In this document: in pieces, positions 1 to 64,000 of the stretch
Numbering within the stretch: the first letter of the stretch is position 1
How the letters are laid out: the number at the start of each line of letters is the position of its first letter
From: a virus
Taxonomy: Duplodnaviria; Heunggongvirae; Uroviricota; Caudoviricetes
Length of the DNA: 64,000 nt
Direction: 5' to 3' (one strand)
Virus record (IMG/VR): IMGVR_UViG_3300037488_000489
Span: 53,712 to 117,711 of that record
Notes under the pieces: model-generated
What the model saw: the letters and a program-made list of their open reading frames with translations, nothing else
Databases searched by the model: none
What the model was told of the DNA's origin: nothing
Program-made: the position numbers and the translations under genes

Positions 1-365
1 AACTTATTGTTTAAGATTTCAAATGCTTGCTCAATAGCTGCAGTTTCAGCTTCTTTTCTAGATGTATAATCATTACTTTCTACATGACCCCCATCAAAAG
101 ACCATCTAAAACAATTGTTCTCAAGATCTACAGTGATTTGGATGTACACCTTATGTGCATCAAATGCATCAAACAACGCTCTAGGCATTGCATCTATCAT
201 TTTAGACACGGTATCATTATCTATACCCTGCTCTTTAGCAAAATCTTTAAAGTTTTCTGGTAGATTCTCTGAATCCTCCATAGACTCTATAAATTTAGCT
301 AAATAAAAATCTTTAACTACATTGGCTGCTTTGCCATAATTCTCTAATAATTCTTGACTACTCAT
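1..365 (-). CDS. hypothetical protein, 3' end beyond window; start ATG at 365
   Basis: Reverse-complement translation from ATG at 363-365 runs without a stop to position 1 (MSSQELLENYGKAANVVKDFYLAKF...). Continues the minus-strand gene array. Not in ORF track because it is open-ended. Confidence 0.45.
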   Translation of the reverse strand, partial: MSSQELLENYGKAANVVKDFYLAKFIESMEDSENLPENFKDFAKEQGIDNDTVSKMIDAMPRALFDAFDAHKVYIQITVDLENNCFRWSFDGGHVESNDYTSRKEAETAAIEQAFEILNNK

Positions 366-582
366 AGTTTATACATTTATTACGTGATTCTAATTTCTTA
401 CCATTTTCTTTCCACCAGTCTCTTTCATAAGACCATTCGTTAGGCTCAGGATAGTGTTGTTTGTTTTTTTCTACACTATCAAAAAGCATACCATTCTTTA
501 CACTCTCCATTTTGCAGAAGAGGATAGTAGCTTCTTCACCAAATTGGTTAACGAGCTTTTCTAATACTTCATGATTATACAT
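358..582 (-). CDS. hypothetical small protein (74 aa)
   Basis: ORF in co-directional tightly packed minus-strand array. Overlaps neighbours by a few nt, typical of phage operons. Confidence 0.45.
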   Translation of the reverse strand: MYNHEVLEKLVNQFGEEATILFCKMESVKNGMLFDSVEKNKQHYPEPNEWSYERDWWKENGKKLESRNKCINYE

Positions 583-1126
583 TTTCTTTAAGTTTATCTA
601 AATTAAGAGTTTCATTTTCTTCAAAGAACCCATCCCAAACTTCATATGAATCATCAAATTCAATATCAAGCTTATCTTCCCAAAATTGTATTAAGTCTTT
701 TGTTTTATTAAATATTCTATATTGAAGACTTACTTCGTCTTTTAATAGACCATTTCTCTTTAGCTTAACAATTTTAGGAAATATTTCTTGAAATTTAGGA
801 GAAGTTTGAGAATATTTACCTTGTTTGATTAGTTCAATATCTTTATCTAATTTAGAATTAAGCTGATACACCACTACAACATAACCATCTTCATAGTCAT
901 AATCATCTATAATAGACTTAGTACGCTCATATTCTTCATCTAGAAATTCTTTAAACTTATCTAGATTCTCTGGTTTAAAAAGAATATAAATAGAATTATC
1001 ATATTGCACTTCTCTTTCACCATCTTTTATATAACCGTTAATAAATCCATTGTCCACCAGCTTTTCTTTTCCAATACTAAGCGTGGGGACAATGAATATA
1101 CTGGTTATGGTCTTTTTTATTTCCAT
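575..1126 (-). CDS. hypothetical protein (183 aa)
   Basis: Intact ORF. Its stop overlaps the start of the upstream nuclease gene. Confidence 0.55.
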   Translation of the reverse strand: MEIKKTITSIFIVPTLSIGKEKLVDNGFINGYIKDGEREVQYDNSIYILFKPENLDKFKEFLDEEYERTKSIIDDYDYEDGYVVVVYQLNSKLDKDIELIKQGKYSQTSPKFQEIFPKIVKLKRNGLLKDEVSLQYRIFNKTKDLIQFWEDKLDIEFDDSYEVWDGFFEENETLNLDKLKENV

Positions 1127-2205
1127 TAACCTAATTTTACTACACCATTATTTAAATAGTTTTCTCTAGACACATTCCATTTGTTATTCTCAACAGCCCA
1201 TTTAAGGTCTTCTATTAAAGATGCAACACCTGGATATTGAGTTCCTTTGTATTCAAATCCATTAGCAGCATCGTTCATGTTTATATCAGACATCTGATAC
1301 ACTAATGGAGCTGTATAGTTTGTAGAGTCACATACAATAAAGGCAGGATACAATGCTACATAACCTTCACGCATTAAATCAGCAAAGGCATGTCTTATAC
1401 CTCTCCAATACAAATATCCTTGGATATAAGCCCTACGATATAAATAGTATTCTTTAAAGAATCCTTCTACAGACCAAGTACACTTCAAGTCATAAACTTG
1501 AATTGTTTTCTTCTCATGATCTATAACTACTTTATCCATCATAGATTTAAACAAATGTTCATCTACACTATATCCTTCAATTTGTATTTGATTATGTACA
1601 TCATATCTAGAACTCTTAACCAAGTTTACAATAGGAGCTGTGAAATCATTAGTCTTTAACTCTTCTACAATCTTTGTAGCATTATCTACTTCCTGCATTG
1701 TAACAACAGTTAATCCTCTACGTCTCACTTCAACCATTTCTTTGAAATACACCTCAGCATCAGTTCCTAAGAATTTACCAAGTACAGCATCTAATTTAAT
1801 CTTGAATCCAGAATCAGCATGTGCATCTCTAGTTAATTCTTCAAATGCTCTTGTAACTACACCATCTTCATTAGTACAAGCAAGTGTGTGTTTACACAAT
1901 GCTTCTACGAAATCTAACATCATAGCTGTTGGAGCATTGCTAACAACTGACATGTGGAAACGACTGTCAAACTCTTCTGGTTCTAACAATAATGTCTCAA
2001 CCACTCTACCTGTAACGGCAGCTTTACTATCTTCATCTTCTACTTGTTCATTAAGAATATACTTTTTGTGGTACTTCTTACGATTCTGAGAGAATTCTTT
2101 TAAGCTTGAACTACTGTCCATCTTAACTGCTCTGTACTGAGCTTCTGTTTTTGTTTGTCCGCTAATCATGCTGATTTTGTTTAAAGTCATTAATAATTTT
2201 TTCAC
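1126..2205 (-). CDS. PD-(D/E)XK family nuclease (RecB/Cas4/YqaJ-like exonuclease)
   Basis: Motif II/III arrangement 'KVVIDHEKKTIQVYDLKCT' (hhD ... hhDhK(T/C)) and C-terminal Q..Y motif 'QGYLYWRGI'. Replication/recombination gene neighbourhood. Confidence 0.55.
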   Translation of the reverse strand: MKKLLMTLNKISMISGQTKTEAQYRAVKMDSSSSLKEFSQNRKKYHKKYILNEQVEDEDSKAAVTGRVVETLLLEPEEFDSRFHMSVVSNAPTAMMLDFVEALCKHTLACTNEDGVVTRAFEELTRDAHADSGFKIKLDAVLGKFLGTDAEVYFKEMVEVRRRGLTVVTMQEVDNATKIVEELKTNDFTAPIVNLVKSSRYDVHNQIQIEGYSVDEHLFKSMMDKVVIDHEKKTIQVYDLKCTWSVEGFFKEYYLYRRAYIQGYLYWRGIRHAFADLMREGYVALYPAFIVCDSTNYTAPLVYQMSDINMNDAANGFEYKGTQYPGVASLIEDLKWAVENNKWNVSRENYLNNGVVKLG

Positions 2206-2404
2206 TCATTGCCCTAATTTCTCTAGGCACTTGTTTAAACCACCACCTTACTTCCATTTCATATTCACGTCCTTGGTCATCAAGTCCCCTAGGATTGATA
2301 AGCCAGAACATGTAATCCTTTCCGTCATGGTTAACAGATCCTTCATACCATATTTCAGTGAAGGATGGTTTTCTGTTAATTTTTACTGTAACTACATTTT
2401 CCAT
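2162..2404 (-). CDS. hypothetical small protein (80 aa)
   Basis: ORF in minus-strand array; no recognizable motif. Confidence 0.4.
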   Translation of the reverse strand: MENVVTVKINRKPSFTEIWYEGSVNHDGKDYMFWLINPRGLDDQGREYEMEVRWWFKQVPREIRAMSEKIINDFKQNQHD

Positions 2405-2405
2405 A

Positions 2406-2720
2406 TTAATAATCTATTTCTTCAGGGTCCCACTTATATCCATATAAGAAATAATCTGGACCACCTATTTTACTTTTATACTTATCTTTTGATGTATAAG
2501 TACGTTTACTAACTAACTCATCTGGTGTCAACACCATAAAGTCAATTCCATATTTAATTTTGATTGGTTCGTTATCATCAATAGACTTCTGTACTTCAAA
2601 GTCACGGAGATGAACTCTTCCCCCAAATTCTGATTTTACTTTAATCTCTTTCATCTTTATCTTTTTTTGTTTTAATGTTATGGCATTCTTCACATAGCAC
2701 TTGTAAGTTTTCTTGTTCAC
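2406..2720 (-). CDS. hypothetical protein (104 aa)
   Basis: ORF in minus-strand array. Confidence 0.45.
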   Translation of the reverse strand: MNKKTYKCYVKNAITLKQKKIKMKEIKVKSEFGGRVHLRDFEVQKSIDDNEPIKIKYGIDFMVLTPDELVSKRTYTSKDKYKSKIGGPDYFLYGYKWDPEEIDY

Positions 2721-3057
2721 AGAACAATCTTTCTACAAATCCTGGAAGGTCTTGTGCAGAATTCAGACTTCCTGCTGGGCAAATATGATCCACGTTGATT
2801 TGTTTCTCTGGAAACCATAATTTACAGCTATTGCATTGATATTCAAACTTTTGTCTCTTGCTGGGACCTTTATAGAGTCTGCGAGCTTTTAATTTACATT
2901 CACTAATAGGTTTCCACCATCTAGATTTCTGTCTCAATCCACTTCTAATGAAACTCCAGAATCCTGACTCTGTCATAGTACCAGCATTCCTAGTTTTAGG
3001 AACTCTTGGTTTTCTAGGAGCAGCAGGCTTTCTTTTGTTTGCTTTTTTCTTTATCAT
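2641..3057 (-). CDS. HNH endonuclease with basic N-terminal tail
   Basis: HNH signature 'CNSCKLWF...VDHICPAG...NLQVLCEECHNIKT' (C..C, DH, N, C..CH). Lys/Arg/Pro-rich N-terminus. Confidence 0.7.
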   Translation of the reverse strand: MIKKKANKRKPAAPRKPRVPKTRNAGTMTESGFWSFIRSGLRQKSRWWKPISECKLKARRLYKGPSKRQKFEYQCNSCKLWFPEKQINVDHICPAGSLNSAQDLPGFVERLFCEQENLQVLCEECHNIKTKKDKDERD

Positions 3058-3107
3058 ACTTTAATTTTAAATAACCCCTGGAGACAAAGTCCCCAGGGAT
3101 TACAAAT

Positions 3108-4679
3108 TTAATCAATTGTAACGATTCTTCCTGAAATTTCTTCTTTAATCTCATCAAGACTTCTAACAATTGTATATACTTCTACAGCTGATAAAGCAGG
3201 TAAATTGAAATCATACTTCTTGGCTTCTGCAGTGAATCCTTCTTTAGCTTTCTCAGCCAAGTTTTGCAATTCGCGAATCGCATAAGACTCATCTAATTGT
3301 AATGTATCAAAGTCTAAGTCATGTAAGATTTCTGTGGCTTCCTCACGTGGCACAGTCATAATTGGTAAATACTCATAGCATCTACCCTTAGACTCACCAA
3401 TACCTACAACCTTCATTGGATTGATTAGTACGAGAACGCTCGTATCACCACAACCTACATAATGAATCTCATCACTGGTAAAGTGTAAACCTTCAGCACC
3501 ACAATCATCAGTATTCCATCTACAGTTTTCCATAGGCATGTTTACTGGTCTACCAATACGGATGTCAAATGTTCTTGTATGAGCATCTGTGAATCTATTC
3601 TCTGCTCTATTAGGCAAATCAAGATATAACTCAGTTAAGTTACCAATCTCTTCACCATATTGAGACTCACAATTCTTGTACACTGTACCAGAACCAGAAC
3701 ACTCTGGACACTCTACATTATCACCATCGTTACAATTAGTATATCCTTCAAACCAATCATCTTCTTCATGATAAGGAACATATCCTGTACCATCACAGAA
3801 TGTACATGGCTCTAGTTCTTCAAATATAGATTTAGCAACCATTTTGTATTCACCGTCCTTTAAGAACACTAAATAATCATCAGGCTTCTTCTTCCATACA
3901 GCTTTCACTTTATTGTAAGCATTACTTACAAAGTGTACAAGCTCAGTAGATCCATGAAGTGTAACAACATTACGAAGAGCTACAAAGAATCCTTGCTTAG
4001 TGATGCTAAAGCTATTCTTCTTTAAGAAGTTATATAACTTATCAGCAACCTCAGCTCTTGGATTCAAGCAACACCACATAAAGAAACGCTTAAGTGCTTG
4101 ATACTCTTCATCTTCTATTACAAGAGCATTCATTTCATCTATATCAGCCATTCCATTAAAAGAATAACTACCAATGATTTCTAAGAACTCTTCTACCATC
4201 AAAGGTGGAATGCTTCTATTGATTCCTTTAAGATATAAACTACCGTGTTTCATCTCAAAATCATCAAACTTAGCTAGGAATTCAGCACCTTTTTGAACAG
4301 CCTTAGCTTTTTCATACTCAGCTTCAGCTTTTCTTCTTGCATCTTTAACTTCCTGCGTACTAACAAGATCAAATAAACAAGCCTCTGTTGTACATCCTCT
4401 AGCAAGATTGAAATCATCAGAAGTTGCTGGAGATTTAGTAATAATGTTACCATCATTCATTACAATAGTCAATGTATCATTAACCATTTTAATGTTTAGA
4501 TAAGGCTTATTTTGTAATGTTGTATTTTCTGTAGTGGTTGAACTCCATTGATAAGGAGAAGAAAGGGTTTGAGCCCCCTCTTCATTATCTAATTCATTGA
4601 ACGCTTGTTCAATTTTGTTTTCTACTACTTTTTCAATTGTGCGTTCTATAGCACTTTTAAACCATTTTAGACTTAACAT
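3108..4679 (-). CDS. hypothetical protein with DnaJ-type CxxCxGxG zinc-finger repeats (523 aa)
   Basis: Two canonical CxxCxGxG motifs 'CTFCDGTGYV' and 'CPECSGSGTV' plus extra Cys pairs. Immediately downstream of the GHKL ATPase gene. Confidence 0.55.
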   Translation of the reverse strand: MLSLKWFKSAIERTIEKVVENKIEQAFNELDNEEGAQTLSSPYQWSSTTTENTTLQNKPYLNIKMVNDTLTIVMNDGNIITKSPATSDDFNLARGCTTEACLFDLVSTQEVKDARRKAEAEYEKAKAVQKGAEFLAKFDDFEMKHGSLYLKGINRSIPPLMVEEFLEIIGSYSFNGMADIDEMNALVIEDEEYQALKRFFMWCCLNPRAEVADKLYNFLKKNSFSITKQGFFVALRNVVTLHGSTELVHFVSNAYNKVKAVWKKKPDDYLVFLKDGEYKMVAKSIFEELEPCTFCDGTGYVPYHEEDDWFEGYTNCNDGDNVECPECSGSGTVYKNCESQYGEEIGNLTELYLDLPNRAENRFTDAHTRTFDIRIGRPVNMPMENCRWNTDDCGAEGLHFTSDEIHYVGCGDTSVLVLINPMKVVGIGESKGRCYEYLPIMTVPREEATEILHDLDFDTLQLDESYAIRELQNLAEKAKEGFTAEAKKYDFNLPALSAVEVYTIVRSLDEIKEEISGRIVTID

Positions 4680-4691
4680 GTTTTTTGTTTT

Positions 4692-7052
4692 TTAAATTGT
4701 TTGTAATTCTTCAATTGTGTCTTCTGTCAATACTTCTTCCAAGGATGCATCCTCATTGAGCTTTATTGTGTAGTGCTCAAGGTTCACCTTGTGTTTATTA
4801 TATTTAAATAGATCAACATACGCTTTTAATAAGTCTTTATCTAATCCACCATAATAAGAACCTACTTGTCCCATTAATGGATTTAAGAACGTGAGCTTTT
4901 TAAATACTTCTTCCACCTGCTTGTACACTACTAGTATCTCCTGATCAAACAAGTTTTGATCTAAAGCTAATTCTAAAATTGCTTCTTTAGTTGTACTGTC
5001 ACAATAAGGTCTAGCATACTTATTACTATATTGTCTTATCACTTCTAACTTATCATAAAGATCTGTAGATATCTGTTTAACAATCTCAGTTCTTCTAAAA
5101 GTTTGACTATAAGTGTTTACCATCTTCTCAACGAGAAGTTGTGTAGCCATTGTTCTAAATGGTCTGTTTTTACCTTCCATAAATTTTTCTAATGTTATCC
5201 AGTTATGTAAATCTGCTTTCTGTAAGTTATCTATTGTAGCTTGTGCAACAATAACAAAGTTTGCTTGGTCACTAAATACAGACCAAAGCTTATCTAGCTT
5301 CTCTCTTTGTTCTTCTTTAGTATATACATGCAGTTTATTAACTTTATGAACATCTTCTAATTTAAATGTTGTAGGAACAAACTTAGAATATCTATCAGAA
5401 TATGTAATCTCTGTCTTGGTACCAACCTTACCAGAGAATTCACCTTTCATTCTAACCTTCTTAATACCATTCACTGTTACAGGATTAGATAACACCTTCA
5501 TTCTTTTAGCTTTCTGAGCATCTATCCATGTCTGTGGAATCTCAATAGCATCTACATCAATAAAATCTTTAGAATATAAACTAATTACATACTGGAATTC
5601 TGTGATGAGTTGTCTCCATTGACTCTTTGGATAGTTCTTAAGACTTAGAATAGAATGATAATACTTATTGTAATCAACAGATTCACCTTTCATTAATTGA
5701 AAAGGTTTTTCTTTTTTTACAAATAAGTGACACTTGCTGCTATCACCAAGTAAGCTTCTCATGTAATCTTGCTTATTCTTAGCAAGTCTATCAGAGAATA
5801 GATAAACATTACCAGCATTGTAAGAACCAATGTCTTGAATTCTTAGGTTACCACCCCAATAATTCTTAGCATTATTGAATCTGTTTCCTTGGTATCTAAA
5901 CTTTATTTGATACTCAGCTAACATGTATTCCTTGTTATGCTCAGCCATTCTCTTAAGATCTAACAACTCTACACCTTCAAGTTTAGGTTGTTTTAAAGGA
6001 ATAGTTGCATACTTAAGAAGCTCGTCAATCTCAATTCTATCTTCTTCTTTTCTATAAAAGCTTGGTAAAGATTTACGTCTATCTCCATAAAAGCTCATAA
6101 TAGAATTAATATCAGCTTTATCAGAAATTGATTCATTGAACTTCTCCATGAATACATCTGCCACCTGAGCTAGCTTTTTAAGAATAACTTGTTTAGCTTC
6201 CTGTGTATATCTGATAGCCTCTCTATTTGGTGTAGGAAACAATCCATCACTAAGACTAAAACGTAAAGCTATTTTGATATTAATCCTTTCAATACCAAGC
6301 TTCTCCCAGTCAATTGGATAGCTAACATTGTCCAAACATAAATGCATGTAATTGTTAGTAGCTATACTAGAGAATTGGAAATGCTCAGCTCTATGAATTG
6401 TGAAATCATTACTAACAGCATAACTGATGCTATTATCTACATCAAAGTATACATTCTCAAAATAAGCTAATTGCTCTTTAATCTTTTGAGTGAAACTGTG
6501 TCTATCATAATAGTTTACAGGTACAATCACCTTAACACCGTTTGGCTCTTCTGTAGCCTTTTCGTACAACAAGTCAATACTATTTGTATCTTCTCCTTCA
6601 TACATCATATACTTGCGTTCCATACCATCTTTTCTAGCTACAAAGTAGAAGCTAGAACTGTAAGCTAGTGGAGCTTTGAAACCTAAGCCCATCATACCTA
6701 ACTCTGTATTGCTATTACGCTTGGTTGATTTACCATACTTACTGATAATGTTAACTACATCATCTGCATCTAAACCAATACCAAAGTCTTCAACAGCAAA
6801 TTCATATGTATCTGCCTGATTATTTCTCTTAAATGAGACAATAATAGGTCTGTCACTCCCAGCTCTTCTGTGACTATCTAGTGCATTGGATGCACATTCT
6901 CTGATAGTAGAGCCTACTGAATCTGAATATAGATTCTTACTTAACATCTGCATCAATACTTGAGCAGAATCTAAGTCTAATGACATTTTCACAGTTTCCT
7001 GTGACTCTCCGTCTTGGAGGATGTGTGCTTCTGTTTGTTTTTCTAAGATCAT
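4692..7052 (-). CDS. GHKL (Bergerat-fold) ATPase, MORC/Hsp90-like, 786 aa
   Basis: N-box 'ECASNALDS', G1 box 'VEDFGIGLDADD', G2 box 'GMMGLGFKA' (GxxGxGFK, MORC/HATPase_c_3-like), all in the N-terminal 130 aa. Confidence 0.65.
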   Translation of the reverse strand: MILEKQTEAHILQDGESQETVKMSLDLDSAQVLMQMLSKNLYSDSVGSTIRECASNALDSHRRAGSDRPIIVSFKRNNQADTYEFAVEDFGIGLDADDVVNIISKYGKSTKRNSNTELGMMGLGFKAPLAYSSSFYFVARKDGMERKYMMYEGEDTNSIDLLYEKATEEPNGVKVIVPVNYYDRHSFTQKIKEQLAYFENVYFDVDNSISYAVSNDFTIHRAEHFQFSSIATNNYMHLCLDNVSYPIDWEKLGIERINIKIALRFSLSDGLFPTPNREAIRYTQEAKQVILKKLAQVADVFMEKFNESISDKADINSIMSFYGDRRKSLPSFYRKEEDRIEIDELLKYATIPLKQPKLEGVELLDLKRMAEHNKEYMLAEYQIKFRYQGNRFNNAKNYWGGNLRIQDIGSYNAGNVYLFSDRLAKNKQDYMRSLLGDSSKCHLFVKKEKPFQLMKGESVDYNKYYHSILSLKNYPKSQWRQLITEFQYVISLYSKDFIDVDAIEIPQTWIDAQKAKRMKVLSNPVTVNGIKKVRMKGEFSGKVGTKTEITYSDRYSKFVPTTFKLEDVHKVNKLHVYTKEEQREKLDKLWSVFSDQANFVIVAQATIDNLQKADLHNWITLEKFMEGKNRPFRTMATQLLVEKMVNTYSQTFRRTEIVKQISTDLYDKLEVIRQYSNKYARPYCDSTTKEAILELALDQNLFDQEILVVYKQVEEVFKKLTFLNPLMGQVGSYYGGLDKDLLKAYVDLFKYNKHKVNLEHYTIKLNEDASLEEVLTEDTIEELQTI

Positions 7053-7054
7053 AA

Positions 7055-7417
7055 TTAAAAGTTTACTTCTATGTTAAATTCTTTAAGGATTTCTTTTGCT
7101 TTAATAATGTTTTCTATGTCTACTTGTTCTGTAATGTTATCTCTATTTAATTTGAGAATTCTTGTGTCCCTTGGTGTATTTACATAACTCTTCCAAATTC
7201 TAGTGAGTTTCCAAGGTTTTTCAAAATCATTATATTGTGCATCTTTATGGGATTTTTCCCACCAGTTTTTAGACTCAACTACTCCTGAAGGTGTAAAGTA
7301 CTGAAATGTACCACCTCTTCCTTGACCATAATATATACCAACACTAAAATCATTACCATTAGCTATGGCTACTAAATCACCTTTGTGGATATCTCCACCT
7401 ACTTTTACGTTATACAT
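7055..7417 (-). CDS. hypothetical protein (120 aa)
   Basis: ORF in minus-strand array; Gly-rich centre. Confidence 0.5.
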   Translation of the reverse strand: MYNVKVGGDIHKGDLVAIANGNDFSVGIYYGQGRGGTFQYFTPSGVVESKNWWEKSHKDAQYNDFEKPWKLTRIWKSYVNTPRDTRILKLNRDNITEQVDIENIIKAKEILKEFNIEVNF

Positions 7418-7429
7418 AATTGTTTTTGT

Positions 7430-8149
7430 TTAAAATGGTGTACCATCTAACCATTCAATTTGAAAATTATTGTTGTCTTTAATCACCTTGTTTACCATTC
7501 TGAATACATCTCCAGATTCCCATTCTGTATTCTTATAGCTAGCTGATGCAGGGTGTGTAGTTGTGAAACTCCATACAAATGGATTTGCATATCTAGCATA
7601 CTGTGCAGCATCTTTACCTAAGAATATATAAGGAACTTGTTGAGGATTTAAAATCTCCTCTATGACATATTTAGTGAATGGTTCCCATAGTTTGATATGA
7701 CTACCTGCTTTGTTAATCTCAGTGGTTAGAGATGCATTAAACATCAATACACCCTGGTGAGCTAGATAGCTTACATCTGGATTAGTCTTGTCACAATAGG
7801 CACATAGTCCATTGTACACTTCTCTTTCAATTGCCCCATAGAACTGCTCTAATGAAGGCTGTAATATACCAGTGGTAGAACAGCCCATTAATAAACCATC
7901 TGCTACAGGAGAACCTTGTTTAAGTGTATGATATGGAGCCATACCCATCATTACAATCTTTAGCTCATCTAGTGGAGTCTCCATAAAACATCTATAGACA
8001 TTAGAAGACAGAGGAGCAATTTTCTTGCCCCTCTGACTCTCTGACTTAAGAAATTTATAGATTTCATCACAAGCTTCGCTCTCAATAAATGGTCTCATCT
8101 TTAAGTGCCAAGACTCATGAAACTGATCTTTAAATTTTTCCCAATTCAT
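7430..8149 (-). CDS. uracil-DNA glycosylase family-1 (UNG) homolog with substituted catalytic aspartate
   Basis: Collinear UNG motifs: 'FHESW' (FGESW), 'GMAPYH' (GQDPYH, Asp to Ala), 'LAHQGVLMFNASLT' (WAKQGVLLLNAVLT), 'GSH', 'WEPFT' (WEQFT), 'IFLGKDAAQYA' (FLLWGSYAQKK), 'THPASASY' (AHPSPLSVY), 'IEWLDG' (IDWKEL). Confidence 0.75.
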   Translation of the reverse strand: MNWEKFKDQFHESWHLKMRPFIESEACDEIYKFLKSESQRGKKIAPLSSNVYRCFMETPLDELKIVMMGMAPYHTLKQGSPVADGLLMGCSTTGILQPSLEQFYGAIEREVYNGLCAYCDKTNPDVSYLAHQGVLMFNASLTTEINKAGSHIKLWEPFTKYVIEEILNPQQVPYIFLGKDAAQYARYANPFVWSFTTTHPASASYKNTEWESGDVFRMVNKVIKDNNNFQIEWLDGTPF

Positions 8150-8150
8150 A

Positions 8151-8915
8151 TTAAAATATTGATAATTGATTAAGTACTATTTCTCCTTGCTCATAATCCA
8201 TTGGTGTTACATCATATGCATAATCATTAAAGAACTTGTGTGCTTTGATGTGACTCTCCATCCATAAACCTGGATGTACTTCCTTCATAGCAAAGGTGGT
8301 GTAGTTATACAACTCCCATAAGCTATCAGGTGCACCATAATCATGTGTAGGATTATTCATCTCTCTGCTGATAATGTTCATCTGTGTAGACTGGATGAAC
8401 TGTTCTTCAATCATCATTCTACCAATCAACTCAGCTTTTGTACGTCTAGTGATTTCCACTTGCTTCATTTGTTCACGTTGAGTTTGCATCAACTTGAATG
8501 AGTCTGCAGCTGTCTTGATATAATCTCCAATAGCCTGTGGTGTGAATGATTGAATTTCACCAACGTGCTTCTTCTTGAATGCACCATAGTCACCTGATAC
8601 ACAACCATTAGAACATACTAATATACGTGTACCAATAGCAAACTTTAATGTAAGTTGCTTGTTATAGCTATTCTGCCAACCAACTTGTAATTGCATTTCA
8701 CTATCTGCTACGTTACTGATAGAGAATCTACCGTTAGCAATTTGTCCATTAGCAGCTGCTGAATATGTTTGTTTATCTAAAATGAAACCAGCTTTGCTAA
8801 TACCATCTAATGTAAGGTCTATTAATTGACCATGTGAAACAGGCTTATAAGTTCTTGTCTGTACAGGAACTGGTGTGTTGAGAATTAACTCTTTTGTTGT
8901 GTTATAAACTTCCAT
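8151..8915 (-). CDS. hypothetical protein (254 aa)
   Basis: ORF in replication module; no motif recognized by eye. Confidence 0.55.
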   Translation of the reverse strand: MEVYNTTKELILNTPVPVQTRTYKPVSHGQLIDLTLDGISKAGFILDKQTYSAAANGQIANGRFSISNVADSEMQLQVGWQNSYNKQLTLKFAIGTRILVCSNGCVSGDYGAFKKKHVGEIQSFTPQAIGDYIKTAADSFKLMQTQREQMKQVEITRRTKAELIGRMMIEEQFIQSTQMNIISREMNNPTHDYGAPDSLWELYNYTTFAMKEVHPGLWMESHIKAHKFFNDYAYDVTPMDYEQGEIVLNQLSIF

Positions 8916-9919
8916 TATAATAACTGTTTAGTTTTTAAATATTTTTCTATTGTTTCTAATCCGTGGACTTTTGCAAGATCTGCCCAATCTTTTATCCCTT
9001 CAGCTAAATACTTACGTGGGACGTTAGCATAACCAAAATCAAACAGTTTTGTAATCTGTTGTGAGTTTGCTACACCTGTGACATCACTGTCAAAACTTAA
9101 TATCTGGCTATCAGAATTAGCTTTTAGGTATTCTACATTCTCTTCTGAGAAACAACCTATACCTTCATTCTGTACAGCACAGCTACATGGAAATATCTTT
9201 TTCATCACCATATAGTCTTTCTTACTCTTATTGATAAATGCTACGCTGCAGTTAATTATATCTTCTTTACCGTCCATTACGGTGATTGGAACATTATTAG
9301 GAATCCATTTGTGTTTCTTGTCTTCAAATGGCCTATATACCTTCCAATATTGTCCTTCATATAGATAACCAAATGTCATTTCTTCATCTTTAAGTGCAAA
9401 CTTGCTCTTATTAAGAAATACATTCTTTATAGCATATACATTATTATCTCTAAGGTCTTGAATGTCTATGTGATATTGATTCCAATACTCAAGTTCTCTT
9501 TTAGTGAACTTCCTGGTACTCACCTGGATGATAGAGTATCTCTTTTCTATCTGAGGCTGCTTGTATTCAGAAACTATCTTCTTATACTCTTCTGTAGATC
9601 TACCATCACTGATGCCCAACCCAAAGTCTTTATCTATAAGCTTTAGTGTGTCTATCATGTTTGGTAGCATAAACAGCTTTTGTACAAAGTTAAAACAGTC
9701 ACCTCGCAAGCTTGTATCAGCAAAGTCTATAAATGATATGTAACCAAGTTTGTTACCAATAACAAATGATGGATTATTCTCTTTCCTAAATGGAGAATAT
9801 GTAACCCTATTAAGTTTCCAATCATGATCTGGCATATAGAATCTAAATATATCATATTCAGATATCTTGCTGAGCACCGCTTCTATAGACAATTTTGTCT
9901 TCTTTACTCCTTTAATCAT
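8915..9919 (-). CDS. putative primase-like protein (DnaG zinc-binding-domain-like N-terminus, degenerate)
   Basis: 'YSPFRKENNPSFVI' resembles DnaG 'CPFHDEKTPSF'. Following 'ISFIDFADTSLRGDCFNFV' resembles 'CFGCG..GD...F'. Zinc ligands mostly lost. Sits between helicase and ATPase genes. Confidence 0.35.
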   Translation of the reverse strand: MIKGVKKTKLSIEAVLSKISEYDIFRFYMPDHDWKLNRVTYSPFRKENNPSFVIGNKLGYISFIDFADTSLRGDCFNFVQKLFMLPNMIDTLKLIDKDFGLGISDGRSTEEYKKIVSEYKQPQIEKRYSIIQVSTRKFTKRELEYWNQYHIDIQDLRDNNVYAIKNVFLNKSKFALKDEEMTFGYLYEGQYWKVYRPFEDKKHKWIPNNVPITVMDGKEDIINCSVAFINKSKKDYMVMKKIFPCSCAVQNEGIGCFSEENVEYLKANSDSQILSFDSDVTGVANSQQITKLFDFGYANVPRKYLAEGIKDWADLAKVHGLETIEKYLKTKQLL

Positions 9920-9979
9920 GATTCATGTTTAATAAAAAAGCCCCACATTTCTGTGAGGCTTTTGTTGAGGATTTATATT

Positions 9980-10855
9980 TTAATAGTCACCATCATCTTC
10001 AGCAATCACCTTATCAGATGCTACCAGATTGTCATCAGAGTTATAGTCTCTCAAGTCTTTTAATGTATAAAAGTCTTTACAACCATACTCGCCTGTAACG
10101 TTAATTACAAAACGCTCGTGAGGTTTCAAATCTTTAGATTTCTTAGCACGTATTGCTTTCAAGTTATCAGAAGCACTATAATCAAGTAATCTGAAGTTCT
10201 TTAATGCATATGCAGGTAAGAATGCTTTATTGAAGATAGTTTGATATTCTTTAGGACCATCTTCTTTCTCTACAGTTTTGATAGCGGCTAATGCAACTAC
10301 GTTTGTAGCGTATTCACCACCCACTTGACTCTTTAAGTCTTTAACATTACCTTTCATTAACTTAGACCACTCAATCTGTAATGTAGATTCAGCATCACGT
10401 AAGTCAAGATTACCTAACCACGTACGTAAGAAGTTATAAAGATCTTCTTCACCTACATAAGCTACACGGTATTCTCTACCTGAGAACCATGTTGGTAAGT
10501 TGTTTACGTCATCAGCCCAAGAACACATACCTACAGCATTAATATACTGCTTCTTAGTAGCATCTTTGTTTTCTTTCTCTTTGTTTTCTAAGAAGAAAGT
10601 CACCTTGAACTTATCTTTGTTCTTAACTTCTTCTAACCAAACATCTACACGTAAAATAGTGTTACCATTTTGGTTCTTACTTAGATACTCAACAGCTTTA
10701 CTGTCTTCTTTCAATTCCATTCCTAGAATGTCCTTGTACTCTTCCATAGTTGGATTGATTGAAACTACTTCAGCTTCAAATAAACCTACTTTTTTCGCAA
10801 ACTCTTTGTTGTCAAACTGTTGCGATTCTCTTTTTTTGCCTCCAATGTTACTCAT
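9980..10855 (-). CDS. hypothetical protein with acidic C-terminal tail (possible SSB-like)
   Basis: 291 aa ending '...VIAEDDGDY'. Acidic tail and position next to a RecA-fold ATPase suggest an ssDNA-binding role. No OB-fold motif verified. Confidence 0.3.
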   Translation of the reverse strand: MSNIGGKKRESQQFDNKEFAKKVGLFEAEVVSINPTMEEYKDILGMELKEDSKAVEYLSKNQNGNTILRVDVWLEEVKNKDKFKVTFFLENKEKENKDATKKQYINAVGMCSWADDVNNLPTWFSGREYRVAYVGEEDLYNFLRTWLGNLDLRDAESTLQIEWSKLMKGNVKDLKSQVGGEYATNVVALAAIKTVEKEDGPKEYQTIFNKAFLPAYALKNFRLLDYSASDNLKAIRAKKSKDLKPHERFVINVTGEYGCKDFYTLKDLRDYNSDDNLVASDKVIAEDDGDY

Positions 10856-10879
10856 TGTTTTCTCTGTTTTTGTTTATGA

Positions 10880-11551
10880 TTAATTATAATACTCGTCTAT
10901 TGCATTTACAACTGATTGTAAATTGTTTGGAATCTTTACTTCTGTAAACATACCATCTGGACTCTTAGCTGGATACTTTCTAAAACGATTAGTTAAGAAG
11001 TTATAGTTAGCTGAGCCATCTTTGTTGTCTTCAACATGTGTGTATAAGCACACAGTTAATAAACCTTCAAGAACAATCTGATTATCAATCAACTTACCTG
11101 CTGTCTTAATCTTGTATCCTATAATCTCACCACCGTCCTCAATAGTCTCAGGGTGTGTAAAATAGAACACTTTTAAGTCATCACGTAAGCGTCTTGCTTC
11201 TCTGAATAATTCCACCATATCTCTAGCCATTAGAGTGAACTTGGTAAAACCAACCTCTGTAGCTTTAGATACAATATTGAATCCCATAATGTAATTAGAG
11301 TCTTCAATAATGATGTTCTTGATGTGAGGAGCTTTATCTGAAATCACTCGTAATAACTTTGTGATTTCAATTGCATCATCTACCTCTTTGTAGTTCTTGT
11401 TCTCCAAATTATACAATTTCTCTGCTCCCTTGAAAGGTAATTCTTTCTTAGCAACGTTGATGATGTACGTTTCTTTTGGATCTAAATGTTTGATTGATGT
11501 GGACTTTCCTGTACCAGTGGCACCCACAATACCAATTAATTTGCTTGACAT
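10880..11551 (-). CDS. P-loop NTPase (possibly Sak4-like RecA-fold ATPase)
   Basis: Walker A 'GIVGATGTGKST', Walker B 'NIIIEDSNY'. About 220 aa, as in phage Sak4-type core recombinases. Confidence 0.5.
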   Translation of the reverse strand: MSSKLIGIVGATGTGKSTSIKHLDPKETYIINVAKKELPFKGAEKLYNLENKNYKEVDDAIEITKLLRVISDKAPHIKNIIIEDSNYIMGFNIVSKATEVGFTKFTLMARDMVELFREARRLRDDLKVFYFTHPETIEDGGEIIGYKIKTAGKLIDNQIVLEGLLTVCLYTHVEDNKDGSANYNFLTNRFRKYPAKSPDGMFTEVKIPNNLQSVVNAIDEYYN

Positions 11552-11554
11552 ATT

Positions 11555-11767
11555 TTAACTGTTTTGTTCGTCCAAAGATACATTAATTTCATCAGTTTTC
11601 AAAATATTTGTTTTAGATTTTAATATTTCTGGATTAGCTATAACTGATAAATAGAAGGCTTCTGCAGTATCTTTATTTGCAAACCATTTAATATTATTAC
11701 CATCAATTTTTACTAAAAACATAGTACCACTTCCTATGGAAGTTTCTTCAATTAATTCTATTTTCAT
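11555..11767 (-). CDS. hypothetical small protein (70 aa)
   Basis: ORF; 4-nt overlap with upstream gene. Confidence 0.4.
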   Translation of the reverse strand: MKIELIEETSIGSGTMFLVKIDGNNIKWFANKDTAEAFYLSVIANPEILKSKTNILKTDEINVSLDEQNS

Positions 11768-12864
11768 ATGTATTTTATTTTGTTTTTGTCAAAGAACTCT
11801 AACGCTTTGTTGAGCCATTTCTTTTCCACTTCTTCCGTGGAACACACTATGTATATGTGTGCTTTTTTGTCTGGTGTATTATACTCCATAGCCATGCATC
11901 TATTAATCTTTTGTGCTAGGTTTTCACCATTGCTATCAAAGTAATTGATAATCACACGGTTAAGTGGTTTATACGTAACACCAGTGTTTCCAATCTTTAC
12001 AACAGCAAGGTGATTACCCTCACCATTAGCAAAGTCTTCAAACACTTCTTTATCTCCTGCTTTACTATGATATACAGGTATACCTAATTCATCAGCTGTT
12101 TTAGTAACACCACAGAATACTAATACACGCTCATCTTTGTGCTTTTGTAGTAGTCTCTGAGTTAAACGAAGCTTTGCTACACTGTTTTGTATGATTCTCA
12201 TTCTGGCTAAACGTAAGAACATAGTTGCCTTACCTTGTCTTTCCATCTGATCTATCACCCAGCCATACGCATCAAATTGCTTCTTTTCAGTTTTCCACTT
12301 ACCTTTGTAGTTGTATTTTATTACATCATCTAAAGGAGTGGTAATTACAGTGATTTCATAGTCTGTTATAACACCTTCTTCAATAGCCTGCTCAATAGGA
12401 TATTCAGCTAATACATTCAGTCCAAGCTCTTCTCTAAGTGTTTTTTCTGTATAGCTAGATAGCGTACCAGTTAAACCAAGCACACTGATGCATTTTAGGT
12501 CCTTTACAGCCTCTATTTGTGCTTCTGACAGCAAATGTATCTCATCTAGTATTACTAGGTCAAATACACCACCTGTGTGCTTTTTAATAGATAAGTGCGT
12601 AGTGTACGTAATATTGGAATTCTTATACTTTCTAGCCTTGAAATCCTCTTCCCAAGATGTTTTAATCTTTAAGTCAGGATAGGCTATTAGTATATTGATA
12701 TCCTTATCTAGTTTTTCCAGGATGTTGATAGTTGTATATATCTTACCAAATCTAGGACATAGATTAAGAATACCAAACTCACCATGCTCTAAGAATATAT
12801 TAGCAAACTCTTGCTGTCTATTATCCCTTAAAGTAGGCTTCTGGTTCTTCTGGAGGGTTGCCAT
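11764..12864 (-). CDS. superfamily-2 helicase-like ATPase (DExH)
   Basis: Motif I-like 'CPRFGKIYT', motif II 'LVILDEIHLL' (DEIH), conserved 'GLTGTLS'. Replication cluster. Confidence 0.5.
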   Translation of the reverse strand: MATLQKNQKPTLRDNRQQEFANIFLEHGEFGILNLCPRFGKIYTTINILEKLDKDINILIAYPDLKIKTSWEEDFKARKYKNSNITYTTHLSIKKHTGGVFDLVILDEIHLLSEAQIEAVKDLKCISVLGLTGTLSSYTEKTLREELGLNVLAEYPIEQAIEEGVITDYEITVITTPLDDVIKYNYKGKWKTEKKQFDAYGWVIDQMERQGKATMFLRLARMRIIQNSVAKLRLTQRLLQKHKDERVLVFCGVTKTADELGIPVYHSKAGDKEVFEDFANGEGNHLAVVKIGNTGVTYKPLNRVIINYFDSNGENLAQKINRCMAMEYNTPDKKAHIYIVCSTEEVEKKWLNKALEFFDKNKIKYI

Positions 12865-13033
12865 GGTTTATAATTATTGTATGTGACCAAAATAACCATT
12901 CAATGTTAATAGCTACATACGGATCAAATTCCTGTATGTTGTTCATAATAGCTACAGTTGGTATCAGGACTACCTGCCACCAATGGCTATCTTTGCTTGG
13001 TAAAGTGTTGTACACTTTGCTTGTTATTCTCAT
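12821..13033 (-). CDS. hypothetical small protein (70 aa)
   Basis: Short ORF between helicase genes, overlapping the downstream gene start. May be non-coding. Confidence 0.25.
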   Translation of the reverse strand: MRITSKVYNTLPSKDSHWWQVVLIPTVAIMNNIQEFDPYVAINIEWLFWSHTIIINHGNPPEEPEAYFKG

Positions 13034-13036
13034 GTT

Positions 13037-14107
13037 TTATTTGTTTAGGAAATACGTTTTATTTAATACAGACTTATAATCATCTTCAGTCATGTCTCTT
13101 TGTCTTGGTAGCTCTTTGAACATACCAATTTGACCTAGAAAACCTAAGCCTATTCTTACATCATCCTCACCATAACTATTCTTAATTAGTCTTAGTGATC
13201 TAAAATACTTGGCACCATAATCATCTGTTAGTCTATTAAGATCATAACCAGATGGGTCTGCCACCTTATATCTCATAGGGTCAAACAATGCTAATACAAC
13301 ATCAGCATCATCCTGTGTAGAACTTGATTCTTTAAAATCTTCTAATCTTGGTTCAACATCACCGTTCTTTAATCTCATTTGATTAGAGATGTCACGATTG
13401 AACTGACTAACAACAACTGGACTATATCCATACATATCTCTAGCATATCTTAGCTCATCAGACATCTTGTCAATAGCTTGCTTCTTTGTAGGCTGGTCTT
13501 TAGTAATCTTTAATAGACCAATATGATCTATAACTACAATAGTCACTTCATTCTCGTTATTAGGAATGTATTTCTTATTATACTGATCAAGTTGTACTAT
13601 CTCACCATTAGCTAAAGCATGAGCTTTTAGCTCTTTAGCAATACCTACAGCATTCTCTGGACCATCAATGATTGTCATCACCTCATTCATCTCTCCCATG
13701 TAATCTTCATACATTAAGAACAGATCATGTTCGTCATGAGTCATCTTATCAGTCCAACCAAGCATTTTATTAACAGGAATGATTATCCCTTGGTCTAAAA
13801 ATATTTTACGAGACACCCATTTAGCAAACTTGTAAGTTCTACTACGCTCCATGGATCTGTATATAATCTTCAGTTTAATATTTGTCTTGTTCTCTTTGCT
13901 TATGTACCAATCAAATGGATTAAGAACATATGCATCATCAATGAATGAAGTCTTACCTGAACCAGTTAAGCCACCCACTAGTGTATACATAGACTTTCTA
14001 ATGCCTATATATCTGTTCAATCTATTAAAGCCCATAGGAATACCGTTATTCCTACCATCCATACCTTCTTGAACTGCTTTCTTTAAATCGTCAAAGCTAT
14101 TGCTCAT
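13037..14107 (-). CDS. DnaB-like replicative helicase (RecA-fold C-terminal domain)
   Basis: Walker A 'GGLTGSGKTSF', Walker B 'TIVVIDHIGLL'. Length and pattern like DnaB/gp4 helicase C-terminal domain. Confidence 0.55.
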   Translation of the reverse strand: MSNSFDDLKKAVQEGMDGRNNGIPMGFNRLNRYIGIRKSMYTLVGGLTGSGKTSFIDDAYVLNPFDWYISKENKTNIKLKIIYRSMERSRTYKFAKWVSRKIFLDQGIIIPVNKMLGWTDKMTHDEHDLFLMYEDYMGEMNEVMTIIDGPENAVGIAKELKAHALANGEIVQLDQYNKKYIPNNENEVTIVVIDHIGLLKITKDQPTKKQAIDKMSDELRYARDMYGYSPVVVSQFNRDISNQMRLKNGDVEPRLEDFKESSSTQDDADVVLALFDPMRYKVADPSGYDLNRLTDDYGAKYFRSLRLIKNSYGEDDVRIGLGFLGQIGMFKELPRQRDMTEDDYKSVLNKTYFLNK

Positions 14108-14295
14108 ATTTTACTTTTTTCAAATTCTTCTTGTGTTGTGAAATTAACGTGTTCTTCGCAATCTTCACACCATCTATCTCCACTATCGTCACTACAGTCA
14201 GCTGCAAACTCACCAGAGTTTACATACTGCCAAACTTTTAATTGGATAGAATCTGCTGATCCACATTTTTCACATACCAAAATTTCATTTTTCAT
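14104..14295 (-). CDS. zinc-ribbon protein (63 aa)
   Basis: 'CEKCGS...CEDCEEH' four-Cys arrangement. Confidence 0.45.
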   Translation of the reverse strand: MKNEILVCEKCGSADSIQLKVWQYVNSGEFAADCSDDSGDRWCEDCEEHVNFTTQEEFEKSKI

Positions 14296-14918
14296 ATATC
14301 TGTGCCTCCTCTTACTATTGGTTCTTCAACCACGGTTTTACCTTCTCTGATTAATTCAATGAAGGGCTCAAATGTTCTTTGATTTAAATACGTAAGACTA
14401 TTCTGCATAAACGTTAACCTATTGGTTTTTGTCTTAACAGAATTCTCTTTTTTCTGAAGCACTTCATATTCTAATGCTGCTATCATTTCCTTGATAGTAT
14501 ATTCACCTTCAGCTAGAATAGCGTAAAGCTTGACTTTACAGTCATCTTTCTTTACACGCATGCTTCTTGTACCTGTGAATGATTGTTTTTTGTGTGTAAA
14601 TGTGTCTGTACCTGGATAAGCTTTCCACCACTCATCAAAATCATTAGCGTCTTTTTTCTGCTTAACGAACTTTGTTTCTGGTGTACCATCTTCATCTAGA
14701 AATCCTAATACAGATTTACCAATGACAGTGAGCTTAAAAGATTCACTAATTAAACCTTTTCTTCTCACTGTCTGGCAAAGCATTTGTAGTTTTGGATCTG
14801 AACACATTTGTTCCACATCAACACCTTCTTCAACAAGTTTAAGGAAATAGATTATATCTAGCGTATAGCCAGCTTTAATAATCTCCTCAAAATGGTAGTG
14901 CGTTACTGTGATGTTCAT
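14292..14918 (-). CDS. hypothetical protein (208 aa)
   Basis: ORF in array. Confidence 0.5.
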   Translation of the reverse strand: MNITVTHYHFEEIIKAGYTLDIIYFLKLVEEGVDVEQMCSDPKLQMLCQTVRRKGLISESFKLTVIGKSVLGFLDEDGTPETKFVKQKKDANDFDEWWKAYPGTDTFTHKKQSFTGTRSMRVKKDDCKVKLYAILAEGEYTIKEMIAALEYEVLQKKENSVKTKTNRLTFMQNSLTYLNQRTFEPFIELIREGKTVVEEPIVRGGTDI

Positions 14919-15123
14919 GTTGTTTGTCTAATATGTTATGTTTGTCAACAACTGTTATTATTGCTGGTTTTCTATGTAATTCTCTATGAATTTCATCAGA
15001 AATCAACTGTTTTTCCTCATGCAAATATATGAAATCTTTCAGAGCTTCACGCTCCCAGTCCTCATTAATTTGTAGGTTTTTTTTCATCTTTTTTATATTT
15101 TTCATTGTTCCAAAAATAACCAC
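14887..15123 (-). CDS. hypothetical small protein
   Basis: ORF; annotated start overlaps upstream ORF by 59 nt, so the real start is probably an internal Met (MKNIKKMKK...). Confidence 0.35.
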   Translation of the reverse strand: MVIFGTMKNIKKMKKNLQINEDWEREALKDFIYLHEEKQLISDEIHRELHRKPAIITVVDKHNILDKQHEHHSNALPF

Positions 15124-15343
15124 AAGACAATGTTACAACACCTAGGCTAGCTATGTGTTCATCTAACATCATGTTCACTTTATATGGAGGTTCTGAAAAA
15201 TAAGATTGACCTAATGGTTCAGCCGTAGCTGTATATCTGTGGCAGCTAAGTCTTAGCATACAACTACCACCTTTGCACATTGAAATATCTGGCATATTAT
15301 TTGGTTTTTGTTTAAAATAAGGAAATTTACCTGTTAGCATCAA
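15065..15343 (-). CDS. hypothetical Cys-rich protein (92 aa)
   Basis: ORF with several Cys (CKGGSC, LSCH, LSCG). Confidence 0.35.
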   Translation of the reverse strand: MMLTGKFPYFKQKPNNMPDISMCKGGSCMLRLSCHRYTATAEPLGQSYFSEPPYKVNMMLDEHIASLGVVTLSCGYFWNNEKYKKDEKKPTN

Positions 15344-15593
15344 TTAAATTTTTTAGTTCTAATTTAGACATAACACCGCTTTGTCTGAATATCTTTTCTT
15401 CACCTTTCATAATAATGATAGTAGGTATACTAGTAATTAAATACTCCTGAGCAAATATTGGTGTATCATCAATATCTATTCTTTGTACATCAATATCATC
15501 ATATTGATCTACCACTTCATTAAATGCTGGTTTAAACACTTTACATGGTCCACACCATGGTGCACTAAAGTACATCACTTTCAAATTGCTCAT
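15327..15593 (-). CDS. trxA: thioredoxin
   Basis: Active site 'WCGPC' at the expected position ('YFSAPWCGPCKVFKP'). 88 aa, thioredoxin-fold spacing. Confidence 0.85.
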   Translation of the reverse strand: MSNLKVMYFSAPWCGPCKVFKPAFNEVVDQYDDIDVQRIDIDDTPIFAQEYLITSIPTIIIMKGEEKIFRQSGVMSKLELKNLIDANR

Positions 15594-15861
15594 CTGCTTT
15601 AGTTTTATTGTTTATGTATAATCTTAATGTTTTGCCTGTATCTTCAAGCATTGCGTAAACCTTATTTCTAGGTCCCCAGTTATAATATTTAACAACACCG
15701 TTCTCAACAACTTCTAATTGTGTAACCAGTGTAGTGTTTAAAATATTTTTACTTATTAGCCTAATACCTTTTATATCTTTTGTTGTTACTTTTCTATTTA
15801 GCATAATATGTTGTTTATTCTGCTGCGTAACCAAAGAACACCCACTCACCATCTCTTTCAT
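15565..15861 (-). CDS. hypothetical protein (98 aa)
   Basis: ORF in array. Confidence 0.4.
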   Translation of the reverse strand: MKEMVSGCSLVTQQNKQHIMLNRKVTTKDIKGIRLISKNILNTTLVTQLEVVENGVVKYYNWGPRNKVYAMLEDTGKTLRLYINNKTKADEQFESDVL

Positions 15862-16375
15862 TGGTGGCTTTCTTATATGTTATTCTAGCTACTGTTTTAT
15901 TACCTTTATCAAGACTCTTTTCCATACATATATATGTAGAACTTTGATGTTTTTCTGTATAAGCTCTAGCTTTTGTTACAGCTTCACCTTTTGTATCACA
16001 AGATGTAATCATTCGTAATCCATCGTCATACACTACATATTTAAGAACCCATTTCTTTGTACCAGGTGTTACAACGTGCTCCACTTGTGACTTGGTCTTG
16101 TTTTTATTACCAACAGGTTGTCTAAGACATATAGCTGAACAATCACGTTTGCTCATACTATGACTATCAAATCTATTATATATGTAAGCAGATACATCAT
16201 TAAACTTACTTTTCTTATATTCTTCTGTTTCATCTCTGAATCCACTTGTAGTACTAATAGTACCATTGTATCCTTCTTGATGACCATATTCATCTTCAGC
16301 TATTTCACATGCTTTTCTATATGCTGCTTCTGCTGTTTTACCAGTACTTCTTGTTTTAAATTGTGTTGCTCCCAT
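15815..16375 (-). CDS. hypothetical protein (186 aa)
   Basis: ORF in array. Confidence 0.5.
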   Translation of the reverse strand: MGATQFKTRSTGKTAEAAYRKACEIAEDEYGHQEGYNGTISTTSGFRDETEEYKKSKFNDVSAYIYNRFDSHSMSKRDCSAICLRQPVGNKNKTKSQVEHVVTPGTKKWVLKYVVYDDGLRMITSCDTKGEAVTKARAYTEKHQSSTYICMEKSLDKGNKTVARITYKKATNERDGEWVFFGYAAE

Positions 16376-16386
16376 AATTAACTGTT

Positions 16387-16641
16387 TTAGTTTTTAATAC
16401 GTAATCCAAATTGTAAATCCCACCATTGAAAGGTACTTTCAGCTCTTGATTTATTACATTTAAACACCTTTTTAATTAGTGGTAATGCATAAGCTTTGAA
16501 TGCTTCATGTTGTTCTTCTGTCATGGTCCATTTGCTGTACCATTCTTTTGTCATGTGAGCTTCCTGGATAGACTTACCAACCATTTCTAGTTGATAGTCT
16601 ACCAAATGCTCACCAATGTTTTCTCTATTTATCTTTGCCAT
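16387..16641 (-). CDS. hypothetical protein (84 aa)
   Basis: ORF in array. Confidence 0.45.
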   Translation of the reverse strand: MAKINRENIGEHLVDYQLEMVGKSIQEAHMTKEWYSKWTMTEEQHEAFKAYALPLIKKVFKCNKSRAESTFQWWDLQFGLRIKN

Positions 16642-16952
16642 TAGAATGTATCTATTTGTTTAATTATTTCATCATAGTCATAGATGTCTTCTTCTTGATC
16701 TGCTTTCATTAATAGTTTTGCAGCTACTTTAGCACATTTCTTAGCTGTATCTATACCTGTATATGGATCTTGTCCTATAATTGGTAGGAATTCCATTACT
16801 AGTTCTGCTGCTTTGTGTTTGTTGTCCATGTTATAATTGTTTAGCTTTTTCAATGAAGAATTTAATAGTGGCAAGCTCTGCATCTTCATAGCTTGCATTG
16901 TTTTGCAATAACTGTGTTGTATGATAGTCATTGACAGGTGTGTGACATACAA
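16641..16952 (-). CDS. hypothetical protein (103 aa)
   Basis: ORF. Overlaps 16831..17193 out of frame; one of the two may be mis-started. Confidence 0.35.
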   Translation of the reverse strand: MYVTHLSMTIIQHSYCKTMQAMKMQSLPLLNSSLKKLNNYNMDNKHKAAELVMEFLPIIGQDPYTGIDTAKKCAKVAAKLLMKADQEEDIYDYDEIIKQIDTF

Positions 16953-17193
16953 CTATGTTTGTACTACCTATTGAATATCTAAGATCGTACTTCTCTCTGA
17001 AAAATCTAAATGCCTGTCTATATGTAGGAGCGTGGATTAGATTGGTCATATTAATAGACATGTTTCTATATATATTCCATTTTAATTCTAAATCCTCATC
17101 TTTCTCTCCTAAATAATGTGCAGCACATTTTTCATTAAAGCCTAACTCTTTAAGGTCTTTTGATTCTTGATATGGTAAAAATTCTTTTTCCAT
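16831..17193 (-). CDS. hypothetical protein (120 aa)
   Basis: ORF directly downstream of the polymerase gene (1-nt overlap). Confidence 0.4.
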   Translation of the reverse strand: MEKEFLPYQESKDLKELGFNEKCAAHYLGEKDEDLELKWNIYRNMSINMTNLIHAPTYRQAFRFFREKYDLRYSIGSTNIVVCHTPVNDYHTTQLLQNNASYEDAELATIKFFIEKAKQL

Positions 17194-19145
17194 TAGAATA
17201 ATGTCATTTGATTGGGATTAATAATAATTTTTCTTTTTTTACCTTCTAATTGTATCTTATGTACAATACGCTCAGCACGCTCTATATAATATGCGTGATT
17301 AATGTTATCCAGAGGATGGTCTTTGGTTAATTTATTACAAACTGTCATTAGCCATTCACCTGCTTCTACTTGACTCACATCTGCTGCATTAGTTGTACAA
17401 TCAGGATTTTTTATCTTTAAGAGTTTCTCTCCTGTATTAGATACATAATAACGAATCAACTTGTTGTACACTGTTCTTTTAGCACCAGCTACACCTTCAT
17501 AATGAAAGTCTTTACTAGCCTTCTGCCTTAATGCAAAATCATATATATTATTATGATTGGTGATAGTGTCAGCAATAGGTATATTGTGAACAAAATACTG
17601 TTCAAGAGCCATAGGAATAACACGACCAGACTTATTTTTATGTAGCTCAAAATCTGTGAGGAAATCTCCTTTCTTTTTAATTTCTCCATTTGTTTTAATT
17701 GCTAAATAGTCATTTACTGTTGAGAATATAATCTTAGCATAGTCTGTACGCTCTAGTTCATATGTAGTTAAATCCATCCACCACTTATTAAGCTCATGCA
17801 TCTTATCAATCTTGTTCTTATCAATCTGAATTGTAACACCATCTGTGTTAGCTGATATAACATGTATACCATTCAATTCATACTGTTCAATCAACATTAA
17901 TAGACTCAATTCACCTGTAATAGTAGTGAACATAGTTAGTTGTCTATCATAGATCCAGTTCTGCATATCAGAGCTTTTACCATACACAGAGTTAACTGCT
18001 AACTTCAATGCTCCAACAATACCTGCTATCTTCTTATCCTTCTTAGCTAAAGGTTTGAGTTCTAGTCTCTTCTCAAACATCTGTTTGTATCCTCTAAGAA
18101 ACTCTTTACCTAAATGCTGTGGATATTTACCATTGTTAATGATAATAGCTGGATAGTATGAACTAACATCCCAATCAATGATTTCTACATCTTCATCAGC
18201 CTCAAATATCTTGGGCTTGTTTTCTGTATGTAAACCACCCTTGGCAAATGTATATGTATTATTATAGAACACTAATGACTCTTTAAAATCATCAGTCATT
18301 GTAAAGATTTGTTTCTTTACATGCTTTAAGAATGCTTGCAGCTCTGGTGTCTGGAATGTTACATAATCAGCAATACAATTTCTAGCTTTAACATCTTTAC
18401 GAAAGTATCCTTTCTTTGGTAGATCGCTGTATTGTATACCTTTCTCTGAACAATAATACTTCTTAATCATTTCGTCACCAATCTTACTATCAGAATAGTT
18501 AAGACATGGTATACCAAACTCTTCTTCAATATCTTGTCTGAGCTCTATTTGATTATTACCCTTATATAATGGATGTTCAGTGTTACCTGTTGTTACCAAA
18601 TAGAATTCATAAGTGGCATATATATCATTGCGACAGTAATCAATAGTTAGTTCTATTTCATCATCAGTCATGTTAGTCTTTGTGTGATGGATAGGCATCT
18701 CTTCAATGTTCTCTAGATCCATCTCAAACTCTAATCGTTTCAATGATACACGTCTGTTCTTATTATCATAATGATTAACTCTAAACAAATCTATTTGCTT
18801 ATTAGATAACCATTCTTCCCTATATTCTGGGAATACATCATAGTTTGCATCATGTATTATGTCTGCAGCCTTCTGAGCTATCAATGCACATACATCTAGT
18901 GCACCTATCTCATGCCAGTTCTGATGATTGCGTATGATCCACTCAACTACTTGACTGTCAAAGCGTAGATTGTTATAACCTACCCAATAGAAGTCTTTAT
19001 AGTCTTCTGTGAATCTAACAAACGCATCAATCTGGTTTGTATTTTTACTCACCTGGAATTCATGCCATTGCTGTGTTTCAGGATTATATATACAAACTAG
19101 AAACAGCTCCTGCATGGTTTCTATGTCATAGATGAGTACGTTCAT
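17193..19145 (-). CDS. family-B DNA polymerase (compact, 650 aa) with 3'-5' exonuclease domain
   Basis: Exo I 'LIYDIET', Exo II 'YNNLRFDSQ', Exo III 'YCRNDIYATYE', motif A 'DWDVSSYYPAII' (DxxSLYP), motif B 'KLAVNSVYGK' (Kx3NSxYG), motif C 'ISANTDGV' (NTDG in place of DTDS). Confidence 0.85.
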   Translation of the reverse strand: MNVLIYDIETMQELFLVCIYNPETQQWHEFQVSKNTNQIDAFVRFTEDYKDFYWVGYNNLRFDSQVVEWIIRNHQNWHEIGALDVCALIAQKAADIIHDANYDVFPEYREEWLSNKQIDLFRVNHYDNKNRRVSLKRLEFEMDLENIEEMPIHHTKTNMTDDEIELTIDYCRNDIYATYEFYLVTTGNTEHPLYKGNNQIELRQDIEEEFGIPCLNYSDSKIGDEMIKKYYCSEKGIQYSDLPKKGYFRKDVKARNCIADYVTFQTPELQAFLKHVKKQIFTMTDDFKESLVFYNNTYTFAKGGLHTENKPKIFEADEDVEIIDWDVSSYYPAIIINNGKYPQHLGKEFLRGYKQMFEKRLELKPLAKKDKKIAGIVGALKLAVNSVYGKSSDMQNWIYDRQLTMFTTITGELSLLMLIEQYELNGIHVISANTDGVTIQIDKNKIDKMHELNKWWMDLTTYELERTDYAKIIFSTVNDYLAIKTNGEIKKKGDFLTDFELHKNKSGRVIPMALEQYFVHNIPIADTITNHNNIYDFALRQKASKDFHYEGVAGAKRTVYNKLIRYYVSNTGEKLLKIKNPDCTTNAADVSQVEAGEWLMTVCNKLTKDHPLDNINHAYYIERAERIVHKIQLEGKKRKIIINPNQMTLF

Positions 19146-19268
19146 ATAATTTTATTAATTGTTCAACTTTTAAATATACAGTGGGAAATTGTGATGGTTT
19201 ATACCATTTATCATCCTTATACCTAACATAATTGTTTTTTGTTATCCATTCTAATAAATCTAACATAA

Positions 19269-19484
19269 TTAAAATTGTATTGAAGGTGTAACGAATCCAA
19301 ATTTTATAGGCTCACCTAATTCATAAATTTCAAGCTTACCATCAGCATCTAAATATGTATCAGGATTTTCATTGAAATCATCAATGATATCTTGTTTTGT
19401 ACCTACTACCCATGCTTCTGTATTTTCATATATTACAACATATTGCTTTTGTTTAGCTGGTTGAACTACTTTTTTCTTTTTCAT
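19269..19484 (-). CDS. hypothetical small protein (71 aa)
   Basis: ORF. Confidence 0.4.
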   Translation of the reverse strand: MKKKKVVQPAKQKQYVVIYENTEAWVVGTKQDIIDDFNENPDTYLDADGKLEIYELGEPIKFGFVTPSIQF

Positions 19485-19486
19485 AA

Positions 19487-19648
19487 TTAGTTTCGTTTAT
19501 TTCGTTTAGATTGATACACTGCTCTTACTTCATCTAATTTCTTTAAGAATTCTCTGTTCTCAGAGCGTTCATTGTCCCACAACGTGGATACATTAAACTT
19601 GCGTGCCCAATCATTAAATGTTATTTGTTGTTCTATTTTAGTTGCCAT
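19487..19648 (-). CDS. hypothetical small protein (53 aa), paralog of 22241..22429
   Basis: Manual translation MATKIEQQITFNDWARKFNVSTLWDNERSENREFLKKLDEVRAVYQSKRNKRN. Shares the 'F(N/T)DWA(R/K)' motif with the 62-aa protein at 22241..22429. Below the ORF-track size cutoff. Confidence 0.3.
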   Translation of the reverse strand: MATKIEQQITFNDWARKFNVSTLWDNERSENREFLKKLDEVRAVYQSKRNKRN

Positions 19649-19887
19649 TATTCTGTTTCGTTAGTATGTATATTCTTAAACTTATCTGCAGCTATGCTGT
19701 CTTGTTCTTCTAATAGCTCTAATGCTATTTCATATCTGGTAAGGTTTACATTACTAATATATAGTTCGTCATATATTGAGTCTACTCTGTTCTGTAGAAT
19801 AGTATTCTCTCTCTTTAAGCTTGCTGTTTCATAACCAGCTGCAAATAACACAATTGCTGCTATTGCAAGTAATATTGCTGTTTTCAT
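19648..19887 (-). CDS. small membrane-anchored/secreted protein (79 aa)
   Basis: N-terminal hydrophobic segment 'MKTAILLAIAAIVLFAAG', then a charged helical region. Confidence 0.45.
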   Translation of the reverse strand: MKTAILLAIAAIVLFAAGYETASLKRENTILQNRVDSIYDELYISNVNLTRYEIALELLEEQDSIAADKFKNIHTNETE

Positions 19888-20041
19888 AGGTTATTTGTAT
19901 GTTTTAATATATTCTTTAATGCACCATTTAATCATGTCCCAGATGTAATATCTTTGCTTAGATTTAGTTAGTTTGTGTAAACCCTCATAATATGTAAAAT
20001 ATTTATTCATAATATGTAATTTATTGCACTAAATTAGAAAT

Positions 20042-20314
20042 TTATTTCTTTTTTGCTGCTTTTTTCACTGTTTTAGGCACTATATTGCTCTTTTTAGAAC
20101 TATATTTCTCTTTTCCTTCAAGAGTTGTTAGTAATGCAGCACTAATTATTTTAAGCAATTCTTCATCTTGTTCCATTGCACTTGCAAATGCAGCACCAAG
20201 ACCAGCACCATTATTCATATCATCACTATATATAACGTCTACATGATTACCATTTACGTTCATAAAGAAATGAGCACTAATGTCTTTTACTTTTAAGGTT
20301 TTACTTTTTGCCAT
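20042..20314 (-). CDS. hypothetical protein with Lys-rich C-terminus (90 aa)
   Basis: ORF ending '...TVKKAAKKK'. Confidence 0.45.
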   Translation of the reverse strand: MAKSKTLKVKDISAHFFMNVNGNHVDVIYSDDMNNGAGLGAAFASAMEQDEELLKIISAALLTTLEGKEKYSSKKSNIVPKTVKKAAKKK

Positions 20315-20347
20315 GTTTGTGTTTGTTTAATTGTTAATGTTTAATTG

Positions 20348-20758
20348 TGGAGGTGAGGGGAGTTGAACCCCTGTCCAGACAAGTGATAATAATACCATTC
20401 TTACATGCTTAGATCTGAAGCTGTTCATGTACATTTACTTAGAGCAATTACAATGTATTACTACATAGTCCTAAGCACTTCTAATCAGTAGTTGGGATCG
20501 CAGGTCTTGCTATCTACCACCACTCTATTTTGACATAATAGAGAAAACGCTTGTAACTTTCTGTTGCCAGGTTGTTACCACCCCGTTGACTAAGCTGCTA
20601 ATGCATACTCAGTAGCGAAGATAGAAGCTAAGATAGCTTCACCTTCTGCAACACGCTCAGATTGACTCTTTACGGTTATTGTTTAGAACTTGTTTACCTG
20701 TTCCAAGGCTTGCATGTGATACTACCAGCCTCATGTCTGTCAAAGCCAGTACACCCCC
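20348..20758 (-). ncRNA. ssrA: tmRNA (ssrA), phage-encoded
   Basis: Minus strand 5' end GGGGGUGUACUGGCUUUGACAG (consensus GGGGcUGauucUGGaUUcGAC). 3' end GGACAGGGGUUCAACUCCCCUCACCUCCA has a T-arm and 7-bp acceptor with G3:U70. Internal tag frame GCA GAA GGU GAA GCU AUC UUA GCU UCU AUC UUC GCU ACU GAG UAU GCA UUA GCA GCU UAG ends ...ATEYALAA-stop. Confidence 0.8.
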
Positions 20759-20759
20759 A

Positions 20760-20957
20760 TTATATATGTCTATCTAAAGATATATTCTTACAGAATCTGA
20801 TTTCTTTATTGCTCAATGTCCATATCTCACCATTATCCATGGCACATGTAAATAAAAGATTATGCTCTTGGCTATAGTCTATAACCAAGAAAGCATAACC
20901 TTCCATTTCATCAGAATATCTCATGATAGGTATCATTGGATTCAGTTGGAGAATCAT
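20760..20957 (-). CDS. hypothetical small protein (65 aa)
   Basis: ORF ending 2 nt from the tmRNA 5' end; coding status uncertain. Confidence 0.3.
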   Translation of the reverse strand: MILQLNPMIPIMRYSDEMEGYAFLVIDYSQEHNLLFTCAMDNGEIWTLSNKEIRFCKNISLDRHI

Positions 20958-21068
20958 TCTTTTTCTTTTTAATTATGTTACCATTCTTATCCATGAATGG
21001 AGCCCTATGAAATTCATAGGACATCCATACAAAGATAGCTAGTAACACAAATATAACGATATATACCA

Positions 21069-21287
21069 TTATTTGTAGAATTTAGCTCTGATAAATTTAG
21101 ACTTTTCTTGTGTATACTCATTTGTAGGTGTATACATATATCTACCATTCTTAATCTGTAATCTATTAGCAGCTGTTTTAGCTGCAGCATTACGATAGAT
21201 GGATTCAATTAAGTTATCTGCACTTGGTACGTAACTTAGCACTTGTATATGTGCATAGTCTTTACTAGATCCAATTAATGTTGCCAT
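21069..21287 (-). CDS. hypothetical small protein (72 aa)
   Basis: ORF downstream of the ParB-like gene. Confidence 0.35.
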   Translation of the reverse strand: MATLIGSSKDYAHIQVLSYVPSADNLIESIYRNAAAKTAANRLQIKNGRYMYTPTNEYTQEKSKFIRAKFYK

Positions 21288-21292
21288 GATTG

Positions 21293-22099
21293 TTATTTTA
21301 ATTTTGTGAATAATTCAACCAATTTACCATCTTCTTGTGTAGCTAATACAAACTCTTTCTTGTTTTTCTTAAGGTTTTCTAAGAACTTAGGATGATTATA
21401 TTTGCTTGTACCTCTTACAAATTTAACGTATTCTCTACATAAATATTTGTTTTCAAATCTATTCATTCTAGGAACAACCTTCAATACATCTGTTAAATTG
21501 TTTAATATGTTGATATTCTTTGCCTCATCAACTATTTTAAACTCTCCACATTTGATTCTTCTAGTGATATTACCACCATCTGATACATTATTACATAATA
21601 TAGAAGATAATACACCCATGTCAAAATCATATACTTGGTAGTAATGATTAAGCTTTACATAATCAGGAACTAATGAGCTCCATGCTGTAATGTAATCAGT
21701 TAGAGCCCAGTTCTTAGATGATGCATTCAATAATGCAATCTTCTCTACTAGTTCTACCTTGTCTTTTACAGTGATTATTACATATGGAATGTCCATGTTG
21801 TTTCTAATCAACGCATTAAACAAATGCTGACCATCAATGATGTAAGTTTTCTTTTTACCATCAATAAATGCTATTTCAGCTGCTACAACAGGTCTAATAA
21901 TACCCATTCTGTTTACTGAATTTGCTAATTTAGTCACCTGAGCTGGATTAATAGCTCTGTTAATACCTGCTAGGTAATAAAATGACTGTTTACTGTCTTT
22001 TTTCAATGTTGAGATTTTCATGTTTTCTGTGTTTATTTTTAGATTTTTTATAATGTCTACTAGCTTGTTGTTGTCTAAGTACTTGCTTAGGTGTGTCAT
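21293..22099 (-). CDS. ParB-like nuclease domain protein
   Basis: ParB/Srx N-terminal domain pattern 'IRPVVAAE...YIIDGQHLFNAL' (DGxH(R)xxA). Confidence 0.55.
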   Translation of the reverse strand: MTHLSKYLDNNKLVDIIKNLKINTENMKISTLKKDSKQSFYYLAGINRAINPAQVTKLANSVNRMGIIRPVVAAEIAFIDGKKKTYIIDGQHLFNALIRNNMDIPYVIITVKDKVELVEKIALLNASSKNWALTDYITAWSSLVPDYVKLNHYYQVYDFDMGVLSSILCNNVSDGGNITRRIKCGEFKIVDEAKNINILNNLTDVLKVVPRMNRFENKYLCREYVKFVRGTSKYNHPKFLENLKKNKKEFVLATQEDGKLVELFTKLK

Positions 22100-22241
22100 C
22101 CATTGTTAGTTGTATTACCTGGGATCGTGGTTTAAGTGGTAATGGTATACTAAGAAAGCTCATTGCTCCCTTATCTACATTATCTTTATATCTACCATCT
22201 ATAAACTTACGTTCACCTGGTTTAGCATCTATCCTTTTCAT
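21990..22241 (-). CDS. hypothetical basic protein (83 aa)
   Basis: ORF overlapping the ParB-like gene start by about 110 nt; may be mis-started or non-coding. Confidence 0.25.
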   Translation of the reverse strand: MKRIDAKPGERKFIDGRYKDNVDKGAMSFLSIPLPLKPRSQVIQLTMDDTPKQVLRQQQASRHYKKSKNKHRKHENLNIEKRQ

Positions 22242-22429
22242 TACGCAAGAGTTAGTTGTTTTAGATATTTTACTTGTCTTTCTCTATCCCATAAATTCAT
22301 CATGTCTTGAGCCTTATCTGTTAGTTTGGATCTGTTATATGCAATACCAACTCTAAGTTCTTTAGCCCAATCAGTAAATGATAATTGTTTGTCAGGATAG
22401 ACAGTTGATTGTGTTTTAATGTTCTCCAT
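22241..22429 (-). CDS. hypothetical small protein (62 aa), paralog of 19487..19648
   Basis: Shares 'SFTDWAKE' and 'WDRERQ' with 'TFNDWARK' and 'WDNERS' of the other copy. Confidence 0.4.
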   Translation of the reverse strand: MENIKTQSTVYPDKQLSFTDWAKELRVGIAYNRSKLTDKAQDMMNLWDRERQVKYLKQLTLA

Positions 22430-22456
22430 AATTAAATTGATTAATAATTAAATAAA

Positions 22457-23062
22457 TTAGTCTTCTGGTTCATCATCTGGATTATCATCCATTTCATCCC
22501 AATCTTCTTCAGGATAGTCATCTTGCTCATACAAATAGTCATCCTCATCCCATAATAGTCTAAGTGTTGCCTTATCCATGTATAGAATTGGAACAGCTAA
22601 GCCATCTTCAAAGGCTAAGTCTTCTATTTCTATCTCAAGCTCACCATTATAATCTGATAGTATGAGATTGATATCTTTGAGCTCTATGTCTCTAAGTTCA
22701 TCTGTACCTGGTCCTTCATCCCACCAACCTATTTGATCAGGTGATGCTAATACATCAGCTTTAATATCAGGATTGGCTGTGAATGATACAACCACAGGCA
22801 TAACAGGACAACCATTTAGTTGTACATAAGCTTCCTGATCTTCTGGTGTATGACCTAATAGAAACAGTCTATCATATGTATATCTTTTACCATATATGAC
22901 ATCTGTAATTGTTTGTTTGAACCACATGCCTGGTTTTAGTTTTTCAGGCATATATGAGTCAAACGTTAGTTTTGCTTTTATGTACATAATTTGTTTATTT
23001 AATGATGAAATAAATAAGGACCCAGCTAGGGGAAGCTGAGCCCTATATTTACCAACACACAC
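22457..23062 (-). CDS. hypothetical protein with poly-acidic C-terminus (201 aa)
   Basis: ORF ending 'EDWDEMDDNPDDEPED'. Confidence 0.5.
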   Translation of the reverse strand: MCVGKYRAQLPLAGSLFISSLNKQIMYIKAKLTFDSYMPEKLKPGMWFKQTITDVIYGKRYTYDRLFLLGHTPEDQEAYVQLNGCPVMPVVVSFTANPDIKADVLASPDQIGWWDEGPGTDELRDIELKDINLILSDYNGELEIEIEDLAFEDGLAVPILYMDKATLRLLWDEDDYLYEQDDYPEEDWDEMDDNPDDEPED

Positions 23063-23217
23063 ATCTAAAATCCTAATAGCTCTAAATCTTGTGCATTAGC
23101 CTCAATTGAGACTACGGTGTGTTTAATACTTTCTATTCTATATTTAAACTTTGCTATCATCTTAAATATATAGAACTCCTGAGGTGTTAACTGTATTGTT
23201 TTCATCTTATTGCTATA

Positions 23218-23487
23218 TTAATGTGAGTTTTTAGATAGGTTAAATCTAACCTTTGTGTCTTTAATTTGATCTAAACATTCATCATAACCCTTAAAATAGT
23301 AATATGTTTCCAATCTACATATATAACTATCAATAAGTAAATAACCTCCAACATATCCAATAGCGGACATTAGAGAAATTAAAGCAAGCTTCTCATTGCT
23401 GTATTCAACAGCTAATGGAAAGAGTATGATTAAAACTGTGGTAATAATCATCATGGTGATACCAAGGTACAATTCAAATTTTTTCAT
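23218..23487 (-). CDS. small membrane protein (89 aa, about 2 TM)
   Basis: Hydrophobic segments 'ITMMIITTVLIILFPLAV' and 'LISLMSAIGYVGGYLLI'. Confidence 0.45.
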   Translation of the reverse strand: MKKFELYLGITMMIITTVLIILFPLAVEYSNEKLALISLMSAIGYVGGYLLIDSYICRLETYYYFKGYDECLDQIKDTKVRFNLSKNSH

Positions 23488-23683
23488 AAATAATGTGCGT
23501 TAAATGATTTATTTTGATGTATTGTTTAATAACTATTGCAATGAGTATAAAGATAAACAATGGTATAGCGATGTAAAACACTATTATATTGATTTCTCTA
23601 TATGTAAACCCTGTCATATGAGCTAGATAGAATAATCCATCTACACTGATGTCATACAACCAATCTGTAAGTGATTTAGACAT
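23474..23683 (-). CDS. small membrane protein (69 aa)
   Basis: Hydrophobic segment 'IIVFYIAIPLFIFILIAIVI'. Confidence 0.45.
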   Translation of the reverse strand: MSKSLTDWLYDISVDGLFYLAHMTGFTYREINIIVFYIAIPLFIFILIAIVIKQYIKINHLTHIIYEKI

Positions 23684-23689
23684 AATGTA

Positions 23690-23968
23690 TTAGTTGTCTA
23701 TGTATTCAAATACAAACTTATTGTAAGTTGTGTCATATATAACCATCATCATTGTAGGATTTGTTCTATCCTTAGATGTGGTCTCTATGTTAAACTCTTC
23801 AGGCATGTCATAGAAGCTTCTGTCTTGAGCCATATGACTAATCTTGTACTCATCATACACTACACATATAGTGAGCAGTATGATAATAATTAAATATAAT
23901 CTTTTCATAATGTGTGTTAATTGATTGATTAATAATGTGTTGTAAAAAATATAGATTTTGTGCCTCAA
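23690..23968 (-). CDS. small membrane/secreted protein (92 aa)
   Basis: Signal-anchor-like 'MKRLYLIIIILLTICVV' after a possible internal start. Confidence 0.45.
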   Translation of the reverse strand: MRHKIYIFYNTLLINQLTHIMKRLYLIIIILLTICVVYDEYKISHMAQDRSFYDMPEEFNIETTSKDRTNPTMMMVIYDTTYNKFVFEYIDN

Positions 23969-24066
23969 TCTACAAAGCCTCTGATCAATGAAGTAGAACA
24001 GATAAACTCCTATAATATATGTAATCTTACCTTTGGTACGCTAAAGGCTAATAACGAAAGAATACA

Positions 24067-24381
24067 TTAACGCTTGTAATAATATGGTTTAACGTGCTGT
24101 TGCTTGTAGAAATATTGTTGATCATTAGAAGGACATGTCTGTCTAATAGTTGTACATGACACTAATGATAACATTGCTGCTACAAATGCAAATGTTTTAA
24201 AACTCTTCCAGAAATCTATTTCTTGTCTAAGGTCCTTAATAATAACAAACAATAGACATACAATAGCTGAAAGGATAAATATAACACCTAACATCAAATG
24301 TGATGGTGTTGGTGCTGTAAGTAATAAATAACTACCTGCTGATGAGCTAATAATAGTCATTGATGCGAATACAAATTTCAT
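24067..24381 (-). CDS. small membrane protein (104 aa, about 3 TM)
   Basis: Three hydrophobic stretches and a basic C-terminus. Confidence 0.45.
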   Translation of the reverse strand: MKFVFASMTIISSSAGSYLLLTAPTPSHLMLGVIFILSAIVCLLFVIIKDLRQEIDFWKSFKTFAFVAAMLSLVSCTTIRQTCPSNDQQYFYKQQHVKPYYYKR

Positions 24382-24383
24382 AA

Positions 24384-24611
24384 CTAATTGGTTTTAAATA
24401 ATTTAATAGATTCAAAGTCTTTATCATCCCCAGACATATATATAATAGACATCATCATAAAGTAGAATGCGTAACATATAATGTAAGGAGTGGAAGTAAT
24501 AGCATCTTGGTATACAAATGCAAATCCTGTAACTAATAAGAAGAATAAGACTATAATATAAGGTATAGTCCATAGAGCTAATAAGTTAGCAATGTGTTTG
24601 ATTAAGTTCAT
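24384..24611 (-). CDS. small membrane protein (75 aa, about 2 TM)
   Basis: Hydrophobic segments 'LLALWTIPYIIVLFFLLVTGFAFV' and 'YIICYAFYFMMMSIIYM'. Confidence 0.45.
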   Translation of the reverse strand: MNLIKHIANLLALWTIPYIIVLFFLLVTGFAFVYQDAITSTPYIICYAFYFMMMSIIYMSGDDKDFESIKLFKTN

Positions 24612-24619
24612 GTGTTGTG

Positions 24620-24988
24620 TTATTTAGCTGTGATTGTTAATGTGTTATATCCTAATTCAAGTTCAAATGTAGCATGATAGCAATTAAAGCCCTCTACATC
24701 CTTAATAGTCTCCATAGAAAATGTCTTACCTTGAAACATAAGATGATCATGACCAGTAGTAATAAGATTATCATCTTTATCATAGACACTAATCTTACAC
24801 CATTTATATTCATCATCCCATATCTCATTAGTATGAACTATTCTAATAGAGTCAAATGTTTTTGTTTCTCTCATATAATTGTTATTTAATGCTATATATA
24901 TTGTATTGTATAGCATGATTGATGAATAGTTATTTGGTATACATAAACCATGTGAGGGTGACACACCTATTCTCACATTCACAAACAA
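24620..24988 (-). CDS. hypothetical protein (122 aa)
   Basis: ORF preceded upstream by tandem CCCA(A)CCCTAT(A/G)TA repeats at 25030..25075. Confidence 0.45.
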   Translation of the reverse strand: MFVNVRIGVSPSHGLCIPNNYSSIMLYNTIYIALNNNYMRETKTFDSIRIVHTNEIWDDEYKWCKISVYDKDDNLITTGHDHLMFQGKTFSMETIKDVEGFNCYHATFELELGYNTLTITAK

Positions 24989-25109
24989 ATTGTAAATAGT
25001 GAGAGAGTTTTGTTGTTTTACAAGCCCAACCCTATATAATGTGCCATTATGCCCACCCTATGTATAAAAACAAGAGGACAATCAATTGATTATCCCCTTG
25101 TTAATTAAA

Positions 25110-25550
25110 TTACAATGCAATTAGGTCTTGATGATTAACTGCTTTGGTGCTCACTGCCACGGTCTTTAATTCAGATGCGTTGAATTTAACAACACCTGTT
25201 CCTGGCATACTGATGTAATTGATTCCATTCTGATCTTCAAGGATAGAATAGTCTGCTAACTCAGATAATGTGATGTTCTTAGCTCTAAGGTCTCTACTAA
25301 CAGACTCAGAACAGCTGATGCTAATAGACTCTGGTTGTCCATTCTCAGCAATCTTGCCATTGTACACTAATACTAAGACACGATTGTAAACCATTTCGCC
25401 CTTAGCATTGAGTTTAGTCTCACGCTTTAAGTTAGACGGAATCAAACCTAATGCACCCTTCTCAGTCATAAGGTCTCTAACACTACCGTTGTTAACTAAT
25501 GTAGTTGCTGTTGCAGAAGCTTGGTAAGCTTGGAAAATTGGTAAAGCCAT
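25110..25550 (-). CDS. hypothetical early protein (146 aa)
   Basis: Second ORF of the leftward early operon. Preceded by a terminator and AGGWGGKGTATC repeats. Confidence 0.5.
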   Translation of the reverse strand: MALPIFQAYQASATATTLVNNGSVRDLMTEKGALGLIPSNLKRETKLNAKGEMVYNRVLVLVYNGKIAENGQPESISISCSESVSRDLRAKNITLSELADYSILEDQNGINYISMPGTGVVKFNASELKTVAVSTKAVNHQDLIAL

Positions 25551-25621
25551 AATACTTGGTTGGTTGACCTACACACCATAAGGTTTTTGATTGTTTATTG
25601 TTATGTTAAAATACTCAGGTT

Positions 25622-25647
25622 GCAGGAGGGGTATCAGGTGGTGTATC
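25622..25647. repeat. tandem 12-mer repeat GGAGGGGTATC/AGGTGGTGTATC (AGGWGGKGTATC family)
   Basis: Two adjacent copies. Same family as the two copies at 26232..26274. Confidence 0.6.
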
Positions 25648-25655
25648 TATAAGTT

Positions 25656-25687
25656 GGTGGAAAAAGAGAGAGCTGTTACACTCTCTC
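25656..25687 (-). terminator. rho-independent terminator after first early gene (minus strand)
   Basis: Minus strand reads GAGAGAG-TGTAACAG-CTCTCTC then TTTTT. Lies 6 nt downstream of the stop of 25694..26107. Confidence 0.5.
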
Positions 25688-25693
25688 TTAATT

Positions 25694-26107
25694 CTACAAC
25701 CAAATGTTTTCCTCTTTGACAATAGACTTAACTATTTCAGTCATTCTCAACTCAAACTCATCACTATTCTTACGAGGTTTAGATCCTAATACTGTATTAA
25801 TCCTAATGGTGTTCTTCTTACTATCGTGCTTGTTAAAGTAGATTGTAAGACCATTAGTCTTAATTTTACCATTGCGACCATTATCATCTAATGTCACAAC
25901 AGCCTTGTCCAAACCTAATGCTTCCATTGGTAGCGTTAAGATTGGTAAATTCTCATCAAGGCTTAGTTGATCAGGATAACAGCATTCATCAAGCTTTAAT
26001 TGTTTAAAGCCATCAATCATTCTTGGATTAACAAAGAAATGAGTAATGCCATCTAATGGATTAGTTACCATCATCTTCTTGAAATCATAATAGAACTGCA
26101 TAATCAA
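25694..26107 (-). CDS. hypothetical immediate-early protein (137 aa)
   Basis: First ORF leftward of the divergent control region. Flanked by CAGGTGGGGTATC-type repeats and followed by its own terminator. Confidence 0.5.
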   Translation of the reverse strand: MIMQFYYDFKKMMVTNPLDGITHFFVNPRMIDGFKQLKLDECCYPDQLSLDENLPILTLPMEALGLDKAVVTLDDNGRNGKIKTNGLTIYFNKHDSKKNTIRINTVLGSKPRKNSDEFELRMTEIVKSIVKEENIWL

Positions 26108-26231
26108 AAGTTTTAAAGATTAATAAATTTAGCAAAGTTGTTTTTATCATAAAACTCATCAACCTTGCTAAGGGGCTGATTAAAAAAAAGGTCAATCTTG
26201 CTATTTTAAAGCAGTGTTTGATACTAATGAT

Positions 26232-26274
26232 CAGGTGGGGTATCCCCAACCTCTCAATTCACAGGTGGGGTATC
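26232..26274. repeat. two direct copies of CAGGTGGGGTATC spaced 30 bp apart
   Basis: Exact 13-mer at 26232..26244 and 26262..26274. GC-rich motif in an AT-rich genome. Confidence 0.7.
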
Positions 26275-26988
26275 AAGCAGTAGTACCCTCTCCTCCCTTG
26301 GACAAGGGGGGTTGTTAAGTTGGAAAAAAAATTTTGTAAAATGTTCCACAAGGAACGTTGGGTATAATCATCTGAGGACCAATGGGTTAACATGCCCCTG
26401 TGTTAAATGTTTGCATGAATTTTTCCAAATGTTGCATGCACATTGTGTCACACTTTTTCAAATATTTGTGACATTCTTGTAACATATTTATAGTACTATT
26501 TGTTACAGACTTCCAGGTTTGGCAGTCTTTCACTTCCTAGATTGTCAAGTTTTTGGATCAGGAAACTTGACACATTTGTCCAGTTTTATCAATCAAAATC
26601 TGGACATTTGTCAATCAATAGCTTTACTTTAGTTTACGTTTTGTCAAGCAATTGCTTTACATAATGTGTCTTATAAGGGACATGCTCAGCTTAACAATGT
26701 TGCTTTTATAACACATTAAGATATGTTATGGTATGTAGTGATGGAATGTTGCACCAAAATTATAAACTCTTGTAGTATCAAAATTAGAAAATTCTGCAAG
26801 TTTTGATAATAGCCAAAAATAAATTTGGTGGTTACAAAAAAGTCTTCGTAACTTTGGGGGGGATTTAGGGGGGGCCCTAAGTACATCTAATCAGCTAATA
26901 CACTATCTACAATTTATTGGTAGAATATAATGGATTATAAAAATAGTGCATAATATAGCATTCCTATTCCAGATAACTAAAATAGTTA

Positions 26989-27019
26989 TTTGACAATCAA
27001 AGGAATATACATACCTTTG
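26989..27019 (+). promoter_or_regulatory. Bacteroidetes-type sigma-A promoter (-33 TTG / -7 TACCTTTG) for rightward module
   Basis: TTG at 26989-91, 19-nt spacer, TACCTTTG at 27012-19. Matches the Bacteroidetes consensus TTG-N19-TAnnTTTG. First gene ATG at 27032. Confidence 0.5.
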
Positions 27020-27031
27020 CTTTAACTAATT

Positions 27032-27394
27032 ATGGAACCAACAGACAACAAGAAGCTAATTGTTCAGAAAATGAAGAGACCAGTGGGGGATTCCTACGCT
27101 GTGGCTGAGAAGTATTACAATATACTGTCAGCTGTGAATGGTCTTGGATTGACAGAACGTGAGGTGCAATTGATCGCTTTCACAGCCATCAAGGGTAACA
27201 TCTCCTATGCCAATGTCCGTCAAGAGTTCTGTGAGAAGTACAAAAGTTCGCCTCCAACCATCAACAACATCATCTCCAAGCTTAAACGTATTGGTGTATT
27301 TGTCAAGGACGGTACCAAGGTGAAGGTCAACCCAGTCATCATCCTAGACTTTGAGAAAGACATTGTCTTACAAATAACCGTAAGTCATGGATAA
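27032..27394 (+). CDS. hypothetical protein (120 aa), first gene of rightward module
   Basis: ORF directly downstream of the predicted promoter. Confidence 0.5.
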   Translation: MEPTDNKKLIVQKMKRPVGDSYAVAEKYYNILSAVNGLGLTEREVQLIAFTAIKGNISYANVRQEFCEKYKSSPPTINNIISKLKRIGVFVKDGTKVKVNPVIILDFEKDIVLQITVSHG

Positions 27395-27740
27395 GCCAAT
27401 CTCAATGTCAGTGAAGGATTATCTAGTCAGGACACTAGCTGTTAAGATGATGGTTTCAGAGAAGACAATTGAGACAGTGGTCAATCATCAGTTCCAATCA
27501 GCCAATGAGGCAATGGACTTAAATGACAGCATAGAAATTTCTGGATTTGGAAAGCTCTTCTTTAATAGAAAGAAGGCAGGAAAAAAGGTGGAGAAGCTGA
27601 ATGCTAAAAAGCTAGCCATGGAACGTATTATTGATGATGTTAATACGTCTGAACAAAAGAGAAAGTCTTCTATTGTCACATTAGAGAAGACAATAGTGCA
27701 AATAAACCAACTTAAACCAAGAACTACATATGAAGATTAA
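27387..27740 (+). CDS. HU/IHF-like DNA-binding protein
   Basis: HU pattern: helical N-terminus then 'IEISGFGKLFFNRKKAGKKV' (cf. [20 protein letters not shown]). Confidence 0.5.
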   Translation: MDKPISMSVKDYLVRTLAVKMMVSEKTIETVVNHQFQSANEAMDLNDSIEISGFGKLFFNRKKAGKKVEKLNAKKLAMERIIDDVNTSEQKRKSSIVTLEKTIVQINQLKPRTTYED

Positions 27741-28026
27741 CTTCTCCCAGATATATGAGGGTTGGAAAAATAACCTTTTCCCAGCTGAGAATATGAGAGC
27801 TCACATTCAACAAGTGAGTGATGAAAGAATGGCTATATGTGAGGAGTGTGATCTCATATCAACAAAACATAAAACTGTAAGACTTGATGTACATTGCACA
27901 GATTGTGGATGTATGCTAATTGCTAAAACAAAATGTTTATCATGCGACTGTCCTCTTAAGAAATGGGAAGCTGTTCTAGCTAATGTAGAAGAGGAGGAAG
28001 CATTAAAAAAAGAAGTTCATGGATAA
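27730..28026 (+). CDS. Cys-rich zinc-binding protein (98 aa)
   Basis: 'CEECDL...HCTDCGC...CLSCDC' cysteine clusters. Confidence 0.5.
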   Translation: MKINFSQIYEGWKNNLFPAENMRAHIQQVSDERMAICEECDLISTKHKTVRLDVHCTDCGCMLIAKTKCLSCDCPLKKWEAVLANVEEEEALKKEVHG

Positions 28027-28285
28027 TAATACAGTGCAAATCAAGAAGATCCATTTGGATGGATTTATAGAAATCTTAGTAGAGCTCTATAATAAAGGTG
28101 TGGATTATATTGATATTACAGGTGTTCCAGATGGTGATCAAGATAGAATGGCAATATCATTTACAACAGATTACATGATGGAAGGGGCTGAAGACAACTT
28201 TAAAGATGTTCCTGTACAAGGAATGGATATAAATAAGCTTCTAAGTCAAAAACTGTCTGATAAAGACTTGAATGATTTAATATGA
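28019..28285 (+). CDS. hypothetical acidic protein (88 aa)
   Basis: ORF; overlapping start/stop with neighbours. Confidence 0.45.
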   Translation: MDNNTVQIKKIHLDGFIEILVELYNKGVDYIDITGVPDGDQDRMAISFTTDYMMEGAEDNFKDVPVQGMDINKLLSQKLSDKDLNDLI

Positions 28286-28566
28286 GTAAAAAGAACAACT
28301 ACGAAAAGGCTCTTTATATATTAGAAGAACTACATAAAGACTTTCCTACATACAACTTAGGAAGGCATCTTGCTACAGCTCTTAGTGATTATGGAGATAT
28401 ATGGGGGATGACAGACAAAGAATTAGTCTTTGCTTTGGAAAAATATAAGACAGAGATTGAAATGGATATTCCACATACAGATGAGTCTGAGCTTGAAAAA
28501 ATAATTAAAGAGGGTATGGACCTTGATAATATACTAAAAGAAGAAGAAGAAGATGGCGACTATTAA
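28282..28566 (+). CDS. hypothetical acidic protein (94 aa) ending EEEEDGDY
   Basis: ORF; C-terminal acidic tail similar to that of 9980..10855 (..DDGDY). Confidence 0.45.
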   Translation: MSKKNNYEKALYILEELHKDFPTYNLGRHLATALSDYGDIWGMTDKELVFALEKYKTEIEMDIPHTDESELEKIIKEGMDLDNILKEEEEDGDY

Positions 28567-28885
28567 AAAAACTACATATATAAATACAGAGCTTGAATGG
28601 GCAGAAGCACAACTTCTTTCCTGGAAAGCTTATGTAAATGCAAACCCACTACATGAATTGAAAGATAGGATTGAGTGGAAACCTACAGCTAAAGGAGGCA
28701 TGTTACCTATGGTAATAGCTAGTATTGAAGCTCAAGGTAAGTTTGTACAGGAGACAATGAAGAACTACCTAGCTTTAGTAGAAGTGGTAGATAAGCTAAG
28801 AAACATGGAAGAAGCTAAGGTGGAAGTGAGAGGGAAAGGTGAGTTGTCAGGGGCTGCTGCTGAGTTTTTAGCAAATAGAAAATAA
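28553..28885 (+). CDS. hypothetical protein (110 aa)
   Basis: ORF immediately upstream of the large terminase gene; small-terminase position, but no motif support. Confidence 0.4.
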   Translation: MATIKKTTYINTELEWAEAQLLSWKAYVNANPLHELKDRIEWKPTAKGGMLPMVIASIEAQGKFVQETMKNYLALVEVVDKLRNMEEAKVEVRGKGELSGAAAEFLANRK

Positions 28886-30927
28886 TGATTGAACTACAGA
28901 ACATAGATTATAAAGATTGGTTTATAAATCAGAAACGTATTCCTGATAAGGACTCTGCTGAATGTAAGCCATTTTTTGACTTTCATAGAGAGCTATGTTT
29001 AAATGGTGCCATGATGGGGGGTGTGTATATCAACCCCTTTTTATATTGGCACCTAAACATCTGGCACACTGAGGTGGATGTTATAGATGAAAGAGGTAGA
29101 ATTGCACAAAAATATGCTAATCCGTTTTTAAGAGATAATGAGTGGCTGGTAACAAACGAAATTGATAGAGCCCAACAGGAAAAAAAGGGCTTGGTTATTC
29201 TAGGTATTAGACGTTTTGCTAAATCCGTTCTTGAAGCATCCTATATTGCATGGGGTGCAACATTTGATGAGAACTCCCAGAATATTATTGCTGGTTTGAA
29301 TGCACCAGATATAAAACTTATTACGGATAAAATAGATAAAGGATTAAACTTTATCCCTGAGTATTGGAGATGGCAGAGAATTGAGGATAACTGGAAAAAC
29401 CAGGTTACATTAGGTATTAAAACCAAATCTGGTGAACGTATCCCATTCTCTTCCATTCTGATACGTAACCTTGATGAAGGTAATAATGAAGAAGCAATTG
29501 CAGGTACAAAACCACGTAAATTAATTATAGATGAGATTGGTAAAGGAAATTTTCTTAGAGGTTTACAGGCGGCTATACCAGGTTTCACTACACCCTATGG
29601 TTGGGGATGTTCTCCAATTCTCACAGGCACTGGTGGTGATATGAAGAAATTTCAGGATGCAAAATCCCTGATGTTTGACGTAGACAATTTTAATTTCCTT
29701 ACATATAATAATGCAAAAGATGATAAGCGTGTACATGGCTTATTCATCCCAGCTAAATATAGAATGGAAGCTAAAGAGAAATCTACATTAGGAGCTTTCT
29801 TAAATGAGCCTGCTGGTTCAGACCTATTTAATGTTGAAATGTTGGTGGGTGATGAGGAAAGAGCTAAAGAGATTACAGAAAAGAATCTAGAAAGACTTAA
29901 GAAAGCTGGAGATAGAATAGCTTATTTAAAAGAGAAGATGTACTACCCAATGGAGGTGGATGATATATTCCTGAATGAGGATACAAATATCTTTGATATT
30001 GAATCAGCTAAGAGACAGAAAACTAGGTTATTACAACAAGAAAGAACAGGAACTCCTGTTATATTGTTCTCTGGAGAAAATGGTATTGAGCATGAGTTTA
30101 CAGACAAGCTTCCTATATCTAACTTCCCATTAAAGAACAGTGATACAAAAGATGCTCCTATAGTTATATATGAATTTCCTGTAGAAAACCCTCCTTATGG
30201 ATTGTACGTAGCAGGAGTAGATCCATATAGACAAGGTAAATCTGCATATTCAAGTTCACTTGGTTCTGTATTCATATATAAAAGAATGCATGAAATTAGT
30301 GGTGAGAAGTATCAAGATATGTTCGTAGCTTCGTACTGTGCAAGACCTGATAAGAAAGAAATTTGGGAAGAACAAGCTAGACTTCTTATTAAGTATTACA
30401 ATGCCAGAACACTGTGTGAGAATGATGATATATCATTTATAGAATATATGAAGGCCAAAGGGGATGCTCACTATTTAGAGAAGCAACCTGAATGGCTTAA
30501 AGAAATTGTTCCAAACACAACAGTTAAAAGAGATTATGGAATTCATCGTTCAAGTGACAAAATAATTGAGTATCTTCACACCTGCTTAAAGAAGTATATG
30601 GAGTCTGTGATATTCAAAGAAACAAATGAGGCTGGTGATACTATAAGAGAAGTGCTAGGGGTGAGTAAGATATTTGATCCTGTATTGCTTGAAGAGATTA
30701 TACAATACAATGACTCAGGTAACTTTGATAGAATTATTGCTGCAGAGTTAGCTATTGCACAGGCATTAAAGATGGACCCTATTATGGGTAAGATTGGTGG
30801 AACATCTGATGATAGAGTGAAGGCAATGTTTAGTAAGAAGAAAGGAAATGTACTGTTTACAGAATCAAGAGGTGGAATGTTTGGTACCTCTCATAATAAA
30901 TATAAAAGAAATAAATTGTTTACATAA
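28885..30927 (+). CDS. terL: terminase large subunit
   Basis: ATPase Walker A-like 'LGIRRFAKS', Walker B 'KLIIDEIG', C-terminal nuclease-like 'YVAGVDPYRQG'. 680 aa. Sits at the head of the structural module. Confidence 0.8.
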   Translation: MIELQNIDYKDWFINQKRIPDKDSAECKPFFDFHRELCLNGAMMGGVYINPFLYWHLNIWHTEVDVIDERGRIAQKYANPFLRDNEWLVTNEIDRAQQEKKGLVILGIRRFAKSVLEASYIAWGATFDENSQNIIAGLNAPDIKLITDKIDKGLNFIPEYWRWQRIEDNWKNQVTLGIKTKSGERIPFSSILIRNLDEGNNEEAIAGTKPRKLIIDEIGKGNFLRGLQAAIPGFTTPYGWGCSPILTGTGGDMKKFQDAKSLMFDVDNFNFLTYNNAKDDKRVHGLFIPAKYRMEAKEKSTLGAFLNEPAGSDLFNVEMLVGDEERAKEITEKNLERLKKAGDRIAYLKEKMYYPMEVDDIFLNEDTNIFDIESAKRQKTRLLQQERTGTPVILFSGENGIEHEFTDKLPISNFPLKNSDTKDAPIVIYEFPVENPPYGLYVAGVDPYRQGKSAYSSSLGSVFIYKRMHEISGEKYQDMFVASYCARPDKKEIWEEQARLLIKYYNARTLCENDDISFIEYMKAKGDAHYLEKQPEWLKEIVPNTTVKRDYGIHRSSDKIIEYLHTCLKKYMESVIFKETNEAGDTIREVLGVSKIFDPVLLEEIIQYNDSGNFDRIIAAELAIAQALKMDPIMGKIGGTSDDRVKAMFSKKKGNVLFTESRGGMFGTSHNKYKRNKLFT

Positions 30928-33509
30928 TGGCAATTATAAGATATACAAAAGACGCAACAATCAGGTATGCCTATTTAAACATCTTCCCTGATCAGTTTAA
31001 AACTGAGAAGGAAAAGATGGATGAGAGTTGGATCAAGAACACTATGGACTACTTTGCAAACAAAGCATATGCTGAGTATGTAAAGAACCGTGATACGTTT
31101 GTGAAGAACTATGATTTAGTGAAGGGTATTTTAAGACATGAGGATTTCTATCAAGAACCTGAGGTGAGAAGTTTTACAGATATGCTAACAGCTGATTTAC
31201 AGCTTCCTGCATATGTAAAACATTATTCTATAATGACAACACCTATCAATGAATTAGTAGGTGAGATTTCTAAACGTCCAGATGCTTTCCGTGTGAAAGC
31301 TTTTGATGATGATAGTAAAGCAGAAGAGTTAGAATTTAAGACAGGTATATTACAAGAATATGTAATTAGTCAAGCTAAAGCTAAGGTGCAAGAACAAGCT
31401 GCTCAAAGAGGAGAAGAGATTGCTGACGAAGATTTACAAAAAATGACAATGGATCAAGTGCAGGATCAACTTGATTCTTATACATCTGTTGCAGAGAAGT
31501 GGGCTAACCACGTACTAACAGCTCAGAAAGCTGAGTTCATAATGAAAGAAAAGAGCGAGGACGCTTTTAGAGATTTATTAATTTCTTCTAGAGAGTTCTA
31601 TCACATTTACGAAGATAACTCAAAGGTTGGATTTAATATAGAAGTGTCTAACCCTAAAAATACATTCTTCTTAACTACGCCAGATAGAAAATATATTTCA
31701 GATCCTTCAGGACGTGCACAGGGAGCTTATGCTGCTGGTACAGTTATGGTGATGGAACTATCTGAGATTATTGAAACATTCCCTGATATAACTAAAGAAG
31801 AGATAGATCACTTACGTAGTTCATTGCAAGACTATGGTTTAATTAACGTACGTGAATCTAATTTAGGTAACCCTAATGCTATTCCAGGTATTGATTCAGT
31901 ACAATATGATACATATGATCCATTGGTGCTACAAACAAGAATGGTAATTGAGTCTGAAATGAAAGAAAACAATGATGGCTTACAAGACTTCTTAGGTCTT
32001 ACATCTAATGTTAGTTCATTTGGTTACAAGTATGTTGTCGTACGTACATATTGGATTTCTAAGAAAAAGATTGGTAAGTTAATTTATATAGATGAAATGG
32101 GTAATGAGCAATCTATGCTTGTTGATGAAACCTATAAATCAGGAACTATTCCTACAGAAGAATCTTTAGAATGGGGTTGGATTAACCAGTGGTATCAAGG
32201 TGTTAAGATTGGTCCAGACATCTATCACATTAAACCTTATAAGTTATTAAACTATTGTCCTATTATTGGATTAGTTCATGAGGTTAAGAATACAGAAGCT
32301 AGAAGTTTGGTAGATATGATGAAACCATTCCAAGTTTTATATAACGTTTGTATGAATCAATTATACAAGCTATTAGAAAAAGAAGTTGGTAAGGTGTATT
32401 TAACATCTATTAGACACATTCCTATTCCTAAAGATGGAGATGCACAAGATGCTCTTGATGTATGGGAAATGGAAGCACGTAACCGTGGTGTAATGTTTAT
32501 TGATGACTCTCCAGAGAATTTGAAGAGCCCATCATCATTTAACCAGTTCCGTGATATTGACCTTACACGTACGCAAGAGATTCAATCTAGATATACACTA
32601 GCTCAACAATTAAAGAATGAGTGTTGGGAATTGATAGGTATGTCTAGACAACGTATGGGATCTGTTTCAGCTAGTGAGTCAGCTACAGGTACTAACACTG
32701 CTATTACACAATCATACTCTCAAACTGAGCCTATATTTGTTGCTCATGAATATGTATTAGGTCAGCTTTATCAAGCTATCATTGATGCATCATTGTACAC
32801 AGAGGCTAAGAAGCCTGAATCAACTATTTCTTATATTACTAATGAAGGAGAATCTGCATTTGTGCAGGTGAATGGTAACGATCTTAAGTTCCGTGATCTT
32901 AAAGTGTATTTAACTAATAGACCAGAAGATCAAAAAATGTTTAATGAAATCAGAGGCTTATCTCAAGCTGTTCTTCAAAATGGTGGTTCATTACACGACA
33001 TCATTGAACTTTACAGTACTAACTCTGTACGTCAAATGAAGAAAGTGTTTAAAACACTTAAAGATAGACAAGAGCAACTGCAAGATCAACAAGTACAACA
33101 GCAACAACAACAAATGGAGCAGCAAAAACAAATTGCTGATCAACAAATTGCTGCTGCACAACAACAAGCTGCTGAGAAAATGGCTCATGATGATTATCAA
33201 AATGAGTTGGATAGAATCAATAAGAAAGAGATTGCAATCATTGCTGCTGAAGCTAAAGGTGGATTACCAGATGCAGACATGAATAATGTTCCTGATGCAT
33301 TAGAAATTGATAAGTTAATGAATGATCAATCTAAAGCTGCAAATGACTACCAAGCAAAGATGGCAGACATCCAAGCTAAGAATTCATTGGCTGCACAAAA
33401 GATTGCATTAGAAAAAGAAAAATTAAAGGTTGAAAGAGAGAATCAAGTTAATGACTTAAAGATTGCTCAAACAAATGCTAAGAATAGAGCTAGCAAGAAA
33501 ACTAAATAA
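30927..33509 (+). CDS. putative portal protein (860 aa) with Gln-rich coiled-coil C-terminus
   Basis: Position directly after terL with overlapping stop/start. C-terminal 'QEQLQDQQVQQQQQQMEQQKQIADQQ'. No portal motif verified. Confidence 0.45.
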   Translation: MAIIRYTKDATIRYAYLNIFPDQFKTEKEKMDESWIKNTMDYFANKAYAEYVKNRDTFVKNYDLVKGILRHEDFYQEPEVRSFTDMLTADLQLPAYVKHYSIMTTPINELVGEISKRPDAFRVKAFDDDSKAEELEFKTGILQEYVISQAKAKVQEQAAQRGEEIADEDLQKMTMDQVQDQLDSYTSVAEKWANHVLTAQKAEFIMKEKSEDAFRDLLISSREFYHIYEDNSKVGFNIEVSNPKNTFFLTTPDRKYISDPSGRAQGAYAAGTVMVMELSEIIETFPDITKEEIDHLRSSLQDYGLINVRESNLGNPNAIPGIDSVQYDTYDPLVLQTRMVIESEMKENNDGLQDFLGLTSNVSSFGYKYVVVRTYWISKKKIGKLIYIDEMGNEQSMLVDETYKSGTIPTEESLEWGWINQWYQGVKIGPDIYHIKPYKLLNYCPIIGLVHEVKNTEARSLVDMMKPFQVLYNVCMNQLYKLLEKEVGKVYLTSIRHIPIPKDGDAQDALDVWEMEARNRGVMFIDDSPENLKSPSSFNQFRDIDLTRTQEIQSRYTLAQQLKNECWELIGMSRQRMGSVSASESATGTNTAITQSYSQTEPIFVAHEYVLGQLYQAIIDASLYTEAKKPESTISYITNEGESAFVQVNGNDLKFRDLKVYLTNRPEDQKMFNEIRGLSQAVLQNGGSLHDIIELYSTNSVRQMKKVFKTLKDRQEQLQDQQVQQQQQQMEQQKQIADQQIAAAQQQAAEKMAHDDYQNELDRINKKEIAIIAAEAKGGLPDADMNNVPDALEIDKLMNDQSKAANDYQAKMADIQAKNSLAAQKIALEKEKLKVERENQVNDLKIAQTNAKNRASKKTK

Positions 33510-33511
33510 TT

Positions 33512-34042
33512 ATGTTTGATAAACTCATTGAGATTATATCTAATTGGTGGTTACAACTAACCCCAATAATTATAATAAGAGATTACGAAAAAGCTGTATT
33601 ACTTAGGTTTGGAAAATTTAAAAAAGTTCTTGAGCCTGGAATACATTTCAAAATCCCAATGTTTGATGAGGTGATTGACCAGCATGTTGTCACTACAACA
33701 TTAAGTCTTGATGCACAATCTTTGTATACAGCAGATAAACAAAACATTGTTGTGAAAGGATTGGTTAAATATAAGATAGCTGATGTTAAAATATTCTTAT
33801 TAGAAGTTTGGGATGCTCAAGATGCTATATCAGATATGTCACAAGCCATAATTAAAAATGTCATTATGTCTATGACATTAGATGAGTGTACAGATTCTGA
33901 ACTTGATAACACTCTTACTAAGAAAGTGAGGGTGGAAGCTAAGAAGTGGGGGGTTGAGGTTCAACAAGTTACACTCACTGACCTAGCTCCAATAAGAAGT
34001 ATTAGACTTATAAATGACAACTTTATTAATAAATTAGATTAG
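33512..34042 (+). CDS. SPFH/band-7 (stomatin/prohibitin/HflK-like) domain protein
   Basis: N-terminal hydrophobic segment, then 'IIRDYEKAVLLRFGKFKKVLEPGIHFKIPMFDEV' matching the SPFH core (v.e.e.av..rfGk....l.pGlhf.iP). Confidence 0.5.
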   Translation: MFDKLIEIISNWWLQLTPIIIIRDYEKAVLLRFGKFKKVLEPGIHFKIPMFDEVIDQHVVTTTLSLDAQSLYTADKQNIVVKGLVKYKIADVKIFLLEVWDAQDAISDMSQAIIKNVIMSMTLDECTDSELDNTLTKKVRVEAKKWGVEVQQVTLTDLAPIRSIRLINDNFINKLD

Positions 34043-34162
34043 AGTAAAAAATATTAATGCTATATTATCTTAAATAATGATCTATATAGAGCTTCATCTC
34101 TTTGATATTAATTTACTATAGTATACTTTTACATTACAAAACCAATTAAAACTCAACTACAT

Positions 34163-35443
34163 ATGGCTGAAAATCTAGATAATCCAGGTTTTGGGAACTT
34201 TAGTATCCAAGATACAATGGAAATGGGAATGGGCAACGCTGAATTGTTAAGCGATTTAATGGGCCCTGATAGTGCTACATCTAATCCTGATGACATTCAG
34301 GATATCAATAACACTCCCCCTCCTGCTCCTGAGAAAAAAACTACTTCTGCAAATTCTGGTAAAAAACCTGTTGCAGATAATTCTAGTGATGACACTTCTG
34401 ATAAAAAACCTGATGAAAAGAAATCTTTAACAGACTTCTTATCAGGTATAGATGATGAAGAAGATGGTGATGATTCAGAAGATACTGATAATCAACCAGT
34501 TGCAAAAACTAGTAAACAAGATAGTAAAGAAGATGAAGCTGATGAAGAGGGAGATGATGCTCCTGAATCAACATTTTCATCTTTATCTAAAGACCTTTTC
34601 AAATTGGGTGTATTCACCCAAGAAGATGATGAAGAAGAACAAATTTCAACTCCAGAACAATTCTTAGAGAAATTTAATGCTGAGAAAAAGAAAGGAGCTA
34701 TTGAAGTGGTTGATAACTTCTTAGGTCAATTTGGAGAAGATTATCGTAATGCATTTGATGCCATATTTGTAAAAGGAGTAGATCCTAAAGATTACTTTGG
34801 TGCATATAACCAAATTCAATCTTTTGCTGAAATGGATCTTGCACAAGAAGCAAATCAGGTTTCTATAATTAAACAAGCTTTAGCTGATCAAGGACTTGAT
34901 CCTGAAGATGTTACCTCTGAAGTTGAAAGACTAAAGAACTACGGAGATCTAGAAAGTGTTGCTACAAAGCACCACAAGGTCTTAGTAAAGAAAGAAGCTG
35001 CAAAGCTTCAACAAATGGAACAAGAGAAAGAAATACAATTACAACAACAAGCTCAATATAAACATCAATATGCTCAGAATGTAACAGCAGTGTTACAAGA
35101 CAAGCTAAAAGCAAAAGAGTTTGATGGTATTCCTCTTAATCCAAAATTAGCTGGTGAACTACAAGATTTCTTAGTAACAGATAAGTATAAGACAAGTTCT
35201 GGTGAAACATTAACAGACTTTGATCGTACTATTCTAGAACTTAAACGTCCTGAGAATCATGAAAGAAAAGTGAAAGTTGCTCTTTTACTTAAGATCTTAG
35301 AAAAAGATCCTACACTTTCTACGATTCAAAAGAATGGTGTCACCAAAAAGTCAAATGAATTGTTTGGTGAGGTAGCCAGACAGGTTAGTAAAAGTGCTGT
35401 GAAATCTAAACAACCAGTTAAATCTACCTCATGGTTTCAATAA
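34163..35443 (+). CDS. acidic, low-complexity protein, putative scaffolding protein
   Basis: Asp/Glu/Ser-rich N-terminal half, predicted helical C-terminal half, immediately upstream of the capsid-candidate gene. Confidence 0.4.
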   Translation: MAENLDNPGFGNFSIQDTMEMGMGNAELLSDLMGPDSATSNPDDIQDINNTPPPAPEKKTTSANSGKKPVADNSSDDTSDKKPDEKKSLTDFLSGIDDEEDGDDSEDTDNQPVAKTSKQDSKEDEADEEGDDAPESTFSSLSKDLFKLGVFTQEDDEEEQISTPEQFLEKFNAEKKKGAIEVVDNFLGQFGEDYRNAFDAIFVKGVDPKDYFGAYNQIQSFAEMDLAQEANQVSIIKQALADQGLDPEDVTSEVERLKNYGDLESVATKHHKVLVKKEAAKLQQMEQEKEIQLQQQAQYKHQYAQNVTAVLQDKLKAKEFDGIPLNPKLAGELQDFLVTDKYKTSSGETLTDFDRTILELKRPENHERKVKVALLLKILEKDPTLSTIQKNGVTKKSNELFGEVARQVSKSAVKSKQPVKSTSWFQ

Positions 35444-35479
35444 ACAATTTCAATAAACATTAATTAAAAAAATAACAAA

Positions 35480-37033
35480 ATGGCAATTCAAACAATTCCA
35501 GGTTTAACTGGTTTTACTTACGCAAGAGTAGCTTCTATGGACAAGCGTGCTGTAGGTAAATTGACAGATGCGAACCACTTGGAAAGCTTTCACTCTACAG
35601 AGCCAGCAGATTATGATAAAAAAATCATAAGTTTGTATACTCAGAGCTCTCTTTACAGTAACGATTTCTTGGACATGATTAACAAGAGCACTCCTTACTA
35701 TATTGATAATAACAGTGATGCTTGGAAGTGGCAAGTACAAGTTCCTTACAAGTTCCCTAAAATCATTGACGTTCCAACAAGTACTTTAGAGCTGAGCAAG
35801 CCAGGTATTGATGGTCAAGAATTTCAATTAGTAATTGATACTAATGAGTTCTCTAAGAACGCAATTGTATCTGTAGGTACTCGTCAGTACGGTCCTCGTT
35901 TCTATGTAATCAAAGATCCAGTAAACTGGAACATGGGTTACTTATACACTTTTACTTTAGTTACAGACAATCCAACTGTAGATTTCGTTAGTCCTAACTT
36001 CTTAAGAGTTGGTATTGAATTGGAATTAGTTGATGCTGCAATTGGTGAATTTGACCAAGACTTATTAGGTCTTCCTCGTTTAGGTGAGCAAATCACAATG
36101 TTTGAATCTTTAGGTTCTGCATATGGTTATGAGCACAAGATCACTGAGTGGGCTGATGATAAGATGATGGTTGATGCTTCTGGTAAAGCTTTAGATATCT
36201 TGGTTTATGCTCCACAAAGACGTAACCAATTACCTTTAACTCGTAATGATGTTAAGTGGGAACCATTTATTGAGTTCTGGATGCGTAAGTCTATGTTAGA
36301 ATTAAAAGTTAAGCGTATGATCTGGGCTAAGCCTGGTACCGTGAAGACTAATGGTTCTAAGCAAGAATTAAAGCGTACATCTGCTGGTGTTTACCACAGA
36401 ATGCGTAATAACGGTAACTTAGTTCAATACAACCGTGGTGAGTTCACTGCAAACTTGATTCGTTCAGTGTTTGGTGATTTATTCTACAGACGTGTTGATG
36501 TTAAGGATCGTAGAGTTAAAATGTACACTAACGAAGCTGGTTTTGACGTGTTCCAACAAGCTTTAAAGAATGATGCATTAAACTCTGGTTTAACTTTCAT
36601 GGCTGATTCTGGTAATCGCTACATGCAAGGAGAAGGTCAACACATTACTTACAACTTTGCATTTGATGCAATGGTTACACGTGAGACTGGTCGTGTTGAG
36701 TTAATTCACTTGAAAGAGTTAGATCTTCCTCAAACAAACTTAGAATTTGGACAAAACAAGAAGTCAACTCCAGTATTTATGGTGTTTGATGTATCTCCAA
36801 TGTCTGATGGTTCTATGATCAACAACATTCGTGAAGTACGTATGAAGGGTGCTCCTTCTATGACTTGGGGTTATATTGATGGTACTCGTCACCACTTAGG
36901 TTTTGCTAAGTCTCAAGGTATGAGTTCTGCAAATAAATTCCCAGGATACGAAATCTGGATGAAAGATCGTTGTGATGTATTCATTGAAGATTTATCTAGA
37001 ACAGTATTGATTGAAGAAATTCCTCAATTCTAA
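35480..37033 (+). CDS. putative major capsid protein (517 aa)
   Basis: Position after the scaffold-like gene in a terL-portal-scaffold-capsid order. No fold-level evidence available by eye. Confidence 0.35.
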   Translation: MAIQTIPGLTGFTYARVASMDKRAVGKLTDANHLESFHSTEPADYDKKIISLYTQSSLYSNDFLDMINKSTPYYIDNNSDAWKWQVQVPYKFPKIIDVPTSTLELSKPGIDGQEFQLVIDTNEFSKNAIVSVGTRQYGPRFYVIKDPVNWNMGYLYTFTLVTDNPTVDFVSPNFLRVGIELELVDAAIGEFDQDLLGLPRLGEQITMFESLGSAYGYEHKITEWADDKMMVDASGKALDILVYAPQRRNQLPLTRNDVKWEPFIEFWMRKSMLELKVKRMIWAKPGTVKTNGSKQELKRTSAGVYHRMRNNGNLVQYNRGEFTANLIRSVFGDLFYRRVDVKDRRVKMYTNEAGFDVFQQALKNDALNSGLTFMADSGNRYMQGEGQHITYNFAFDAMVTRETGRVELIHLKELDLPQTNLEFGQNKKSTPVFMVFDVSPMSDGSMINNIREVRMKGAPSMTWGYIDGTRHHLGFAKSQGMSSANKFPGYEIWMKDRCDVFIEDLSRTVLIEEIPQF

Positions 37034-37202
37034 TAAAAGAGTTAAGGGTTAAAATCCTTAAAACTACACAGAGAAGATGTTCCCCCCTCCCTCAACGAGG
37101 GGGAATCTTCTCACACAGATGGATGGGTTTGGGCTCAATGCCCCACCGCATTCCCTTCAATGGGAACCATCTGCAAATAAACCAAATAAAAAACAACTAC
37201 AT

Positions 37203-38171
37203 ATGGGTAAGATAGGAAAAATCTCTACTTTAAAAAAAGAGTATAACAATTCTCAGTTACAAACAATGCAGGCTGGTCTTGCACAAAAAGGTTTAACAAG
37301 AATTCCTGGTACAGGTGTTTTCAAGTATCCTTACAAAGAACTTGATGGTCAGTACAGAACAGGTCTTGATCCAAATGCTGCTTACATTAGACGCATTAGT
37401 GATAATCTTGAAAGAGAGTTAGAAATTGAAAGAGTTACAGCATTACGTGCAAAACTTGAAGCTGCTTTAGGTGATATTGACTTAGGTCCTCGTTCTAAAT
37501 TTTGGAACTATGGATTGTCTACATCTACAGATGATGTACTACATGTACAAGCTGTTAAGTTAATGGATGGTGATAACTTCTTTGATTTTAGTAATCCATC
37601 TCAAGAGTTAGCTTTTGCGTGGTTAAGAGTTCATCCAACAATTGCTTCTAGCTATCAAGCATGGGAGCGTGGTGAATATTCAGCAGATATACAATTTTAT
37701 GTTGCAGATGATGAGATTGAAAACCAAGTGATTTTCAAGAAGAAACAATTGATCAACAAGGCTATTGTTAAGTTTGATGCAATGACTCCTGAAAAGAAAC
37801 GTAAAGTAGCAAGATTATTAGGTTTACCAGTTAGTGAAGATTCTAAAGAAGAGTCTGTATATAACCAAGTAGACAACCTATTAAAACAAACTGAATTCAA
37901 AAATGGTAAACACGCTGGTTTAAATCCTGTAGAAGTGTTTAACAGATTTGCAGACATGAGTGAAAACTTACTCCATATTAAAGATTTAGTAAAACAAGCA
38001 GTTGCACATTCTATTTATAGAATTAAAGCAAATGACAAAGTATATGAAGGTGAACATGCTATTGCAAAAGATGAAGATGATTTAATCAGATTCTTAGCAG
38101 ATGAAGATAATCAAGATGCATTAATCACTTTGGAACAAAAATTGAAACTTAAAAAACTAGCCTCTGTATGA
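37203..38171 (+). CDS. hypothetical structural protein (start revised from ORF-track 37077)
   Basis: ATG at 37203 is preceded by 'CAACTACATATG', identical to the context of the 34163 start. The 37077..37202 stretch is GC-rich, Pro/Gly-codon-biased and unlike the rest. Confidence 0.45.
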   Translation: MGKIGKISTLKKEYNNSQLQTMQAGLAQKGLTRIPGTGVFKYPYKELDGQYRTGLDPNAAYIRRISDNLERELEIERVTALRAKLEAALGDIDLGPRSKFWNYGLSTSTDDVLHVQAVKLMDGDNFFDFSNPSQELAFAWLRVHPTIASSYQAWERGEYSADIQFYVADDEIENQVIFKKKQLINKAIVKFDAMTPEKKRKVARLLGLPVSEDSKEESVYNQVDNLLKQTEFKNGKHAGLNPVEVFNRFADMSENLLHIKDLVKQAVAHSIYRIKANDKVYEGEHAIAKDEDDLIRFLADEDNQDALITLEQKLKLKKLASV

Positions 38172-38899
38172 TCCCTGTAGATAGTTTATTATATAAGATA
38201 GACCAGAAACTAAATAAACTATCAACTAACGAGCATCAACAAATTAATCTAGAAGACAAAATTTTAGCTTTAAATGAAGCTCAGATAAAGCTTATAAAGC
38301 AAAAGGTTGATGGATTTAGTACAGTTTCAGGTATGGGCTTTGACTCTTTTAAAAAGCGTTACGAAGACCTACAAAGATTGGTAGTGAACTATATTGATGG
38401 TGAACTATCTCTAACTTTAAAAAACACAGAGTTGAATCAATGGTCTGCTGATTTAGATTTGTTAGTTCCTAAATATATGTTCTATGTAGATTCATATGTT
38501 TTAGCTAGCAAAGGAAGATGTACTGATAGAAAGATTTGGATTAATAAGGATTTGGCAAAGCATGGTGACTTATCTGTGCTTTTAAACAATACTCATTATA
38601 GACCTTCTTTTGAATATCAAGAGACATTCAACTTTATATCTTCTGATGAGATTTCTATATTTACAGATGGTACATTTACACCAAGTAAAATGTACATCTC
38701 TTATATGAGATACCCAGTGTATATTGATTCAGTAGGATATACTAACTTTGATGGACAACCATCAATTAATCAAAATTGCGAACTTGAATTATACTTAGAA
38801 GATGAATTAGTAGATTTAACAGTTCAAAGTTTAGCAATGTACACAGAAAACCTGTCTGCAGTTCAAACAGCTCAGATGAGAATTCAAACAAACGAGTAA
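38168..38899 (+). CDS. hypothetical structural protein (243 aa)
   Basis: ORF with 4-nt overlap to the upstream gene. Confidence 0.5.
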   Translation: MIPVDSLLYKIDQKLNKLSTNEHQQINLEDKILALNEAQIKLIKQKVDGFSTVSGMGFDSFKKRYEDLQRLVVNYIDGELSLTLKNTELNQWSADLDLLVPKYMFYVDSYVLASKGRCTDRKIWINKDLAKHGDLSVLLNNTHYRPSFEYQETFNFISSDEISIFTDGTFTPSKMYISYMRYPVYIDSVGYTNFDGQPSINQNCELELYLEDELVDLTVQSLAMYTENLSAVQTAQMRIQTNE

Positions 38900-38925
38900 T
38901 TTTTCATAATTTAAAATAAAACAAA

Positions 38926-40065
38926 ATGGCGGATTTTTCATTAACCTCCCTCTTTGTTGTACCAGTAGGAAATACATTACCTAGCTCTGGATCAACACAA
39001 GACTTAACAGCTGGTCAAGTTGGTATTTTTACTAACACCTATGCTGTAGCAACTGCAGGTAACATTGCGGCTGCCCCTTATTTTTACGTAGCTCAAGGTA
39101 GAGTAAACACTTACCTACAAGGTTCTAAGCGTTCTGACAAGATTTCTGCAAACAATGTATCTGAGTGGTACAAAGTTACAGGTAATCCAGTTGCTGCTAA
39201 CCAAGTAACAGAAGTTGGTGATTTCACTGTAAAACCAGGTGAAGTTGTAACTTTAACATTGCGTGCTTTCTCTAGCTACATTAACACATTGTATTTCAAC
39301 GGTTTCACTCGCAGTGTAACTGTAAATGCTCCATGTTTAGCATGTGGTGCAGATCCTTGTACAGATGTTGATGTACCTGCTTTAATTGATGATTTAATTT
39401 ATCACTTAGAGTTAAAAGCTCCAGGTAACAACCCTGACAACATTTCTTTCAGCACTTTCTATCAATTCCAAAGAATTGGTAATGATCAAGATGCTAAGTT
39501 AGTTATTAGTGGTAAACCTTTAACTCAGTATGGACAACCATGTGATGTTGCTGCATTCCCTTGGGAATACGATCGTATGTACTTCCGTACATTCATCTTC
39601 TCTGGTCCAGCTACAACTGCTGACTTTATTGTTGCTGATCCTTGTAACCAAGTAGCTCAAGCTGTAATTACTCAACGTAGTTCTTATGTTTCTGGTACTT
39701 CTGCAGAGGTTCAACAATTAGAAAAGAATTTCTATAGCTACCAAGCTGGTTATTTGAAGCACTTATACCGTATGGTTGGGTACAACGAAAACTTTGAAAG
39801 CTGGGTATCTGATGGTACTGTTTATGATACTCTTTACATCAAGTTTAACGAGTATGATAAATCAGCTTACAAATGGGGTGATTATATCATTGAAGATTCT
39901 CAAGTAATTCTTGCAATTCCTCAAGCTTTAACTGCTGGCTTCTTAGCTGTCTTAAATCCAGCATTAGGTGCTCCAGTTGATGAAAGCGGTGATATCACTT
40001 CTACAACTAGTACTACAACTACTATTTGGCCTAGTACTTCAACAACAACTACTTTGATTCCTTAA
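38926..40065 (+). CDS. abundant virion protein candidate (major structural protein) with C-terminal poly-Thr tail
   Basis: Followed by the strongest intrinsic terminator in the window. Ends 'TSTTSTTTTIWPSTSTTTTLIP'. Confidence 0.45.
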   Translation: MADFSLTSLFVVPVGNTLPSSGSTQDLTAGQVGIFTNTYAVATAGNIAAAPYFYVAQGRVNTYLQGSKRSDKISANNVSEWYKVTGNPVAANQVTEVGDFTVKPGEVVTLTLRAFSSYINTLYFNGFTRSVTVNAPCLACGADPCTDVDVPALIDDLIYHLELKAPGNNPDNISFSTFYQFQRIGNDQDAKLVISGKPLTQYGQPCDVAAFPWEYDRMYFRTFIFSGPATTADFIVADPCNQVAQAVITQRSSYVSGTSAEVQQLEKNFYSYQAGYLKHLYRMVGYNENFESWVSDGTVYDTLYIKFNEYDKSAYKWGDYIIEDSQVILAIPQALTAGFLAVLNPALGAPVDESGDITSTTSTTTTIWPSTSTTTTLIP

Positions 40066-40092
40066 GAATAAAAGTAGAATCATATTAACCTA

Positions 40093-40140
40093 TGCCAGAG
40101 GGTGAGAGGATAATCTCAAGTCCTCTGGCATTTTTATTTT
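40093..40140 (+). terminator. rho-independent terminator
   Basis: 9-bp perfect stem TGCCAGAGG ... CCTCTGGCA followed by TTTTTATTTT. Confidence 0.7.
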
Positions 40141-40146
40141 AAAGAC

Positions 40147-40707
40147 ATGACTCTAGATTTTTTAGTAATAAATACTTTCAATACAAAAACACTAGGTGTT
40201 GCTGATATATCAGTTTATGATACACAGCCCCCTAATGTTGTTGCTCCAACTATGGAGATTACTATTCCTGGATATACTGTTCCTGTGTCTATTCCTTTTA
40301 TACCTCAAGATTTTAATGTTTATAATTCTATTATATTAGGACTTAATAATCTTGCAGGAGGTATGCAACCTCTTCCAGATGGTGTATACTTTATGAAATA
40401 TTCTGTTGCTCCTGCGTATTTAAATTTTGTAGAAAAGAACATAATGCGTACTGAAAGAATTCAAGAAAAATTTGACAATGCTTTCATGAAGCTTGATATG
40501 ATGGAATGTGATAGTGCAATTAGGACACAAGCAAAAGTGAATCTAAATAGTATATATTATATGATTCAAGGCTCTATTGCTGCTGCTAATAACTGTGCTA
40601 TAGATACAGCTAACAAATTATATGTACAGGCAGATAGACAATTAGATAATTTTATTAGGAACAACTGTGGTTGTTCTGGAAACAACTATATAAATAACTT
40701 CTATTGA
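40147..40707 (+). CDS. hypothetical structural protein (186 aa)
   Basis: ORF after the terminator. Confidence 0.5.
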   Translation: MTLDFLVINTFNTKTLGVADISVYDTQPPNVVAPTMEITIPGYTVPVSIPFIPQDFNVYNSIILGLNNLAGGMQPLPDGVYFMKYSVAPAYLNFVEKNIMRTERIQEKFDNAFMKLDMMECDSAIRTQAKVNLNSIYYMIQGSIAAANNCAIDTANKLYVQADRQLDNFIRNNCGCSGNNYINNFY

Positions 40708-40820
40708 TATGGCAAACTGTAGAGATTGTGGCCTTAAAGTAGGCTGCGGATGTCAATTAATTAATGGCTTGTGTTCAGCATGTAATAACAAGTTGAAACA
40801 AATTAATCAAAGAATAAGAA

Positions 40821-41087
40821 ATGTTATCACCAAGATTAACGGACTGTATTGAGTGTGCTAGCATACCTGCACTATTAACTGATATTGATCTTAGACTAAC
40901 TGCGTTAGCTAATGATCAGTATAATAATATTGTATACTCCTTGAATTATTTTATTCCAGGACAGGTAATTGGTGACTTACTGCACTATAAACAAATATTA
41001 ACTTACAAACTTTGTAATCCAGAATACTGTGCACCTTTTACAGTGGACATGATTGCAAGCAGAGTAATAGTGTTAATTAATAAATAA
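40821..41087 (+). CDS. hypothetical protein (88 aa)
   Basis: ORF; overlaps out of frame an alternative 47-aa Cys-rich ORF at 40708..40851. Confidence 0.3.
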   Translation: MLSPRLTDCIECASIPALLTDIDLRLTALANDQYNNIVYSLNYFIPGQVIGDLLHYKQILTYKLCNPEYCAPFTVDMIASRVIVLINK

Positions 41088-41095
41088 ATTATAAA

Positions 41096-42199
41096 ATGTC
41101 TTGTACAAGTTGTTTTAATGGATGTGTTGAGACTGTATCTGATCAATGTGTTAGATATACAGGTCCAACTATTCCTGCTCTAAATATTACTACAGGAGAT
41201 ACATTGCTTCATGTAGAAGAAATGATTACAACTAAACTTGTTCCATTATTAACTGGTACAGGTGATGTTATAACTATTGCTTCTGGTGATAAGTGTGCTC
41301 TTATAAATGGATTCTTAATAGGAATCACTTCTCCTAATTCTACTCAGTTATTCACAGCATTAGTTAAATCTGTTTGTAGTTTACAAGCTCAGGTGACTGC
41401 CGTTGCTGCTGATATTGCTGTATTAAATGCAGATTATACAATAGGTTGTCTTACAGGTGTAACAGCCTCTTCTGACACACATGCTATCTTACAAGCTGTT
41501 ATTACAAGACTTTGTGTTGTAGTAGCAGATTTAGCAGCATTAAGTTTAGATGTAAGTACAAACTATGTAAAACTATCTGAATTAGATTCATTAATAGCTG
41601 CATATATAGCTGGTCAATCAGGTAATGTAACTCAGAACTATTTAAAGATGGTTCCTTTTACAGTGGTTGAATACTATGGTCCTCTTACAAACTTTGATGG
41701 TACAGGTGCTGGTGTAGGAACATTAGGATGGGACAAAATCTATTTATGTAATGGCTCTAACGGCACTCCTGATAAAAGAGGTAGAGTTGGTGTAGGAGCT
41801 ATTCTTAATGTTCCTGGCGGACCATTAAATGCTGCTGTAGATCCTGTTTATACTGGTAATCCAAATTATGATCTTGAAGATATTGCTGGTGCAAACACAG
41901 TGGCTATAAATGTTAATCAACTTCCTAGTCATACACATGGTGCAACAGCAAGTGCTACATCTATTGTAACAGACCCTGGTCATAGTCACTTTGTAGGTAA
42001 CACTCCTGAAGGTTGGGATAGTGCAGGTAACATTGGTATTGTAAATAGAACACCAAAAAATGTTCAAACTACAACTTCTACAACAGGTATCACTGTAGCA
42101 ACAACCGTAAACGTAAGTAATACAAATACTGGAGCAAATCAAGGTCATCCAAACATTCAACCTGTACTTGCTGCTTACTACATCATGTATATTCCTTAA
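41096..42199 (+). CDS. tail fiber protein with phage tail-collar domain
   Basis: C-terminal 'NQLPSHTHGATASATS...GHSHF...HPNIQPVLAAYYIMYIP' resembles the tail-collar (PF07484-like) His-rich signature. Cys-rich 'MSC' N-terminus shared with the next fiber. Confidence 0.55.
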   Translation: MSCTSCFNGCVETVSDQCVRYTGPTIPALNITTGDTLLHVEEMITTKLVPLLTGTGDVITIASGDKCALINGFLIGITSPNSTQLFTALVKSVCSLQAQVTAVAADIAVLNADYTIGCLTGVTASSDTHAILQAVITRLCVVVADLAALSLDVSTNYVKLSELDSLIAAYIAGQSGNVTQNYLKMVPFTVVEYYGPLTNFDGTGAGVGTLGWDKIYLCNGSNGTPDKRGRVGVGAILNVPGGPLNAAVDPVYTGNPNYDLEDIAGANTVAINVNQLPSHTHGATASATSIVTDPGHSHFVGNTPEGWDSAGNIGIVNRTPKNVQTTTSTTGITVATTVNVSNTNTGANQGHPNIQPVLAAYYIMYIP

Positions 42200-42218
42200 T
42201 ATTCTAAATCAACTATAA

Positions 42219-44015
42219 ATGTCTTGTTTACCTGGTACACCTTGCTATGACGCTTATTATCATCCTAGTGAAAACTGTGGATGTGCTGAGTGCATTAGTA
42301 ATTCAAATAATGTAATATATGTTGGTCCTAATTTACCAAACTCAGGAGTTCAAAACGGAGACTGCCTAACTCTTACTATAGAAAAATTAGATGATTCTAT
42401 TGGTACAGGTGGTGGAGGAACAGGTACTTCAGGTACGTCTGGTTCTTCTGGCACTCGTGGCACTAGTGGTACATCAGGAACTTCAGGTATCAACGGTACA
42501 CCAGGAGCTGCTGGTACGTCTGGTACGTCTGGTGTTAATGGTACATCTGGTGGTAACGGTACCTCAGGTACTTCTGGTGTAAGTGGTACAAACGGTGCTT
42601 CAGGAACCAGTGGAACATCTGGTGGAAGAGGTGCTGATGGAACAAGTGGTATTAATGGAACAAGTGGTGCAAATGGCACAAGTGGTCTTACAGGAAGTTC
42701 AGGAACTGATGGTTCTTCAGGAACCTCTGGTATAGATGGAACTTCTGGAACAAGTGCCATAGATGGAACTTCTGGCTCAGCTGGAACTTCTGGAATAGAT
42801 GGCACCTCTGGTAGTTCAGGAACTACTGGAACTTCAGGAACCACTGGAACTTCAGGTACATCAGGCTTTGAAGGAGGTCTTGCACAATGGAGATATAATC
42901 CTAGTACAAACACAAACGTTAATCCTGGTGTTACATACTTCACTTTAAATGATGCAAGTTGGTTAGCGTCTGCTTCTCAAATTGCAATCAGTGATTTATC
43001 ATATAATCCTAGTGCTGACTTCTCAGCATATCTAGATGCATTAAACCCTTTCTCAGCACTTAAGCTAGTTAGTACAGTTGATTCTTCTAGATTTAAAATA
43101 TTAGAAATTGTATCTACTTCTCCTTTTGAAGTGGGTTTTGAAAGATTTATAGTTACTCAAACTGCAGCTCAGGGTACGAATCCTGTAAGTGGTGAAACAT
43201 TTATGATAGTTCCTGTAGGTGCTGCTGGTAGTTCAGGCACATCTGGAACAGCTGGTTCTAGCGGTACTACTGGTACATCAGGCACATCTGGAACCACTGG
43301 TACTTCTGGTACAAGTGGAACGTCAGGGACTTCTGGTTCTTCAGGATCTAGTGGTTCTTCAGGATCTAGTGGTACAACAGGCACATCAGGTACAACAGGC
43401 ACATCAGGTACTACTGGTACTAGTGGAACAACTGGTACATCTGGAACCACAGGAACTTCAGGAACCACTGGTACTAGTGGCTCATCTGGTTCTTCAGGAG
43501 CTAGTACAGGCGGAACTAGTGGAACTAGTGGAACTAGTGGCAATAGTGGTAGTTCTGGTACAACAGGTACCTCTGGTAATAGCGGATCTTCAGGAACATC
43601 TGGAACTAGTGGAGCTAATGGAGCAGGATTTAATTCTATTTCTCCTACAACAGCTGGTTATGTACTTACAGCTAATGGAACATCAAATAGTGCAACAGCA
43701 AATTCAGGAGTTACTATTAGTGGTTCTCAATTAAATGCTGGTTCATTTTATGAAACTTCAGATATAAGATTTAAAAATGTATTAGAAACTAATCCATCTA
43801 TAGATTTACCATTAGATGTAATTAAGTTTACAAGAACAGATGAAGAATCTAATCAAGTTAGATATGGTTACTCAGCACAGCAAGTACAATCAGTGCTTCC
43901 AGATTTAGTATCTGGTGATGAGAAACTAGTGGTTAATTATTCAGATGTACATACATTAAAAATAGCAGCCTTAGAAAAACGCATAGCAGAATTAGAAGCT
44001 AAATTAAACCAATAA
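42219..44015 (+). CDS. collagen-like tail fiber with C-terminal intramolecular-chaperone (peptidase S74-like) domain
   Basis: Two blocks of Gly-X-Y triplets (GTSGTSGSSGTRGTS..., about 50 and 45 triplets). C-terminus 'SDIRFKNV...VRYGYSAQQVQSVLPDLV' matches the SD(I/V)R(L/F)K autoprocessing motif. Confidence 0.75.
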   Translation: MSCLPGTPCYDAYYHPSENCGCAECISNSNNVIYVGPNLPNSGVQNGDCLTLTIEKLDDSIGTGGGGTGTSGTSGSSGTRGTSGTSGTSGINGTPGAAGTSGTSGVNGTSGGNGTSGTSGVSGTNGASGTSGTSGGRGADGTSGINGTSGANGTSGLTGSSGTDGSSGTSGIDGTSGTSAIDGTSGSAGTSGIDGTSGSSGTTGTSGTTGTSGTSGFEGGLAQWRYNPSTNTNVNPGVTYFTLNDASWLASASQIAISDLSYNPSADFSAYLDALNPFSALKLVSTVDSSRFKILEIVSTSPFEVGFERFIVTQTAAQGTNPVSGETFMIVPVGAAGSSGTSGTAGSSGTTGTSGTSGTTGTSGTSGTSGTSGSSGSSGSSGSSGTTGTSGTTGTSGTTGTSGTTGTSGTTGTSGTTGTSGSSGSSGASTGGTSGTSGTSGNSGSSGTTGTSGNSGSSGTSGTSGANGAGFNSISPTTAGYVLTANGTSNSATANSGVTISGSQLNAGSFYETSDIRFKNVLETNPSIDLPLDVIKFTRTDEESNQVRYGYSAQQVQSVLPDLVSGDEKLVVNYSDVHTLKIAALEKRIAELEAKLNQ

Positions 44016-44887
44016 TGAAAGTTAATAATTACTTAGTAACAGGAGCCAATCTTGCTACAATGGGATATATACAGAAGCCTGGGACAACTCCTCCTCTTGA
44101 TGGCAGCATTATGAGTAAAGGAGAAGCTGATGCTAATTATTATATAGATGGTACAGTTAGTCCTTGGTCTACCTATCCTAATACAAGAGCTCCTAAATAT
44201 CAAGACTACCCATGTCCTTGTGTACAAGGTATTGAAGTATATAATCAAATGGAGGATGGATTTAGTCAAACTATATCATATCAAGACTGTTCTGGAAATA
44301 CATATTATTATTATCTTCCTTACGGTGGGGCTATAGGAATTATTGGATGTTCATCTGGAGGAGAAGGTGGACCTGTAACAGGTTGTGGAATTTTAAGAGG
44401 AAGTGTTGAAGGAGTTAACTTAAGCGAAATAACTTATGGAGGATGCTGTTATGCAAACTATCCATGTACTACAACTAGTACAACCACTCTACCTCAATGC
44501 AATTACAATGGACTCACTGTAGTTTGCAACGCTCCTTCAGGATATGCTATTTTAGAATGGACTTTTAGTGAAACAGGTGGACCTGCTGGAGAAATGGTAT
44601 TATATGTAAATGGCAATCCAATTGAAACAAGAACTTCAACTTCAAATGGAACATATAATGTTTATCCAGGTGATACAATTTATGTAGAATTAAATATATA
44701 TGTTCCATGTGGACCGCCTGATACATATGCAAATGTTTATACAAGTGGTAACATTTCTAATGATGCAAATTGTGCTAATAATGCAGGAGTATCTTTAACC
44801 ACATCAACATATACAGTAGTAAGTGGTGATATAGGAAGTTATCTTGTGTTGAATACATTTGCAGGGTGTGATGGTGCATGTATATAA
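44015..44887 (+). CDS. Cys-rich tail-associated protein (290 aa)
   Basis: ORF with many Cys pairs and a poly-Thr segment 'CTTTSTTTLPQC'. Confidence 0.5.
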   Translation: MKVNNYLVTGANLATMGYIQKPGTTPPLDGSIMSKGEADANYYIDGTVSPWSTYPNTRAPKYQDYPCPCVQGIEVYNQMEDGFSQTISYQDCSGNTYYYYLPYGGAIGIIGCSSGGEGGPVTGCGILRGSVEGVNLSEITYGGCCYANYPCTTTSTTTLPQCNYNGLTVVCNAPSGYAILEWTFSETGGPAGEMVLYVNGNPIETRTSTSNGTYNVYPGDTIYVELNIYVPCGPPDTYANVYTSGNISNDANCANNAGVSLTTSTYTVVSGDIGSYLVLNTFAGCDGACI

Positions 44888-44899
44888 ATAAAATAAAAA

Positions 44900-46153
44900 A
44901 TGGCAATAAATATAACATTAACATTAGGAGCTGGGTTAGGTGCTAACTTAGGACCAAACTTTAATCTTACAGCAGATGTTGGTAGTGTAAGTCCATCAAC
45001 TGCCACAAAAGCAGAATTGCTTGCAGGTAAAACTGTTGATGTAGATAACTCTGCTAGCCAAGTTACAGTAACATCTACTGGAGCTTGTACAAATGCAATA
45101 GCACAAGCTATTCCATGTGCTAGCACTACAACTACAACCACCACAATTAATCCAACTAACAATCTTAGTTTTTTTAATGTTGCTGTAAGTAGAGATGATG
45201 TTACCACTTCAAATGATGGTAAATATGTAGCTGCAATATGTACAACAAATAATAAGTTATATCTCTCTAATGACTATGGAATTACCTACAGATCAATCAC
45301 TGTATCTGGAACAAATTTAATTAAACGAGTTGCAATAAGTGGAACAGGTCAATATATATATTGCACTGCACAACAAACAGGACAGCCAGCATTTATTGTA
45401 AGATCTACAGACTATGGTTTTAATTGGAACACTACAGGTAGTGTAACAGGATCATACTATTCAATTACTACAAATAGAACAGGACAGTATGTAATAATTG
45501 GAGCAATGAATCAGGGTGAAGCATTGAACTCTCCATATTTAAGTCAAATATGGAGATCTTCAGATTATGGAATATCTTTCACAAGAATACTATTTGAGGA
45601 TGTTGGTTATCCTCAGTTAGCGTATGATGTTACGGTAGATAGTTCAGGTGATCGTCAATATGCTGCTGCTATTAATCTTTCTATGGCACCAATTGATGCT
45701 CAAATAGGAAGAACAACAAGTGCTTCAGGTATTTTTAATGCTGGTTATGCAAGAACAAATGATGAAACATATTTTGCAGTGAGCACAAACGCAGATGGAT
45801 CAAAAGTGGTTCTTGCTAATCAAGGTGGGTTTTATGGATATAGTCCTGGAAATGTTCAATTGAAAAGAAGTATAGACTATGGACAAACATACGCAACTTT
45901 TGGTGGTGTTTCTACTCAATGGTACGATGTAACTATTGATGGAAGCGGTACAAATATAATAGCTGTTCCAGGTACTTCAGGAGCAAGCACTTTATATAGA
46001 TCAGTTTCATTTGGCACTCTTTCTTCAGTGGCAAGTTCTAAACTTTGGAATGGTGTTTCAATTTCTTATAATTCATATGTAGCAATTGCTTCAGAAACAA
46101 CTGGACTTTGGAGATCTACAAATGGTGGATCTGATTGGATAAAATTACCTTAA
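44900..46153 (+). CDS. BNR/Asp-box repeat beta-propeller protein (sialidase-like fold) with type-A N-terminal anchor module
   Basis: Five Asp-box-like motifs (SNDYGITY, STDYGFNW, SSDYGISF, SIDYGQTY, STNGGSDW). N-terminal about 65 aa about 80% identical in DNA to 55562..55960. Confidence 0.65.
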   Translation: MAINITLTLGAGLGANLGPNFNLTADVGSVSPSTATKAELLAGKTVDVDNSASQVTVTSTGACTNAIAQAIPCASTTTTTTTINPTNNLSFFNVAVSRDDVTTSNDGKYVAAICTTNNKLYLSNDYGITYRSITVSGTNLIKRVAISGTGQYIYCTAQQTGQPAFIVRSTDYGFNWNTTGSVTGSYYSITTNRTGQYVIIGAMNQGEALNSPYLSQIWRSSDYGISFTRILFEDVGYPQLAYDVTVDSSGDRQYAAAINLSMAPIDAQIGRTTSASGIFNAGYARTNDETYFAVSTNADGSKVVLANQGGFYGYSPGNVQLKRSIDYGQTYATFGGVSTQWYDVTIDGSGTNIIAVPGTSGASTLYRSVSFGTLSSVASSKLWNGVSISYNSYVAIASETTGLWRSTNGGSDWIKLP

Positions 46154-46167
46154 TTAAATAAACCAAC

Positions 46168-46650
46168 ATGACAGTATTAATAACTTTAACAACAGCTGGA
46201 TCTGATACAGGACCTTTCAATATTTACTCAAATGCAAATGGGTTTTCAACAATAATCATCTCTGGTGTATCTAGAGCATCTCTGGTAGCTGGCTATAATG
46301 CAACTGTTCCTGATGGAACAACAGAGGTTTTAGTTAGGTCTACAGGAGCTTGTCAAAGAGATCTTTATTTAGATGTGTCAGGAGCTCCTGCTACAACAAC
46401 TAGTACAACTAGTACAACAAGTTCAAGTACGACTTTAATACCTCCTGTTGAATGTTATGGTTATGAGGTTTGTGCAGATGATGGCACAGGAGATAGAGAT
46501 GCTTTTCCTTTCACTTACATAAGTTGTAATGGAACATCTATAGAATCAAGTGTGGTGAACACACAATGTAGAGAAATTTGTGCTGCAAGAGATTCTGTAG
46601 ATTCAATTTCTGGAGCTATTTTTATAACAGAAATTGGACCTTGTTTATAA
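46168..46650 (+). CDS. tail appendage protein with type-B N-terminal anchor module (160 aa)
   Basis: N-terminus 'TAGSDTGPFNIYSN...LVAGYNATVPDGTTEVLVRSTGAC' shared with 54911.. and 55969..; then a poly-Thr/Ser linker. Confidence 0.5.
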   Translation: MTVLITLTTAGSDTGPFNIYSNANGFSTIIISGVSRASLVAGYNATVPDGTTEVLVRSTGACQRDLYLDVSGAPATTTSTTSTTSSSTTLIPPVECYGYEVCADDGTGDRDAFPFTYISCNGTSIESSVVNTQCREICAARDSVDSISGAIFITEIGPCL

Positions 46651-46664
46651 TAAATTATTAAAAA

Positions 46665-46723
46665 CCCTGTTTGTTGGTTTACAGGGCATCCCCTGGCCTT
46701 TCTAGGCTGGGGGTTTTTTTTTT
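46665..46723 (+). terminator. tandem-hairpin rho-independent terminator
   Basis: Hairpin 1 CCCTGT-(loop)-ACAGGG. Hairpin 2 CCCCTGGCCT-TTC-AGGCTGGGGG, followed by T10. Confidence 0.7.
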
Positions 46724-46773
46724 AAACTCTAATCAAATTGATTAAACTATATAATTAAATTAGTTAACTAAAT

Positions 46774-46805
46774 TTGGAAAATATCAAAAAAGTTTCATAC
46801 CTTTA
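46774..46805 (+). promoter_or_regulatory. Bacteroidetes-type promoter (TTG ... TACCTTTA) upstream of 46835 gene
   Basis: TTG at 46774-76, about 21-nt spacer, TACCTTTA at 46798-805. Surrounding 'CATACCTTTnCTTTAA' is near-identical to the 27012 promoter. Confidence 0.45.
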
Positions 46806-46834
46806 CTTTAATTTTAACCAAACTTAAAACTTAT

Positions 46835-48076
46835 ATGTCTGGAAACCAACCCCTTTTGGAGCAGCTACAGCAGATGTTACACTGGAAAAAATCAAAGAAA
46901 TATTACGCTGACAAGCTAGGAGTGACAGAATTAGAGATTGATGAGTTATTAACAGATATTAGAAAGAGAGAAGAGGAAGCCATCACTGGCAATTATATAT
47001 CTGATCTAGAAGACACTGTAGTTAAGTTTACAGAAGATCTAGTAAAAGGAACTGGAGAGATTGTAGCCAATGTCTCAGAAGAGATTAAAAGCCTTGATGA
47101 GCTTATTGAGAAGTGTAAGATAGACACAGATAAGTGGGAGATAACTAAATACGTACAAAACTATTGGGGAAACGGAGATAGTCCACACTGGCAAGTAAAA
47201 GCCTGGTTAGGAAAGAAGTCTGCAGAGCAAGTGTTTCAAGATAGCTTTGTGGACTTTTTAGCTTCATATAAGCCTGTGAGTCAAGAGGTTATGATTCCTA
47301 AGTTCTCTGAGCACAAGTTTCCTGCTATGCTGGTTATTAACAAACAGGATTCTCATTTAAACAAATATGATATTGATGGTAATAATAACATCACTGATAG
47401 ACTAGCTTCTATTATGTACAAGGTGGAACTTATTGCTAATCAAGCACAGCTTTCAAATAACCTAGAACAAATTACATATATCATTGGTTCTGATGAATTC
47501 AATAGTGAATTTACAGGAACTACAACTAAAGGTACTCCTCAAACAAACACCCATACATATCAAGATTCATTTAGTTTTATATGTGACCATGAGGTGTTAA
47601 TGATTACAATGTTATTACAATATGCTGAAAGTGTAAATGTAATCTATGTAGCAGGTAATCATGATGAGTTTGTAGGATGGCATTTAGTTACTTGGTTACA
47701 ATCTTATTTCAGAAATACAACTAGACTTACATTTGATGTTAGTCCTAAGTATAGAAAGTATATAAGTTATGGTGGTTCAGCATTAATGTTTAACCATGGA
47801 GATGCAATTAAGCCTGCTAAGTTAGCAGCATTATTCCCAATAGAATATAGAGAAGGATGGTCTTTCCATAACAACTTCTACATATTCACAGGAGACAAAC
47901 ACCATGAAGTAAGTCACGACTTTAATGGTATTAAATTTTACCAAATACCAGCATTTTCTAATGCTAAAAGCCTTTGGGATGATAAGAACGGTCACACAAT
48001 GTCTAAAGCAGAAGTGACTGGATTCTTAATAGAACAAGGGTCAGGAATGACAAATATATTTAAACAGTATTTATAA
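46835..48076 (+). CDS. calcineurin-like metallophosphatase domain protein
   Basis: C-terminal half carries 'VIYVAGNHDEF' (GNHD/E motif) and 'LMFNHGD'. Own promoter and upstream terminator. Confidence 0.5.
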   Translation: MSGNQPLLEQLQQMLHWKKSKKYYADKLGVTELEIDELLTDIRKREEEAITGNYISDLEDTVVKFTEDLVKGTGEIVANVSEEIKSLDELIEKCKIDTDKWEITKYVQNYWGNGDSPHWQVKAWLGKKSAEQVFQDSFVDFLASYKPVSQEVMIPKFSEHKFPAMLVINKQDSHLNKYDIDGNNNITDRLASIMYKVELIANQAQLSNNLEQITYIIGSDEFNSEFTGTTTKGTPQTNTHTYQDSFSFICDHEVLMITMLLQYAESVNVIYVAGNHDEFVGWHLVTWLQSYFRNTTRLTFDVSPKYRKYISYGGSALMFNHGDAIKPAKLAALFPIEYREGWSFHNNFYIFTGDKHHEVSHDFNGIKFYQIPAFSNAKSLWDDKNGHTMSKAEVTGFLIEQGSGMTNIFKQYL

Positions 48077-48810
48077 TGGCAACATTACGTAAGTTAGTTT
48101 CAGATGTGCGTGGAATGCATAAGCTTATATCCACAGATAACGTTATCACAGATAGAGTTATTGCATCAGAGATTAGAAACAACACACAGTTATTAGTTAA
48201 ACGTGAGACAAACCTCAGAAAGCTTTGGGCTACTGATACTGTCTTTAATACCATCCAATGTTTGGAAATGGTAGAAGTTCCTATTTCTGACTGTTGTAAT
48301 TACGTAGACCCATGCACTGTTTCTAGAAGTAAGTACAAGCTTCCTAGGATTACAGAAGGAAATTATCAATATTTGATACAAGGTGTTTATTCTATAAATG
48401 CTATGGGAGGAATGGGTACAAAGTTTAAAGAGATTACTATCAATAGATATTTAAATTTATTAGGACTTCCTATTATTAAAAAACAAACATACTATTGGAT
48501 AGCAAACGAAGGTTACTTATATTTGAGTAATCCAAATTTAAAATCAGTTAGGATATCAGCATTCTTTGAAGAAGATATTCCTAATGATATTGCATATCCA
48601 GAGTGCGGATGTGGAACTGGTCCTGAGGTTACTGATGAAGAATACTGCAAAAATCCTTTGGATAAAGAATATGGTTGTCCAGGATATCTTGAGAAACAAG
48701 TATTAGAGCTTACGTCTCAAAAATTATTATCTACATATTTTAGTATTAAAACAGATATGGCAGATAACGGTGTTGATGGGCAAGCTCCTAATGCACAACC
48801 AACCCAGTAA
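48076..48810 (+). CDS. hypothetical structural protein (244 aa)
   Basis: ORF, start overlaps upstream stop. Confidence 0.5.
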   Translation: MATLRKLVSDVRGMHKLISTDNVITDRVIASEIRNNTQLLVKRETNLRKLWATDTVFNTIQCLEMVEVPISDCCNYVDPCTVSRSKYKLPRITEGNYQYLIQGVYSINAMGGMGTKFKEITINRYLNLLGLPIIKKQTYYWIANEGYLYLSNPNLKSVRISAFFEEDIPNDIAYPECGCGTGPEVTDEEYCKNPLDKEYGCPGYLEKQVLELTSQKLLSTYFSIKTDMADNGVDGQAPNAQPTQ

Positions 48811-49286
48811 TGAGGACAAAAATTGATTGGAGAAGCTCCAGTAAAGAAAACTACAATAACTTTTGCAAAAAGCATCCCACAATTAAAATTACATTTGATG
48901 AGTGGAGAAACATTTTATATTCTTACAATGAGAATTTTAAAAGTTATATATTAGAAACTGGAGAAAAAGCAAAGCTACCTTTTGGATTTGGTGAGTTTTC
49001 AATCAATAAAAAGAAAAGAAAGAAGGTTAAAGATATCAACGGTAAGGAGTACATTAACTTACCAGTAGACTGGCAAAAGTCTAAAGAGAAAGGAAAAATT
49101 ATATACAACTTTAATTATCACACAGAGGGTTATTTTTTTGGCTGGGTATGGTTTAAAGAAACTGCCAGACTAAGAAACATAGACTTGTGGTATTTTAAAC
49201 CTTCAAGAGTCACATCAAGATTGCTCTCACATTATATAAAAACAAACGATACGTATCAACACATCTATCGTGAGTGGAAAAAATAA
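48810..49286 (+). CDS. hypothetical protein (158 aa)
   Basis: ORF; basic, Trp-rich. Confidence 0.45.
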   Translation: MRTKIDWRSSSKENYNNFCKKHPTIKITFDEWRNILYSYNENFKSYILETGEKAKLPFGFGEFSINKKKRKKVKDINGKEYINLPVDWQKSKEKGKIIYNFNYHTEGYFFGWVWFKETARLRNIDLWYFKPSRVTSRLLSHYIKTNDTYQHIYREWKK

Positions 49287-49289
49287 ATT

Positions 49290-50258
49290 ATGTCATACTA
49301 TTATAAGTACAGATTTGTATCTCCTGAACCAGTTTATGCAACTGTTAAAGAAGAATTAAAAAGCTATTTTGACACAGGAGCTGTGGATGATTTGCTTTTC
49401 CCTACTTATTTAAACAAGTGTTTAAACAAGTTAGGTAGGACAACTTATGCTATTGCTGAGCAAGTTCTTTATATTGAAGACTTCCAGGCTAGACTTCCTG
49501 ATAACTTTTTTGCCGCTAGAGAAGCTTGGATGTGTACAGAGATACCAGGTTATCCTTATCAATCAGCTAATTCATTTTATTCTCAAGCTGCCTCTCAAAC
49601 AACTATTCAAATAGCACCTATCATTAGTGGAACAGTACCTTGTACCAATCCTCAATGTACAACAGGTTGCCCTACATGTATGCCTGAGCTTATACAAGCT
49701 GTGTACAAAACAAACAATGCAATAGCTAGATCTTATAGACAAGAATATTTATTAAAACCAGGTAACATTTCTGCAAGAAACAACTGTGAAGTTGAATACA
49801 GTAATGCTTGGGAGTTTTATGCTCCACCTCCAACAGTACATGAGTTTACTCCTGGTTCTGCTGGTTATGATTCATTTGACATTAGAGATAACAAATTTGT
49901 TACTAACTTCAGAAATGGTGTAGTACATTTATTATTTTATGCTACAGAGTATGATAATATAGGCAATCAATTAATTCCTGATAACTATCGTATTAGAGAA
50001 TTTATAGAAGCATTCATTAAATATAAAGTGTTTGAAACTCTTTCAAATCAAATTAATGATGAGACCTTCCAACAAATACAACAAAAGCTTGCTTATTACA
50101 AACAGTTACATGATGAAGCATTTATCATGGCTGATATTGAAATCAAGAAACAAACTCCTTGGGAGAAGCAAAGAAGAATTAAAAATGACTTGAACAGATT
50201 CCAAATGTATGAGTTACCTAATAGAACTAACAGATACGGCAGGAGAAGAAATAATTAA
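49290..50258 (+). CDS. hypothetical structural protein (322 aa)
   Basis: ORF; Cys cluster 'CTNPQCTTGCPTC'. Confidence 0.5.
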   Translation: MSYYYKYRFVSPEPVYATVKEELKSYFDTGAVDDLLFPTYLNKCLNKLGRTTYAIAEQVLYIEDFQARLPDNFFAAREAWMCTEIPGYPYQSANSFYSQAASQTTIQIAPIISGTVPCTNPQCTTGCPTCMPELIQAVYKTNNAIARSYRQEYLLKPGNISARNNCEVEYSNAWEFYAPPPTVHEFTPGSAGYDSFDIRDNKFVTNFRNGVVHLLFYATEYDNIGNQLIPDNYRIREFIEAFIKYKVFETLSNQINDETFQQIQQKLAYYKQLHDEAFIMADIEIKKQTPWEKQRRIKNDLNRFQMYELPNRTNRYGRRRNN

Positions 50259-50263
50259 TAATT

Positions 50264-53200
50264 ATGGCAGAGCAAGAACAAGGAAATATTAGACAGGAAT
50301 TTAGTCTAGGTAGAACTGGACTAAACATGGACTCATCTGTAAATCAGGTTGAGAAGGGTAAGCTTACGTATGCCTTAAATGCATCTGTTGAGAATTTTAG
50401 TGCTACTGCTGTAAACTATCAAAATGAACCAGGTAATGAGTTATGTCTAAACTTTCCTGAGAATTTTCATCTTATTGGAACACATTTTATTCAAGAGAAG
50501 AATCAACATATATTCTTTTTAACTAATCCTGAAACTGGGGCTTCTCAGATTGGATACATGGATAACAACGATTGTATCTATCACATGTACGTAGAAGGAC
50601 TTTGTTTAAACTTTAATATTAACTATCCAATACAAAAAGCTGTACACAAGATTTCAAATTGCAGTACAGAGATTTATTGGACAGATGGATTAAACCCTAG
50701 AAGATATTTAGATCTTGATAACATTCCATATATTACAACTTTTCCAGATGGTGTTATTTGTGATCCTATTGTAACACCAATACTTGATTGTAATAAATTA
50801 AAGATACAACCTAATTTTAGTATTCCAGATTTAGAAGTTGTTGATGTTATTAATGGTGGAGATTTAAAAGCTGGTACATATCAATTTGCTATTCAATATT
50901 GTAGTGCCCAAGGAGATGCATACACTTCTTACTATTCAGTAACTAATCCAACTCCTATTGCTAATCCAAAATTAACCACAGCTAACTTTGATTACGCTGT
51001 AGGTAGATCTATTGTAATTGATATAAGCAATATTGATTTAACAGGATACTTTGAATATTACAATCTAGCTGTAATTAAAACAATAAATGATATCACCTCT
51101 GTTCAATTAGTAGGTACATATTTTATTGATGGTGCTACAAATCAAATTACTTATACAGGACAAGATGTAACAGCTATTAGTTTAGCAATTGCTGATATAT
51201 TTGAAAAGTTTCCGTACTATGAGATTGCACAAGATTTAACAGCTGTACAAGATATTCTTGTATGGGATCAACTTACATCTATTGATAAAATTAATTATCA
51301 AAGTATTGCTAGTAAAATTGATCTTCAATGGCAAACTTACAAAATTCCAGCTGGAGAAACTTACGCTGATGAACTGAATGCTACTAATTTACGTGGATAT
51401 CTACGTGATGAAATATATGCATTTGAAATTGTTTTCTTATTAAGAAATGGTAAGCAAACAGATGGTTTTCATATTCCTGGTAGGGCTGCTACAGCTGATG
51501 ATTTAGTAATTGTTAATAAATCTACAAATGCTGATTTTATTGGTACAGGAACAACTGCTCCTTATTGGAAGATTTATAATACAGCTTCTGTAGTAGGAAC
51601 TGCTATTGGTCCTAATATTGGAAGTGCTACACCTTATGAGTTTGGTAATTTTGCATATTGGGAATCTAATGAGGAATATCCATGTAACACTTTTTTATAT
51701 GGAGATTTAGCTGGACAAAAGATTCGTCATCATAAATTTCCTGATATTCTAGTTAGTCCAATGTTTGAGTCACAAGCTCCAAACTATAATTTTCCAGAAC
51801 TTCAAAAAGCAAATGCTTTATATCCTATTGGTGTTAAAATAAATACACAACAGGTAACATCGTTAATTGATAACTCTAATCTAACAGCTGATCAAAAAGC
51901 TGATATAGTTGCATATAAAATTGTAAGAGGTGATAGGGCTACAAACAAATCTATTGTAGCAAAAGGTATGTTAAGAAATGTTGGTACTTACGAAAGAGAA
52001 GGTACACAATATTACTATCCTAACTATCCTTATAATGACATTAAGACTGATCCATTTTTATTAAAAGATAATAATGCTTATAACGCTCAATGTCAAACAT
52101 TTAAAGTTGTAGTTGCTACAGTTGGTACAATGCAAATAACTGATTGTTATACAGGAGAAGTTACTGCTGTTGCTATGCCTTTAGGAATGACTAGCATATG
52201 TTCTATTACAGTTCCTTTAGTAATTACAGGATCTGCTACATTTACTAATGTTACAGCTGTATCTTATACATTAACTTCTTATCTATCAATTCCTTCAACA
52301 TCTACTACATTTATATATACTGATCCAGTTACACTAGTGAGTGTTAATGTAACTGTTCCAATAAATACTTCAATTACTGTTAGTTCTACAACTGTTCCTA
52401 GTCGTGTAAGTGGATCTCCTAGATATACAATATTAGAGACTACTAATAATAAAAATACAAATTGTTATCCAGTTAATTTAAGTGGATTTGATAATAGTTC
52501 TAAATATAGAATGGTGTTTAATTCACCAGAGACTTCTTTTGGGCAACCTTATTTAGGCAATGTGCTTAAGTTAGAAAGTGCTATGTTTGGAGGGGGTAGA
52601 GCACACTTTGTACAAGTTAAAAATCATGCATTATATAAGTTAATTACTAAACAAGCACAAGTAGATGCTTTAACCTCAAGTTATAATATTGCTAATATAA
52701 CAGCTCCATTTAATGCTACTGCAATGTTCACTGCTTACCAAGCGTATTTAACAATTTATATTAATGGTATTAGCAGAAGAAACTTTACATATTCATTTAA
52801 TTCCACTGCTCAATATGATTATAATGCAGATGTTCAAAACGCTGCTCCTGATGCATTTGGTAACATAGGTGTTAAACAAAGGGAACTTGATTTATATCAA
52901 TATCTTATTCCTGGTTTTCAATCTGTTGGTGATGTTTATAATGTAAATAACTTTCAAAGAGAATCTTCTGTTTATTTAAAAACATTAGATGCTATAACTC
53001 CATTGCCATTTGCTGAACAAACTCCATCTTTAGTGGTTGCTGGAAACAGTTTAATTACTGATGATTCAAGATTTACAATTTCTTCAAGAGATAATTGTGC
53101 TTCTCCAGAGATGCAAGAACCTATTAAAGTGGTATCTTATTATGGGTCTATCAAGAACATAAATATTAATCAGTGGGGACAACTATATTCATATCAAACA

Positions 53201-54895
53201 ATTGATACAGGTTTTCAAAAACATTTGTCTGATGTAGCAGGAGTTGATACTGTATTTGGTGGAGATACATTTATTGGTAGATTTGCTTATAAAACTAAAC
53301 TTCCTTTCTTTATTGATAATAGAGTGGGGGCTCCTGATGATAGTGATATTTTTTATGATGAATTAGGTAATGTTGCCTACCCACAATACTGGTACTCAGC
53401 TAGATCTATACTAAGCAATTATAAAGCTGGTGCAACAATAATGAAAAATATTATATCTATTAAGGCACATTATCTTGATTGCCCTAATGATTATACTTTT
53501 ATAAGTAATACTACTACTACTACTTCTACTACAGCTGCTCCAGGTAGTACATCTTTGAGTGATGCAACCTATTCATATGACGGTAAGATGTATCTATTTG
53601 CTTATGGTATTCCTTATTACTATGTAGAAAGTTCTATAAATGTAGACTTGCGTCAAGCATTTAATAACTTAGAAGGTGATTACTATCCACACGTGAGCTC
53701 AGGTATTCCTGATAACTGGTTACAACAATCTGTTGTTCCAATTCAGTTTGACAATACATATACATATAATGTAACGTATTCAAAACAGAATAAAGAAAAC
53801 TTCTTCTCTCACTTACCTGTAGATTTTGATGACGACCAATGTTATACAAGCTTTCCATTCAGAGCAGTTTATTCTGAGGCACAAGCAGATAATCCAAGCG
53901 TAAGAGTAAATAGTTGGTTAAATTATAAACCTGTAGCATTCTTTGATTTTCCTCAAAACTATGGCAAGTTAACATCACTAGATGGTATTCAAAATAAAGC
54001 TGTGTTAGCTAGATTTGAGAATAAGTCATTGTTATACAACACGTTGTTAACAATGAATACAAGTAATCCTCAAGCTGCTTATTTAGGCAATCCTTCTTTA
54101 TTTAGATCTGCTCCTCCAATTGATTTTGCTGAGACAGACCTTGGATATGTAGGAAGTCAAAATAAGTTCTTATTAAAGATTCCTAATGGACAAGTGACTA
54201 TAGATGCCAAGAGAGGACAAGTATTTCTTATTAATGGAATGGGTGGTCAAATACAAGACTTATCTGCATTTGGTTCAGGACTTAATAAGTTCTTTACAGA
54301 CCATCTAGCATTTGAAATCTTACGTTACTATCCTAATGCTGATACAGATAATCATTTTAATGCTTGTGGTTTACATGGTGTATATGATAGTAAGTATGAT
54401 AGAATCATTATTTCTAAACTTGATTATATTCCTCAACCAGCATATGCAAGTGTTATTAAATATGATGAGTTGACAGGTGAATATTATATTGATAAAGCTT
54501 ATGGTGATTTATCTTTAAGAAAGGTAGTTAGTTTAACAGACAGACAATACTTCTGTAATAAGTCGTGGACTTTATCATACAGTGTAAATATACAAAGCTG
54601 GGTTAGTTTTCATAGTTATATTCCTAACTGGTACATAGCAGAAAATAACTTCTTCTACTCAGGACTGAATGAAGGATGTGACTTAGAAGCTATTGCTGTT
54701 ATGGAGATTCCTAGCCCAACTACTACAACTACAACAACGATAGTATTAAATTGTAATTTAGATGGTACAGCAGTATATGGTACAACAACTACTACAACAA
54801 CTCCTACTCCTCCTAATTGTACATTAACTGCAGGAAGTGCTGTTGTAGTAACAAGTGATTGTACATTAACTGCTGGAACAGCTATTCTCCAATAA
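50264..54895 (+). CDS. giant virion protein (1543 aa), probable tail/baseplate host-recognition protein with poly-Thr linkers
   Basis: Single uninterrupted ORF. Several poly-Thr linkers ('TTTTSTTAAPGST', 'SPTTTTTTTIVLNCN', 'TTTTTTTPTPPNCTL'). C-terminal duplicated 'CTLTAG(S/T)A' motif. Confidence 0.55.
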   Translation: MAEQEQGNIRQEFSLGRTGLNMDSSVNQVEKGKLTYALNASVENFSATAVNYQNEPGNELCLNFPENFHLIGTHFIQEKNQHIFFLTNPETGASQIGYMDNNDCIYHMYVEGLCLNFNINYPIQKAVHKISNCSTEIYWTDGLNPRRYLDLDNIPYITTFPDGVICDPIVTPILDCNKLKIQPNFSIPDLEVVDVINGGDLKAGTYQFAIQYCSAQGDAYTSYYSVTNPTPIANPKLTTANFDYAVGRSIVIDISNIDLTGYFEYYNLAVIKTINDITSVQLVGTYFIDGATNQITYTGQDVTAISLAIADIFEKFPYYEIAQDLTAVQDILVWDQLTSIDKINYQSIASKIDLQWQTYKIPAGETYADELNATNLRGYLRDEIYAFEIVFLLRNGKQTDGFHIPGRAATADDLVIVNKSTNADFIGTGTTAPYWKIYNTASVVGTAIGPNIGSATPYEFGNFAYWESNEEYPCNTFLYGDLAGQKIRHHKFPDILVSPMFESQAPNYNFPELQKANALYPIGVKINTQQVTSLIDNSNLTADQKADIVAYKIVRGDRATNKSIVAKGMLRNVGTYEREGTQYYYPNYPYNDIKTDPFLLKDNNAYNAQCQTFKVVVATVGTMQITDCYTGEVTAVAMPLGMTSICSITVPLVITGSATFTNVTAVSYTLTSYLSIPSTSTTFIYTDPVTLVSVNVTVPINTSITVSSTTVPSRVSGSPRYTILETTNNKNTNCYPVNLSGFDNSSKYRMVFNSPETSFGQPYLGNVLKLESAMFGGGRAHFVQVKNHALYKLITKQAQVDALTSSYNIANITAPFNATAMFTAYQAYLTIYINGISRRNFTYSFNSTAQYDYNADVQNAAPDAFGNIGVKQRELDLYQYLIPGFQSVGDVYNVNNFQRESSVYLKTLDAITPLPFAEQTPSLVVAGNSLITDDSRFTISSRDNCASPEMQEPIKVVSYYGSIKNININQWGQLYSYQTIDTGFQKHLSDVAGVDTVFGGDTFIGRFAYKTKLPFFIDNRVGAPDDSDIFYDELGNVAYPQYWYSARSILSNYKAGATIMKNIISIKAHYLDCPNDYTFISNTTTTTSTTAAPGSTSLSDATYSYDGKMYLFAYGIPYYYVESSINVDLRQAFNNLEGDYYPHVSSGIPDNWLQQSVVPIQFDNTYTYNVTYSKQNKENFFSHLPVDFDDDQCYTSFPFRAVYSEAQADNPSVRVNSWLNYKPVAFFDFPQNYGKLTSLDGIQNKAVLARFENKSLLYNTLLTMNTSNPQAAYLGNPSLFRSAPPIDFAETDLGYVGSQNKFLLKIPNGQVTIDAKRGQVFLINGMGGQIQDLSAFGSGLNKFFTDHLAFEILRYYPNADTDNHFNACGLHGVYDSKYDRIIISKLDYIPQPAYASVIKYDELTGEYYIDKAYGDLSLRKVVSLTDRQYFCNKSWTLSYSVNIQSWVSFHSYIPNWYIAENNFFYSGLNEGCDLEAIAVMEIPSPTTTTTTTIVLNCNLDGTAVYGTTTTTTTPTPPNCTLTAGSAVVVTSDCTLTAGTAILQ

Positions 54896-54910
54896 ATAAA
54901 TTAAAAATAT

Positions 54911-55540
54911 ATGTCACAAACAGTAATTATAACAATCGCAGCAGCAGGAACTGATACAGGTCCATTTAATATTTTTTCTAATTTAGATTATGTTACTCCG
55001 TTTGCTACAGGAATAGCAAAATCAGCTTTATTAGCTGGTTACACTTCAACTGTAGTACCTGATGGAGCTACGTCAGTTAGAGTAAAATCAAATAGTGCTA
55101 GTTGTACAAATTATGTAGATATGTCAATAACAGGTGGACCAACAGCTCAATGTAGTTTTGCTGGAGGTCTCACTGAAATATATTCTCTTTTAACTAATAA
55201 TGGGCAAAAAACTGTTGTGGCTATTATGAGAAAAAATAATGGTAGTAATATTACAGCAACAACTGTTGCTTATAATTCTACTGGAAGAGCATTTTTAAGT
55301 GGTACTACATGGACTGATTCTGATACTTTAGAAATAATTTTAAATGATACAGTAAGTGGTCAACCTATGACTATTGTAAATCCAACATTATTTCCTAATG
55401 GAAGTGTGGCATTTTCTCCATCAAACATTGCAGGTCAAGGTACATCAACGGTAACATTGACTTTTAATGGTGATGGTAGTGGATGGGGATTAGGTCGTAG
55501 TATGTTTTGGTTTAACTTCACATTTTCAGCAAACGCTTAA
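54911..55540 (+). CDS. tail appendage protein with type-B N-terminal anchor module (209 aa)
   Basis: N-terminus 'AAGTDTGPFNIFSN...LLAGYTSTVVPDGATSVRVKS' paralogous to 46168.. and 55969.. Confidence 0.5.
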   Translation: MSQTVIITIAAAGTDTGPFNIFSNLDYVTPFATGIAKSALLAGYTSTVVPDGATSVRVKSNSASCTNYVDMSITGGPTAQCSFAGGLTEIYSLLTNNGQKTVVAIMRKNNGSNITATTVAYNSTGRAFLSGTTWTDSDTLEIILNDTVSGQPMTIVNPTLFPNGSVAFSPSNIAGQGTSTVTLTFNGDGSGWGLGRSMFWFNFTFSANA

Positions 55541-55561
55541 TAAATATAAAATTAAAATAAT

Positions 55562-55960
55562 ATGAACTTGTTAGTAACGTTAAATTCATCACTAGGGGCA
55601 GATTTAGGACCTAATTTTAATCTCACAGCAGACGTAGGAAGTGTTGGACCATCAACAGCTACTAGATCAGAATTACTTGTTGGTAAATCAGTATCAGTAT
55701 CTGATACAGCTACACAATTAAATATAACATCAACAGGTGCTTGTACCAACTCTTTAGATTTATTAATAGACGTTCCACCTTCTTGTACATGTAGACAAGG
55801 TACAATAACAAATAATAATGCATTCTCATATACAGATTGTTCTGGGGTATTATTCTCAGGAGGAGCAGAACAAGGTTCAGAAGTTTGTGTAAACATTGAT
55901 CTTCCTTACAGTGCAAATATTGGTAATTTAACTACTTCTGTAATCTGTAATTGTAATTAA
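55562..55960 (+). CDS. short tail appendage protein with type-A N-terminal anchor module (132 aa)
   Basis: N-terminus 'LGADLGPNFNLTADVGSVGPSTATRSELLVGKSV...TSTGACTNS' paralogous to the N-terminus of 44900..46153. Confidence 0.5.
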   Translation: MNLLVTLNSSLGADLGPNFNLTADVGSVGPSTATRSELLVGKSVSVSDTATQLNITSTGACTNSLDLLIDVPPSCTCRQGTITNNNAFSYTDCSGVLFSGGAEQGSEVCVNIDLPYSANIGNLTTSVICNCN

Positions 55961-55968
55961 TAAAAAAA

Positions 55969-56835
55969 ATGTCTAAAACAGTAATAATAAAATTAACAGG
56001 AGCTGGAAACAGAACAGGACCATTCAACATCTATGATGATTTGGGTAATGTTTTGGGCACAGCTGTGTCCAAAGATAATATTATTGATGGATACACAGTG
56101 AGCGTTGCTGATGCAGTTACTGCAATTATTATAGAATCTATAGGCAAATGTACTACTAGTATAGAAGTGAATATTACAACAATGACTGTTGAACAAATAG
56201 CTGCTGTTGTATACACTCCAATCAATACACCTTCTTTATGGAGACATCTTACTAATACAACTATTTATAATAAATATTATGATGTTGTAGAGCCTTATAT
56301 TATTGAATATCCATTCTCATATCAATCATATGATGAGATACTTCAGAATGTAAAAGACTATACAAAAGCTTATAAATATCTACCTATTCCAGATGGTGTA
56401 TTTAATGATAATGCTCAGATAGAAACAGATAACCATTGGTTCAATAAAGCAGTATTATATAACGGTCAACAGTCTACAGGTGTATTAGAATTGGTACCAA
56501 AACCAATTAACAACCTAAAAGCCTATTTACAATATCCTTTATATAATGCTGAGAGTAAAACTATCATGTATACTAAATCTGATAATTTTTATCAGTATAA
56601 TACTTTTTGGAGTTTAGTTAAAAATAAAGCCGTACCTTTGTTTACGGTGAGCTGTGAGTCATTATCAATAGACAAGATTGTAAATCAAGCTAATATGGAT
56701 TACGGAAAAAGATCATATAAAAAAGAACCTTTAAGAGCTAAAGAACTTAAGGTGAGACACATTCTTGATAATACATCAGAGGCTCAATTAGTATCTCAAT
56801 TCATTATTACACCATCTCAAATCTCGTTCAAATAA
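55969..56835 (+). CDS. tail appendage protein with type-B N-terminal anchor module (288 aa)
   Basis: N-terminus 'LTGAGNRTGPFNIYDD...' is the third member of the type-B family. Confidence 0.5.
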   Translation: MSKTVIIKLTGAGNRTGPFNIYDDLGNVLGTAVSKDNIIDGYTVSVADAVTAIIIESIGKCTTSIEVNITTMTVEQIAAVVYTPINTPSLWRHLTNTTIYNKYYDVVEPYIIEYPFSYQSYDEILQNVKDYTKAYKYLPIPDGVFNDNAQIETDNHWFNKAVLYNGQQSTGVLELVPKPINNLKAYLQYPLYNAESKTIMYTKSDNFYQYNTFWSLVKNKAVPLFTVSCESLSIDKIVNQANMDYGKRSYKKEPLRAKELKVRHILDNTSEAQLVSQFIITPSQISFK

Positions 56836-59800
56836 TGGCTAAGTGGTTAGATAAATATGAACAAGGAGGCTTGGTTCTAAAGAAAAAGACCAAGGATAAC
56901 TTTGACTTAAAAGCTAATCCTAATGATGTAAAAGCATCCGTAGGTCCTGGTTACGTAGGAGATGGTTATGATACAACAGGTAGAAACTATTCTCCTGCAT
57001 GGGGGGGTCAGTTTCAGGATGGTGGTGCACTTCCTGAGGTGACAGTATATGGACATAGAAATCCAAGTGCAAAAGCTTACTTTGACAGATGGAGAAAAGA
57101 AGCTGAATCATGGCAAGATCGTGAGTCACCTGTAAATAGTCCTATGTCTTCCTATCTTGCAGGAGAACAGATGTATACTAAATATAAAGGTCATGATATA
57201 AAAATGCTTGATGAACAAGATAGACCTATGCTTAGCGTTACTCCTTTTGGTGATACTTTACAAATACATAATCCAGAAAGTGATTATCGTGGTGATTCAC
57301 TTATTAGTGAACTAGCTCATAAAGTACAATTAAATAAAAAAGGTAATCTAGGATTTATTAAATCACATATTGGTAATGATTACTTAAACACATTAAAGAA
57401 CATGAGTTTAAGTGATATATTTAATGCAGACTCATGGAAAAGTGCATATGATAAAAACTATTATGCTCCAGGTACTCAAGAATATGAAGCTCATTCTATT
57501 ATTGAACCTAAGTTGAGAGAAGAGTTTAAAGTATTAGCTGATAAAGAATATGAGAAGCTCACTCCTAGTAAAAAGAAAGCTATGGGTGGAAATATTCCAG
57601 GTACTGTAGGATTCACATACGCACGCACAGCTGGCTCAGCTCCTGCTAATGGTAAGTATACTAAGAAGACTAAAGCAAGTGCTCAGAATGGAAAGAAGTT
57701 GTATGGTGCAACTGATGAAGAAGAAGAGAGTGTTAAAAACTTTGCAAAAAATTATTATGCATCTGACAGATTTAAAGAAAATCTTTATGATAAAGGAAAT
57801 TTTGGAATTAAAGATAGATCAGCTCAAGTTAGTAAAGATGCAATTAATAAAATTAATAATTTAAGTTATACTTACAAACCACTTGATCGTACAGGATTTG
57901 ATAAAGGAAACATAATAAATATGGGTAATCCTAATGAGTATTTAAATGCACCTAAGGATTTGGCATTTGCTCATGAGATGTTTCATCCAATGGAAACTGA
58001 AATATTATCATCACAGCCTAGAAATGTGATGGTGATGTTAAACCATAACGCTTTGAAAAATAGAAAGGGAGATGCAAATGCTTTATATCAAGATATGGTA
58101 GATCCTCTACCAACATATATAGGTGGTGTTGCTCATTATCTTCCAGTTGGTGATAAGATACAACATGAAATAAAAGATTTTGCTACTAACGAACAAAGCC
58201 TTTCTAGTACGTCAATGCATGATGATTTAATTGGAGAAGTTAGAGCAGACATAATGGCTCTTAGATATTTGGCAAACAAGAAAGGAATATGGGATGTAAC
58301 TAAATCAGGAGTTAAAGATATGACTCCTGAGATGTTAAATGAATTATATAAATCTCCAGAGTTAAATAAACAGATGTATAAATCAAGTTCATCTGGAAAA
58401 ACAACATATCTACCATCTAAAAAAGCTAAAGAACCAGGAAGTTTAAAAGCAGTTGATCCTCCTAAAAATCCAGGATTAATGCTAGATAGACTTAGACAAA
58501 GATATTCTGATGCAGACTTATTATATTTAATGAATAAGCTTGCTTATGAAAGTAACAATCAAGATCAAACAATTGCTCAGAATGGTAAAGAAATGGCTTT
58601 CTACCAAAATGGATTAGATTTTAAACCTAAGAGCATTAGTCAAAATGGTGTAAAGAAAAGCAAGAAGTCTGAGCCTGAAGTTTCACCATATAAACCAGTA
58701 GATGCAAGCAATGCTAATACAATTAGATCTCTTATTCCAGCACCTTTAAATATTTCTCAAGCACTAGCTAAAACTATTGCTAGTGAAGCAAGGTTAAATG
58801 AGACATCATTAGATGATGATCAGAAATTAATACTATGGAATACAATACAGAATGCTAGAAAAAGATCTGGTAAACAAACTGGTGGTGGAACACAGTATTC
58901 TGATTATGGTGATCAAGGATACGGAACAGGTGAAGACTTTGATAATTGGTTTAATCGTGGAAAGATAGGAGCATTAAGTGGTGTATATAATAGTTTAACA
59001 AATCCAGGATTTGTAATGGCTAGTACTGTTGGTAGAGGACGTTATTGGACAGATCCAGAAAATCCAGATGATATAAACTATACAGATGTATATGACTGGA
59101 ATACTAGTGAGAAGAATTATAAAGGTGGTAATGCTTATCAGAAGATAAGAAATCTAGTAAGGTCAAATGAAGATAAGAGTTTGAATAAAACTAAGAATGA
59201 TAAGACCAGAATGAATATTCATCTTACTAAGAAAGAGATTGATGATATAAAAGCAAGAAAAGAAATGAAACTTAGTAGTCTTATTGCTTTTGATGAAGGT
59301 GGTGTAATAAAAGATGACATGGGTCAATGGGCTCATCCAGGTGAGATAACAGAGATAGGTTCTAATAACATTACTATGCAGGGAGTTGACTATCCTGTTC
59401 TTGGTGTATCTGATACAGGTGATACGCAAATGATGTATCCTGGAGAAGATTACAACTTTGATGGTAACAAGGTTACAGAGTTTCCTATGATGGAGAAAGG
59501 TGGATGGTTAGATAAATACAAAGCTCAAAGTGGTGAAACAGTAGCACCATATGGTAGTCTTCAAGGAGATTTACCACCAGTGACAGTTACTTCTAGTAAA
59601 CCATCTAAGTGGGGCAGTATGAAGTTTGCTCCATATGATCCTAGTAATCAACCTACTATTTCTCAATGGAATCCTAAACCAGGAGAAATAGAAGCAATGG
59701 CTGCTGCAGAACAAGCTAGAAGAGATGAAGAGAATAGTTTTTATAATAATAAACATATCAAAGCTCTTCGTAATAGTGCATTTGCTGATTGGAGGCCTTA

Positions 59801-61394
59801 CGCTGTTGCTGGTGGATTAACAGCTCTTCCAGCTATAGGTAGTGCTTTAGGTTTAGGATCTACTGGTGCTGCAATGTCTACTCCTATTGCAGCAGGAATA
59901 ACAGCTAATCATTTGTTAGGTGCAGCTGCTGTTACTCATGGAATTAATAAACTTCCTGAAACATCACAGTCAGTAAAAACAGCTTATAACAATCCTACTT
60001 CTGAAAATATAATAAATGCTATAAATGATGTTGGTTGGAATGCACTTGATCTTGCACCAGCTGTTCCAACATTATCAAAGATTGGTACAGAAGCTAAAGG
60101 TGTATATAATACAATAGCTACAGGTGAGTCAGCTTTACCTATTGCTTGGAAAAGTCCAGCTGTAGGTTTAACTCAAGAAGCTAGTGCAGATATGTTTAAA
60201 GGGATAGCTAATGCAAATAAACTATCAGATGCTGATAGAGCTTTGCTATTAGAATATCAATATGATAGTAAACCTTTTACAGGAAGAGTATATGGTGCTG
60301 GTGTACCTAATATTGATCAAGCTAAAAGACAAGCTTTAAATAATATTATTAAGAATAACGAATTAAACTTTAATAATGATGCTGTTCTTACAAGAAAATT
60401 TAATCCTGATAATAAATCATTAGGAGCAGAATTTACAAATGGTAGATTAAATTTAGGAGATCGTCCAACATCTTTCTCAGCTGGTGTTGGAAATTCTAGT
60501 TATGGTAGTGGTTCTGTGGATAGAGTAGTTGTACCAAAAAGATATTCTAAAAAGATGGGTGATAAGTTTTTAGCAAACGAATACGGAATCCCATCAGATA
60601 AAACTTTTGATTTACTTAGTGGGGAAGCTAAAAACTTTGCTGCAGCTAGAGGTGTAATGCCTGATGATATAATTAACGTAGAAAGAGAACTTATTGGAAC
60701 AGGATTAGATTTTAAAAGAATTGGTAAAGTGAAAAATGATATAGGTGGTTATGATTATATTGTAAGACCAAAAGATGCAACTTTTGCAAAGTACCTTACA
60801 GAAGAAACACCTTTAAAGAATGCTTATAAGTTAAATCCTTATGCATTTAAACCTACAGAGGGAATGATGTATAGAGGGATTGGTAAAGAAGGAATGGAAG
60901 ATGCACTACAGAGTGGTCTGTTTAGAGCTAAACAAGATGTAACTCCTACTAGTATAGGTAACTTTAATACTACTAGACAATTTAGTAAAGCTTATTATAG
61001 TCCTAGATTTGATATAGCAGATCAGTATGGACAAGGTTTTATTGCTGAGGTACCAAGAGAAGCTTCTGGATGGGGTAAAAGATATGGTACTAAAGAATGG
61101 AGTCAAATAGCTCAAAAAGATATACCTATAACTGAAGGTAAAGTTTTACAGAAAGATTGGTTAAAAAGATATAAAGAAGTTCCTAAACCAACTAATACAC
61201 AAAGAGTTACAAGAGGTCCTATTAATTGGTGGGATGAACCTAAATATAAAAAACAAAATCCAAATTTTGATCCTCAGACATATTTAAATAATCCTGTAGG
61301 TAATCAGTTCTATTCAAGAGATATTCCTGAAGGAATGGAACCTAGATATTTTGAAGACAATAAAAATGGTGGCTGGCTAAATAAATATAAATAA
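56835..61394 (+). CDS. giant virion protein (1519 aa) with three GGWL(D/N)KYK repeats
   Basis: Motif at N-terminus (AKWLDKYEQGG), middle (EKGGWLDKYKAQSG) and extreme C-terminus (NGGWLNKYK-stop). Structural-module position. Confidence 0.55.
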   Translation: MAKWLDKYEQGGLVLKKKTKDNFDLKANPNDVKASVGPGYVGDGYDTTGRNYSPAWGGQFQDGGALPEVTVYGHRNPSAKAYFDRWRKEAESWQDRESPVNSPMSSYLAGEQMYTKYKGHDIKMLDEQDRPMLSVTPFGDTLQIHNPESDYRGDSLISELAHKVQLNKKGNLGFIKSHIGNDYLNTLKNMSLSDIFNADSWKSAYDKNYYAPGTQEYEAHSIIEPKLREEFKVLADKEYEKLTPSKKKAMGGNIPGTVGFTYARTAGSAPANGKYTKKTKASAQNGKKLYGATDEEEESVKNFAKNYYASDRFKENLYDKGNFGIKDRSAQVSKDAINKINNLSYTYKPLDRTGFDKGNIINMGNPNEYLNAPKDLAFAHEMFHPMETEILSSQPRNVMVMLNHNALKNRKGDANALYQDMVDPLPTYIGGVAHYLPVGDKIQHEIKDFATNEQSLSSTSMHDDLIGEVRADIMALRYLANKKGIWDVTKSGVKDMTPEMLNELYKSPELNKQMYKSSSSGKTTYLPSKKAKEPGSLKAVDPPKNPGLMLDRLRQRYSDADLLYLMNKLAYESNNQDQTIAQNGKEMAFYQNGLDFKPKSISQNGVKKSKKSEPEVSPYKPVDASNANTIRSLIPAPLNISQALAKTIASEARLNETSLDDDQKLILWNTIQNARKRSGKQTGGGTQYSDYGDQGYGTGEDFDNWFNRGKIGALSGVYNSLTNPGFVMASTVGRGRYWTDPENPDDINYTDVYDWNTSEKNYKGGNAYQKIRNLVRSNEDKSLNKTKNDKTRMNIHLTKKEIDDIKARKEMKLSSLIAFDEGGVIKDDMGQWAHPGEITEIGSNNITMQGVDYPVLGVSDTGDTQMMYPGEDYNFDGNKVTEFPMMEKGGWLDKYKAQSGETVAPYGSLQGDLPPVTVTSSKPSKWGSMKFAPYDPSNQPTISQWNPKPGEIEAMAAAEQARRDEENSFYNNKHIKALRNSAFADWRPYAVAGGLTALPAIGSALGLGSTGAAMSTPIAAGITANHLLGAAAVTHGINKLPETSQSVKTAYNNPTSENIINAINDVGWNALDLAPAVPTLSKIGTEAKGVYNTIATGESALPIAWKSPAVGLTQEASADMFKGIANANKLSDADRALLLEYQYDSKPFTGRVYGAGVPNIDQAKRQALNNIIKNNELNFNNDAVLTRKFNPDNKSLGAEFTNGRLNLGDRPTSFSAGVGNSSYGSGSVDRVVVPKRYSKKMGDKFLANEYGIPSDKTFDLLSGEAKNFAAARGVMPDDIINVERELIGTGLDFKRIGKVKNDIGGYDYIVRPKDATFAKYLTEETPLKNAYKLNPYAFKPTEGMMYRGIGKEGMEDALQSGLFRAKQDVTPTSIGNFNTTRQFSKAYYSPRFDIADQYGQGFIAEVPREASGWGKRYGTKEWSQIAQKDIPITEGKVLQKDWLKRYKEVPKPTNTQRVTRGPINWWDEPKYKKQNPNFDPQTYLNNPVGNQFYSRDIPEGMEPRYFEDNKNGGWLNKYK

Positions 61395-61412
61395 ATCATA
61401 CAAAAGTTCAAT

Positions 61413-64000
61413 ATGAAAGACCAAATATTAAAGATTGCTAAAGTAAAATCTGAGAAGGAATTCTACAAGAAGTATCCTACAGAAGAAGCATTTATGGCTA
61501 AACATGGTAAGCAATTAAAAAAAGCTGCTATGGGAACCCAGATGGTTCAAACACAGTTAAAACAATTGACTGACTTTGGCAATCCTCCTATAGCCCAAAA
61601 TGGTATAGGAATTATTCCTTTTGAGCAAGAGAGAATTAAAGCTAGAGCTACCATAATGGGTATAACTCCTGAGGAATTAATGAAACAAGAAGCAGCTCAA
61701 GCTGCTCAAGCTTCTGGTGGTGGTGGAGGTGGTATACTTGGTGATATAATTGGTCAAGCAGCATCTTTTATCAGTCCTGACATGATAAAAGGTCTTATTG
61801 CAGAGAATGGTGATAGTCTTCCAAAAGCTTATGGTGGTGATGAAATTGGTGGTATTCCTAGTTGGTTAACCTTAGGAAATAATAATCCTTTAACTGCTCC
61901 TGCTACATATAACAAATGGACAGGTCTTGTTAATGGATCAAAGAATGCTGCTGGACAACAAGTTGTTACACAAGCAGCTACAGATAAAGCATTTGGTGCA
62001 GGTCAACTTCCAGCAGGTGCTGGTGGTGGTGGTATGAACGCAAGTTTAAAGACAGCAGGAATGTCTGCACTTTCTGCACTTCCTTCACTTATTGGTAGTG
62101 TACAAGCTATAGGACAAAGAAGTAAAAATAAAGGTAAATTAAAAGTGGGTGTAAAGGTAAGTGACCTTGTAAAAAGAGCTGCTGAATCAAGACCTGTATA
62201 TCAACCTAATCAACAAATATGGCATCCTTGGGATAAACCAGCACAACCTGGAGAATTAAGTAATTCTTATGGTCAAAATACAAACTATTTAAGTGCTGCT
62301 AATGGTACACAGATTCAAAATACTTATGCTCCTACAAATACATTATATGATGATCTTGGATATGAACCATTAAATGAAAGTGATGTTAAACAATATCAAA
62401 ATGGTGGTAAGGCTAAAAAAGTTAAGTTTGATCCAAGCACTTATAAAAGTAGACCTGAGGCAGAGTCATCTGCTATAAAATCTGTAACTAATTCATTATT
62501 ATCAGCTGGAGCTGGAGGAGCTGACTCAAATGATTTTAGTAACTATTCTACAACTATTAATAAATATGCTAATATGGGGAATGATACCTCATACATGTAT
62601 ACACGTAATACTCCTATAGGAACTGAAGAGTTTTTCCATAATACAAACCAAGGAAATCCTATTTCTCAATTACGTAGAGGTAAAGAATTTATTAACTTAA
62701 GCCCTGATCAAGTAAATGCATATAAGCAAAAAGTATTAACAGGAACAGGTGGATTTGAACAAGGTGGTAAAGTAGATAAAGCTCAATTTGGTATAGAGAT
62801 GCTTTCAGGTCCTGCAGGAAGTATTGGTGGTGGAATAGGTAGTTTAATAGGTGGTGGAGATTTTGAAGGAAGTCCTGAAGGAGATATTGGTTCCACCTTA
62901 GGATCAATTGCTGGTTCATTCATTCTTCCTGGTGTAGGAACTGTAATTGGTGGAGCACTTGGAGGACTTATAGGTGGTATATTTGGAGGAGATGAACAGA
63001 GACAAATAAAAGAGCTTCAAACTAAATTAAATGAAAATACAGATCTTGCAGCAGGACAATCAACAATACAGGGTATAGATCAACAATATAGTGCAAATAG
63101 AAAAGATGGTGGATGGGTAAGTCATGATTGGCAGCCACAAGTAATTACCAAGTTTGGTGATTATGATGTTAAAGATTTGTTAAAGCCTCCTCATGATGCA
63201 GATATGTTAAGAGCTGGTGGCACTGTTGGATTTGAACATTATACACCTCCTAGTGCAGAAGCATTACAAACATATGAATATGGTGGACAGATGGCTATGG
63301 GAGGCGATTTACAGGTACATCAGGGTAAAGCTGATACAATCTCTTATAATCCATTCTTACCTAAGGGTGGGGAGACAGTGATGTTTAAAGGCCCTTCTCA
63401 TGCTAATGGTGGTATGGATATTTCTTATGGACAGAATGGTGTAGAGGTGGAAGGTGGTGAACCAGGAGTTATATTAAAAGATGGTGGCAATGTACAAAAA
63501 GATGAAAATCTTGTGATATATGGTAATATTAAATTTGATGAACTTGGTGCAAAACAATTAGGTGATCCAAAGGCTGAGGGTAAAAAAATTAAAAACTATA
63601 TGAATGATGTAAGTAAAGATGAGACTAAACAAAATAAGCTTAGACAAAAAGGTCTTGAATTAATAGATGAAACTGATCTATTAAGAATGGGAACTGTACA
63701 AGCTATAGATTTAGGAACAACTGCAAAGCTTAAACTTGCTGCTCAAAGAAAGATAGATGGTGCTGCTATACAAGAAGCTTATAATAAGACTGCTAAAGAG
63801 TATGGATATAAAGATGCAGGGAAGTTTATAGATGATGTTCGTAAAGGATCTGTTAAACAACTTGAACCCATTGATGATTCAGAAACAGCTCAAAATGGTG
63901 TAGGTCTTCCAAATAATTACAATCCAGAATTATTACAGAAATTAATGTATAATGGTATTCAACAAAATCCTATTGTTACACCATTTACAAAAGAAAATAC
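61413..64000 (+). CDS. large Gly-rich virion protein, 3' end beyond window (candidate tape-measure/ejection protein)
   Basis: Manual translation from ATG 61413 (MKDQILKIAKVKSEKEFYKK...) is stop-free to the window end (over 860 aa). Contains glycine-zipper hydrophobic stretches (GSIGGGIGSLIGGG, GVGTVIGGALGGLIGGIFGG). Confidence 0.55.
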   Translation, partial: MKDQILKIAKVKSEKEFYKKYPTEEAFMAKHGKQLKKAAMGTQMVQTQLKQLTDFGNPPIAQNGIGIIPFEQERIKARATIMGITPEELMKQEAAQAAQASGGGGGGILGDIIGQAASFISPDMIKGLIAENGDSLPKAYGGDEIGGIPSWLTLGNNNPLTAPATYNKWTGLVNGSKNAAGQQVVTQAATDKAFGAGQLPAGAGGGGMNASLKTAGMSALSALPSLIGSVQAIGQRSKNKGKLKVGVKVSDLVKRAAESRPVYQPNQQIWHPWDKPAQPGELSNSYGQNTNYLSAANGTQIQNTYAPTNTLYDDLGYEPLNESDVKQYQNGGKAKKVKFDPSTYKSRPEAESSAIKSVTNSLLSAGAGGADSNDFSNYSTTINKYANMGNDTSYMYTRNTPIGTEEFFHNTNQGNPISQLRRGKEFINLSPDQVNAYKQKVLTGTGGFEQGGKVDKAQFGIEMLSGPAGSIGGGIGSLIGGGDFEGSPEGDIGSTLGSIAGSFILPGVGTVIGGALGGLIGGIFGGDEQRQIKELQTKLNENTDLAAGQSTIQGIDQQYSANRKDGGWVSHDWQPQVITKFGDYDVKDLLKPPHDADMLRAGGTVGFEHYTPPSAEALQTYEYGGQMAMGGDLQVHQGKADTISYNPFLPKGGETVMFKGPSHANGGMDISYGQNGVEVEGGEPGVILKDGGNVQKDENLVIYGNIKFDELGAKQLGDPKAEGKKIKNYMNDVSKDETKQNKLRQKGLELIDETDLLRMGTVQAIDLGTTAKLKLAAQRKIDGAAIQEAYNKTAKEYGYKDAGKFIDDVRKGSVKQLEPIDDSETAQNGVGLPNNYNPELLQKLMYNGIQQNPIVTPFTKEN

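Follow-up and report, generated by a model that had tools for sequence, protein, structure and literature searches.

A probable rIIA-rIIB gene pair beside replication-module nucleases in an uncultured crAss-like phage

The window, a 64,000-nt stretch of viral DNA, carries a GHKL ATPase gene and a "zinc-finger" gene that are very probably the rIIA-rIIB pair of a crAss-like phage, with the adjacent HNH and PD-(D/E)XK nuclease genes being separate members of the replication module. The same genes had been described by a sequence-only reading as an uncharacterised module; every one of the ORFs and motifs listed there is present, on the minus strand, but the module itself very probably corresponds to rIIA-rIIB, which is annotated in thousands of phage genomes. 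Database searches returned homologues numbering in the thousands, and the genes are therefore real rather than chance ORFs. The phage carrying the pair is an uncultured, distant crAss-like phage, and rIIA-rIIB is located inside a replication and recombination module together with genes for a primase, DUF932, UDG, helicase, DNA polymerase and RNR. A near-identity DNA search with positions 1-12000 of the window against phage records gave no match, and the exact 523-aa rIIB sequence was absent from assemblies in a look-up. The rIIA, rIIB, HNH and PD-(D/E)XK ORFs are all on the minus strand, and the features discussed below are as follows.

4692..7052, minus strand: rIIA homologue, 786 aa, GHKL ATPase with a long C-terminal region
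6123..7052, minus strand: N-terminal GHKL ATPase and second (transducer-like) domain of rIIA, about residues 1-310
3108..4679, minus strand: rIIB homologue, 523 aa
3339..4511, minus strand: conserved core of rIIB, residues 57-447
3666..3827, minus strand: zinc-knuckle loop insertion of rIIB, residues 285-338
3071..3103, minus strand: terminator-like hairpin directly 3´ of the rIIB stop codon
2641..3057, minus strand: HNH endonuclease, 138 aa, with a basic N-terminus, neighbour of the rII pair
1126..2205, minus strand: PD-(D/E)XK exonuclease, 359 aa, RecE/exonuclease VIII-like and DUF3799-type, neighbour of the rII pair

The 786-aa protein resembles RIIA over its full length. The phrog_612 (RIIA) profile aligned to residues 1-748 over profile positions 1-721 of 725 (E 2.2e-58), six more RIIA/RIIB PHROGs also matched, and the gene is directly 5´ of rIIB. 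Compared with T4 rIIA, the protein is 22% identical (E 6e-19), with the GHKL motifs and the first ~310 residues colinear. The Bergerat ATPase signature assigned to this protein earlier was recovered as an N box (E52-CASN56-ALD59), a G1 box (D89-F-G-I-G93) and a G2 box (G119-MMGLGFK126), all intact and colinear with those of T4. Ten positions (E52, N56, D59, D89, G91, G93, G119, G122, G124 and K126) are invariant in the rIIA alignment, T4 included, the nucleotide-binding and catalytic residues are all intact, and alignment places the second domain on the transducer or middle domain of Hsp90, topo II, MutL and MORC. This anatomy suggests that rIIA may work as an ATP-driven, dimerising GHKL clamp. 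RIIA has been described as a GHKL domain with a variable C-terminus that is part of a poorly understood counter-defence system (PMC7824862).

The G2 box had been considered typical of MORC and HATPase_c_3. However, T4 rIIA has the same GxxGxGxK box, and the Pfam GHKL models HATPase_c_3 and HATPase_c score equally on the window protein, both just below threshold. When compared with Hsp90/GRP94, GyrB/ParE, Topo VI-B, MutL, MORC and SMCHD1, rIIA favoured no GHL subfamily, and we rejected a MORC-specific assignment given that the scores did not single out MORC among the GHL ATPases. Unlike the dimerising GHL ATPases, rIIA is without a Toprim, CW, S5-specific or client-binding domain and carries instead a long phage-specific C-terminal region.

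For the 523-aa protein, alignment of its family with the T4 rIIB family using hhalign (probability 99.8%, E 1.1e-29) placed residues 57-447 on T4 residues 73-311. BLASTP against T4 rIIB gave two colinear HSPs (2e-6 and 2e-4), and PHROG RIIB families matched with E values from 1e-13 to 2e-6 (the RIIB reference families being PHROG 609, 11221 and 36818 and Pfam PF26926, Phage_T4_rIIB). An AF2 model (pLDDT 79.8, pTM 0.71) was used for a Foldseek search of BFVD, which returned 31 matches at E<=1e-3, the described ones mostly annotated RIIB, with a best E of 1.9e-25 against RIIB models. PF26926 matched neither the window protein nor T4 rIIB itself, and the model is seemingly missing from the Pfam set; precomputed annotations include faint PF26926 matches in distant members of the window rIIB family. 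Pfam and NCBIfam otherwise yielded nothing usable for rIIB except sub-threshold zinc-finger matches. A PDB search with the single sequence found one chance-level match (E 0.28) and no solved rIIA or rIIB structure, and the rIIB family profile had no PDB match at E<=10.

The two genes are closely linked, with 12 nt from the rIIA stop to the rIIB start. We collected 81 lineage loci, which represent one collinear phage lineage, and rIIA is upstream of rIIB in 76 of them; the other five have no rIIA match, and in each of these rIIB is <500 nt from the locus start. The rIIA to rIIB order is kept in locus L090 (29% identity for rIIA, 25.5% for rIIB) and likewise in L091, Crassvirales cr116_1 and T4. 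RB43 has a 1049-aa protein annotated RIIA-RIIB, and the phrog_609 profile matches both rIIA and rIIB of the window. Conservation of the gene pair in related phages, on which the sequence-only reading had staked its proposal, thus holds for the lineage, L090, L091 and cr116_1. Judging from the anatomy of the two proteins, rIIB would supply a conserved core domain and rIIA and rIIB would work as one unit.

Directly downstream of rIIB is a hairpin with a 15-bp stem and a 3-nt loop followed by UUAUUU. It was missed by a simple terminator scan owing to the short T-run and was detected by RNA folding, with a predicted stability of -24.4 kcal/mol (z = -5.3) that was equalled by none of 200 shuffled sequences. 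Of 57 distinct lineage loci, 55 have an equivalent hairpin (-10 kcal/mol or stronger), the stem sequence of which differs between sublineages. Transcription of the unit containing rIIA-rIIB probably ends at this hairpin.

The gene on the other side of the hairpin encodes an HNH protein, with the motif residues CNSC, H91 and CEEC-H126-N. The phrog_1985 (HNH) profile matched it with E 3.8e-24, as did 12 other PHROG families, 11 of them annotated HNH, and the Pfam HNH score was borderline (21.3 bits for a cut-off of 21.4). An HNH nuclease with a basic tail had been predicted here; the HNH domain stands, while the basic stretch, with 11 K/R in the first 30 residues, is N-terminal. The gene follows rIIB in 80 of the 81 lineage loci, at 43-92% identity, and a come-and-go homing endonuclease was ruled out on account of this near-constant presence. 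Within a given locus, the HNH protein usually has a higher identity to its window counterpart than rIIA or rIIB has to theirs. This tight conservation and adjacency could be functional rather than a matter of inherited gene order, as would be expected if the ATPase, the zinc-finger protein, the HNH protein and possibly the PD-(D/E)XK nuclease were one conflict or DNA-processing system in which the ATPase regulates the nuclease or nucleases. Systems combining a GHKL ATPase with a nuclease do exist among prokaryotic conflict systems. We nevertheless consider such a single system very unlikely. Since all 81 loci belong to one collinear lineage, the adjacency of HNH and rIIB is inherited gene order, and the strong conserved hairpin separates the two genes. 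HNH homologues at 37-47% identity are found in 815 phage records, in replication modules, and those of Bas94, StenR_269 and Vibrio phage 275E43-1 have exonucleases as neighbours and no rII within 6 kb. Conversely, no homologue of the lineage HNH adjoins rIIA-rIIB at the L090, L091, cr116_1 or T4 loci. The occurrence of homologues elsewhere without rII, together with the hairpin, led us to discard the HNH protein as a functional partner of rII.

The second nuclease also argues against one system. The 359-aa protein has the PD-(D/E)XK motif D224...D239-L-K241 and matches phrog_412 "exonuclease VIII" (E 4e-14) and NCBIfam RecE (E 8e-6); in an alignment with the cr116_1 "PD-(D/E)XK superfamily exonuclease" (E 2e-8), the D...DxK residues are matched. 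No direct Pfam match was obtained for the window protein; its L090 homologue matches Pfam DUF3799 (PDDEXK-like) with 35.5 bits for a cut-off of 26. The protein is the standard exonuclease of the crAss-type replication module, and in several relatives insertions of 1-2 kb part its gene from the HNH gene. This nuclease had been placed beyond a small gene; it was found, with two small ORFs (104 and 80 aa) rather than one between it and the HNH gene. The inclusion of both nucleases in a module with the ATPase is therefore not upheld, as their linkage to the pair is lineage-specific synteny, with a hairpin between HNH and rIIB and with the HNH family occurring elsewhere without rII.

In a published view of T4-type rIIB, in which its orthologues are counted among the specific transcription factors (PMC7824862), the protein would be chiefly a transcription regulator; in this alternative, rIIA would modulate it. 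This fits the N-terminal HTH of T4 rIIB, of which residues 7-50 match HTH_7, HTH_28 and HTH_29 and which gave a Sigma70_r4 match too. In the window rIIB, however, no HTH match was found at E<=10, and the N-terminus is modelled by AF2 as one long helix and a disordered linker. As the window protein is without the HTH, this domain is not part of the shared rIIB core, and what is common to all rIIB proteins is a non-HTH core. The window protein is also strongly acidic (net charge -35). For the window pair, we regard chiefly transcriptional regulation as very unlikely.

The window rIIB also differs from about 97% of the family representatives by its zinc-knuckle loop. The two CxxCxGxG motifs noted earlier in the 523-aa protein were both found, and there are exactly two, C292-TFCDGTG and C324-PECSGSG; C292, C295, C324 and C327 are presumed to form a single four-Cys zinc knuckle. 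The motifs, 15-32 residues apart in the lineage, resemble those of the DnaJ cysteine-rich domain and anti-TRAP. In contrast to DnaJ, which has four repeats forming two zinc centres as well as a J domain, the window protein has just two repeats and lacks a J domain, and the Pfam scores for DnaJ_CXXCXGXG (PF00684) and Anti-TRAP, 15.9 and 16.9 bits, are far below the cut-offs of 32.7 and 32. The insert of roughly 50 residues is an acidic loop insertion (14 D/E and 1 K/R) specific to the clade. Among 105 full-length representatives of the rIIB family, loop occupancy is ~3%, and the CxxCxGxG motif is present in 2 of 107 full-length representatives. Even within the lineage, two motifs are present in 56 of the 81 loci, one in 17 and none in eight; in some relatives the acidic loop is free of Cys, and certain close relatives have lost it altogether. 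AF2 confidence is low in this region. These observations suggest that the loop is a surface insertion, variable among relatives, that would more likely serve as a specificity or stability element than as a catalytic part. The label of a DnaJ-type zinc-finger protein is thus better replaced by rIIB with a small clade-specific zinc-knuckle insert.

A further, very unlikely alternative, a divergent type II/IIB topoisomerase-like or other DNA machine with rIIA as the ATPase subunit and rIIB as the DNA-handling subunit, is at odds with the partner protein: none of the four proteins has a Toprim, in line with the earlier remark that this is not an obvious topoisomerase II, and rIIB is without a Toprim, Spo11 or winged-helix domain, such that a type IIB enzyme (Topo VI B and A), which would need a partner with Toprim and a Spo11-type winged helix, was rejected. 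Since the locus is inside a replication module, a DNA-linked role of the pair is still conceivable.

The closest comparisons for the rIIA-rIIB pair are T4 and the crAss-like phages. The T4 RIIA and RIIB proteins are known under the names "lysis inhibitor" and "protector from prophage-induced early lysis". The window pair shares with T4 the gene order and the rIIB core, although T4 is a T4-like myovirus and the window phage is crAss-like. The C-terminal half of the window rIIA is recognisable by profile only, and the window rIIB, compared with that of T4, has no HTH, about 125 extra residues including the zinc knuckle, and a 75-residue C-terminal extension, which is helical (residues 448-523). 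In this lineage, rIIB has other N-terminal elements in place of the HTH and has acquired the zinc knuckle. In Crassvirales and other crAss-like phages such as cr116_1 and IAS virus, where the name "protector from prophage-induced early lysis" is also used, the C-terminal core of rIIB is 27-30% identical to that of the window. Crassvirales cr116_1 likewise has a replication module with primase, rIIA, rIIB, UDG and a PD-(D/E)XK exonuclease, the last homologous to that of the window. It differs in having a shorter rIIB (320 aa) without the zinc knuckle, an rIIA interrupted by an intron-type endonuclease, another arrangement of genes around the pair and an unrelated HNH gene. No transmembrane helices were predicted in rIIA or rIIB, and anchoring of either protein in the membrane by such helices was dropped as a candidate. 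The missing predicted helices speak neither for nor against the membrane association reported for the T4 rII proteins.

Functionally, rII, long known as a phage safeguard against suicide defences encoded by prophages, is defined as being needed on hosts with RexAB-type exclusion, with mutants showing a rapid-lysis phenotype. Divergent rII modules (<40% identity) of T4, MM02, EdH4, SUSP1 and N4 are all required against lambda RexAB and are otherwise dispensable (PMC11879866), T6 without rIIB escapes a gasdermin/CARD system but becomes RexAB-sensitive (PMC10312443), and rIIAB is carried by N4-like phages (PMC8594841). By analogy to T4, T6, N4 and other coliphages, the window pair may act early in infection as a counter-defence module. 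It would keep the infected cell alive against a RexAB-type prophage or host abortive-infection system that would otherwise depolarise the membrane, and would probably be dispensable where no such system is present. A phage counter-defence role, as suggested from the sequence earlier, would agree with the documented role of rIIA-rIIB in T4, N4 and other coliphages (PMC11879866; PMC10312443). For the window pair we infer it by transfer across 20-30% sequence identity, and the activity of its rIIB could differ from that of T4 given the absence of the HTH, the about 125 extra residues and the C-terminal extension.

Collectively, these data correct the annotation of a seeming GHKL-nuclease system to what is very probably the classic rIIA-rIIB beside ordinary replication-module nucleases, and document that rIIAB is stably kept in the replication module of a large and abundant environmental lineage of crAss-like phages that comprises >2000 protein clusters at 90% identity.

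There is also a weak structural lead on the biochemistry of rIIB, in a system where T4 genetics is easy. The core common to all rIIB proteins might adopt an ADP-ribosyltransferase-like fold, maybe with real NAD+/ADP-ribose chemistry or binding, which we consider unlikely. The candidate ART-like core in the window rIIB covers roughly residues 230-282 and 343-443. A literature search for rIIB and ADP-ribosyltransferase returned no paper connecting them. If true, rII would couple a GHKL ATPase to an ART-like module whose task is to modify or sense some component of the host or of a defence. A question ~70 years old would thereby gain a concrete biochemical hypothesis, one that would apply to the whole rIIB family and not to the window in particular. 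The comparison also defines a short list of residues kept across very distant rIIB proteins, with H399, D365, P421, K431, R433, R/K236 and GLH conserved in both T4-type and window-type rIIB.

The region carries the following ORFs, in which every motif named by a sequence-only reading (Bergerat boxes, two CxxCxGxG, HNH signature, D...DxK) was found:

7052..4692, minus strand: rIIA, 786-aa ORF with Bergerat N, G1 and G2 boxes
4679..3108, minus strand: rIIB, 523-aa ORF starting 12 nt past the rIIA stop, with two CxxCxGxG motifs
3057..2641, minus strand: HNH, 138-aa ORF with an HNH signature
between the HNH and nuclease genes, minus strand: two small ORFs, 104 and 80 aa
2205..1126, minus strand: PD-(D/E)XK nuclease, 359-aa ORF with D...DxK

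Two details differed from that reading: in the HNH protein the basic stretch lies at the N-terminus rather than in a tail, and between the HNH and nuclease genes there are two small ORFs instead of one. The 104-aa ORF (2406..2720, minus strand) shares 80 nt with the HNH gene if read from its GTG start and was detectable in only 20 of the 81 related loci; it may truly start further downstream, or else the gene is variable or doubtful.

The 786-aa protein matched the PHROG "RIIA lysis inhibitor" family end to end (E 2e-58), T4 rIIA aligned with it from residue 1 to ~309 (E 6e-19), and the 2637 phage records it matched are mostly annotated as rIIA. By these sequence matches, it is rIIA. The proposed GHKL ATPase assignment holds. 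The catalytic Glu, Mg-binding Asn and glycine boxes are invariant even in an alignment that includes T4, which makes an active ATPase likely. Fold comparison of rIIA gave values of 13.3 for GRP94, 13.2 for ParE, 13.0 for TRAP1, 12.9 for Topo VI-B, 11.5 for MORC2, 11.4 for SMCHD1, about 11 for MutL and PMS1, and 7.5 or less for histidine kinases. The alignments extend over 190-280 residues, indicating that a second domain (the transducer or middle equivalent) is shared as well. The rIIA gene of Crassvirales cr116_1 (2327..5533) is split by an intron-type endonuclease gene, and that of a distant locus, L089 (3807..6195), was called as two ORFs (460 and 327 aa), while the near-identical L090 has a single 779-aa ORF.

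For the 523-aa protein, matches were obtained to three PHROG RIIB families, and BLASTP with T4 rIIB gave two colinear segments. A profile of 106 family members matched the T4 rIIB family profile with 99.8% probability (E 1e-29), the alignment spanning T4 residues 73-311, which is all but the T4 N-terminal HTH. An AlphaFold2 model (pLDDT 79.8, pTM 0.71) matched 31 viral models in BFVD at E<=1e-3; the described ones are nearly all annotated RIIB and take in N4-like and T4-like proteins as well as a 1049-aa RB43 protein annotated RIIA-RIIB. The protein is rIIB, and together these matches identify the pair as rIIA-rIIB. The pair is thus well known rather than an uncharacterised module, and the suggestion that it is not a topoisomerase stands; the original observation is confirmed and its interpretation partly supported. 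No solved structure of rIIA or rIIB was found in the PDB, and no membrane helix was predicted in either protein.

The window pair has two variant features, an rIIB without the HTH and a zinc-knuckle insert. Some 125 residues of the window protein have no counterpart in T4 rIIB; they fall between T4 positions 217 and 221 and include the segment (residues 285-338) that carries both CxxCxGxG motifs. Occupancy of the 285-338 segment is only ~3% among 105 full-length family representatives, and the motif is present in 2 of 107. Even within the lineage (81 loci, rIIB 53-90% identical) the motif is labile, with two copies in 56 loci, one in 17 and none in eight; in some relatives the loop is purely acidic and Cys-free. 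Pfam DnaJ and anti-TRAP models scored at half of their thresholds against rIIB. Rather than marking a DnaJ-type zinc-finger protein, as had been proposed, residues 285-338 are best seen as a surface-loop insertion that forms a zinc knuckle and is specific to this clade.

Residues kept in both the T4-type (n=117 sequences) and window-type (n=107) rIIB families are F199, N206-P207, F218, G230, R/K236, D365, G376, G397-L398-H399, P421, K431 and R433. For this conserved core, a plausible resemblance is to an ADP-ribosyltransferase-like (ART-like) fold, a lead that takes in PARP15, PARP10, PARP4 and PARP1; tankyrases; TreTu and TreX; Tpt1/KptA; Arr; AcrF11; diphtheria toxin, pertussis toxin and exotoxin A; and scabin, Tne2 and TccC3. 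The lead applies to rIIB in general. No sequence-level support for such a fold was found, no Glu is conserved in both families, and a literature search found no paper tying rIIB to it. Actual NAD+-linked chemistry is unlikely but worth testing.

The HNH nuclease had been grouped with the two large genes, next to the PD-(D/E)XK nuclease; both nucleases are neighbours. The well-conserved HNH gene lies 3´ of rIIB throughout the lineage (80/81 loci). Directly 3´ of the rIIB stop, however, is a strong hairpin (3071..3103, minus strand; -24.4 kcal/mol, z -5.3), with an equivalent in 55 of 57 distinct relatives. The stem sequences differ; such retention of structure without sequence is what one would expect from a conserved terminator, and the hairpin is a clean example of compensatory turnover. 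HNH homologues occur in 815 other phage records, and the three inspected sit in replication modules beside exonucleases, none of them having rII within 6 kb. Conversely, more distant rIIA-rIIB loci lack this HNH and read rIIA, two small genes, rIIB and DNA polymerase A (L090); rIIA C-terminus directly upstream of rIIB (L091); rIIA, rIIB and UDG (cr116_1); and rIIA, rIIB, denB.1 and denB (T4). Together, these observations argue that HNH is a neighbour rather than a partner. Among the homologues of the 359-aa nuclease are the crAss "PD-(D/E)XK superfamily exonuclease" and proteins of the DUF3799/RecE type; in distant relatives the nuclease is still in the module, several kb away from rIIB.

The homology, gene order and unit boundary of rIIA-rIIB are direct observations. 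In divergent rII modules (T4, MM02, EdH4, SUSP1 and N4), rIIA and rIIB are required for growth where the host expresses lambda RexAB but can otherwise be dispensed with (PMC11879866; bioRxiv 10.1101/2025.11.20.689424; PMC8594841). From this literature on homologues, the earlier counter-defence guess holds. By itself, rIIB sets off a gasdermin/CARD system of bacteria, and expressing it alone is toxic (PMC10312443); the rII mechanism has been called poorly understood (PMC7824862, PMC11879866). By analogy, the pair would protect infection by the window phage from an abortive-infection system of the host, with rIIA acting as an ATP-driven clamp and rIIB supplying the conserved core.

The window phage is a distant crAss-like phage. 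Its terminase, portal, capsid and giant virion proteins have crAss-type PHROG matches, and its TerL is 40% identical to that of Leptolyngbya phage Lbo-JY46 and 33% to those of Cellulophaga phages phi17:2 and phi4:1. The 81 related loci have a common gene order: primase, DUF932, UDG, rIIA, rIIB, HNH, small genes, nuclease. At about 24000..27000 both the coding strand and the GC skew switch: replication genes occupy the minus strand on the left, and packaging and structural genes the plus strand on the right, a divergent layout typical of crAss-like phages. A phage-encoded tmRNA (20345..20758, minus strand; ARAGORN tag peptide VKSQSERVAEGEAILASIFATEYALAA*) is a full-model match to Rfam RF00023 (87.1 bits vs gathering score 47, E 2e-32). 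The window's only GC-rich bin (40% vs ~33% elsewhere) coincides with a tail-fibre gene (42219..44015, plus strand), whose 598-aa product has matches to collagen-like repeats. Giant plus-strand ORFs at 50264..54895 and 56835..61394 encode 1543 and 1519 aa, the former matching PHROG 'virion structural protein' families (E 8.5e-103); at a comparable position, StenR_269, a phage carrying an HNH homologue, has a large protein annotated as virion-associated RNA polymerase.

Follow-up and report, generated by a model that had tools for sequence, protein, structure and literature searches.

Uracil-DNA glycosylase (UNG, the family-1 UDG) is among the most conserved and best understood enzymes of DNA repair, and the catalytic Asp is regarded as one of its defining residues. 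In human UNG, Asp145 positions and activates the attacking water and stabilizes the oxocarbenium ion, His268 stabilizes the uracil anion, Asn204 and Tyr147 provide the specificity for uracil, Ser169, Ser247 and Tyr248 pinch the phosphates and Leu272 fills the gap in the duplex (PMC1936997; PMC2699497; PMC8730318). Replacement of Asp145 dramatically lowers the activity of the human enzyme (PMC8730318). A viral DNA of 64 000 nucleotides (IMGVR_UViG_3300037488_000489, 53712-117711; hereafter the window, meaning the whole of this stretch) encodes a protein that aligns collinearly with UNG and carries Ala at the position of this Asp. The question raised by the locus is what such a protein does for the phage: whether it still excises uracil, recognizes uracil without cleaving, or serves some other purpose.

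The UDG-like gene is an intact open reading frame with a conserved start, and the identical protein is found on nine independent contigs from different samples. It possesses the alpha/beta UDG fold with family-1 topology and matches 58 UNG chains in a phmmer search of PDB sequences (best 3cxm, E=6.7e-17); the PDB matches to the protein include complexes of UNG with the inhibitors Ugi and p56. The NCBIfam Ung equivalog models also match the protein, at up to E=6e-34; all five, however, remain under their curated cut-offs (best 117.8 versus 162 bits), and the gathering score of Pfam PF03167 (UDG superfamily) is barely exceeded (24.6 versus 24.3 bits). Searches of the window by tblastn, with Escherichia coli Ung and with the UDG-like ORF as queries, revealed no second, canonical UDG. 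The features discussed below are collected in the table.

Table. Features of the window and of the UDG-like protein (numbering of the whole stretch; human UNG residues for reference)
Feature	Position	Strand	Remarks
UDG-like gene, complete ORF	7430..8149	-	239 aa; family-1 UDG (UNG) homologue without the catalytic Asp
Motif A (water-activating loop), G69-M-A-P-Y-H74	7928..7945	-	replaces GQDPYH
Asp145 to Ala71	7937-7939	-	changed; codon GCT; Cys (TGT/TGC) in sister lineages
Gln144 to Met70			changed
Tyr147, Tyr73			retained
Beta-2 strand, D84-G-L-L-M88-G	7883..7900	-	Met88 for Phe158
Phe158 (uracil-stacking) to Met88			changed
Uracil-specificity strand, M-F-N138-A-S-L-T	7724..7744	-	equivalent of Asn204 kept
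Asn204, Asn138			retained
Asp180	7610-7612 (codon)	-	acidic residue; its loop corresponds to the Gly-Ser-Tyr phosphate pincer of UNG
Motif B, H199-P-A-S-A203-S	7538..7555	-	equivalent of His268 kept; Ala at the Leu272 wedge
His268, His199			retained
Leu272 (wedge) to Ala203			changed
rIIB-like gene	3108-4679	-	downstream of the UDG-like gene
rIIA-like gene	4692-7052	-	GHKL ATPase domain; just downstream of the UDG-like gene
120-aa ORF	7055..7417	-	downstream; starts 12 nt past the UDG-like stop
DUF932 protein	8151..8915	-	PF06067, E=5.4e-8; upstream gene, 1 nt between its stop and the UDG-like ATG
DnaG-type DNA primase	8915..9919	-	linkage to the UDG-like gene kept in distant relatives
DnaB	13037-14107	-	replication module
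Divergent B-family DNA polymerase (PolB)	17193..19145	-	phrog_1252, E=2.8e-141; replication module, candidate partner
tmRNA gene, full length	20345-20758	-	Rfam RF00023, 87.1 bits, E=3e-33; between PolB and a ParB-like gene, early/replication module
SPFH/Band-7 domain protein	33512-34042	+	E=5.6e-27; late module
'DNA repair exonuclease' PHROG	46835-48076	+	phrog_704, E=3.3e-43; late module
crAss tail ring protein 2	48076-48810	+	late module
crAss tail ring protein 1	49290-50258	+	late module

Three independent alignments place G69-M-A-P-Y-H74 on GQDPYH and thereby bear out the initial annotation, which had described a collinear family-1 homologue lacking the water-activating Asp. The same annotation had remarked that the Phe of GLCFSV, which stacks on uracil, appeared to be changed, and this is indeed so, the window protein reading GLLMGC. 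Met or Leu at this position is also common in Asp-bearing phage homologues; the change is therefore not linked to the loss of the Asp, may be tolerated and was rejected as a part of any inactivation. The two residues that confer uracil specificity and exclude thymine, Asn138 and Tyr73, do not vary within the clade, and their equivalents are present in 140 and 142, respectively, of the best 150 representatives clustered at 50% identity. His199-Pro200 is likewise present and invariant, in a motif B (HPSPLS in UNG) whose loop is one residue shorter and is modelled at low confidence (pLDDT < 50 for residues 202-206). Also retained, with little or no variation among members of the clade, are Q97-P98-S99 of the Pro-Ser loop and G178, the Gly of the Gly-Ser loop; the Leu wedge is missing across the whole phage family. 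A different acid at the catalytic position, the finding that would have told against the initial annotation, is not seen in the window protein. Asp84, the one acidic residue close by in the sequence that is invariant in the clade, is aligned with human His154; it was considered as a relocated catalytic acid and rejected, being equally conserved in Asp-bearing relatives (50 of 63, and 39 of 41 in the Asp-less forms).

The protein has more than 1200 metagenomic homologues at E=1e-5. In the closest 120 of these, at 67-92% identity, motif A reads GMCPYH (96), GMAPYH (18) or GFCPYH (six), and Asp is found in none (Cys in 102, Ala in 18). The Ala lineage is nested among the Cys forms, and the exchange of Cys for Ala at position 71 takes two nucleotide changes (TGT to GCT). 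The dN/dS ratio is 0.05-0.14 within the Ala lineage and 0.2 when this lineage is compared with the Cys lineage, with an overall range of 0.05-0.23, and 70 columns are invariant among 51 aligned homologues. The loss of the Asp in the Ala lineage is thus fixed and under purifying selection. A two-nucleotide change combined with a low dN/dS indicates that the side chain at position 71 is not chemically essential and that the protein is. The notion that the gene is a pseudogene in decay, an artefact of assembly or a wrongly called frame has nothing but the missing catalytic residue in its favour and is refuted by these figures together with the intact frame, its conserved start and its recurrence on nine contigs.

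For a survey of the wider family, 1.84 billion cluster representatives were searched exhaustively with HMMER, and 128 clusters were found at E < 1e-30. The Asp column of the best 150 representatives at 50% identity contains Asp in 64, Cys in 24, Ser in 22, Glu in 14, Ala in five, Asn in four, Gly in four and other residues in the remainder, while the equivalents of Pro146, Tyr147, Asn204 and His268 are conserved in 93, 95, 93 and 82%, respectively. All four of these pocket residues are intact in 36 of the 43 Cys/Ser/Ala forms and in 59 of the 63 Asp forms, and their retention in the former indicates that the uracil pocket is still under selection. Forms with Gly, Lys, Pro, Thr or Val at the Asp position have an intact pocket in only two of 12 cases. 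Judged by these residue patterns, the family forms a gradient from canonical forms through Asp-less forms with an intact pocket, such as the window protein, to fully degenerate forms. Isolated losses of the Asp adjoin Asp-bearing clusters (P0176, P0178, P0194), and these losses, together with the pocket-less third class, suggest that catalysis has repeatedly been dispensed with in the family. Neighbour joining plus parsimony gives at least 16 switches between Asp and non-Asp states, a rough and unreliable number at 35-45% identity.

Two kinds of fused UDG-like protein were encountered outside the window. In the representative cluster P0138, a GLSPYH UDG-like protein carries an N-terminal NADAR domain (PF08719, E=1.3e-14), which could hint at a link to the removal of base adducts or of ADP-ribose from DNA. 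In L097, L099 and P0142, a GIY-YIG homing-endonuclease ORF runs straight into a GMCPYH UDG-like ORF to give a product of 524-543 residues, which probably reflects the insertion of a mobile element upstream and no functional fusion. Neither was accepted as a clue to function: the GIY-YIG arrangement (P0142/L097) is uninformative and the NADAR fusion occurs in a single cluster.

The window derives from a distant crAss-like phage of freshwater. It encodes crAss tail ring proteins 1 and 2 and a major head protein, portal and terminase of crAss type (PHROGs), and a near-identical relative encodes a crAss001_48-like protein. The TerL of the window is 40% identical to that of Leptolyngbya phage Lbo-JY46 and 33% identical to that of Cellulophaga phage phi17:2, and no nucleotide-level match to cultured phages was obtained by megablast with positions 1-20000 of the window. 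Relatives are very common in IMG/VR, where they appear as contigs of 111-117 kb. In GTDB genomes no more than six contigs carry the UDG-like protein; they come from MAGs, among them Cytophagales and Sediminibacterium, and are probably mis-binned phage that provide at best a weak hint of the host. The phage also possesses a tmRNA, an uncommon gene in phages, with the tag peptide VKSQSERVAEGEAILASIFATEYALAA as predicted by ARAGORN.

The UDG-like gene is embedded in a tight string of minus-strand genes with the order PolB, DnaB, SNF2-like helicase, Sak4, primase, DUF932, UDG-like gene, 120-aa ORF, rIIA-like and rIIB-like genes, HNH gene and exonuclease VIII-like gene. The polymerase is recognized by weak NCBIfam type-B matches besides the PHROG, and neither Pfam nor the PDB sequences yield a hit for it at E up to 0.01. 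The 120-aa ORF is conserved in close relatives only and is therefore unlikely to be an obligatory partner. The DUF932 gene adjoins Asp-less and also some Asp-bearing UDG homologues (L127, L136), and the rIIA-like/rIIB-like pair is kept at the same place in most relatives with Cys or Ser forms. PADLOC defence models match neither the UDG-like ORF nor its neighbours. To the left of the window, relatives with 99-100% identical UDG-like proteins encode a class II ribonucleotide reductase (RNR), RecA, a dUTPase and a Fringe-like glycosyltransferase, the last of which (PF02434, E=1.1e-6; 15287-16018 in the near-identical relative L009) ends this nucleotide-metabolism string after the other three. 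L010 and L011, compared with L005, share 90% identity with the window lineage in the RNR and only 69% in the UDG-like protein, which has Cys for Ala; this suggests that the UDG-like gene evolved faster than its neighbours or was exchanged relative to them.

Gene order was compared across 80 diverse IMG/VR loci with an eight-sequence alignment as the query; scans of IMG/VR with the single representatives P0214 and P0198 gave no match. G-x-[C/S]-P-Y-H forms are present in 24 of the 80 loci, and L120 has a further Ser variant, NHSPYC. Those of these loci that have enough flanking DNA show the gene order of the window, and even diverged loci keep the UDG-like gene linked to primase and PolB, the order being primase, UDG-like gene, PolB in L115, primase, UDG in phage FpV4 and primase, DUF932, UDG-like gene in the window. 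Asp-bearing homologues occupy the equivalent slot of related modules: a GQDPYP form lies 1 kb past the primase in L124, together with PolB and DnaB, and GQDPYY forms follow immediately after DUF932 in L127 and L136. From their position we infer that these are orthologues of the window gene; GQDPYP is also carried by a large group apart from these, which comes from a different type of phage. The Asp-less protein is most simply a descendant of a replisome-module UDG that was kept in place after the Asp had been lost.

Our leading interpretation, which we hold tentatively and a little short of an even chance, is that the protein is an attenuated or non-cleaving, uracil-recognizing accessory protein of the phage replisome, in which binding and not excision is selected. 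The UNG-derived protein would still engage DNA and recognize a flipped-out uracil, with Tyr73 excluding thymine, Asn138 reading N3-H and O4 and His199 contacting O2. With the carboxylate for water positioning and oxocarbenium stabilization gone, the glycosidic-bond step would be expected to run orders of magnitude more slowly or not at all. DNA binding and uracil capture with slow or no cleavage would thus be expected from a protein in which the pocket and the pincers are conserved and the carboxylate is not, and the suggestion in the initial annotation of a uracil-DNA binder with impaired catalysis seems reasonable given the conserved pocket. Such a protein could serve as a DNA-scanning, uracil-sensing subunit of a replisome of PolB, primase and helicase, and the lack of a Leu wedge throughout the phage family would fit a single-stranded template or partner-assisted flipping as in poxvirus D4. 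The recurrent natural loss of the Asp from a gene that purifying selection retains is indirect evidence for a part in replication that does not depend on glycosylase chemistry. Several observations weigh against this assignment. No A20-like bridging protein is found among the neighbours of the UDG-like gene; Asp-bearing and Asp-less forms share the same type of PolB module, and no gene in the neighbourhood explains the loss of the Asp. The near-complete conservation of His199, the leaving-group stabilizer, and of His74 fits residual catalysis equally well. Moreover, further UDG families work without Asp at this position, which is occupied by Asn in MUG/TDG and SMUG1 and by Ala in family 5; families 2, 3 and 5, in which the Asp is lacking, act slowly. 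UNG itself is fast enough for a variant with a 10^3-10^4-fold lower activity to retain MUG-like rates, which could still be useful. Given this speed and the existence of slow Asp-less families, the UDG-like protein should not be assumed to be dead.

Possible, though on balance unlikely, is a working uracil-DNA glycosylase that is slow in the manner of MUG/TDG or in which another group positions the water. His74 of the PYH segment would then place the water, possibly aided by an acidic residue at position 180, and leaving-group stabilization by His199 would do most of the work. The pocket and His199 are conserved nearly as well as in the Asp forms, which fits this reading, and the position of human His148 holds His in 26 of 41 Cys/Ser/Ala forms as against four of 63 Asp forms, in which it is usually Pro (150 representatives). 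The columns most strongly tied to the loss of the Asp are 70, 74 and 75, all in one loop, and position 180 is acidic in 65% of the Asp-less representatives versus 33% of the Asp-bearing ones. In Glu forms the His148 position is filled by Ala or Ser, suggesting a steric coupling that keeps the catalytic geometry. For human UNG, activation of the catalytic water has been ascribed to Asp145, 'with possible assistance from His148' (PMC8730318). The [C/S/A]PYH forms, however, are mostly mutual nearest neighbours (33 of 44), so that the association with His may reflect one old clade, and independent recent losses of the Asp (GDAPYS, LQCPYA, GMSPYP) are not accompanied by His. Canonical UNG possesses both Asp and His, yet replacement of the Asp alone cuts the activity dramatically (PMC8730318). 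The free interchange of Cys, Ser and Ala under purifying selection further speaks against any role of the position-71 side chain in the chemistry. On the strength of the nearest-neighbour test and the losses without His, His74 was rejected as a proven compensation and kept as part of this rival explanation.

For the old and abundant clade G-[LMYF]-[CSA]-P-Y-H-T, we regard as unlikely a more specific proposal in two forms, namely that its members are non-cleaving 'uracil readers' working with the B-family polymerase or that its Cys and Ser forms perform a new Cys/Ser-His(-Asp/Glu) chemistry on a flipped nucleotide. A reader would detect uracil in the template before the fork arrives and would make no abasic sites. 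Improbable as well is a protective decoy, which would occupy uracils in replicating phage DNA and keep host Ung and AP-endonuclease from fragmenting it, whether to an effect like that of Ugi or p56 or as the shield of a uracil-rich genome. An intact uracil pocket minus the Asp is what a competitive binder would be expected to look like, and phages are known to neutralize host UDG via Ugi or p56; stoichiometric shielding is nevertheless inefficient next to an inhibitor, and the fixed slot among replisome genes and the descent from Asp-bearing homologues point to replication. Since a relative whose UDG-like protein is 99% identical possesses a dUTPase (PF00692, E=8.5e-21), the phage DNA should be poor in uracil, which argues against a dU genome. 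No thymidylate-synthase or hydroxymethylase homologue that might serve base replacement was found among the window ORFs of at least 200 residues (64 kb) or among the ten ORFs scanned in the flank of a near-identical relative. Tyr147 of UNG has an established role in excluding 5-substituted uracils, and its equivalent Tyr73 should exclude them likewise. All three observations weaken the idea, raised in the initial annotation, of a shield for DNA that contains dU or is modified. Covalent or transfer chemistry, with Cys or Ser and His74 (plus Asp/Glu180) as a nucleophile-base pair for a UdgX-like capture of the sugar or for base modification, is very improbable: the window protein and 17 of its closest cluster representatives have Ala, and hence no nucleophile, under strong purifying selection, and Ala recurs in other clusters.

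The replacement of the Asp by Cys, Ser or Ala with retention of the pocket extends to all 120 closest homologues and to about a third of the 150 nearest clusters at 50% identity. If these proteins do not cleave, they are natural, highly specific binders of uracil-DNA that could be used as uracil sensors in place of engineered Asp or His mutants, and they would be evidence that phage replisomes use a UDG as a structural or sensing subunit, as poxviruses and herpesviruses do. If they do cleave, an Asp-independent mechanism operates on the family-1 scaffold. The homologues are named 'uracil-DNA glycosylase' in public annotation (JGI names), an automatic label that is probably misleading for Asp-less proteins whether they cleave or not. 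Within an enzyme family of the textbooks, the Asp-less homologues are a clear exception that is abundant and amenable to experiment, and one for which functional analogues are known.

Compared with the family-1 UDGs proper (E. coli Ung, human UNG2 and herpesvirus UL2), the window protein has Ala71, Met70, Met88 and Ala203 in place of the canonical residues and a four-residue insertion after PYH. Ugi, p56 and SAUGI are small, acidic, DNA-mimicking folds that bind in the DNA-binding cleft of UNG; the window protein, in contrast, is itself a UDG fold, and any decoy role would consist of competition for DNA, unlike their mimicry of it. Its closest homologues in cultured phages, at about 28-33% identity, are crAss001 gp74 and the proteins of DAC15, cr111_1 and FpV4 (gp54). 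These UDGs of crAss-like and Flavobacterium phages share the replication-module setting near the primase and an HPA-x-x-A motif B without Leu, whereas crAss001 gp74, DAC15, cr111_1, IAS virus and FpV4 keep GQDPYP, including the catalytic Asp. A non-canonical active site in a cultured crAss-like phage is also seen in Cellulophaga phi14:2 g042 ('uracil-DNA glycosylase'), which differs from the window protein in having GKEPYR, with Glu for Asp, no recognizable His-Pro motif B, 25% identity and a different neighbourhood.

The replisome role has its nearest precedents in other viruses. A uracil reader would be a trans-acting analogue of the uracil read-ahead pocket of archaeal PolB. Poxvirus D4 (E4) is a processivity subunit of the PolB holoenzyme E9-A20-D4, where its role in processive replication is independent of catalysis, and vaccinia D4 likewise lacks the Leu wedge (PMC1936997). 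As in the poxviruses, a free-standing UDG-like gene and a B-family polymerase belong to one replication gene set in the window. D4, however, is an active glycosylase in which the Asp is present; it requires the poxvirus-specific bridge A20, of which no counterpart was recognized among the neighbours of the UDG-like gene, and its similarity to the window protein is marginal (E about 1e-4, C-terminal half). The gamma-herpesvirus UNG is a structural element of the replisome (PMC5934625). In the PolA-UDG fusions of SP15-like and SPO1-like phages (YerA41, phiLo), the UDG scans the single-stranded template ahead of the polymerase (bioRxiv 10.1101/2025.03.26.645540), which offers a structural model for replisome-coupled reading of uracil. 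The UDG domain of N4-like PolA is mentioned in the same preprint, with reference to Czernecki et al., as having lost its catalytic residues, and on that account would share with the window protein the character of a UDG-derived phage replisome module minus catalytic residues. The N4-like domain is fused to the N-terminus of an A-family PolA, whereas the window protein is a free-standing 239-residue product beside a B-family-like polymerase and, in contrast to that domain, has lost only the Asp and kept the uracil pocket. No description of Asp-less, free-standing family-1 UDG homologues in phages was found in the searchable open-access literature. Non-catalytic UDG modules in viral replisomes are already known, and the free-standing, Asp-less protein of this phage would be a variant among them.

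Follow-up and report, generated by a model that had tools for sequence, protein, structure and literature searches.

The 64,000-nucleotide stretch of viral DNA analysed here (the window, 64 kb of a genome of about 113 kb) encodes a complete tmRNA, which is very likely a functional one-piece tmRNA of a virulent-looking crAss-like phage. Sequence analysis confirmed all features expected of a tmRNA in sequence and structure, with the exception of pseudoknots 3 and 4 (PK3 and PK4). The gene belongs to a clade of phage tmRNAs whose features are maintained by selection, and it specifies a peptide tag of 27 residues.

ARAGORN, applied to the whole window, called a single tmRNA, on the minus strand at 20347..20758, and read its tag as VKSQSERVAEGEAILASIFATEYALAA*. 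The Rfam tmRNA family RF00023 matched 20345..20758 on the same strand at 87.1 bits (E = 2.1e-32; gathering score, 47 bits) and over model positions 1-374 of 374; it was the sole Rfam family matched in the 64-kb window, where no riboswitch match was obtained. A two-piece (permuted) tmRNA was rejected as a candidate, since the order of parts in both the ARAGORN and the Rfam result is that of a standard one-piece RNA. We place the one-piece ssrA gene at 20348..20758 (minus strand, as for all parts of the RNA below) and number the RNA from position 1 at 20758 to the discriminator A, position 411, at 20348. The initial annotation, made from the sequence without database searches, had proposed a complete minus-strand tmRNA with these limits, and both searches bear it out.

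Direct reading of the sequence gives GGGGGUGUACUGGCUUUGAC as the 5′ end of the RNA and GGACAGGGGUUCAACUCCCCUCACCUCCA as its 3′ end, in agreement with the ends, 7-bp acceptor stem and T-arm described at the outset. The 5′ strand of the acceptor stem, GGGGGUG (RNA positions 1-7; 20752..20758, with G3 at 20756), forms 7/7 pairs with the 3′ strand CACCUCC (RNA positions 404-410; 20349..20355, with U70 at 20351), including G3:U70, the identity pair for AlaRS. The T-arm AGGGG-UUCAACU-CCCCU (RNA positions 387-403; 20356..20372) has 5/5 pairs. The gene ends in ACAA, that is, CAA after the discriminator A, so that CCA is not encoded and must come post-transcriptionally; relatives L003, L245, L014 and L234 end in ACCA. 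Many bacterial tRNA and tmRNA genes also lack an encoded CCA, which is then added by an enzyme, and its absence here is therefore no bar to membership among the tmRNAs.

Helix 2 was recovered in both the minimum free energy (MFE) fold and the RNAalifold consensus of 15 sequences. Its 5′ strand comprises RNA positions 20-47 (20712..20739) and its 3′ strand, which contains the conserved CUAAGCAUGUAAGAAUGGUAUUA, positions 351-383 (20376..20408); alignment columns 22-49 pair with columns 499-532, with many compensatory changes. Next in the RNA is PK1 (positions 50-76; 20683..20709), in which stem 1 is GCC/GGU and stem 2 is UUGGAAC/GUUCUAA. It lies 9 nt before the resume codon GUA, and the A-rich spacer AAACAAUAACC separates the two.

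The resume codon, at 20673-20671 (RNA position 86), is the same triplet in ARAGORN and in the Infernal alignment. From it runs a frame of 27 codons (20593..20673), supported by both programs and by 15 relatives, whose 3′ part reads GCU ACU GAG UAU GCA UUA GCA GCU UAG and gives the C terminus YALAA. The stop codon UAG (RNA positions 167-169; 20590..20592) falls in the 3′ strand of the helix-5 hairpin of the MFE fold. PK2 follows at positions 174-206 (20553..20585), with stem 1 CGGG/CCUG and stem 2 GUAAC/GUUAC. The tag frame (positions 86-169 with its stop) is thus located between PK1 and PK2, where the initial annotation had expected it. That annotation had reported the frame as …ATEYALAA-stop; the frame is present, but these are just the last 8 of 27 residues, and the length of the tag had been overlooked. 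Recoding of TAG occurs in some crAss-like phages and was weighed because the tag stops at TAG. We found no support for it, as long late-gene open reading frames (ORFs) are intact in the standard code and the window contains no suppressor tRNA.

Downstream of PK2 is a variable 3′ domain (RNA positions 216-345; 20414..20543). It contains a conserved, covarying hairpin (CUCUAUU/AAUAGAG), the conserved GGUGGUGG and further hairpins, which occupy the place where PK3 and PK4 normally sit and are rich in indels among the relatives. No convincing pseudoknots were found for PK3 or PK4 in positions 216-345, which fold like shuffled sequences (z = 0.16). Folding of PK1 to PK4, suggested as a check on the gene, therefore established the first two and not the last two. 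The RF00023 alignment has a mean posterior probability of 0.52 and is weak in the PK3/PK4 region, a low value that is due to this variable domain. PK2 to PK4 of tmRNAs are known to be replaceable.

Evidence that these features matter comes from 15 distinct clade members, all from uncultured viral contigs, which we aligned. Of the 45 consensus pairs given by RNAalifold, 19 have compensatory double changes. The acceptor stem occurs in six variants (GGGGGUG, GGGGCCG, GGGCCUG, GGGCCCG, GGGGAUG and GGGGCUG), all with 7/7 pairs; positions 4-6 covary, and G3:U70 is invariant in the 15 relatives. There are five variants of the T-stem, each with 5/5 pairs. The H-type topology of PK1 is present in 15/15 members with differing stem sequences, and PK2 forms in 14/15, where its stems have changed in a compensatory way (for example, GUCAU/AUGAC and GCUAU/AUAGC). 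The tag frame is open for 23-27 codons in 15/15, from the same aligned resume column, and its indels are in frame; the resume codon is GUA, GCA or GAC (G first) in every member, and the C termini are of the A-x-AA type. Values of pN/pS for the tag are mostly 0.2-0.9, with some pairs near 1, which is weak evidence given only 27 codons. The first 8 tag codons are identical in nucleotide sequence in close relatives, where RNA-level and peptide-level constraint are inseparable. In one clade member, L242, the T-loop is interrupted by a group I intron that contains a LAGLIDADG-like ORF, and the 3′ exon is intact, which would be senseless unless the spliced RNA were important; the tmRNA gene of the window is uninterrupted and has no intron. 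The comparisons show that the clade maintains its tmRNA features by selection, as read from covariation, and the covarying helices together with the open frame exclude a decaying passenger gene.

We assign the window to a crAss-like phage genome on the basis of the relatives of its large terminase (TerL) and its crAss muzzle and ring proteins. Genes for rIIA- and rIIB-like proteins, a primase, a Sak4-like annealing protein, two helicases, a DNA polymerase and a ParB-like protein make up a minus-strand block that extends from position 1 to about 26,100. A plus-strand block from about 27,000 encodes TerL, portal, major head protein, tail fibres, crAss tail ring proteins 1 and 2 and the crAss muzzle protein (50264-54895, plus strand). 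Among cultured phages, TerL is related to those of Leptolyngbya phage Lbo-JY46 (40% identity) and Cellulophaga phages phi17:2 and phi4:1 (33%); further relatives are from crAss-like, Flavobacterium and Bacteroides phages. The host is probably a member of the Bacteroidota, judging from these relatives; the Flavobacteriia host assumed in the initial annotation is unproven.

The tmRNA gene is inside the leftward replication block. The DNA polymerase gene (17193..19145, minus strand; PHROG 1252, E = 3e-141), which we used as a synteny anchor, is 1.2 kb downstream, and the ParB-like gene (21293..22099, minus strand; PHROG 12305 and Pfam ParB_N) is 0.5 kb upstream. The position first given for the gene, between the replication and structural modules, is therefore not correct, the structural boundary being about 5.4 kb away. 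Its immediate neighbours, both on the minus strand and both with homologues in contig L040, are a 65-amino-acid ORF (20760..20957), which terminates 1 nt short of the 5′ end of the tmRNA, and a 90-amino-acid ORF (20042..20314), whose start is 33 nt past the 3′ end. With ORFs this close on both sides, the tmRNA would have to be excised from a longer transcript. A sigma-70 promoter scan gave 12 matches compared with 27 in shuffled sequences and is uninformative for a crAss-like phage; terminator-like matches are present, none of them positioned to bound a tmRNA transcription unit. ARAGORN found no tRNA genes in the 64-kb window, and PHROGs and Pfam gave no match to the SmpB family among the window ORFs scanned (64 of about 113 kb).

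We propose that the tmRNA is co-transcribed with the leftward early and replication block, excised by the RNase P and 3′ processing enzymes of the host, and completed by a host enzyme that adds CCA. Host AlaRS would then alanylate it by way of G3:U70, and host SmpB (assumed) and EF-Tu would bring it to ribosomes that have stalled on broken mRNAs or on mRNAs without a stop codon. Translation would resume at GUA, append 27 residues ending in YALAA and release chains for degradation by ClpXP-type proteases, which recognize C-terminal signals of the YALAA class. The likely benefit, although speculative, would be added ribosome-rescue capacity while mRNAs are cut or turned over during infection, with a tag of the phage’s choosing, or else control over the fate of rescued chains. 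Equally speculatively, the conserved acidic, amphipathic core AEGEAILASIF within the extra 17 or so tag residues probably adds a second recognition element. Ribosome rescue or selective tagging during takeover has been proposed for phage tmRNAs (PMC9004378, PMC7162821).

The length of the tag is the unusual feature of this gene. When only tmRNAs that share its exact 3′ 29-mer are compared, the 17 distinct viral tags are 23-43 amino acids long (median, 30) and the 46 distinct bacterial ones are 8-23 (median, 10); the Mann-Whitney p value of 6e-10 is a guide only, the sequences being non-independent. Four tags of the viral set were corrected by hand. ARAGORN missed the tmRNAs of L087 and L082, which Rfam matched at 152.7 and 137.4 bits and which have tags of 34 and 33 amino acids, and mis-called those of L088 and L090. 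Surveys that use ARAGORN only probably overlook some phage tmRNAs and give wrong tags for others. A broader tRNA-like-domain pattern returned from IMG/VR long tags as well as short ones of a host-like kind. Many of the short-tag viral copies may be host genes at the edges of proviruses; among clearly phage-internal tmRNAs, long tags appear to be frequent, their universality being unproven.

Very different phage genomes have in common a tag core of the form AE-x-[ED]-A-[IF]-[LIF]-A. It is AEGEAILAS in the window and AEGGAIIAS in L235, of the same clade; AEADAILAS in L090, a 168-kb contig; AEADAILAK in L289, a 158-kb contig; AEADAFLEA in the viral contig L101; and AEIEAFFAE in the mycobacteriophage Bxz1, the genome of which has 64% GC. 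Each source encodes the core with different synonymous codons, which argues for constraint on the peptide and not on the RNA. The tag also seems to move independently of the RNA around it. The 84-nt tag frame accounts for 19 of the 23 differences between the window and L001 (Fisher p = 6e-11), whereas the window and L232 differ at 2 tag positions and at 92 in the remaining RNA, a pattern indicating that recombination within the clade has passed the tag, as a cassette, from one tmRNA scaffold to another. Searches with tblastn using the 27-amino-acid tag and the Bxz1 tag returned no match, even to Bxz1 itself, a result that is uninformative and probably due to low-complexity masking.

From these comparisons we tentatively suggest a class of phage tmRNAs with tags two to four times the bacterial length and a conserved acidic, amphipathic core that precedes an aromatic residue and is present in a crAss-like phage, in jumbo-phage contigs and in Bxz1. 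It is possible, although the balance of our judgement is against it, that this core is a functional module through which the phage chooses the fate of rescued chains. If the core is functional, phage trans-translation would be more than a top-up of host rescue, and rescued chains might be directed to a specific adaptor or protease, to sequestration or to protection. In the literature searched we found no paper describing long phage tags with a shared core. Why some phages carry their own tmRNA is a question that such tags make experimentally approachable through the tag itself, and the covariation in a clade of 15 distinct sequences shows that the gene is under selection. Bxz1 grows on the genetically tractable Mycobacterium smegmatis, the host tmRNA tag of which is ADSNQRDYALAA.

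A rival reading is that the phage tmRNA mainly competes with host tmRNA for SmpB and stalled ribosomes, and that rescued chains acquire its long tag in place of the host tag, which would alter their fate, by way of another adaptor or protease or by slower or faster degradation; added rescue capacity would then be beside the matter. The contrast in tag length at an identical 3′ 29-mer would fit, as would a peptide core conserved across unrelated phages including Bxz1. The swapping of tags between scaffolds in the L001 and L232 comparisons suggests selection on the tag itself. The viral contig L089 encodes a TLD-only mini-tmRNA, and the mini-tmRNA of phage DS6A is thought to titrate SmpB (PMC4131195). 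The tag of the window nevertheless retains a canonical YALAA/ALAA degron, ordinary degradation is the simplest outcome, and we regard competition and re-routing as unlikely. Such a role is compatible with the tmRNA being functional.

The distribution of the gene bears on whether it is more than baggage. IMG/VR yielded 438 relatives of the DNA polymerase of the window, and their contigs reach about 114 kb. In ARAGORN searches of these contigs, a tmRNA was found upstream of the polymerase gene only in L001-L004, L006 and L044, the polymerases of which are 88-96% (L001-L004 and L006) and 78% (L044) identical to that of the window. The distance from tmRNA to polymerase is about 1-1.6 kb, and 2.3-2.7 kb in L003 and L004. 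ARAGORN found no tmRNA at the polymerase locus in L005, L007-L043 and most other relatives, and Rfam likewise found none in seven ARAGORN-negative polymerase relatives. Since both closer and more distant relatives are without it, the gene is a patchy accessory cassette, and its absence from many close relatives indicates that it is dispensable for the phage.

A host ssrA gene acquired by illegitimate recombination or imprecise excision and merely carried along as a neutral passenger might be expected to show such patchiness and dispensability, and in L040, which has homologues of both flanking ORFs, the tmRNA slot is filled by a small ORF of 53 amino acids. We nonetheless consider a neutral passenger highly improbable. 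A clade-specific helix-2 23-mer, CTAAGCATGTAAGAAYGGTATTA, is shared by 22 viral contigs but was found in none of the 185,579 species genomes of bacteria and archaea searched, and in blastn comparisons with 93 bacterial and 20 viral tmRNAs, similarity outside the clade was confined to the tRNA-like ends. Moreover, 15 diverged copies have kept both their helices, through compensatory changes, and an open frame. On these searches, the tmRNA of the window has no recognisable bacterial donor. Its exact 3′ 29-mer is present in 30 viral contigs and in more than 120 bacterial ones; the latter belong to many phyla, with Verrucomicrobiota, Fibrobacterota, Clostridia and Spirochaetes among the groups represented, a spread that gives no host identification. 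Neither the tmRNA (blastn) nor the surrounding 20 kb (megablast) matched any of 50,697 phage records, although blastn is insensitive to divergent tmRNAs, and we found no tmRNA in the first 50 kb of Lbo-JY46, the nearest cultured phage by TerL, which include the polymerase neighbourhood. Going by the phage-record searches, there appears to be no close cultured relative.

That the gene is a tmRNA-derived attP or attL remnant of an integrating element is scarcely credible. Genes for tmRNAs are common integration sites, and in several viral contigs (L091, L096 and L108, for example) the 3′ 29-mer stands alone at the end of the contig, but the gene of the window is full length, includes a 5′ half, pseudoknots and a tag, and lies within a replication operon of the phage. 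The full-length Rfam match and the conserved synteny refute the idea. The initial annotation had favoured a phage-encoded gene over such a remnant because phage genes lie on both sides and no integrase was visible; PHROGs and Pfam likewise gave no match to an integrase or recombinase family among the window ORFs scanned (64 of about 113 kb). A host-derived fragment, which the initial annotation had named as a finding that would refute its claim, was also considered and rejected. Phage genes lie on both sides, and in the tmRNA-positive relatives the flanks of the gene align colinearly, giving the same arrangement in at least 4 independent viral assemblies of up to 114 kb.

A functional phage tmRNA, the reading that we prefer, can be set against known systems. 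With bacterial tmRNAs (RF00023) the gene of the window shares a tRNA-like domain that includes G3:U70, helix 2, PK1, a resume codon with G as its first base, an ALAA end, a stop codon placed in helix 5, and PK2. It differs from them in being phage-encoded, in a tag of 27 amino acids compared with a median of 10 (46 bacterial tags with the same 3′ end), in having no encoded CCA, in the variable hairpins that replace the PK3/PK4 region, and in a clade-specific helix-2 sequence present in no bacterial genome searched. Williams reportedly described in 2002 a group I intron in the T-loop of the tmRNA of Clostridium botulinum; the intron of L242 is likewise of group I and in the tmRNA T-loop, but is phage-borne and carries a LAGLIDADG-like ORF, whereas the gene of the window is intron-free.

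The nearest parallels are in phages. The tmRNAs of mycobacteriophage Bxz1 and its relatives (cluster C1) and of Bacillus phage G are on record (PMC4131195, PMC1475703). Like the window, Bxz1 has a complete tmRNA in a lytic phage genome, without integrase context (PMC4131195, PMC1475703), and its ARAGORN-called tag, ATDTDATVTDAEIEAFFAEEAAALV, is long (25 amino acids) and acidic, with an AE-x-E-A-F/I-F/L-A core. Bxz1 is, in contrast, a 156-kb myovirus of Actinobacteria in which the tmRNA lies amid about 30 tRNA genes, whereas the window has no tRNAs in 64 kb; and its tag ends in ALV, whereas that of the window ends in the canonical ALAA.

More widely, tmRNAs were found in 402 of 18,146 phage genomes, or 2.3% (PMC9004378), and huge phages also carry them (PMC7162821). 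The view of phage tmRNAs as rare, from which the initial annotation set out, thus holds in that they are uncommon, but they are well documented (PMC4131195, PMC9004378, PMC7162821). Those of marine myophages (Melnitz, pelagimyophages and cyanophages) and huge phages resemble the gene of the window in being phage-borne, in early or replication regions and patchy within groups (PMC9004378, PMC7162821). The marine myophage tmRNAs are mostly two-piece and resemble those of the host lineages, and that of Melnitz carries a glutamine riboswitch (PMC9004378, PMC7162821), whereas the tmRNA of the window is one-piece, has no recognisable bacterial donor and gave no riboswitch match. In the literature searched we found no earlier report of a tmRNA in the lineage of this phage. 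Phage-borne tmRNAs were already known, and the locus described here adds to them an environmental lineage of crAss-like phages.

Sequence comparison with viral relatives from IMG/VR shows that the tag-coding segment of the window's tmRNA and the RNA scaffold that surrounds it have separate histories. Outside the tag, the scaffold shows four differences from that of one relative (L001) and is of the same type, but the tag segment (window positions 20590–20673) matches the type of another relative, L232, with two differences. This combination of an L001-type scaffold with an L232-type tag points to recombination that exchanges tag cassettes between tmRNAs.

Tag codons 1–8 (GUA AAG AGU CAA UCU GAG CGU GUU; window positions 20650–20673) do not differ by a single nucleotide among six members of the clade of tmRNAs that share a helix-2 23-mer, namely the window, L001, L003, L006, L232 and L243. 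The second half of the tag, by contrast, carries many substitutions. The first eight codons may be under constraint at the level of the RNA, for example as a binding site or a structural element.

Another tmRNA of this clade, on viral contig L242 (IMGVR_UViG_3300028392_000477; 7007–8071), is interrupted in its T-loop, where an insertion of 669 nt follows GGGGUU at position 7384. The insertion contains a group I intron, matched by Rfam RF00028 at 86 bits, as well as a 134-amino-acid open reading frame (7649–8053) with a LAGLIDADG-like motif. The 3′ exon, CGAATCCCCTCAGCTCCA, is intact and restarts at 8054, and a tRNA is found downstream of it at 8078. Two further relatives, L235 (790–1330) and L237, have a terminator-like hairpin (AAGGGGGATTTATTTCCCCCTTT) upstream of the tmRNA and a tRNA gene within about 10 nt downstream, and the RNA-gene context therefore varies among members of the clade.

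Four viral tmRNAs that share the 3′ 29-mer of the window's tmRNA were missed or miscalled by ARAGORN. Those of L087 (6015–6449) and L082 (9204–9654), which encode tags of 34 and 33 amino acids, respectively, received no ARAGORN call, yet they score 152.7 and 137.4 bits with the Rfam model. For L090 (7003–7474) and L088 (1308–1712), the tag was wrongly called; the true frames are 31 and up to 43 amino acids in length. Long-tag phage tmRNAs are probably undercounted or misreported in surveys that are based on ARAGORN.

Elsewhere in the window, a divergent switch at approximately 26100–27030 separates a leftward replication block from a rightward structural block. The sign of the GC skew flips in this interval, the cumulative skew is lowest at about 24–26 kb, and no open reading frames of at least 60 amino acids were found between 26107 and 27032. 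A tail-fibre gene (42219–44015) matches many PHROG tail-fibre families through collagen-like repeats, and GC content rises locally at this gene to 0.40, from about 0.33 in the background. We also identified rIIA-like (4692–7052) and rIIB-like (3108–4679) genes. Pfam matches pooled over window open reading frames shorter than 360 amino acids include Band_7/SPFH, thioredoxin, HU-like DNA-binding, UDG, DUF932 and DUF3871.

Other forms of tmRNA occur in viral contigs. L094, L095, L102 and L106 carry permuted (two-piece) tmRNAs inside tRNA clusters, with tags of 23–31 amino acids that exceed the typical bacterial length. Either AKTSDVA or AKTD-PA forms an extension at the start of these tags, ahead of ANNIVAFSR..., and the tags appear similar to those of cyanobacteria. 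On L089 (IMGVR_UViG_3300042199_000105), a Pistol ribozyme match (5224–5296) lies 2 kb from an 82-nt mini-tmRNA (2991–3072; Rfam, 61.7 bits). This mini-tmRNA consists of the tRNA-like domain only, comprising the acceptor, a helix-2 stub and the T-arm, and resembles the mini-tmRNA described for mycobacteriophage DS6A.

Follow-up and report, generated by a model that had tools for sequence, protein, structure and literature searches.

A G-quadruplex-type tract joined to a Bacteroidota-type promoter in the divergent control region of an uncultured phage distantly related to crAss-like phages

The stretch of phage DNA analysed here, 64 kb in length and called the window in the following, contains a long non-coding region between its leftward and its rightward genes, with repeats, dyads and two runs of seven guanines separated by ATTTA. 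An initial annotation, made from the sequence alone, regarded this region as a candidate replication origin or repressor-operator hub and proposed that the G-runs could form G-quadruplex (G4) DNA or be prone to slippage. Which of these roles fits the region, and what is the function of such a G-rich tract in an AT-rich phage? We addressed this question by comparing the region (26102-27031) with 160 related IMG/VR loci.

The phage is an uncultured, distant relative of the crAss-like phages and its host probably belongs to the Bacteroidota. Its TerL shares 26-33% identity with those of crAss-like and Cellulophaga phages. The nearest cultured phage is Leptolyngbya phage Lbo-JY46 (40% TerL identity), which likewise has a block of small genes ahead of TerL, and no DNA similarity to GenBank phages was found. 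All genes of the left arm are located on the minus strand (among them those for DNA polymerase, primase, a DnaB-like helicase, Sak4 and rIIA/B), and all genes of the right arm on the plus strand (TerL, portal, major head protein and tail fibre). The claim that no ORF of 60 aa or more exists in between is correct, as the stretch from the minus-strand ATG at 26101 to the plus-strand ATG at 27032 has none longer than 56 aa. Since all frames contain 18-24 stops each, of mixed TAA, TAG and TGA type, no ORF is rescued by any single stop-codon reassignment, and hidden coding of this kind is ruled out. Rfam covariance models detected no known RNA family or tRNA between 26000 and 27150 (E ≤ 1), and scans for sigma-70-type promoters and intrinsic terminators gave hits at or below chance level. 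The GC content of the region is 33%, which equals that of the genome and agrees with the earlier estimate, and the motifs listed initially were found in their places, with the exception of the copy number of ACATTTGTC (see below).

Judged from the relatives, the region is divided into three parts, namely the end of a swappable cassette, a dyad and repeat array of about 580 bp, and the right 210 bp (approximately) with two promoters (Table 1). Our best reading, which we hold with slightly better than even confidence, is that of a region controlling divergent transcription, leftward into the replication/recombination arm and rightward into the packaging/structural arm, in which a promoter-embedded G4/R-loop element would control the packaging/structural operon.

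Table 1. Sequence features in and around the divergent control region (positions refer to the window)
Feature	Position	Strand	Remarks
5' region private to the variable cassette gene 25694-26101	26102..26231	-	common to L001 only
Weak leftward promoter candidate, TTG-N19-CAACTTTG	26162 to 26133	-	read from sequence
CAGGTGGGGTATC direct repeats	26232-26244, 26262-26274	+	exact pair
Left-boundary elements, conserved	26286..26356		homologues in L009 (GTTCCACGTGGAAC), L012, L019, L023, L034
C-rich/G-rich dyad CCCTCTCCTCCC...GGGGGG	26286-26311		
A8T4 tract	26324-26335		
Palindrome GTTCCACAAGGAAC	26343-26356		
Dyad cluster	26412..26507		block conserved in alignment
Dyad TGCATGAA...TTGCATGCA	26412-26440		
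Four 7-bp palindromes TGTNACA	26446, 26467, 26478, 26501		spacing 21, 11 and 23 bp
Two ACTTCC-N-GRTTTGKCA direct repeats and two dyads	26510..26611		
Second dyad TTTGTCCAG...CTGGACATTTG	26572-26611		
21-nt repeat TTTGTCAAKCWATWGCTTTAC, three copies	26585..26660	+	each with internal 12-bp palindrome; starts 22 and 33 bp apart
Doubled 20-bp palindrome ATGTGTCTTATAAGGGACAT and degenerate copy ATGTTGCTTTTATAACACAT	26664-26683, 26697-26716		starts 33 bp apart
Two direct repeats of ~24 nt, each with CAAAATTA	26747-26790		CAAAATTA reads TAATTTTG on the minus strand
Inverted repeat TAGTATCAAAA/TTTTGATAATA	26773-26811		
P1, Bacteroidota sigma-A type	26824..26856	+	-33 TTTG (26824-26827), 21-nt spacer, -7 box TAACTTTG (26849-26856)
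G7-ATTTA-G7 (GGG-G-GGG-ATTTA-GGG-G-GGG)	26856-26874	+ (non-template)	canonical four-tract G-quadruplex motif
Clade-specific filler	26878..26946	+	half of the relatives have ~275 bp with a ~81-aa membrane-like ORF instead
P2, TTTG-N19-TACCTTTG	26989-27019 (box 27012-27019)	+	12 nt upstream of ATG 27032
First gene of the rightward operon, 120-aa winged-helix protein	27032..27394	+	AlphaFold2, Foldseek
HU-like gene	27387-27740	+ arm	adjoins the winged-helix gene

The left end differs from the remainder in its distribution, as the stretch 26102-26231 aligns in none of 67 more distant loci. Both exact copies of CAGGTGGGGTATC reported earlier are present and there is no other exact copy in the 64 kb. 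Near-copies at 25623 and 25635, on which the initial annotation did not remark, bring the total to four at a tolerance of one mismatch, and together the copies bracket a gene cassette encoding 137 aa. In L009, there is a single CAGGTGGGGTATC pair and the cassette is absent, and L003 has variant copies at the same cassette boundary. The left 130 bp belong to a swappable gene cassette whose edges are marked by the CAGGTGGGGTATC repeats.

The middle part (26232-26815) is dominated by dyads and repeats. TGTAACA and TGTTACA do lie at 26478 and 26501, respectively, but they belong to a set of four TGTNACA palindromes that had been missed, as had the doubled 20-bp palindrome. Four such sites compare with 0.52 expected and form the densest cluster of this motif in the 64 kb, and in the relatives the motif is four-fold enriched upstream of P1. 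The perfect 10-bp inverted repeat TGTCAAGTTT/AAACTTGACA was located as described (26543-26552 and 26563-26572, 10-nt spacer). Three to four recurrences had been claimed for both TTGTCAA and ACATTTGTC; this holds for TTGTCAA (26542, 26608 and 26641, with a reverse copy at 26990 and 0.19 expected from its window-wide density), but only two exact copies of ACATTTGTC exist (26572 and 26604). The 21-nt repeat TTTGTCAAKCWATWGCTTTAC occurs in one to two copies in relatives, and about 25 of the 67 more distant loci contain an alignable version of its block. The 20-bp palindrome is nearly invariant in the alignment. Of 67 anchored sequences, 36 have it (the window and 35 relatives), and it was found only upstream of P1, 43-204 nt ahead of the -33 element; there is no copy in the rest of the 64-kb window and only four weak matches (≤4 mismatches) exist elsewhere across the loci. 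The block 26747-26811 is kept as GTATCAAAACTAGAAAATCCTGCAAGTTTTGATA in L003, L006, L012, L016, L019, L020 and L036, and its elements, immediately ahead of P1, may serve as leftward -7 boxes, as factor sites or as both.

Some of the dyads would also fold as RNA. As a plus-strand transcript, the stretch 26510-26611 reaches -26.5 kcal/mol (z = -4.3), and the folding of the dyads is somewhat better on the plus strand than on the minus strand. L019 and L050 have TGTCCAG...CTGGAC at this place, with both sides altered symmetrically so that the dyad is preserved. Since such symmetric changes fit hairpins and protein sites equally well, we do not claim an RNA function for the dyads. Most likely, the dyads and repeats are protein-binding sites that constitute an operator-like array. 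The proposal of a repressor-operator hub receives indirect support, as the dyads and phased repeats are more frequent than chance predicts and are retained in relatives, and as the first gene downstream encodes a winged-helix protein. An AlphaFold2 model of this 120-aa protein (mean pLDDT 74.5) has the fold H-H-H-H-E-E, its best Foldseek match is the N-terminal domain of T4 MotA (E = 0.012), with further matches to MarR, Zur and Fur proteins, and some of its 2281 homologues are MarR-family members by JGI naming. On the basis of this model, it is a candidate for binding the palindromes. Its possible identity as a small terminase was considered as well and is not supported, the winged helix being regulator-like.

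The right part contains two promoters that match the Bacteroidota sigma-A consensus, i.e. a -33 element TTTG and a -7 box TAnnTTTG (PMC7366714, PMC9723704). The promoter that the initial annotation had placed at the right end is P2, with both elements present at 19-nt spacing; for the block that contains it (26940-27031), alignments were obtained with 34-46 of the 67 more distant loci. Overlooked was P1, a second promoter directly adjoining the G-run and the stronger of the two. The combination of TTTG-N19-23-TAnnTTTG with a subsequent G-tract was detected in 67 of 78 sequences (66 loci and the window) and in 59 of 65 loci of a second set, and TTTG-N21-TAnCTTTG is present in 126 related loci. 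Among 49 unique sequences of relatives, the spacer of P1 measures 21 nt in 47, and the -7 box reads TAAC-, TACC- or TATC-TTTG in 44. The -33 TTTG is embedded in an invariant 13-mer, AAAATAAATTTGG, and thus in more conserved sequence than TTTG alone would require. This 13-mer itself contains a perfect -7 box, TAAATTTG (26820-26827), for which no -33 TTTG was found 19-21 nt upstream, neither in the window nor in the relatives. Of the four intergenic gaps of at least 60 bp between 27 and 64 kb only one has a -7 box, and P1 and P2 are the sole full-consensus promoters in right-arm intergenic gaps of this window. Going by their position, they probably drive the operon of about 20 kb that starts at 27032. 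A covarying hairpin in the P1 spacer (GGTAA/TTACC-like) was considered and dropped as a general feature: only about half of the relatives have it, the closest clade does not, and in the window it amounts to -1.4 kcal/mol, which 47% of shuffled sequences equal.

The sequence that follows P1 is variable. In 81 of the 160 loci an ORF of about 81 aa begins some 45-60 nt past the tract, which is a normal leader length, and tblastn found no match to this ORF in the window. P1 and the tract are kept at full identity in lineages without the 81-aa ORF, which argues for a role beyond the expression of the next gene.

P1 is directly connected to the G7-ATTTA-G7 tract. The first G of the tract is at the same time the final base of the -7 box. 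The tract therefore spans approximately -5 to +14, from the discriminator across the start site and through some 14 bases of initially transcribed sequence, given a transcription start that we infer at about 26861 purely from the rule that the -7 box occupies -12 to -5 (PMC9723704). As the G-run is part of a promoter, its most likely function is no longer the one suggested at the outset. G4 prediction supports the earlier idea of a quadruplex: the G4Hunter score of 2.2 is the highest of the window, followed by 1.56 for the next best site and compared to 1.2 at the 99.9th percentile of the 64 kb, and in most related loci, too, no G4Hunter peak exceeds that of the tract. Within 20 nt past the box, there are 14 Gs at P1, compared to 1-10 at the other 98 TAnnTTTG sites of the window.

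In 126 relatives, the same position is taken by a tract of one of two classes, G7-N5-7-G7 (class 1) or GGGG-N-GG-N1-2-GGG-N-GGG(G) (class 2). The classes are interleaved among near-identical flanks, for instance L012 and L016 versus L019 and L020. The 61 unique 24-mers comprise 12 class-2 loop combinations and four class-1 spacers, and the G-tracts are fixed. All 41 unique variants of the first set contain 12-16 Gs and 0-3 Cs per 22 nt; 14 of them are canonical G4 motifs (four runs of at least three Gs on one strand, with loops of 1-7 nt) and 38 have four runs of at least two. In most relatives, three GGG tracts are combined with a single GG tract, and three of the 41 variants are without four regular tracts, which makes G4 folding less certain in these cases. 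The tract always lies on the plus strand, with no mirrored copies, and a search by the same rule for a mirrored leftward promoter with G-tract found none. Minus-strand G4 motifs after TAAATGTG were seen in two relatives only. Among the 2.9 million contigs of IMG/VR, the exact 22-mer is present in just 27, the TerL-related set accounting for at least 21 of these, and no G-tract was found at the equivalent place in Leptolyngbya phage Lbo-JY46. The contigs of several relatives (L010, L024, L040 and L054) begin in or next to the tract.

Anatomy and conservation of the tract are accompanied by a distinct pattern of selection: the tracts stay fixed while the loops, and even the sequence class, change. 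This points to selection for G-quadruplex potential and not for sequence, and the comparison thus strongly supports the suggestion that the G-runs could form G4. The suggestion that they are slippage-prone fared differently. The run lengths are G7/G7 in 21 of 22 two-run relatives and G7/G8 in one, and since they are practically invariant, the runs are not slippage switches.

How could such an element act? When P1 fires, the G-rich RNA would form an unusually stable hybrid with the C-rich template, and the displaced strand might fold into an intramolecular G-quadruplex or, together with the nascent RNA, into a DNA:RNA hybrid quadruplex. It has been described that a G-rich non-template strand can, while it is being transcribed, adopt a G4 or hybrid G4 together with an R-loop, and that transcription is altered as a result (PMC3488243, PMC4176368, PMC12137161). 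Since the G4/R-loop state would be placed directly against the -7 box, we propose that it governs how easily the next polymerase opens and clears the promoter. The outcome would be a cis-acting switch, either boosting or braking, on the operon of winged-helix, HU-like, terminase and structural genes. Both the folding of the G4 in vivo and its effect on transcription are what we infer.

Several other explanations have to be weighed against this promoter-embedded G4/R-loop element. A live if rather doubtful rival is an R-loop-primed origin, where P1 transcripts would leave a persistent, G4-stabilised RNA:DNA hybrid over 26861-26880 that is processed and then extended by the phage DNA polymerase; forks would leave both ways, co-oriented with transcription, and the repeats would bind an initiator or HU/IHF-like proteins. 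Such an origin would resemble the mitochondrial LSP/CSB II primer, ColE1 RNA II and T4 oriF and ori(uvsY). A promoter directly followed by a G-rich non-template tract is indeed the anatomy of CSB II-type priming (PMC3488243, PMC4176368), GC skew and nanopore coverage have led to predictions of origins at the strand-switch region of prototypic crAssphage (PMC10983915), and P1 and the tract outlast the loss of the downstream ORF. However, half of the relatives have an ordinary gene behind P1, separated from it by a leader of ordinary length, so that a plain promoter role is sufficient, and since the phage encodes its own primase and DnaB-like helicase, a primer made by RNA polymerase is not required. 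The 21-nt repeats with internal dyads, spaced by 22 and 33 bp and close to the adjoining HU/IHF-like genes, could be iterons, but their copy number (1-3) is low. While a perfect DnaA box is located 22 nt upstream of the -33 element in ten relatives, the region of the window has none (≤1 mismatch) and the boxes are not enriched in the relatives (0.29 versus 0.36 per kb). An AT-rich unwinding anomaly is absent, too, the GC content being that of the genome. The cumulative GC skew of the window has its minimum at about 25-26 kb, but since this coincides exactly with the switch in gene orientation, it is not independent evidence. That the tract itself is the replication origin, with P1 RNA as leading-strand primer via a hybrid G-quadruplex, would by analogy mean that a large clade of Bacteroidota phages arrived independently at the CSB II solution, with the frequent 'vacancy' pattern GGG/GG/GGG/GGG perhaps also rendering the switch sensitive to free guanine nucleotides, and this we regard as rather improbable. 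The same low probability is given to an element at the RNA level, in which the tract (as a whole or its 3' two-thirds) would form an RNA G-quadruplex or a G-rich cap-like structure at the 5' end of the operon mRNA and control mRNA stability or translation of the first gene. If TAAATTTG fires as a -7 box, transcription would start near 26832 and the whole tract would be part of the leader (+25 to +43), which would favour such a role. ViennaRNA with G-quadruplex energies folds most variants as RNA G4 (-9.7 to -16.7 kcal/mol), the tract is always on the sense strand, and the RNA of the window clade could form the pairing UUAGGG-GGGG-CCCUAA. Nevertheless, it is the downstream box and not TAAATTTG that has a -33 TTTG at the proper distance, in 126 loci, and a start at about 26861, as predicted, would leave no more than two to three G-tracts in the transcript. 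Moreover, the tract is kept although lineages differ in the first gene, which is either the 81-aa ORF or the winged-helix gene, and in how far away this gene lies (about 45 to 170 nt), and the CCCTAA partner is conserved within the window clade but not beyond it.

It could also be that no quadruplex is involved and that the tract is a G-rich discriminator plus initially transcribed sequence, read by sigma factor and RNA polymerase or by a phage factor, which tunes open-complex life, GTP-dependent initiation or promoter escape. Work on E. coli sigma region 1.2 established that a G-rich discriminator alone stabilises open complexes, and this effect could account for the first four Gs, which occupy the discriminator position (-5 to -2), without any G4. 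The tract always abuts the -7 box, and GGGTGGG in nearly all class-2 variants might be a sequence-specific contact. On the other hand, class 1 (G7-ATTTA-G7) and class 2 (GGGGTGGAGGGTGGG) have nothing in common except for the G-tracts, yet they interchange between near-identical flanks, and the loops vary freely while the tracts do not. Each variant contains 12 or more Gs, the number for three tetrads, where a discriminator needs three to four; we place little confidence in this explanation. A packaging signal or genome end, finally, would be a pac1-like site of terminase recognition or cleavage upstream of the terminase operon, at which the nearby repeats and HU/IHF-like proteins build a packaging complex as at lambda cosB. 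In herpesviruses, pac1 has G-rich runs on either side of a T-rich core, and G4 formation is possible for every pac signal of this group (PMC13595911). The tract is located 2 kb upstream of TerL, and of 80 related contigs 43 are cut within 10 kb upstream of TerL, compared to six downstream; the four mentioned above start in or beside the tract. But only two of about 16 near-full-length contigs (102-118 kb) start in the region. The first 34 nt of L010, a contig of 113.9 kb that starts inside the G-run, occur once in that contig, so there is no sign of a terminal repeat there, and the sequence just upstream of the run was found only in a sister contig. Other contigs start at several G/C runs of the region, which points to sequencing or assembly failure and strain variability. 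The class-2 tract of most relatives is without a T-rich core, GGGGTGGAGGGTGGG-type tracts replacing the G/T/G layout even where TerL is 83-90% identical, the tract is fused to a canonical promoter, and the first downstream gene resembles regulators and no recognisable small terminase. A pac site is thus unlikely, and we attach hardly any weight to it.

For eukaryotic promoters and some viral ones, there is good documentation of functional G-quadruplexes, whereas they are contested in bacteria and, to our knowledge, nearly undocumented in phages. An AT-rich phage clade, comprising hundreds of metagenomic genomes, that keeps a G4-type tract joined to the -7 box of the promoter heading its packaging/structural operon is of interest for this reason. 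If the preferred reading, a promoter-embedded G4/R-loop element, is true, the locus would be a natural switch of G4/R-loop type that overlaps the start site and is read by a bacterial RNA polymerase, a candidate origin of replication for this phage group and a compact regulatory part for synthetic biology in Bacteroidota. The analysis also accounts for the other motifs of the region, the CAGGTGGGGTATC repeats as cassette edges and the dyads as an operator-like array.

Several known systems share aspects of the region. Like lambda OR-type operators and the MotA-dependent promoters and origins of T4, it is compact and contains several dyads next to the gene of a small DNA-binding protein. However, there are about ten types of dyads instead of one repeated operator, the structural match to MotA is weak (E = 0.012), and repressor, integrase or lysogeny genes were not seen. 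With herpesvirus pac1 it shares the layout of a G-run, an A-T-rich core and a second G-run with G4 potential, the two virus groups belonging to the same realm and having related terminases (PMC13595911), but the T-rich core is missing in most relatives, and the phage element is part of a promoter, with no fixed genome end evident there. The crAss-like phage phi14:2 relies on the host RNA polymerase for its middle and late genes, its long intergenic regions are strongly transcribed, and related crAss-like genomes have a promoter motif upstream of homologues of the phi14:2 IHF-subunit gene (10.1101/2020.03.07.982082). That motif is tripartite and -35/-10-like, without a reported G-tract, and thereby differs from P1.

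The class-2 variants GAGGGTGGAGGGTGGGGAA are almost identical to the core of c-MYC NHE III1 (Pu27), and they likewise have 1-nt loops and are located in a promoter. In contrast to c-MYC, the motif belongs to a bacteriophage with a genome of 33% GC, lies at -5 to +14 and not upstream of the promoter, and its second tract is usually GG. The mitochondrial CSB II is situated about 100 nt downstream of LSP, serves as terminator and primer site, and is transcribed by a T7-like RNA polymerase. It consists of two long G-runs (G6AG8) on the non-template strand shortly past a promoter, as in the phage, and its G4 or hybrid G4 with the nascent RNA stabilises an R-loop (PMC3488243, PMC4176368). The phage tract differs in that it overlaps the start site of a promoter for a multisubunit polymerase, and a priming role is only a proposal here. 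Further counterparts are the Bacteroidota sigma-A promoters, whose two elements are matched by P1 and P2 at 21- and 19-nt spacing, respectively, with conserved position and orientation upstream of genes. P1 alone is set apart from these promoters by a -33 element that lies within the invariant AAAATAAATTTGG and by the 12-16 Gs within 22 nt that directly follow its -7 box.

As the initial annotation had claimed, the gap between the minus-strand start codon at 26101 and the plus-strand start codon at 27032 is non-coding, its longest ORF comprising at most 56 aa. Stop-codon reassignment is known in crAss-like phages and was therefore considered here. However, every one of the six reading frames is interrupted by 18-24 stops, with all three kinds represented, and reassignment therefore cannot hide a gene. 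Neither a tRNA nor a match to an Rfam family is present in the region. The described motifs were confirmed at their positions (see table), and TTGTCAA recurs with three copies and one reverse copy, where 0.19 are expected. The sole overstated detail concerns ACATTTGTC, for which we counted two occurrences instead of three to four.

All left-arm genes lie on the minus strand and include those for DNA polymerase, primase, a DnaB-like helicase, a SNF2 helicase, Sak4, an exonuclease and rIIA/B. All right-arm genes lie on the plus strand; the genes for a winged-helix protein and an HU/IHF-like protein come first, followed by small ORFs, TerL (phrog_6681), portal, major head protein and tail fibres. 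TerL shares 40% identity with Leptolyngbya phage Lbo-JY46, 33% with the Cellulophaga phages phi17:2 and phi4:1 and 26-29% with crAss-like phages, and no GenBank phage matches the window at the DNA level. Judging from these comparisons, the phage belongs to an uncultured clade whose relationship to the crAss-like phages is distant. From the promoter type we infer a Bacteroidota host.

TerL searches of IMG/VR yielded 160 related loci (some contigs being fetched twice) with TerL identities of 79-100%. All of them share the gene order of the right flank, whereas the genes of the left flank vary even where TerL is 99% identical. Mapping the conservation among these relatives onto the window divides the 924-bp region into the segments listed in the table.

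Features of the divergent region and of selected genes in the window
Feature	Position (strand)	Remarks
HNH endonuclease gene	2641-3057 (-)	phrog_1985, E = 3.8e-24; between rIIB-like and exonuclease genes; probably a mobile insertion
tmRNA gene, full-length	20345-20758 (-)	within replication arm; Rfam RF00023, 87.1 bits (gathering score 47); tag peptide by ARAGORN VKSQSERVAEGEAILASIFATEYALAA
CAGGTGGGGTATC-like 13-mers	25623, 25635, 26232, 26262	the latter two are exact CAGGTGGGGTATC copies
Hairpin AGAGAGAG...CTCTCTCT	25665-25689	
137-aa gene	25694-26101	
Cassette-side stretch	26102-26231	belongs to neighbouring gene cassette; common to L001 only
CAGGTGGGGTATC repeats	26232-26274	two copies
Chain of conserved dyads and repeats	26286-26815	
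C-rich/G-rich dyad, A8T4 tract, palindrome GTTCCAnnnGGAAC	within 26286-26815	conserved
Four TGTNACA palindromes		spacing 21, 11, 23 bp; densest cluster in 64 kb; 4-fold enriched in relatives
TGTAACA; TGTTACA	26478; 26501	
Perfect 10-bp inverted repeat	26543-26552 / 26563-26572	
Two adjoining long dyads		one altered symmetrically in relatives: TGTCAAG/CTTGACA to TGTCCAG/CTGGACA
21-nt repeat		22/33-bp spacing
Doubled 20-bp palindrome ATGTGTCTTATAAGGGACAT		upstream of P1 in 35 relatives; almost nowhere else in loci
P1 + G-tract	26817-26874	promoter 26824-26856 (+); G7-ATTTA-G7 26856-26874
Filler	26878-26946	ORF of about 81 aa here in half of relatives
P2	26989-27019 (+)	TTTG-N19-TACCTTTG, 12 nt before winged-helix gene
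Winged-helix gene	27032-27394 (+)	120 aa

The 137-aa gene, its own promoter region and a hairpin are enclosed by the four CAGGTGGGGTATC-like 13-mers, and L009 possesses a single CAGGTGGGGTATC pair and lacks the cassette. By this comparison, the repeats look like gene-cassette boundaries, that is, the insertion/deletion borders of a swappable gene. In L052 (7108-7578) and L061 (7101-7571), a gene of 156 aa whose product combines T5orf172/MUG113 (GIY-YIG-like) and HTH_3 domains lies directly upstream of P1 and resembles an insertion of the homing-endonuclease type. In about half of the relatives, a membrane-like ORF of approximately 81 aa with hydrophobic ends separates the G-tract from the winged-helix gene (L013, 350-595; L050, 7833-8075; 79 other loci); it was lost in several lineages including that of the window.

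The consensus of the Bacteroidota primary sigma factor is TTTG-N19-21-TAnnTTTG, with the box at -12 to -5 (PMC7366714, PMC9723704). In every relative an invariant AAAATAAATTTGG occurs upstream of the G-run, and exactly 21 nt after its TTTG follows TAACTTTG, TACCTTTG or TATCTTTG. The last G of this -7 box is the first G of the G-tract. From the position of the box, transcription from P1 is predicted to start at about 26861; on the non-template strand the G-tract would then cover roughly -5 to +14. This promoter layout leading into a G-rich tract is shared by 67 of 78 sequences of a first set (66 loci and the window) and by 59 of 65 loci of a second set, 126 loci altogether. P2 likewise matches the consensus, in agreement with the Bacteroidetes-type promoter annotated at the right end. 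Only four intergenic gaps of at least 60 bp exist in the right arm, just one of them with a -7 box, and the nine such gaps of the left arm (9920-25693) contain no TAnnTTTG box in gene orientation. Thus, P1 and P2 appear to be the principal promoters from which the host polymerase reads the packaging and structural arm. The same scan suggests that host sigma-A promoters do not serve the replication/early arm; this arm is probably read by another polymerase, by analogy with phi14:2, whose early genes are read by a polymerase other than that of the host (10.1101/2020.03.07.982082). A perfect DnaA box TTATCCACA, absent from the window, has a fixed place in one sub-clade only (L045, L046, L050, L056, L058, L059, L065, L066, L068, L069), preceding the -33 element of P1 by 22 nt.

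The predicted structure of the winged-helix protein (mean pLDDT 74.5) most closely resembles the T4 MotA N-terminal domain as well as MarR, Zur and Fur proteins, all weakly (E ≥ 0.01). The top match is the N-terminal (activation) domain of MotA (1bja, E = 0.012, TM 0.52/0.64), the middle-promoter activator of T4, and this weak model-based likeness beside a special promoter is suggestive. The conserved, enriched dyad array and the adjoining winged-helix gene fit a factor-controlled promoter and lend indirect support to the regulatory, repressor-operator-like hub proposed before.

With a G4Hunter score of 2.2 (next 1.56), the G-run pair is the highest peak of the 64-kb window, and it is an outlier among the 99 -7 boxes of the window. 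In most related loci, too, the tract at this place is the top peak; it invariably lies on the plus strand and occurs in two classes: G7-N-G7 with the spacers ATTTA, AAAAA, AATACAA or AATAAAA, and G3-5/N1-2/GG/N1-2/GGG/N/GGG(G), for instance GGGGTGGAGGGTGGG and GAGGGTGGAGGGTGGGG. The classes swap between near-identical flanks (L012/L016 versus L019/L020). The 61 unique 24-mers comprise 12 loop combinations, with the tracts fixed throughout. All 41 variants of the first set have 12-16 G and at most three C per 22 nt; four G2+ tracts are present in 38 and canonical G3+ tracts in 14 of them. This pattern supports the proposed G4-forming potential and points to selection on the G-tracts rather than on the sequence. 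The suspected slippage is not borne out: G7 is exactly GGG-N-GGG and run lengths are constant (G7/G7 in 21 of 22), which argues for a structural constraint and against slipped-strand phase variation. Among 2.9 million IMG/VR contigs only 27 contain the exact two-G7 motif, and at least 21 of these were already in the TerL-related set. P1 and the tract persist in lineages devoid of the 81-aa ORF, so their role is not tied to it. In L050 (about 6497-6520) and L023 (about 6423-6446), a canonical minus-strand G4 motif GGGTGTAGGGGTCAGGGGTTGGGG directly follows TAAATGTG at a distance of approximately 1.3 kb to the left of P1. This minus-strand motif, absent from the window, may represent a leftward counterpart of P1 and its tract.

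An R-loop-primed replication origin appears rather unlikely to us. The anatomy would fit the CSB II, ColE1 or T4 oriF type, the GC-skew minimum of the window fits as well, and for prototypic crAssphage published predictions place origins at the strand switch (PMC10983915). However, GC skew cannot be disentangled at all from gene orientation, DnaA boxes show no enrichment, the region has no AT-rich anomaly and the phage encodes its own primase. An RNA-level role of the G-tract could arise if the upstream TAAATTTG is the active -7 box; this box lacks a -33 partner, however, and such a role is improbable. Equally doubtful is a pure effect of the discriminator or initially transcribed sequence, which accounts for four Gs but leaves twelve or more unexplained.

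A packaging signal resembling pac1 (PMC13595911) is very improbable, despite the G/T/G layout, the several contigs starting in or beside the G-tract and a striking excess of contig ends, with 43 of 80 loci truncated in the 10 kb upstream of TerL versus six of 80 downstream. The T-rich core is missing from most relatives, other G/C runs of the region also serve as contig starts, near-full-length contigs rarely begin here and no terminal repeat was found. Starts in or beside G or C runs of the region are very frequent among contigs of relatives, as in L010, L054, L024, L040, L138, L013, L136 and L127. The breaks probably reflect sequencing or assembly failure at such runs together with strain variability at the cassette boundary.

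We therefore lean, with some reservation, towards filing the G-tract with promoter-associated G-quadruplex/R-loop elements. After initiation at P1, the G-rich RNA would pair with the C-rich template and displace the G-rich strand, and the resulting R-loop might contain an intramolecular or DNA:RNA hybrid G-quadruplex. Because this structure would abut the -7 box, it would be expected to alter promoter opening or clearance for the following polymerases. Such G4 and R-loop formation has been demonstrated for other G-rich non-template strands (PMC3488243, PMC4176368, PMC12137161). Within this class the element would represent a new variant, owing to its overlap with the start site, its bacterial-type polymerase and its conservation across a large phage clade.
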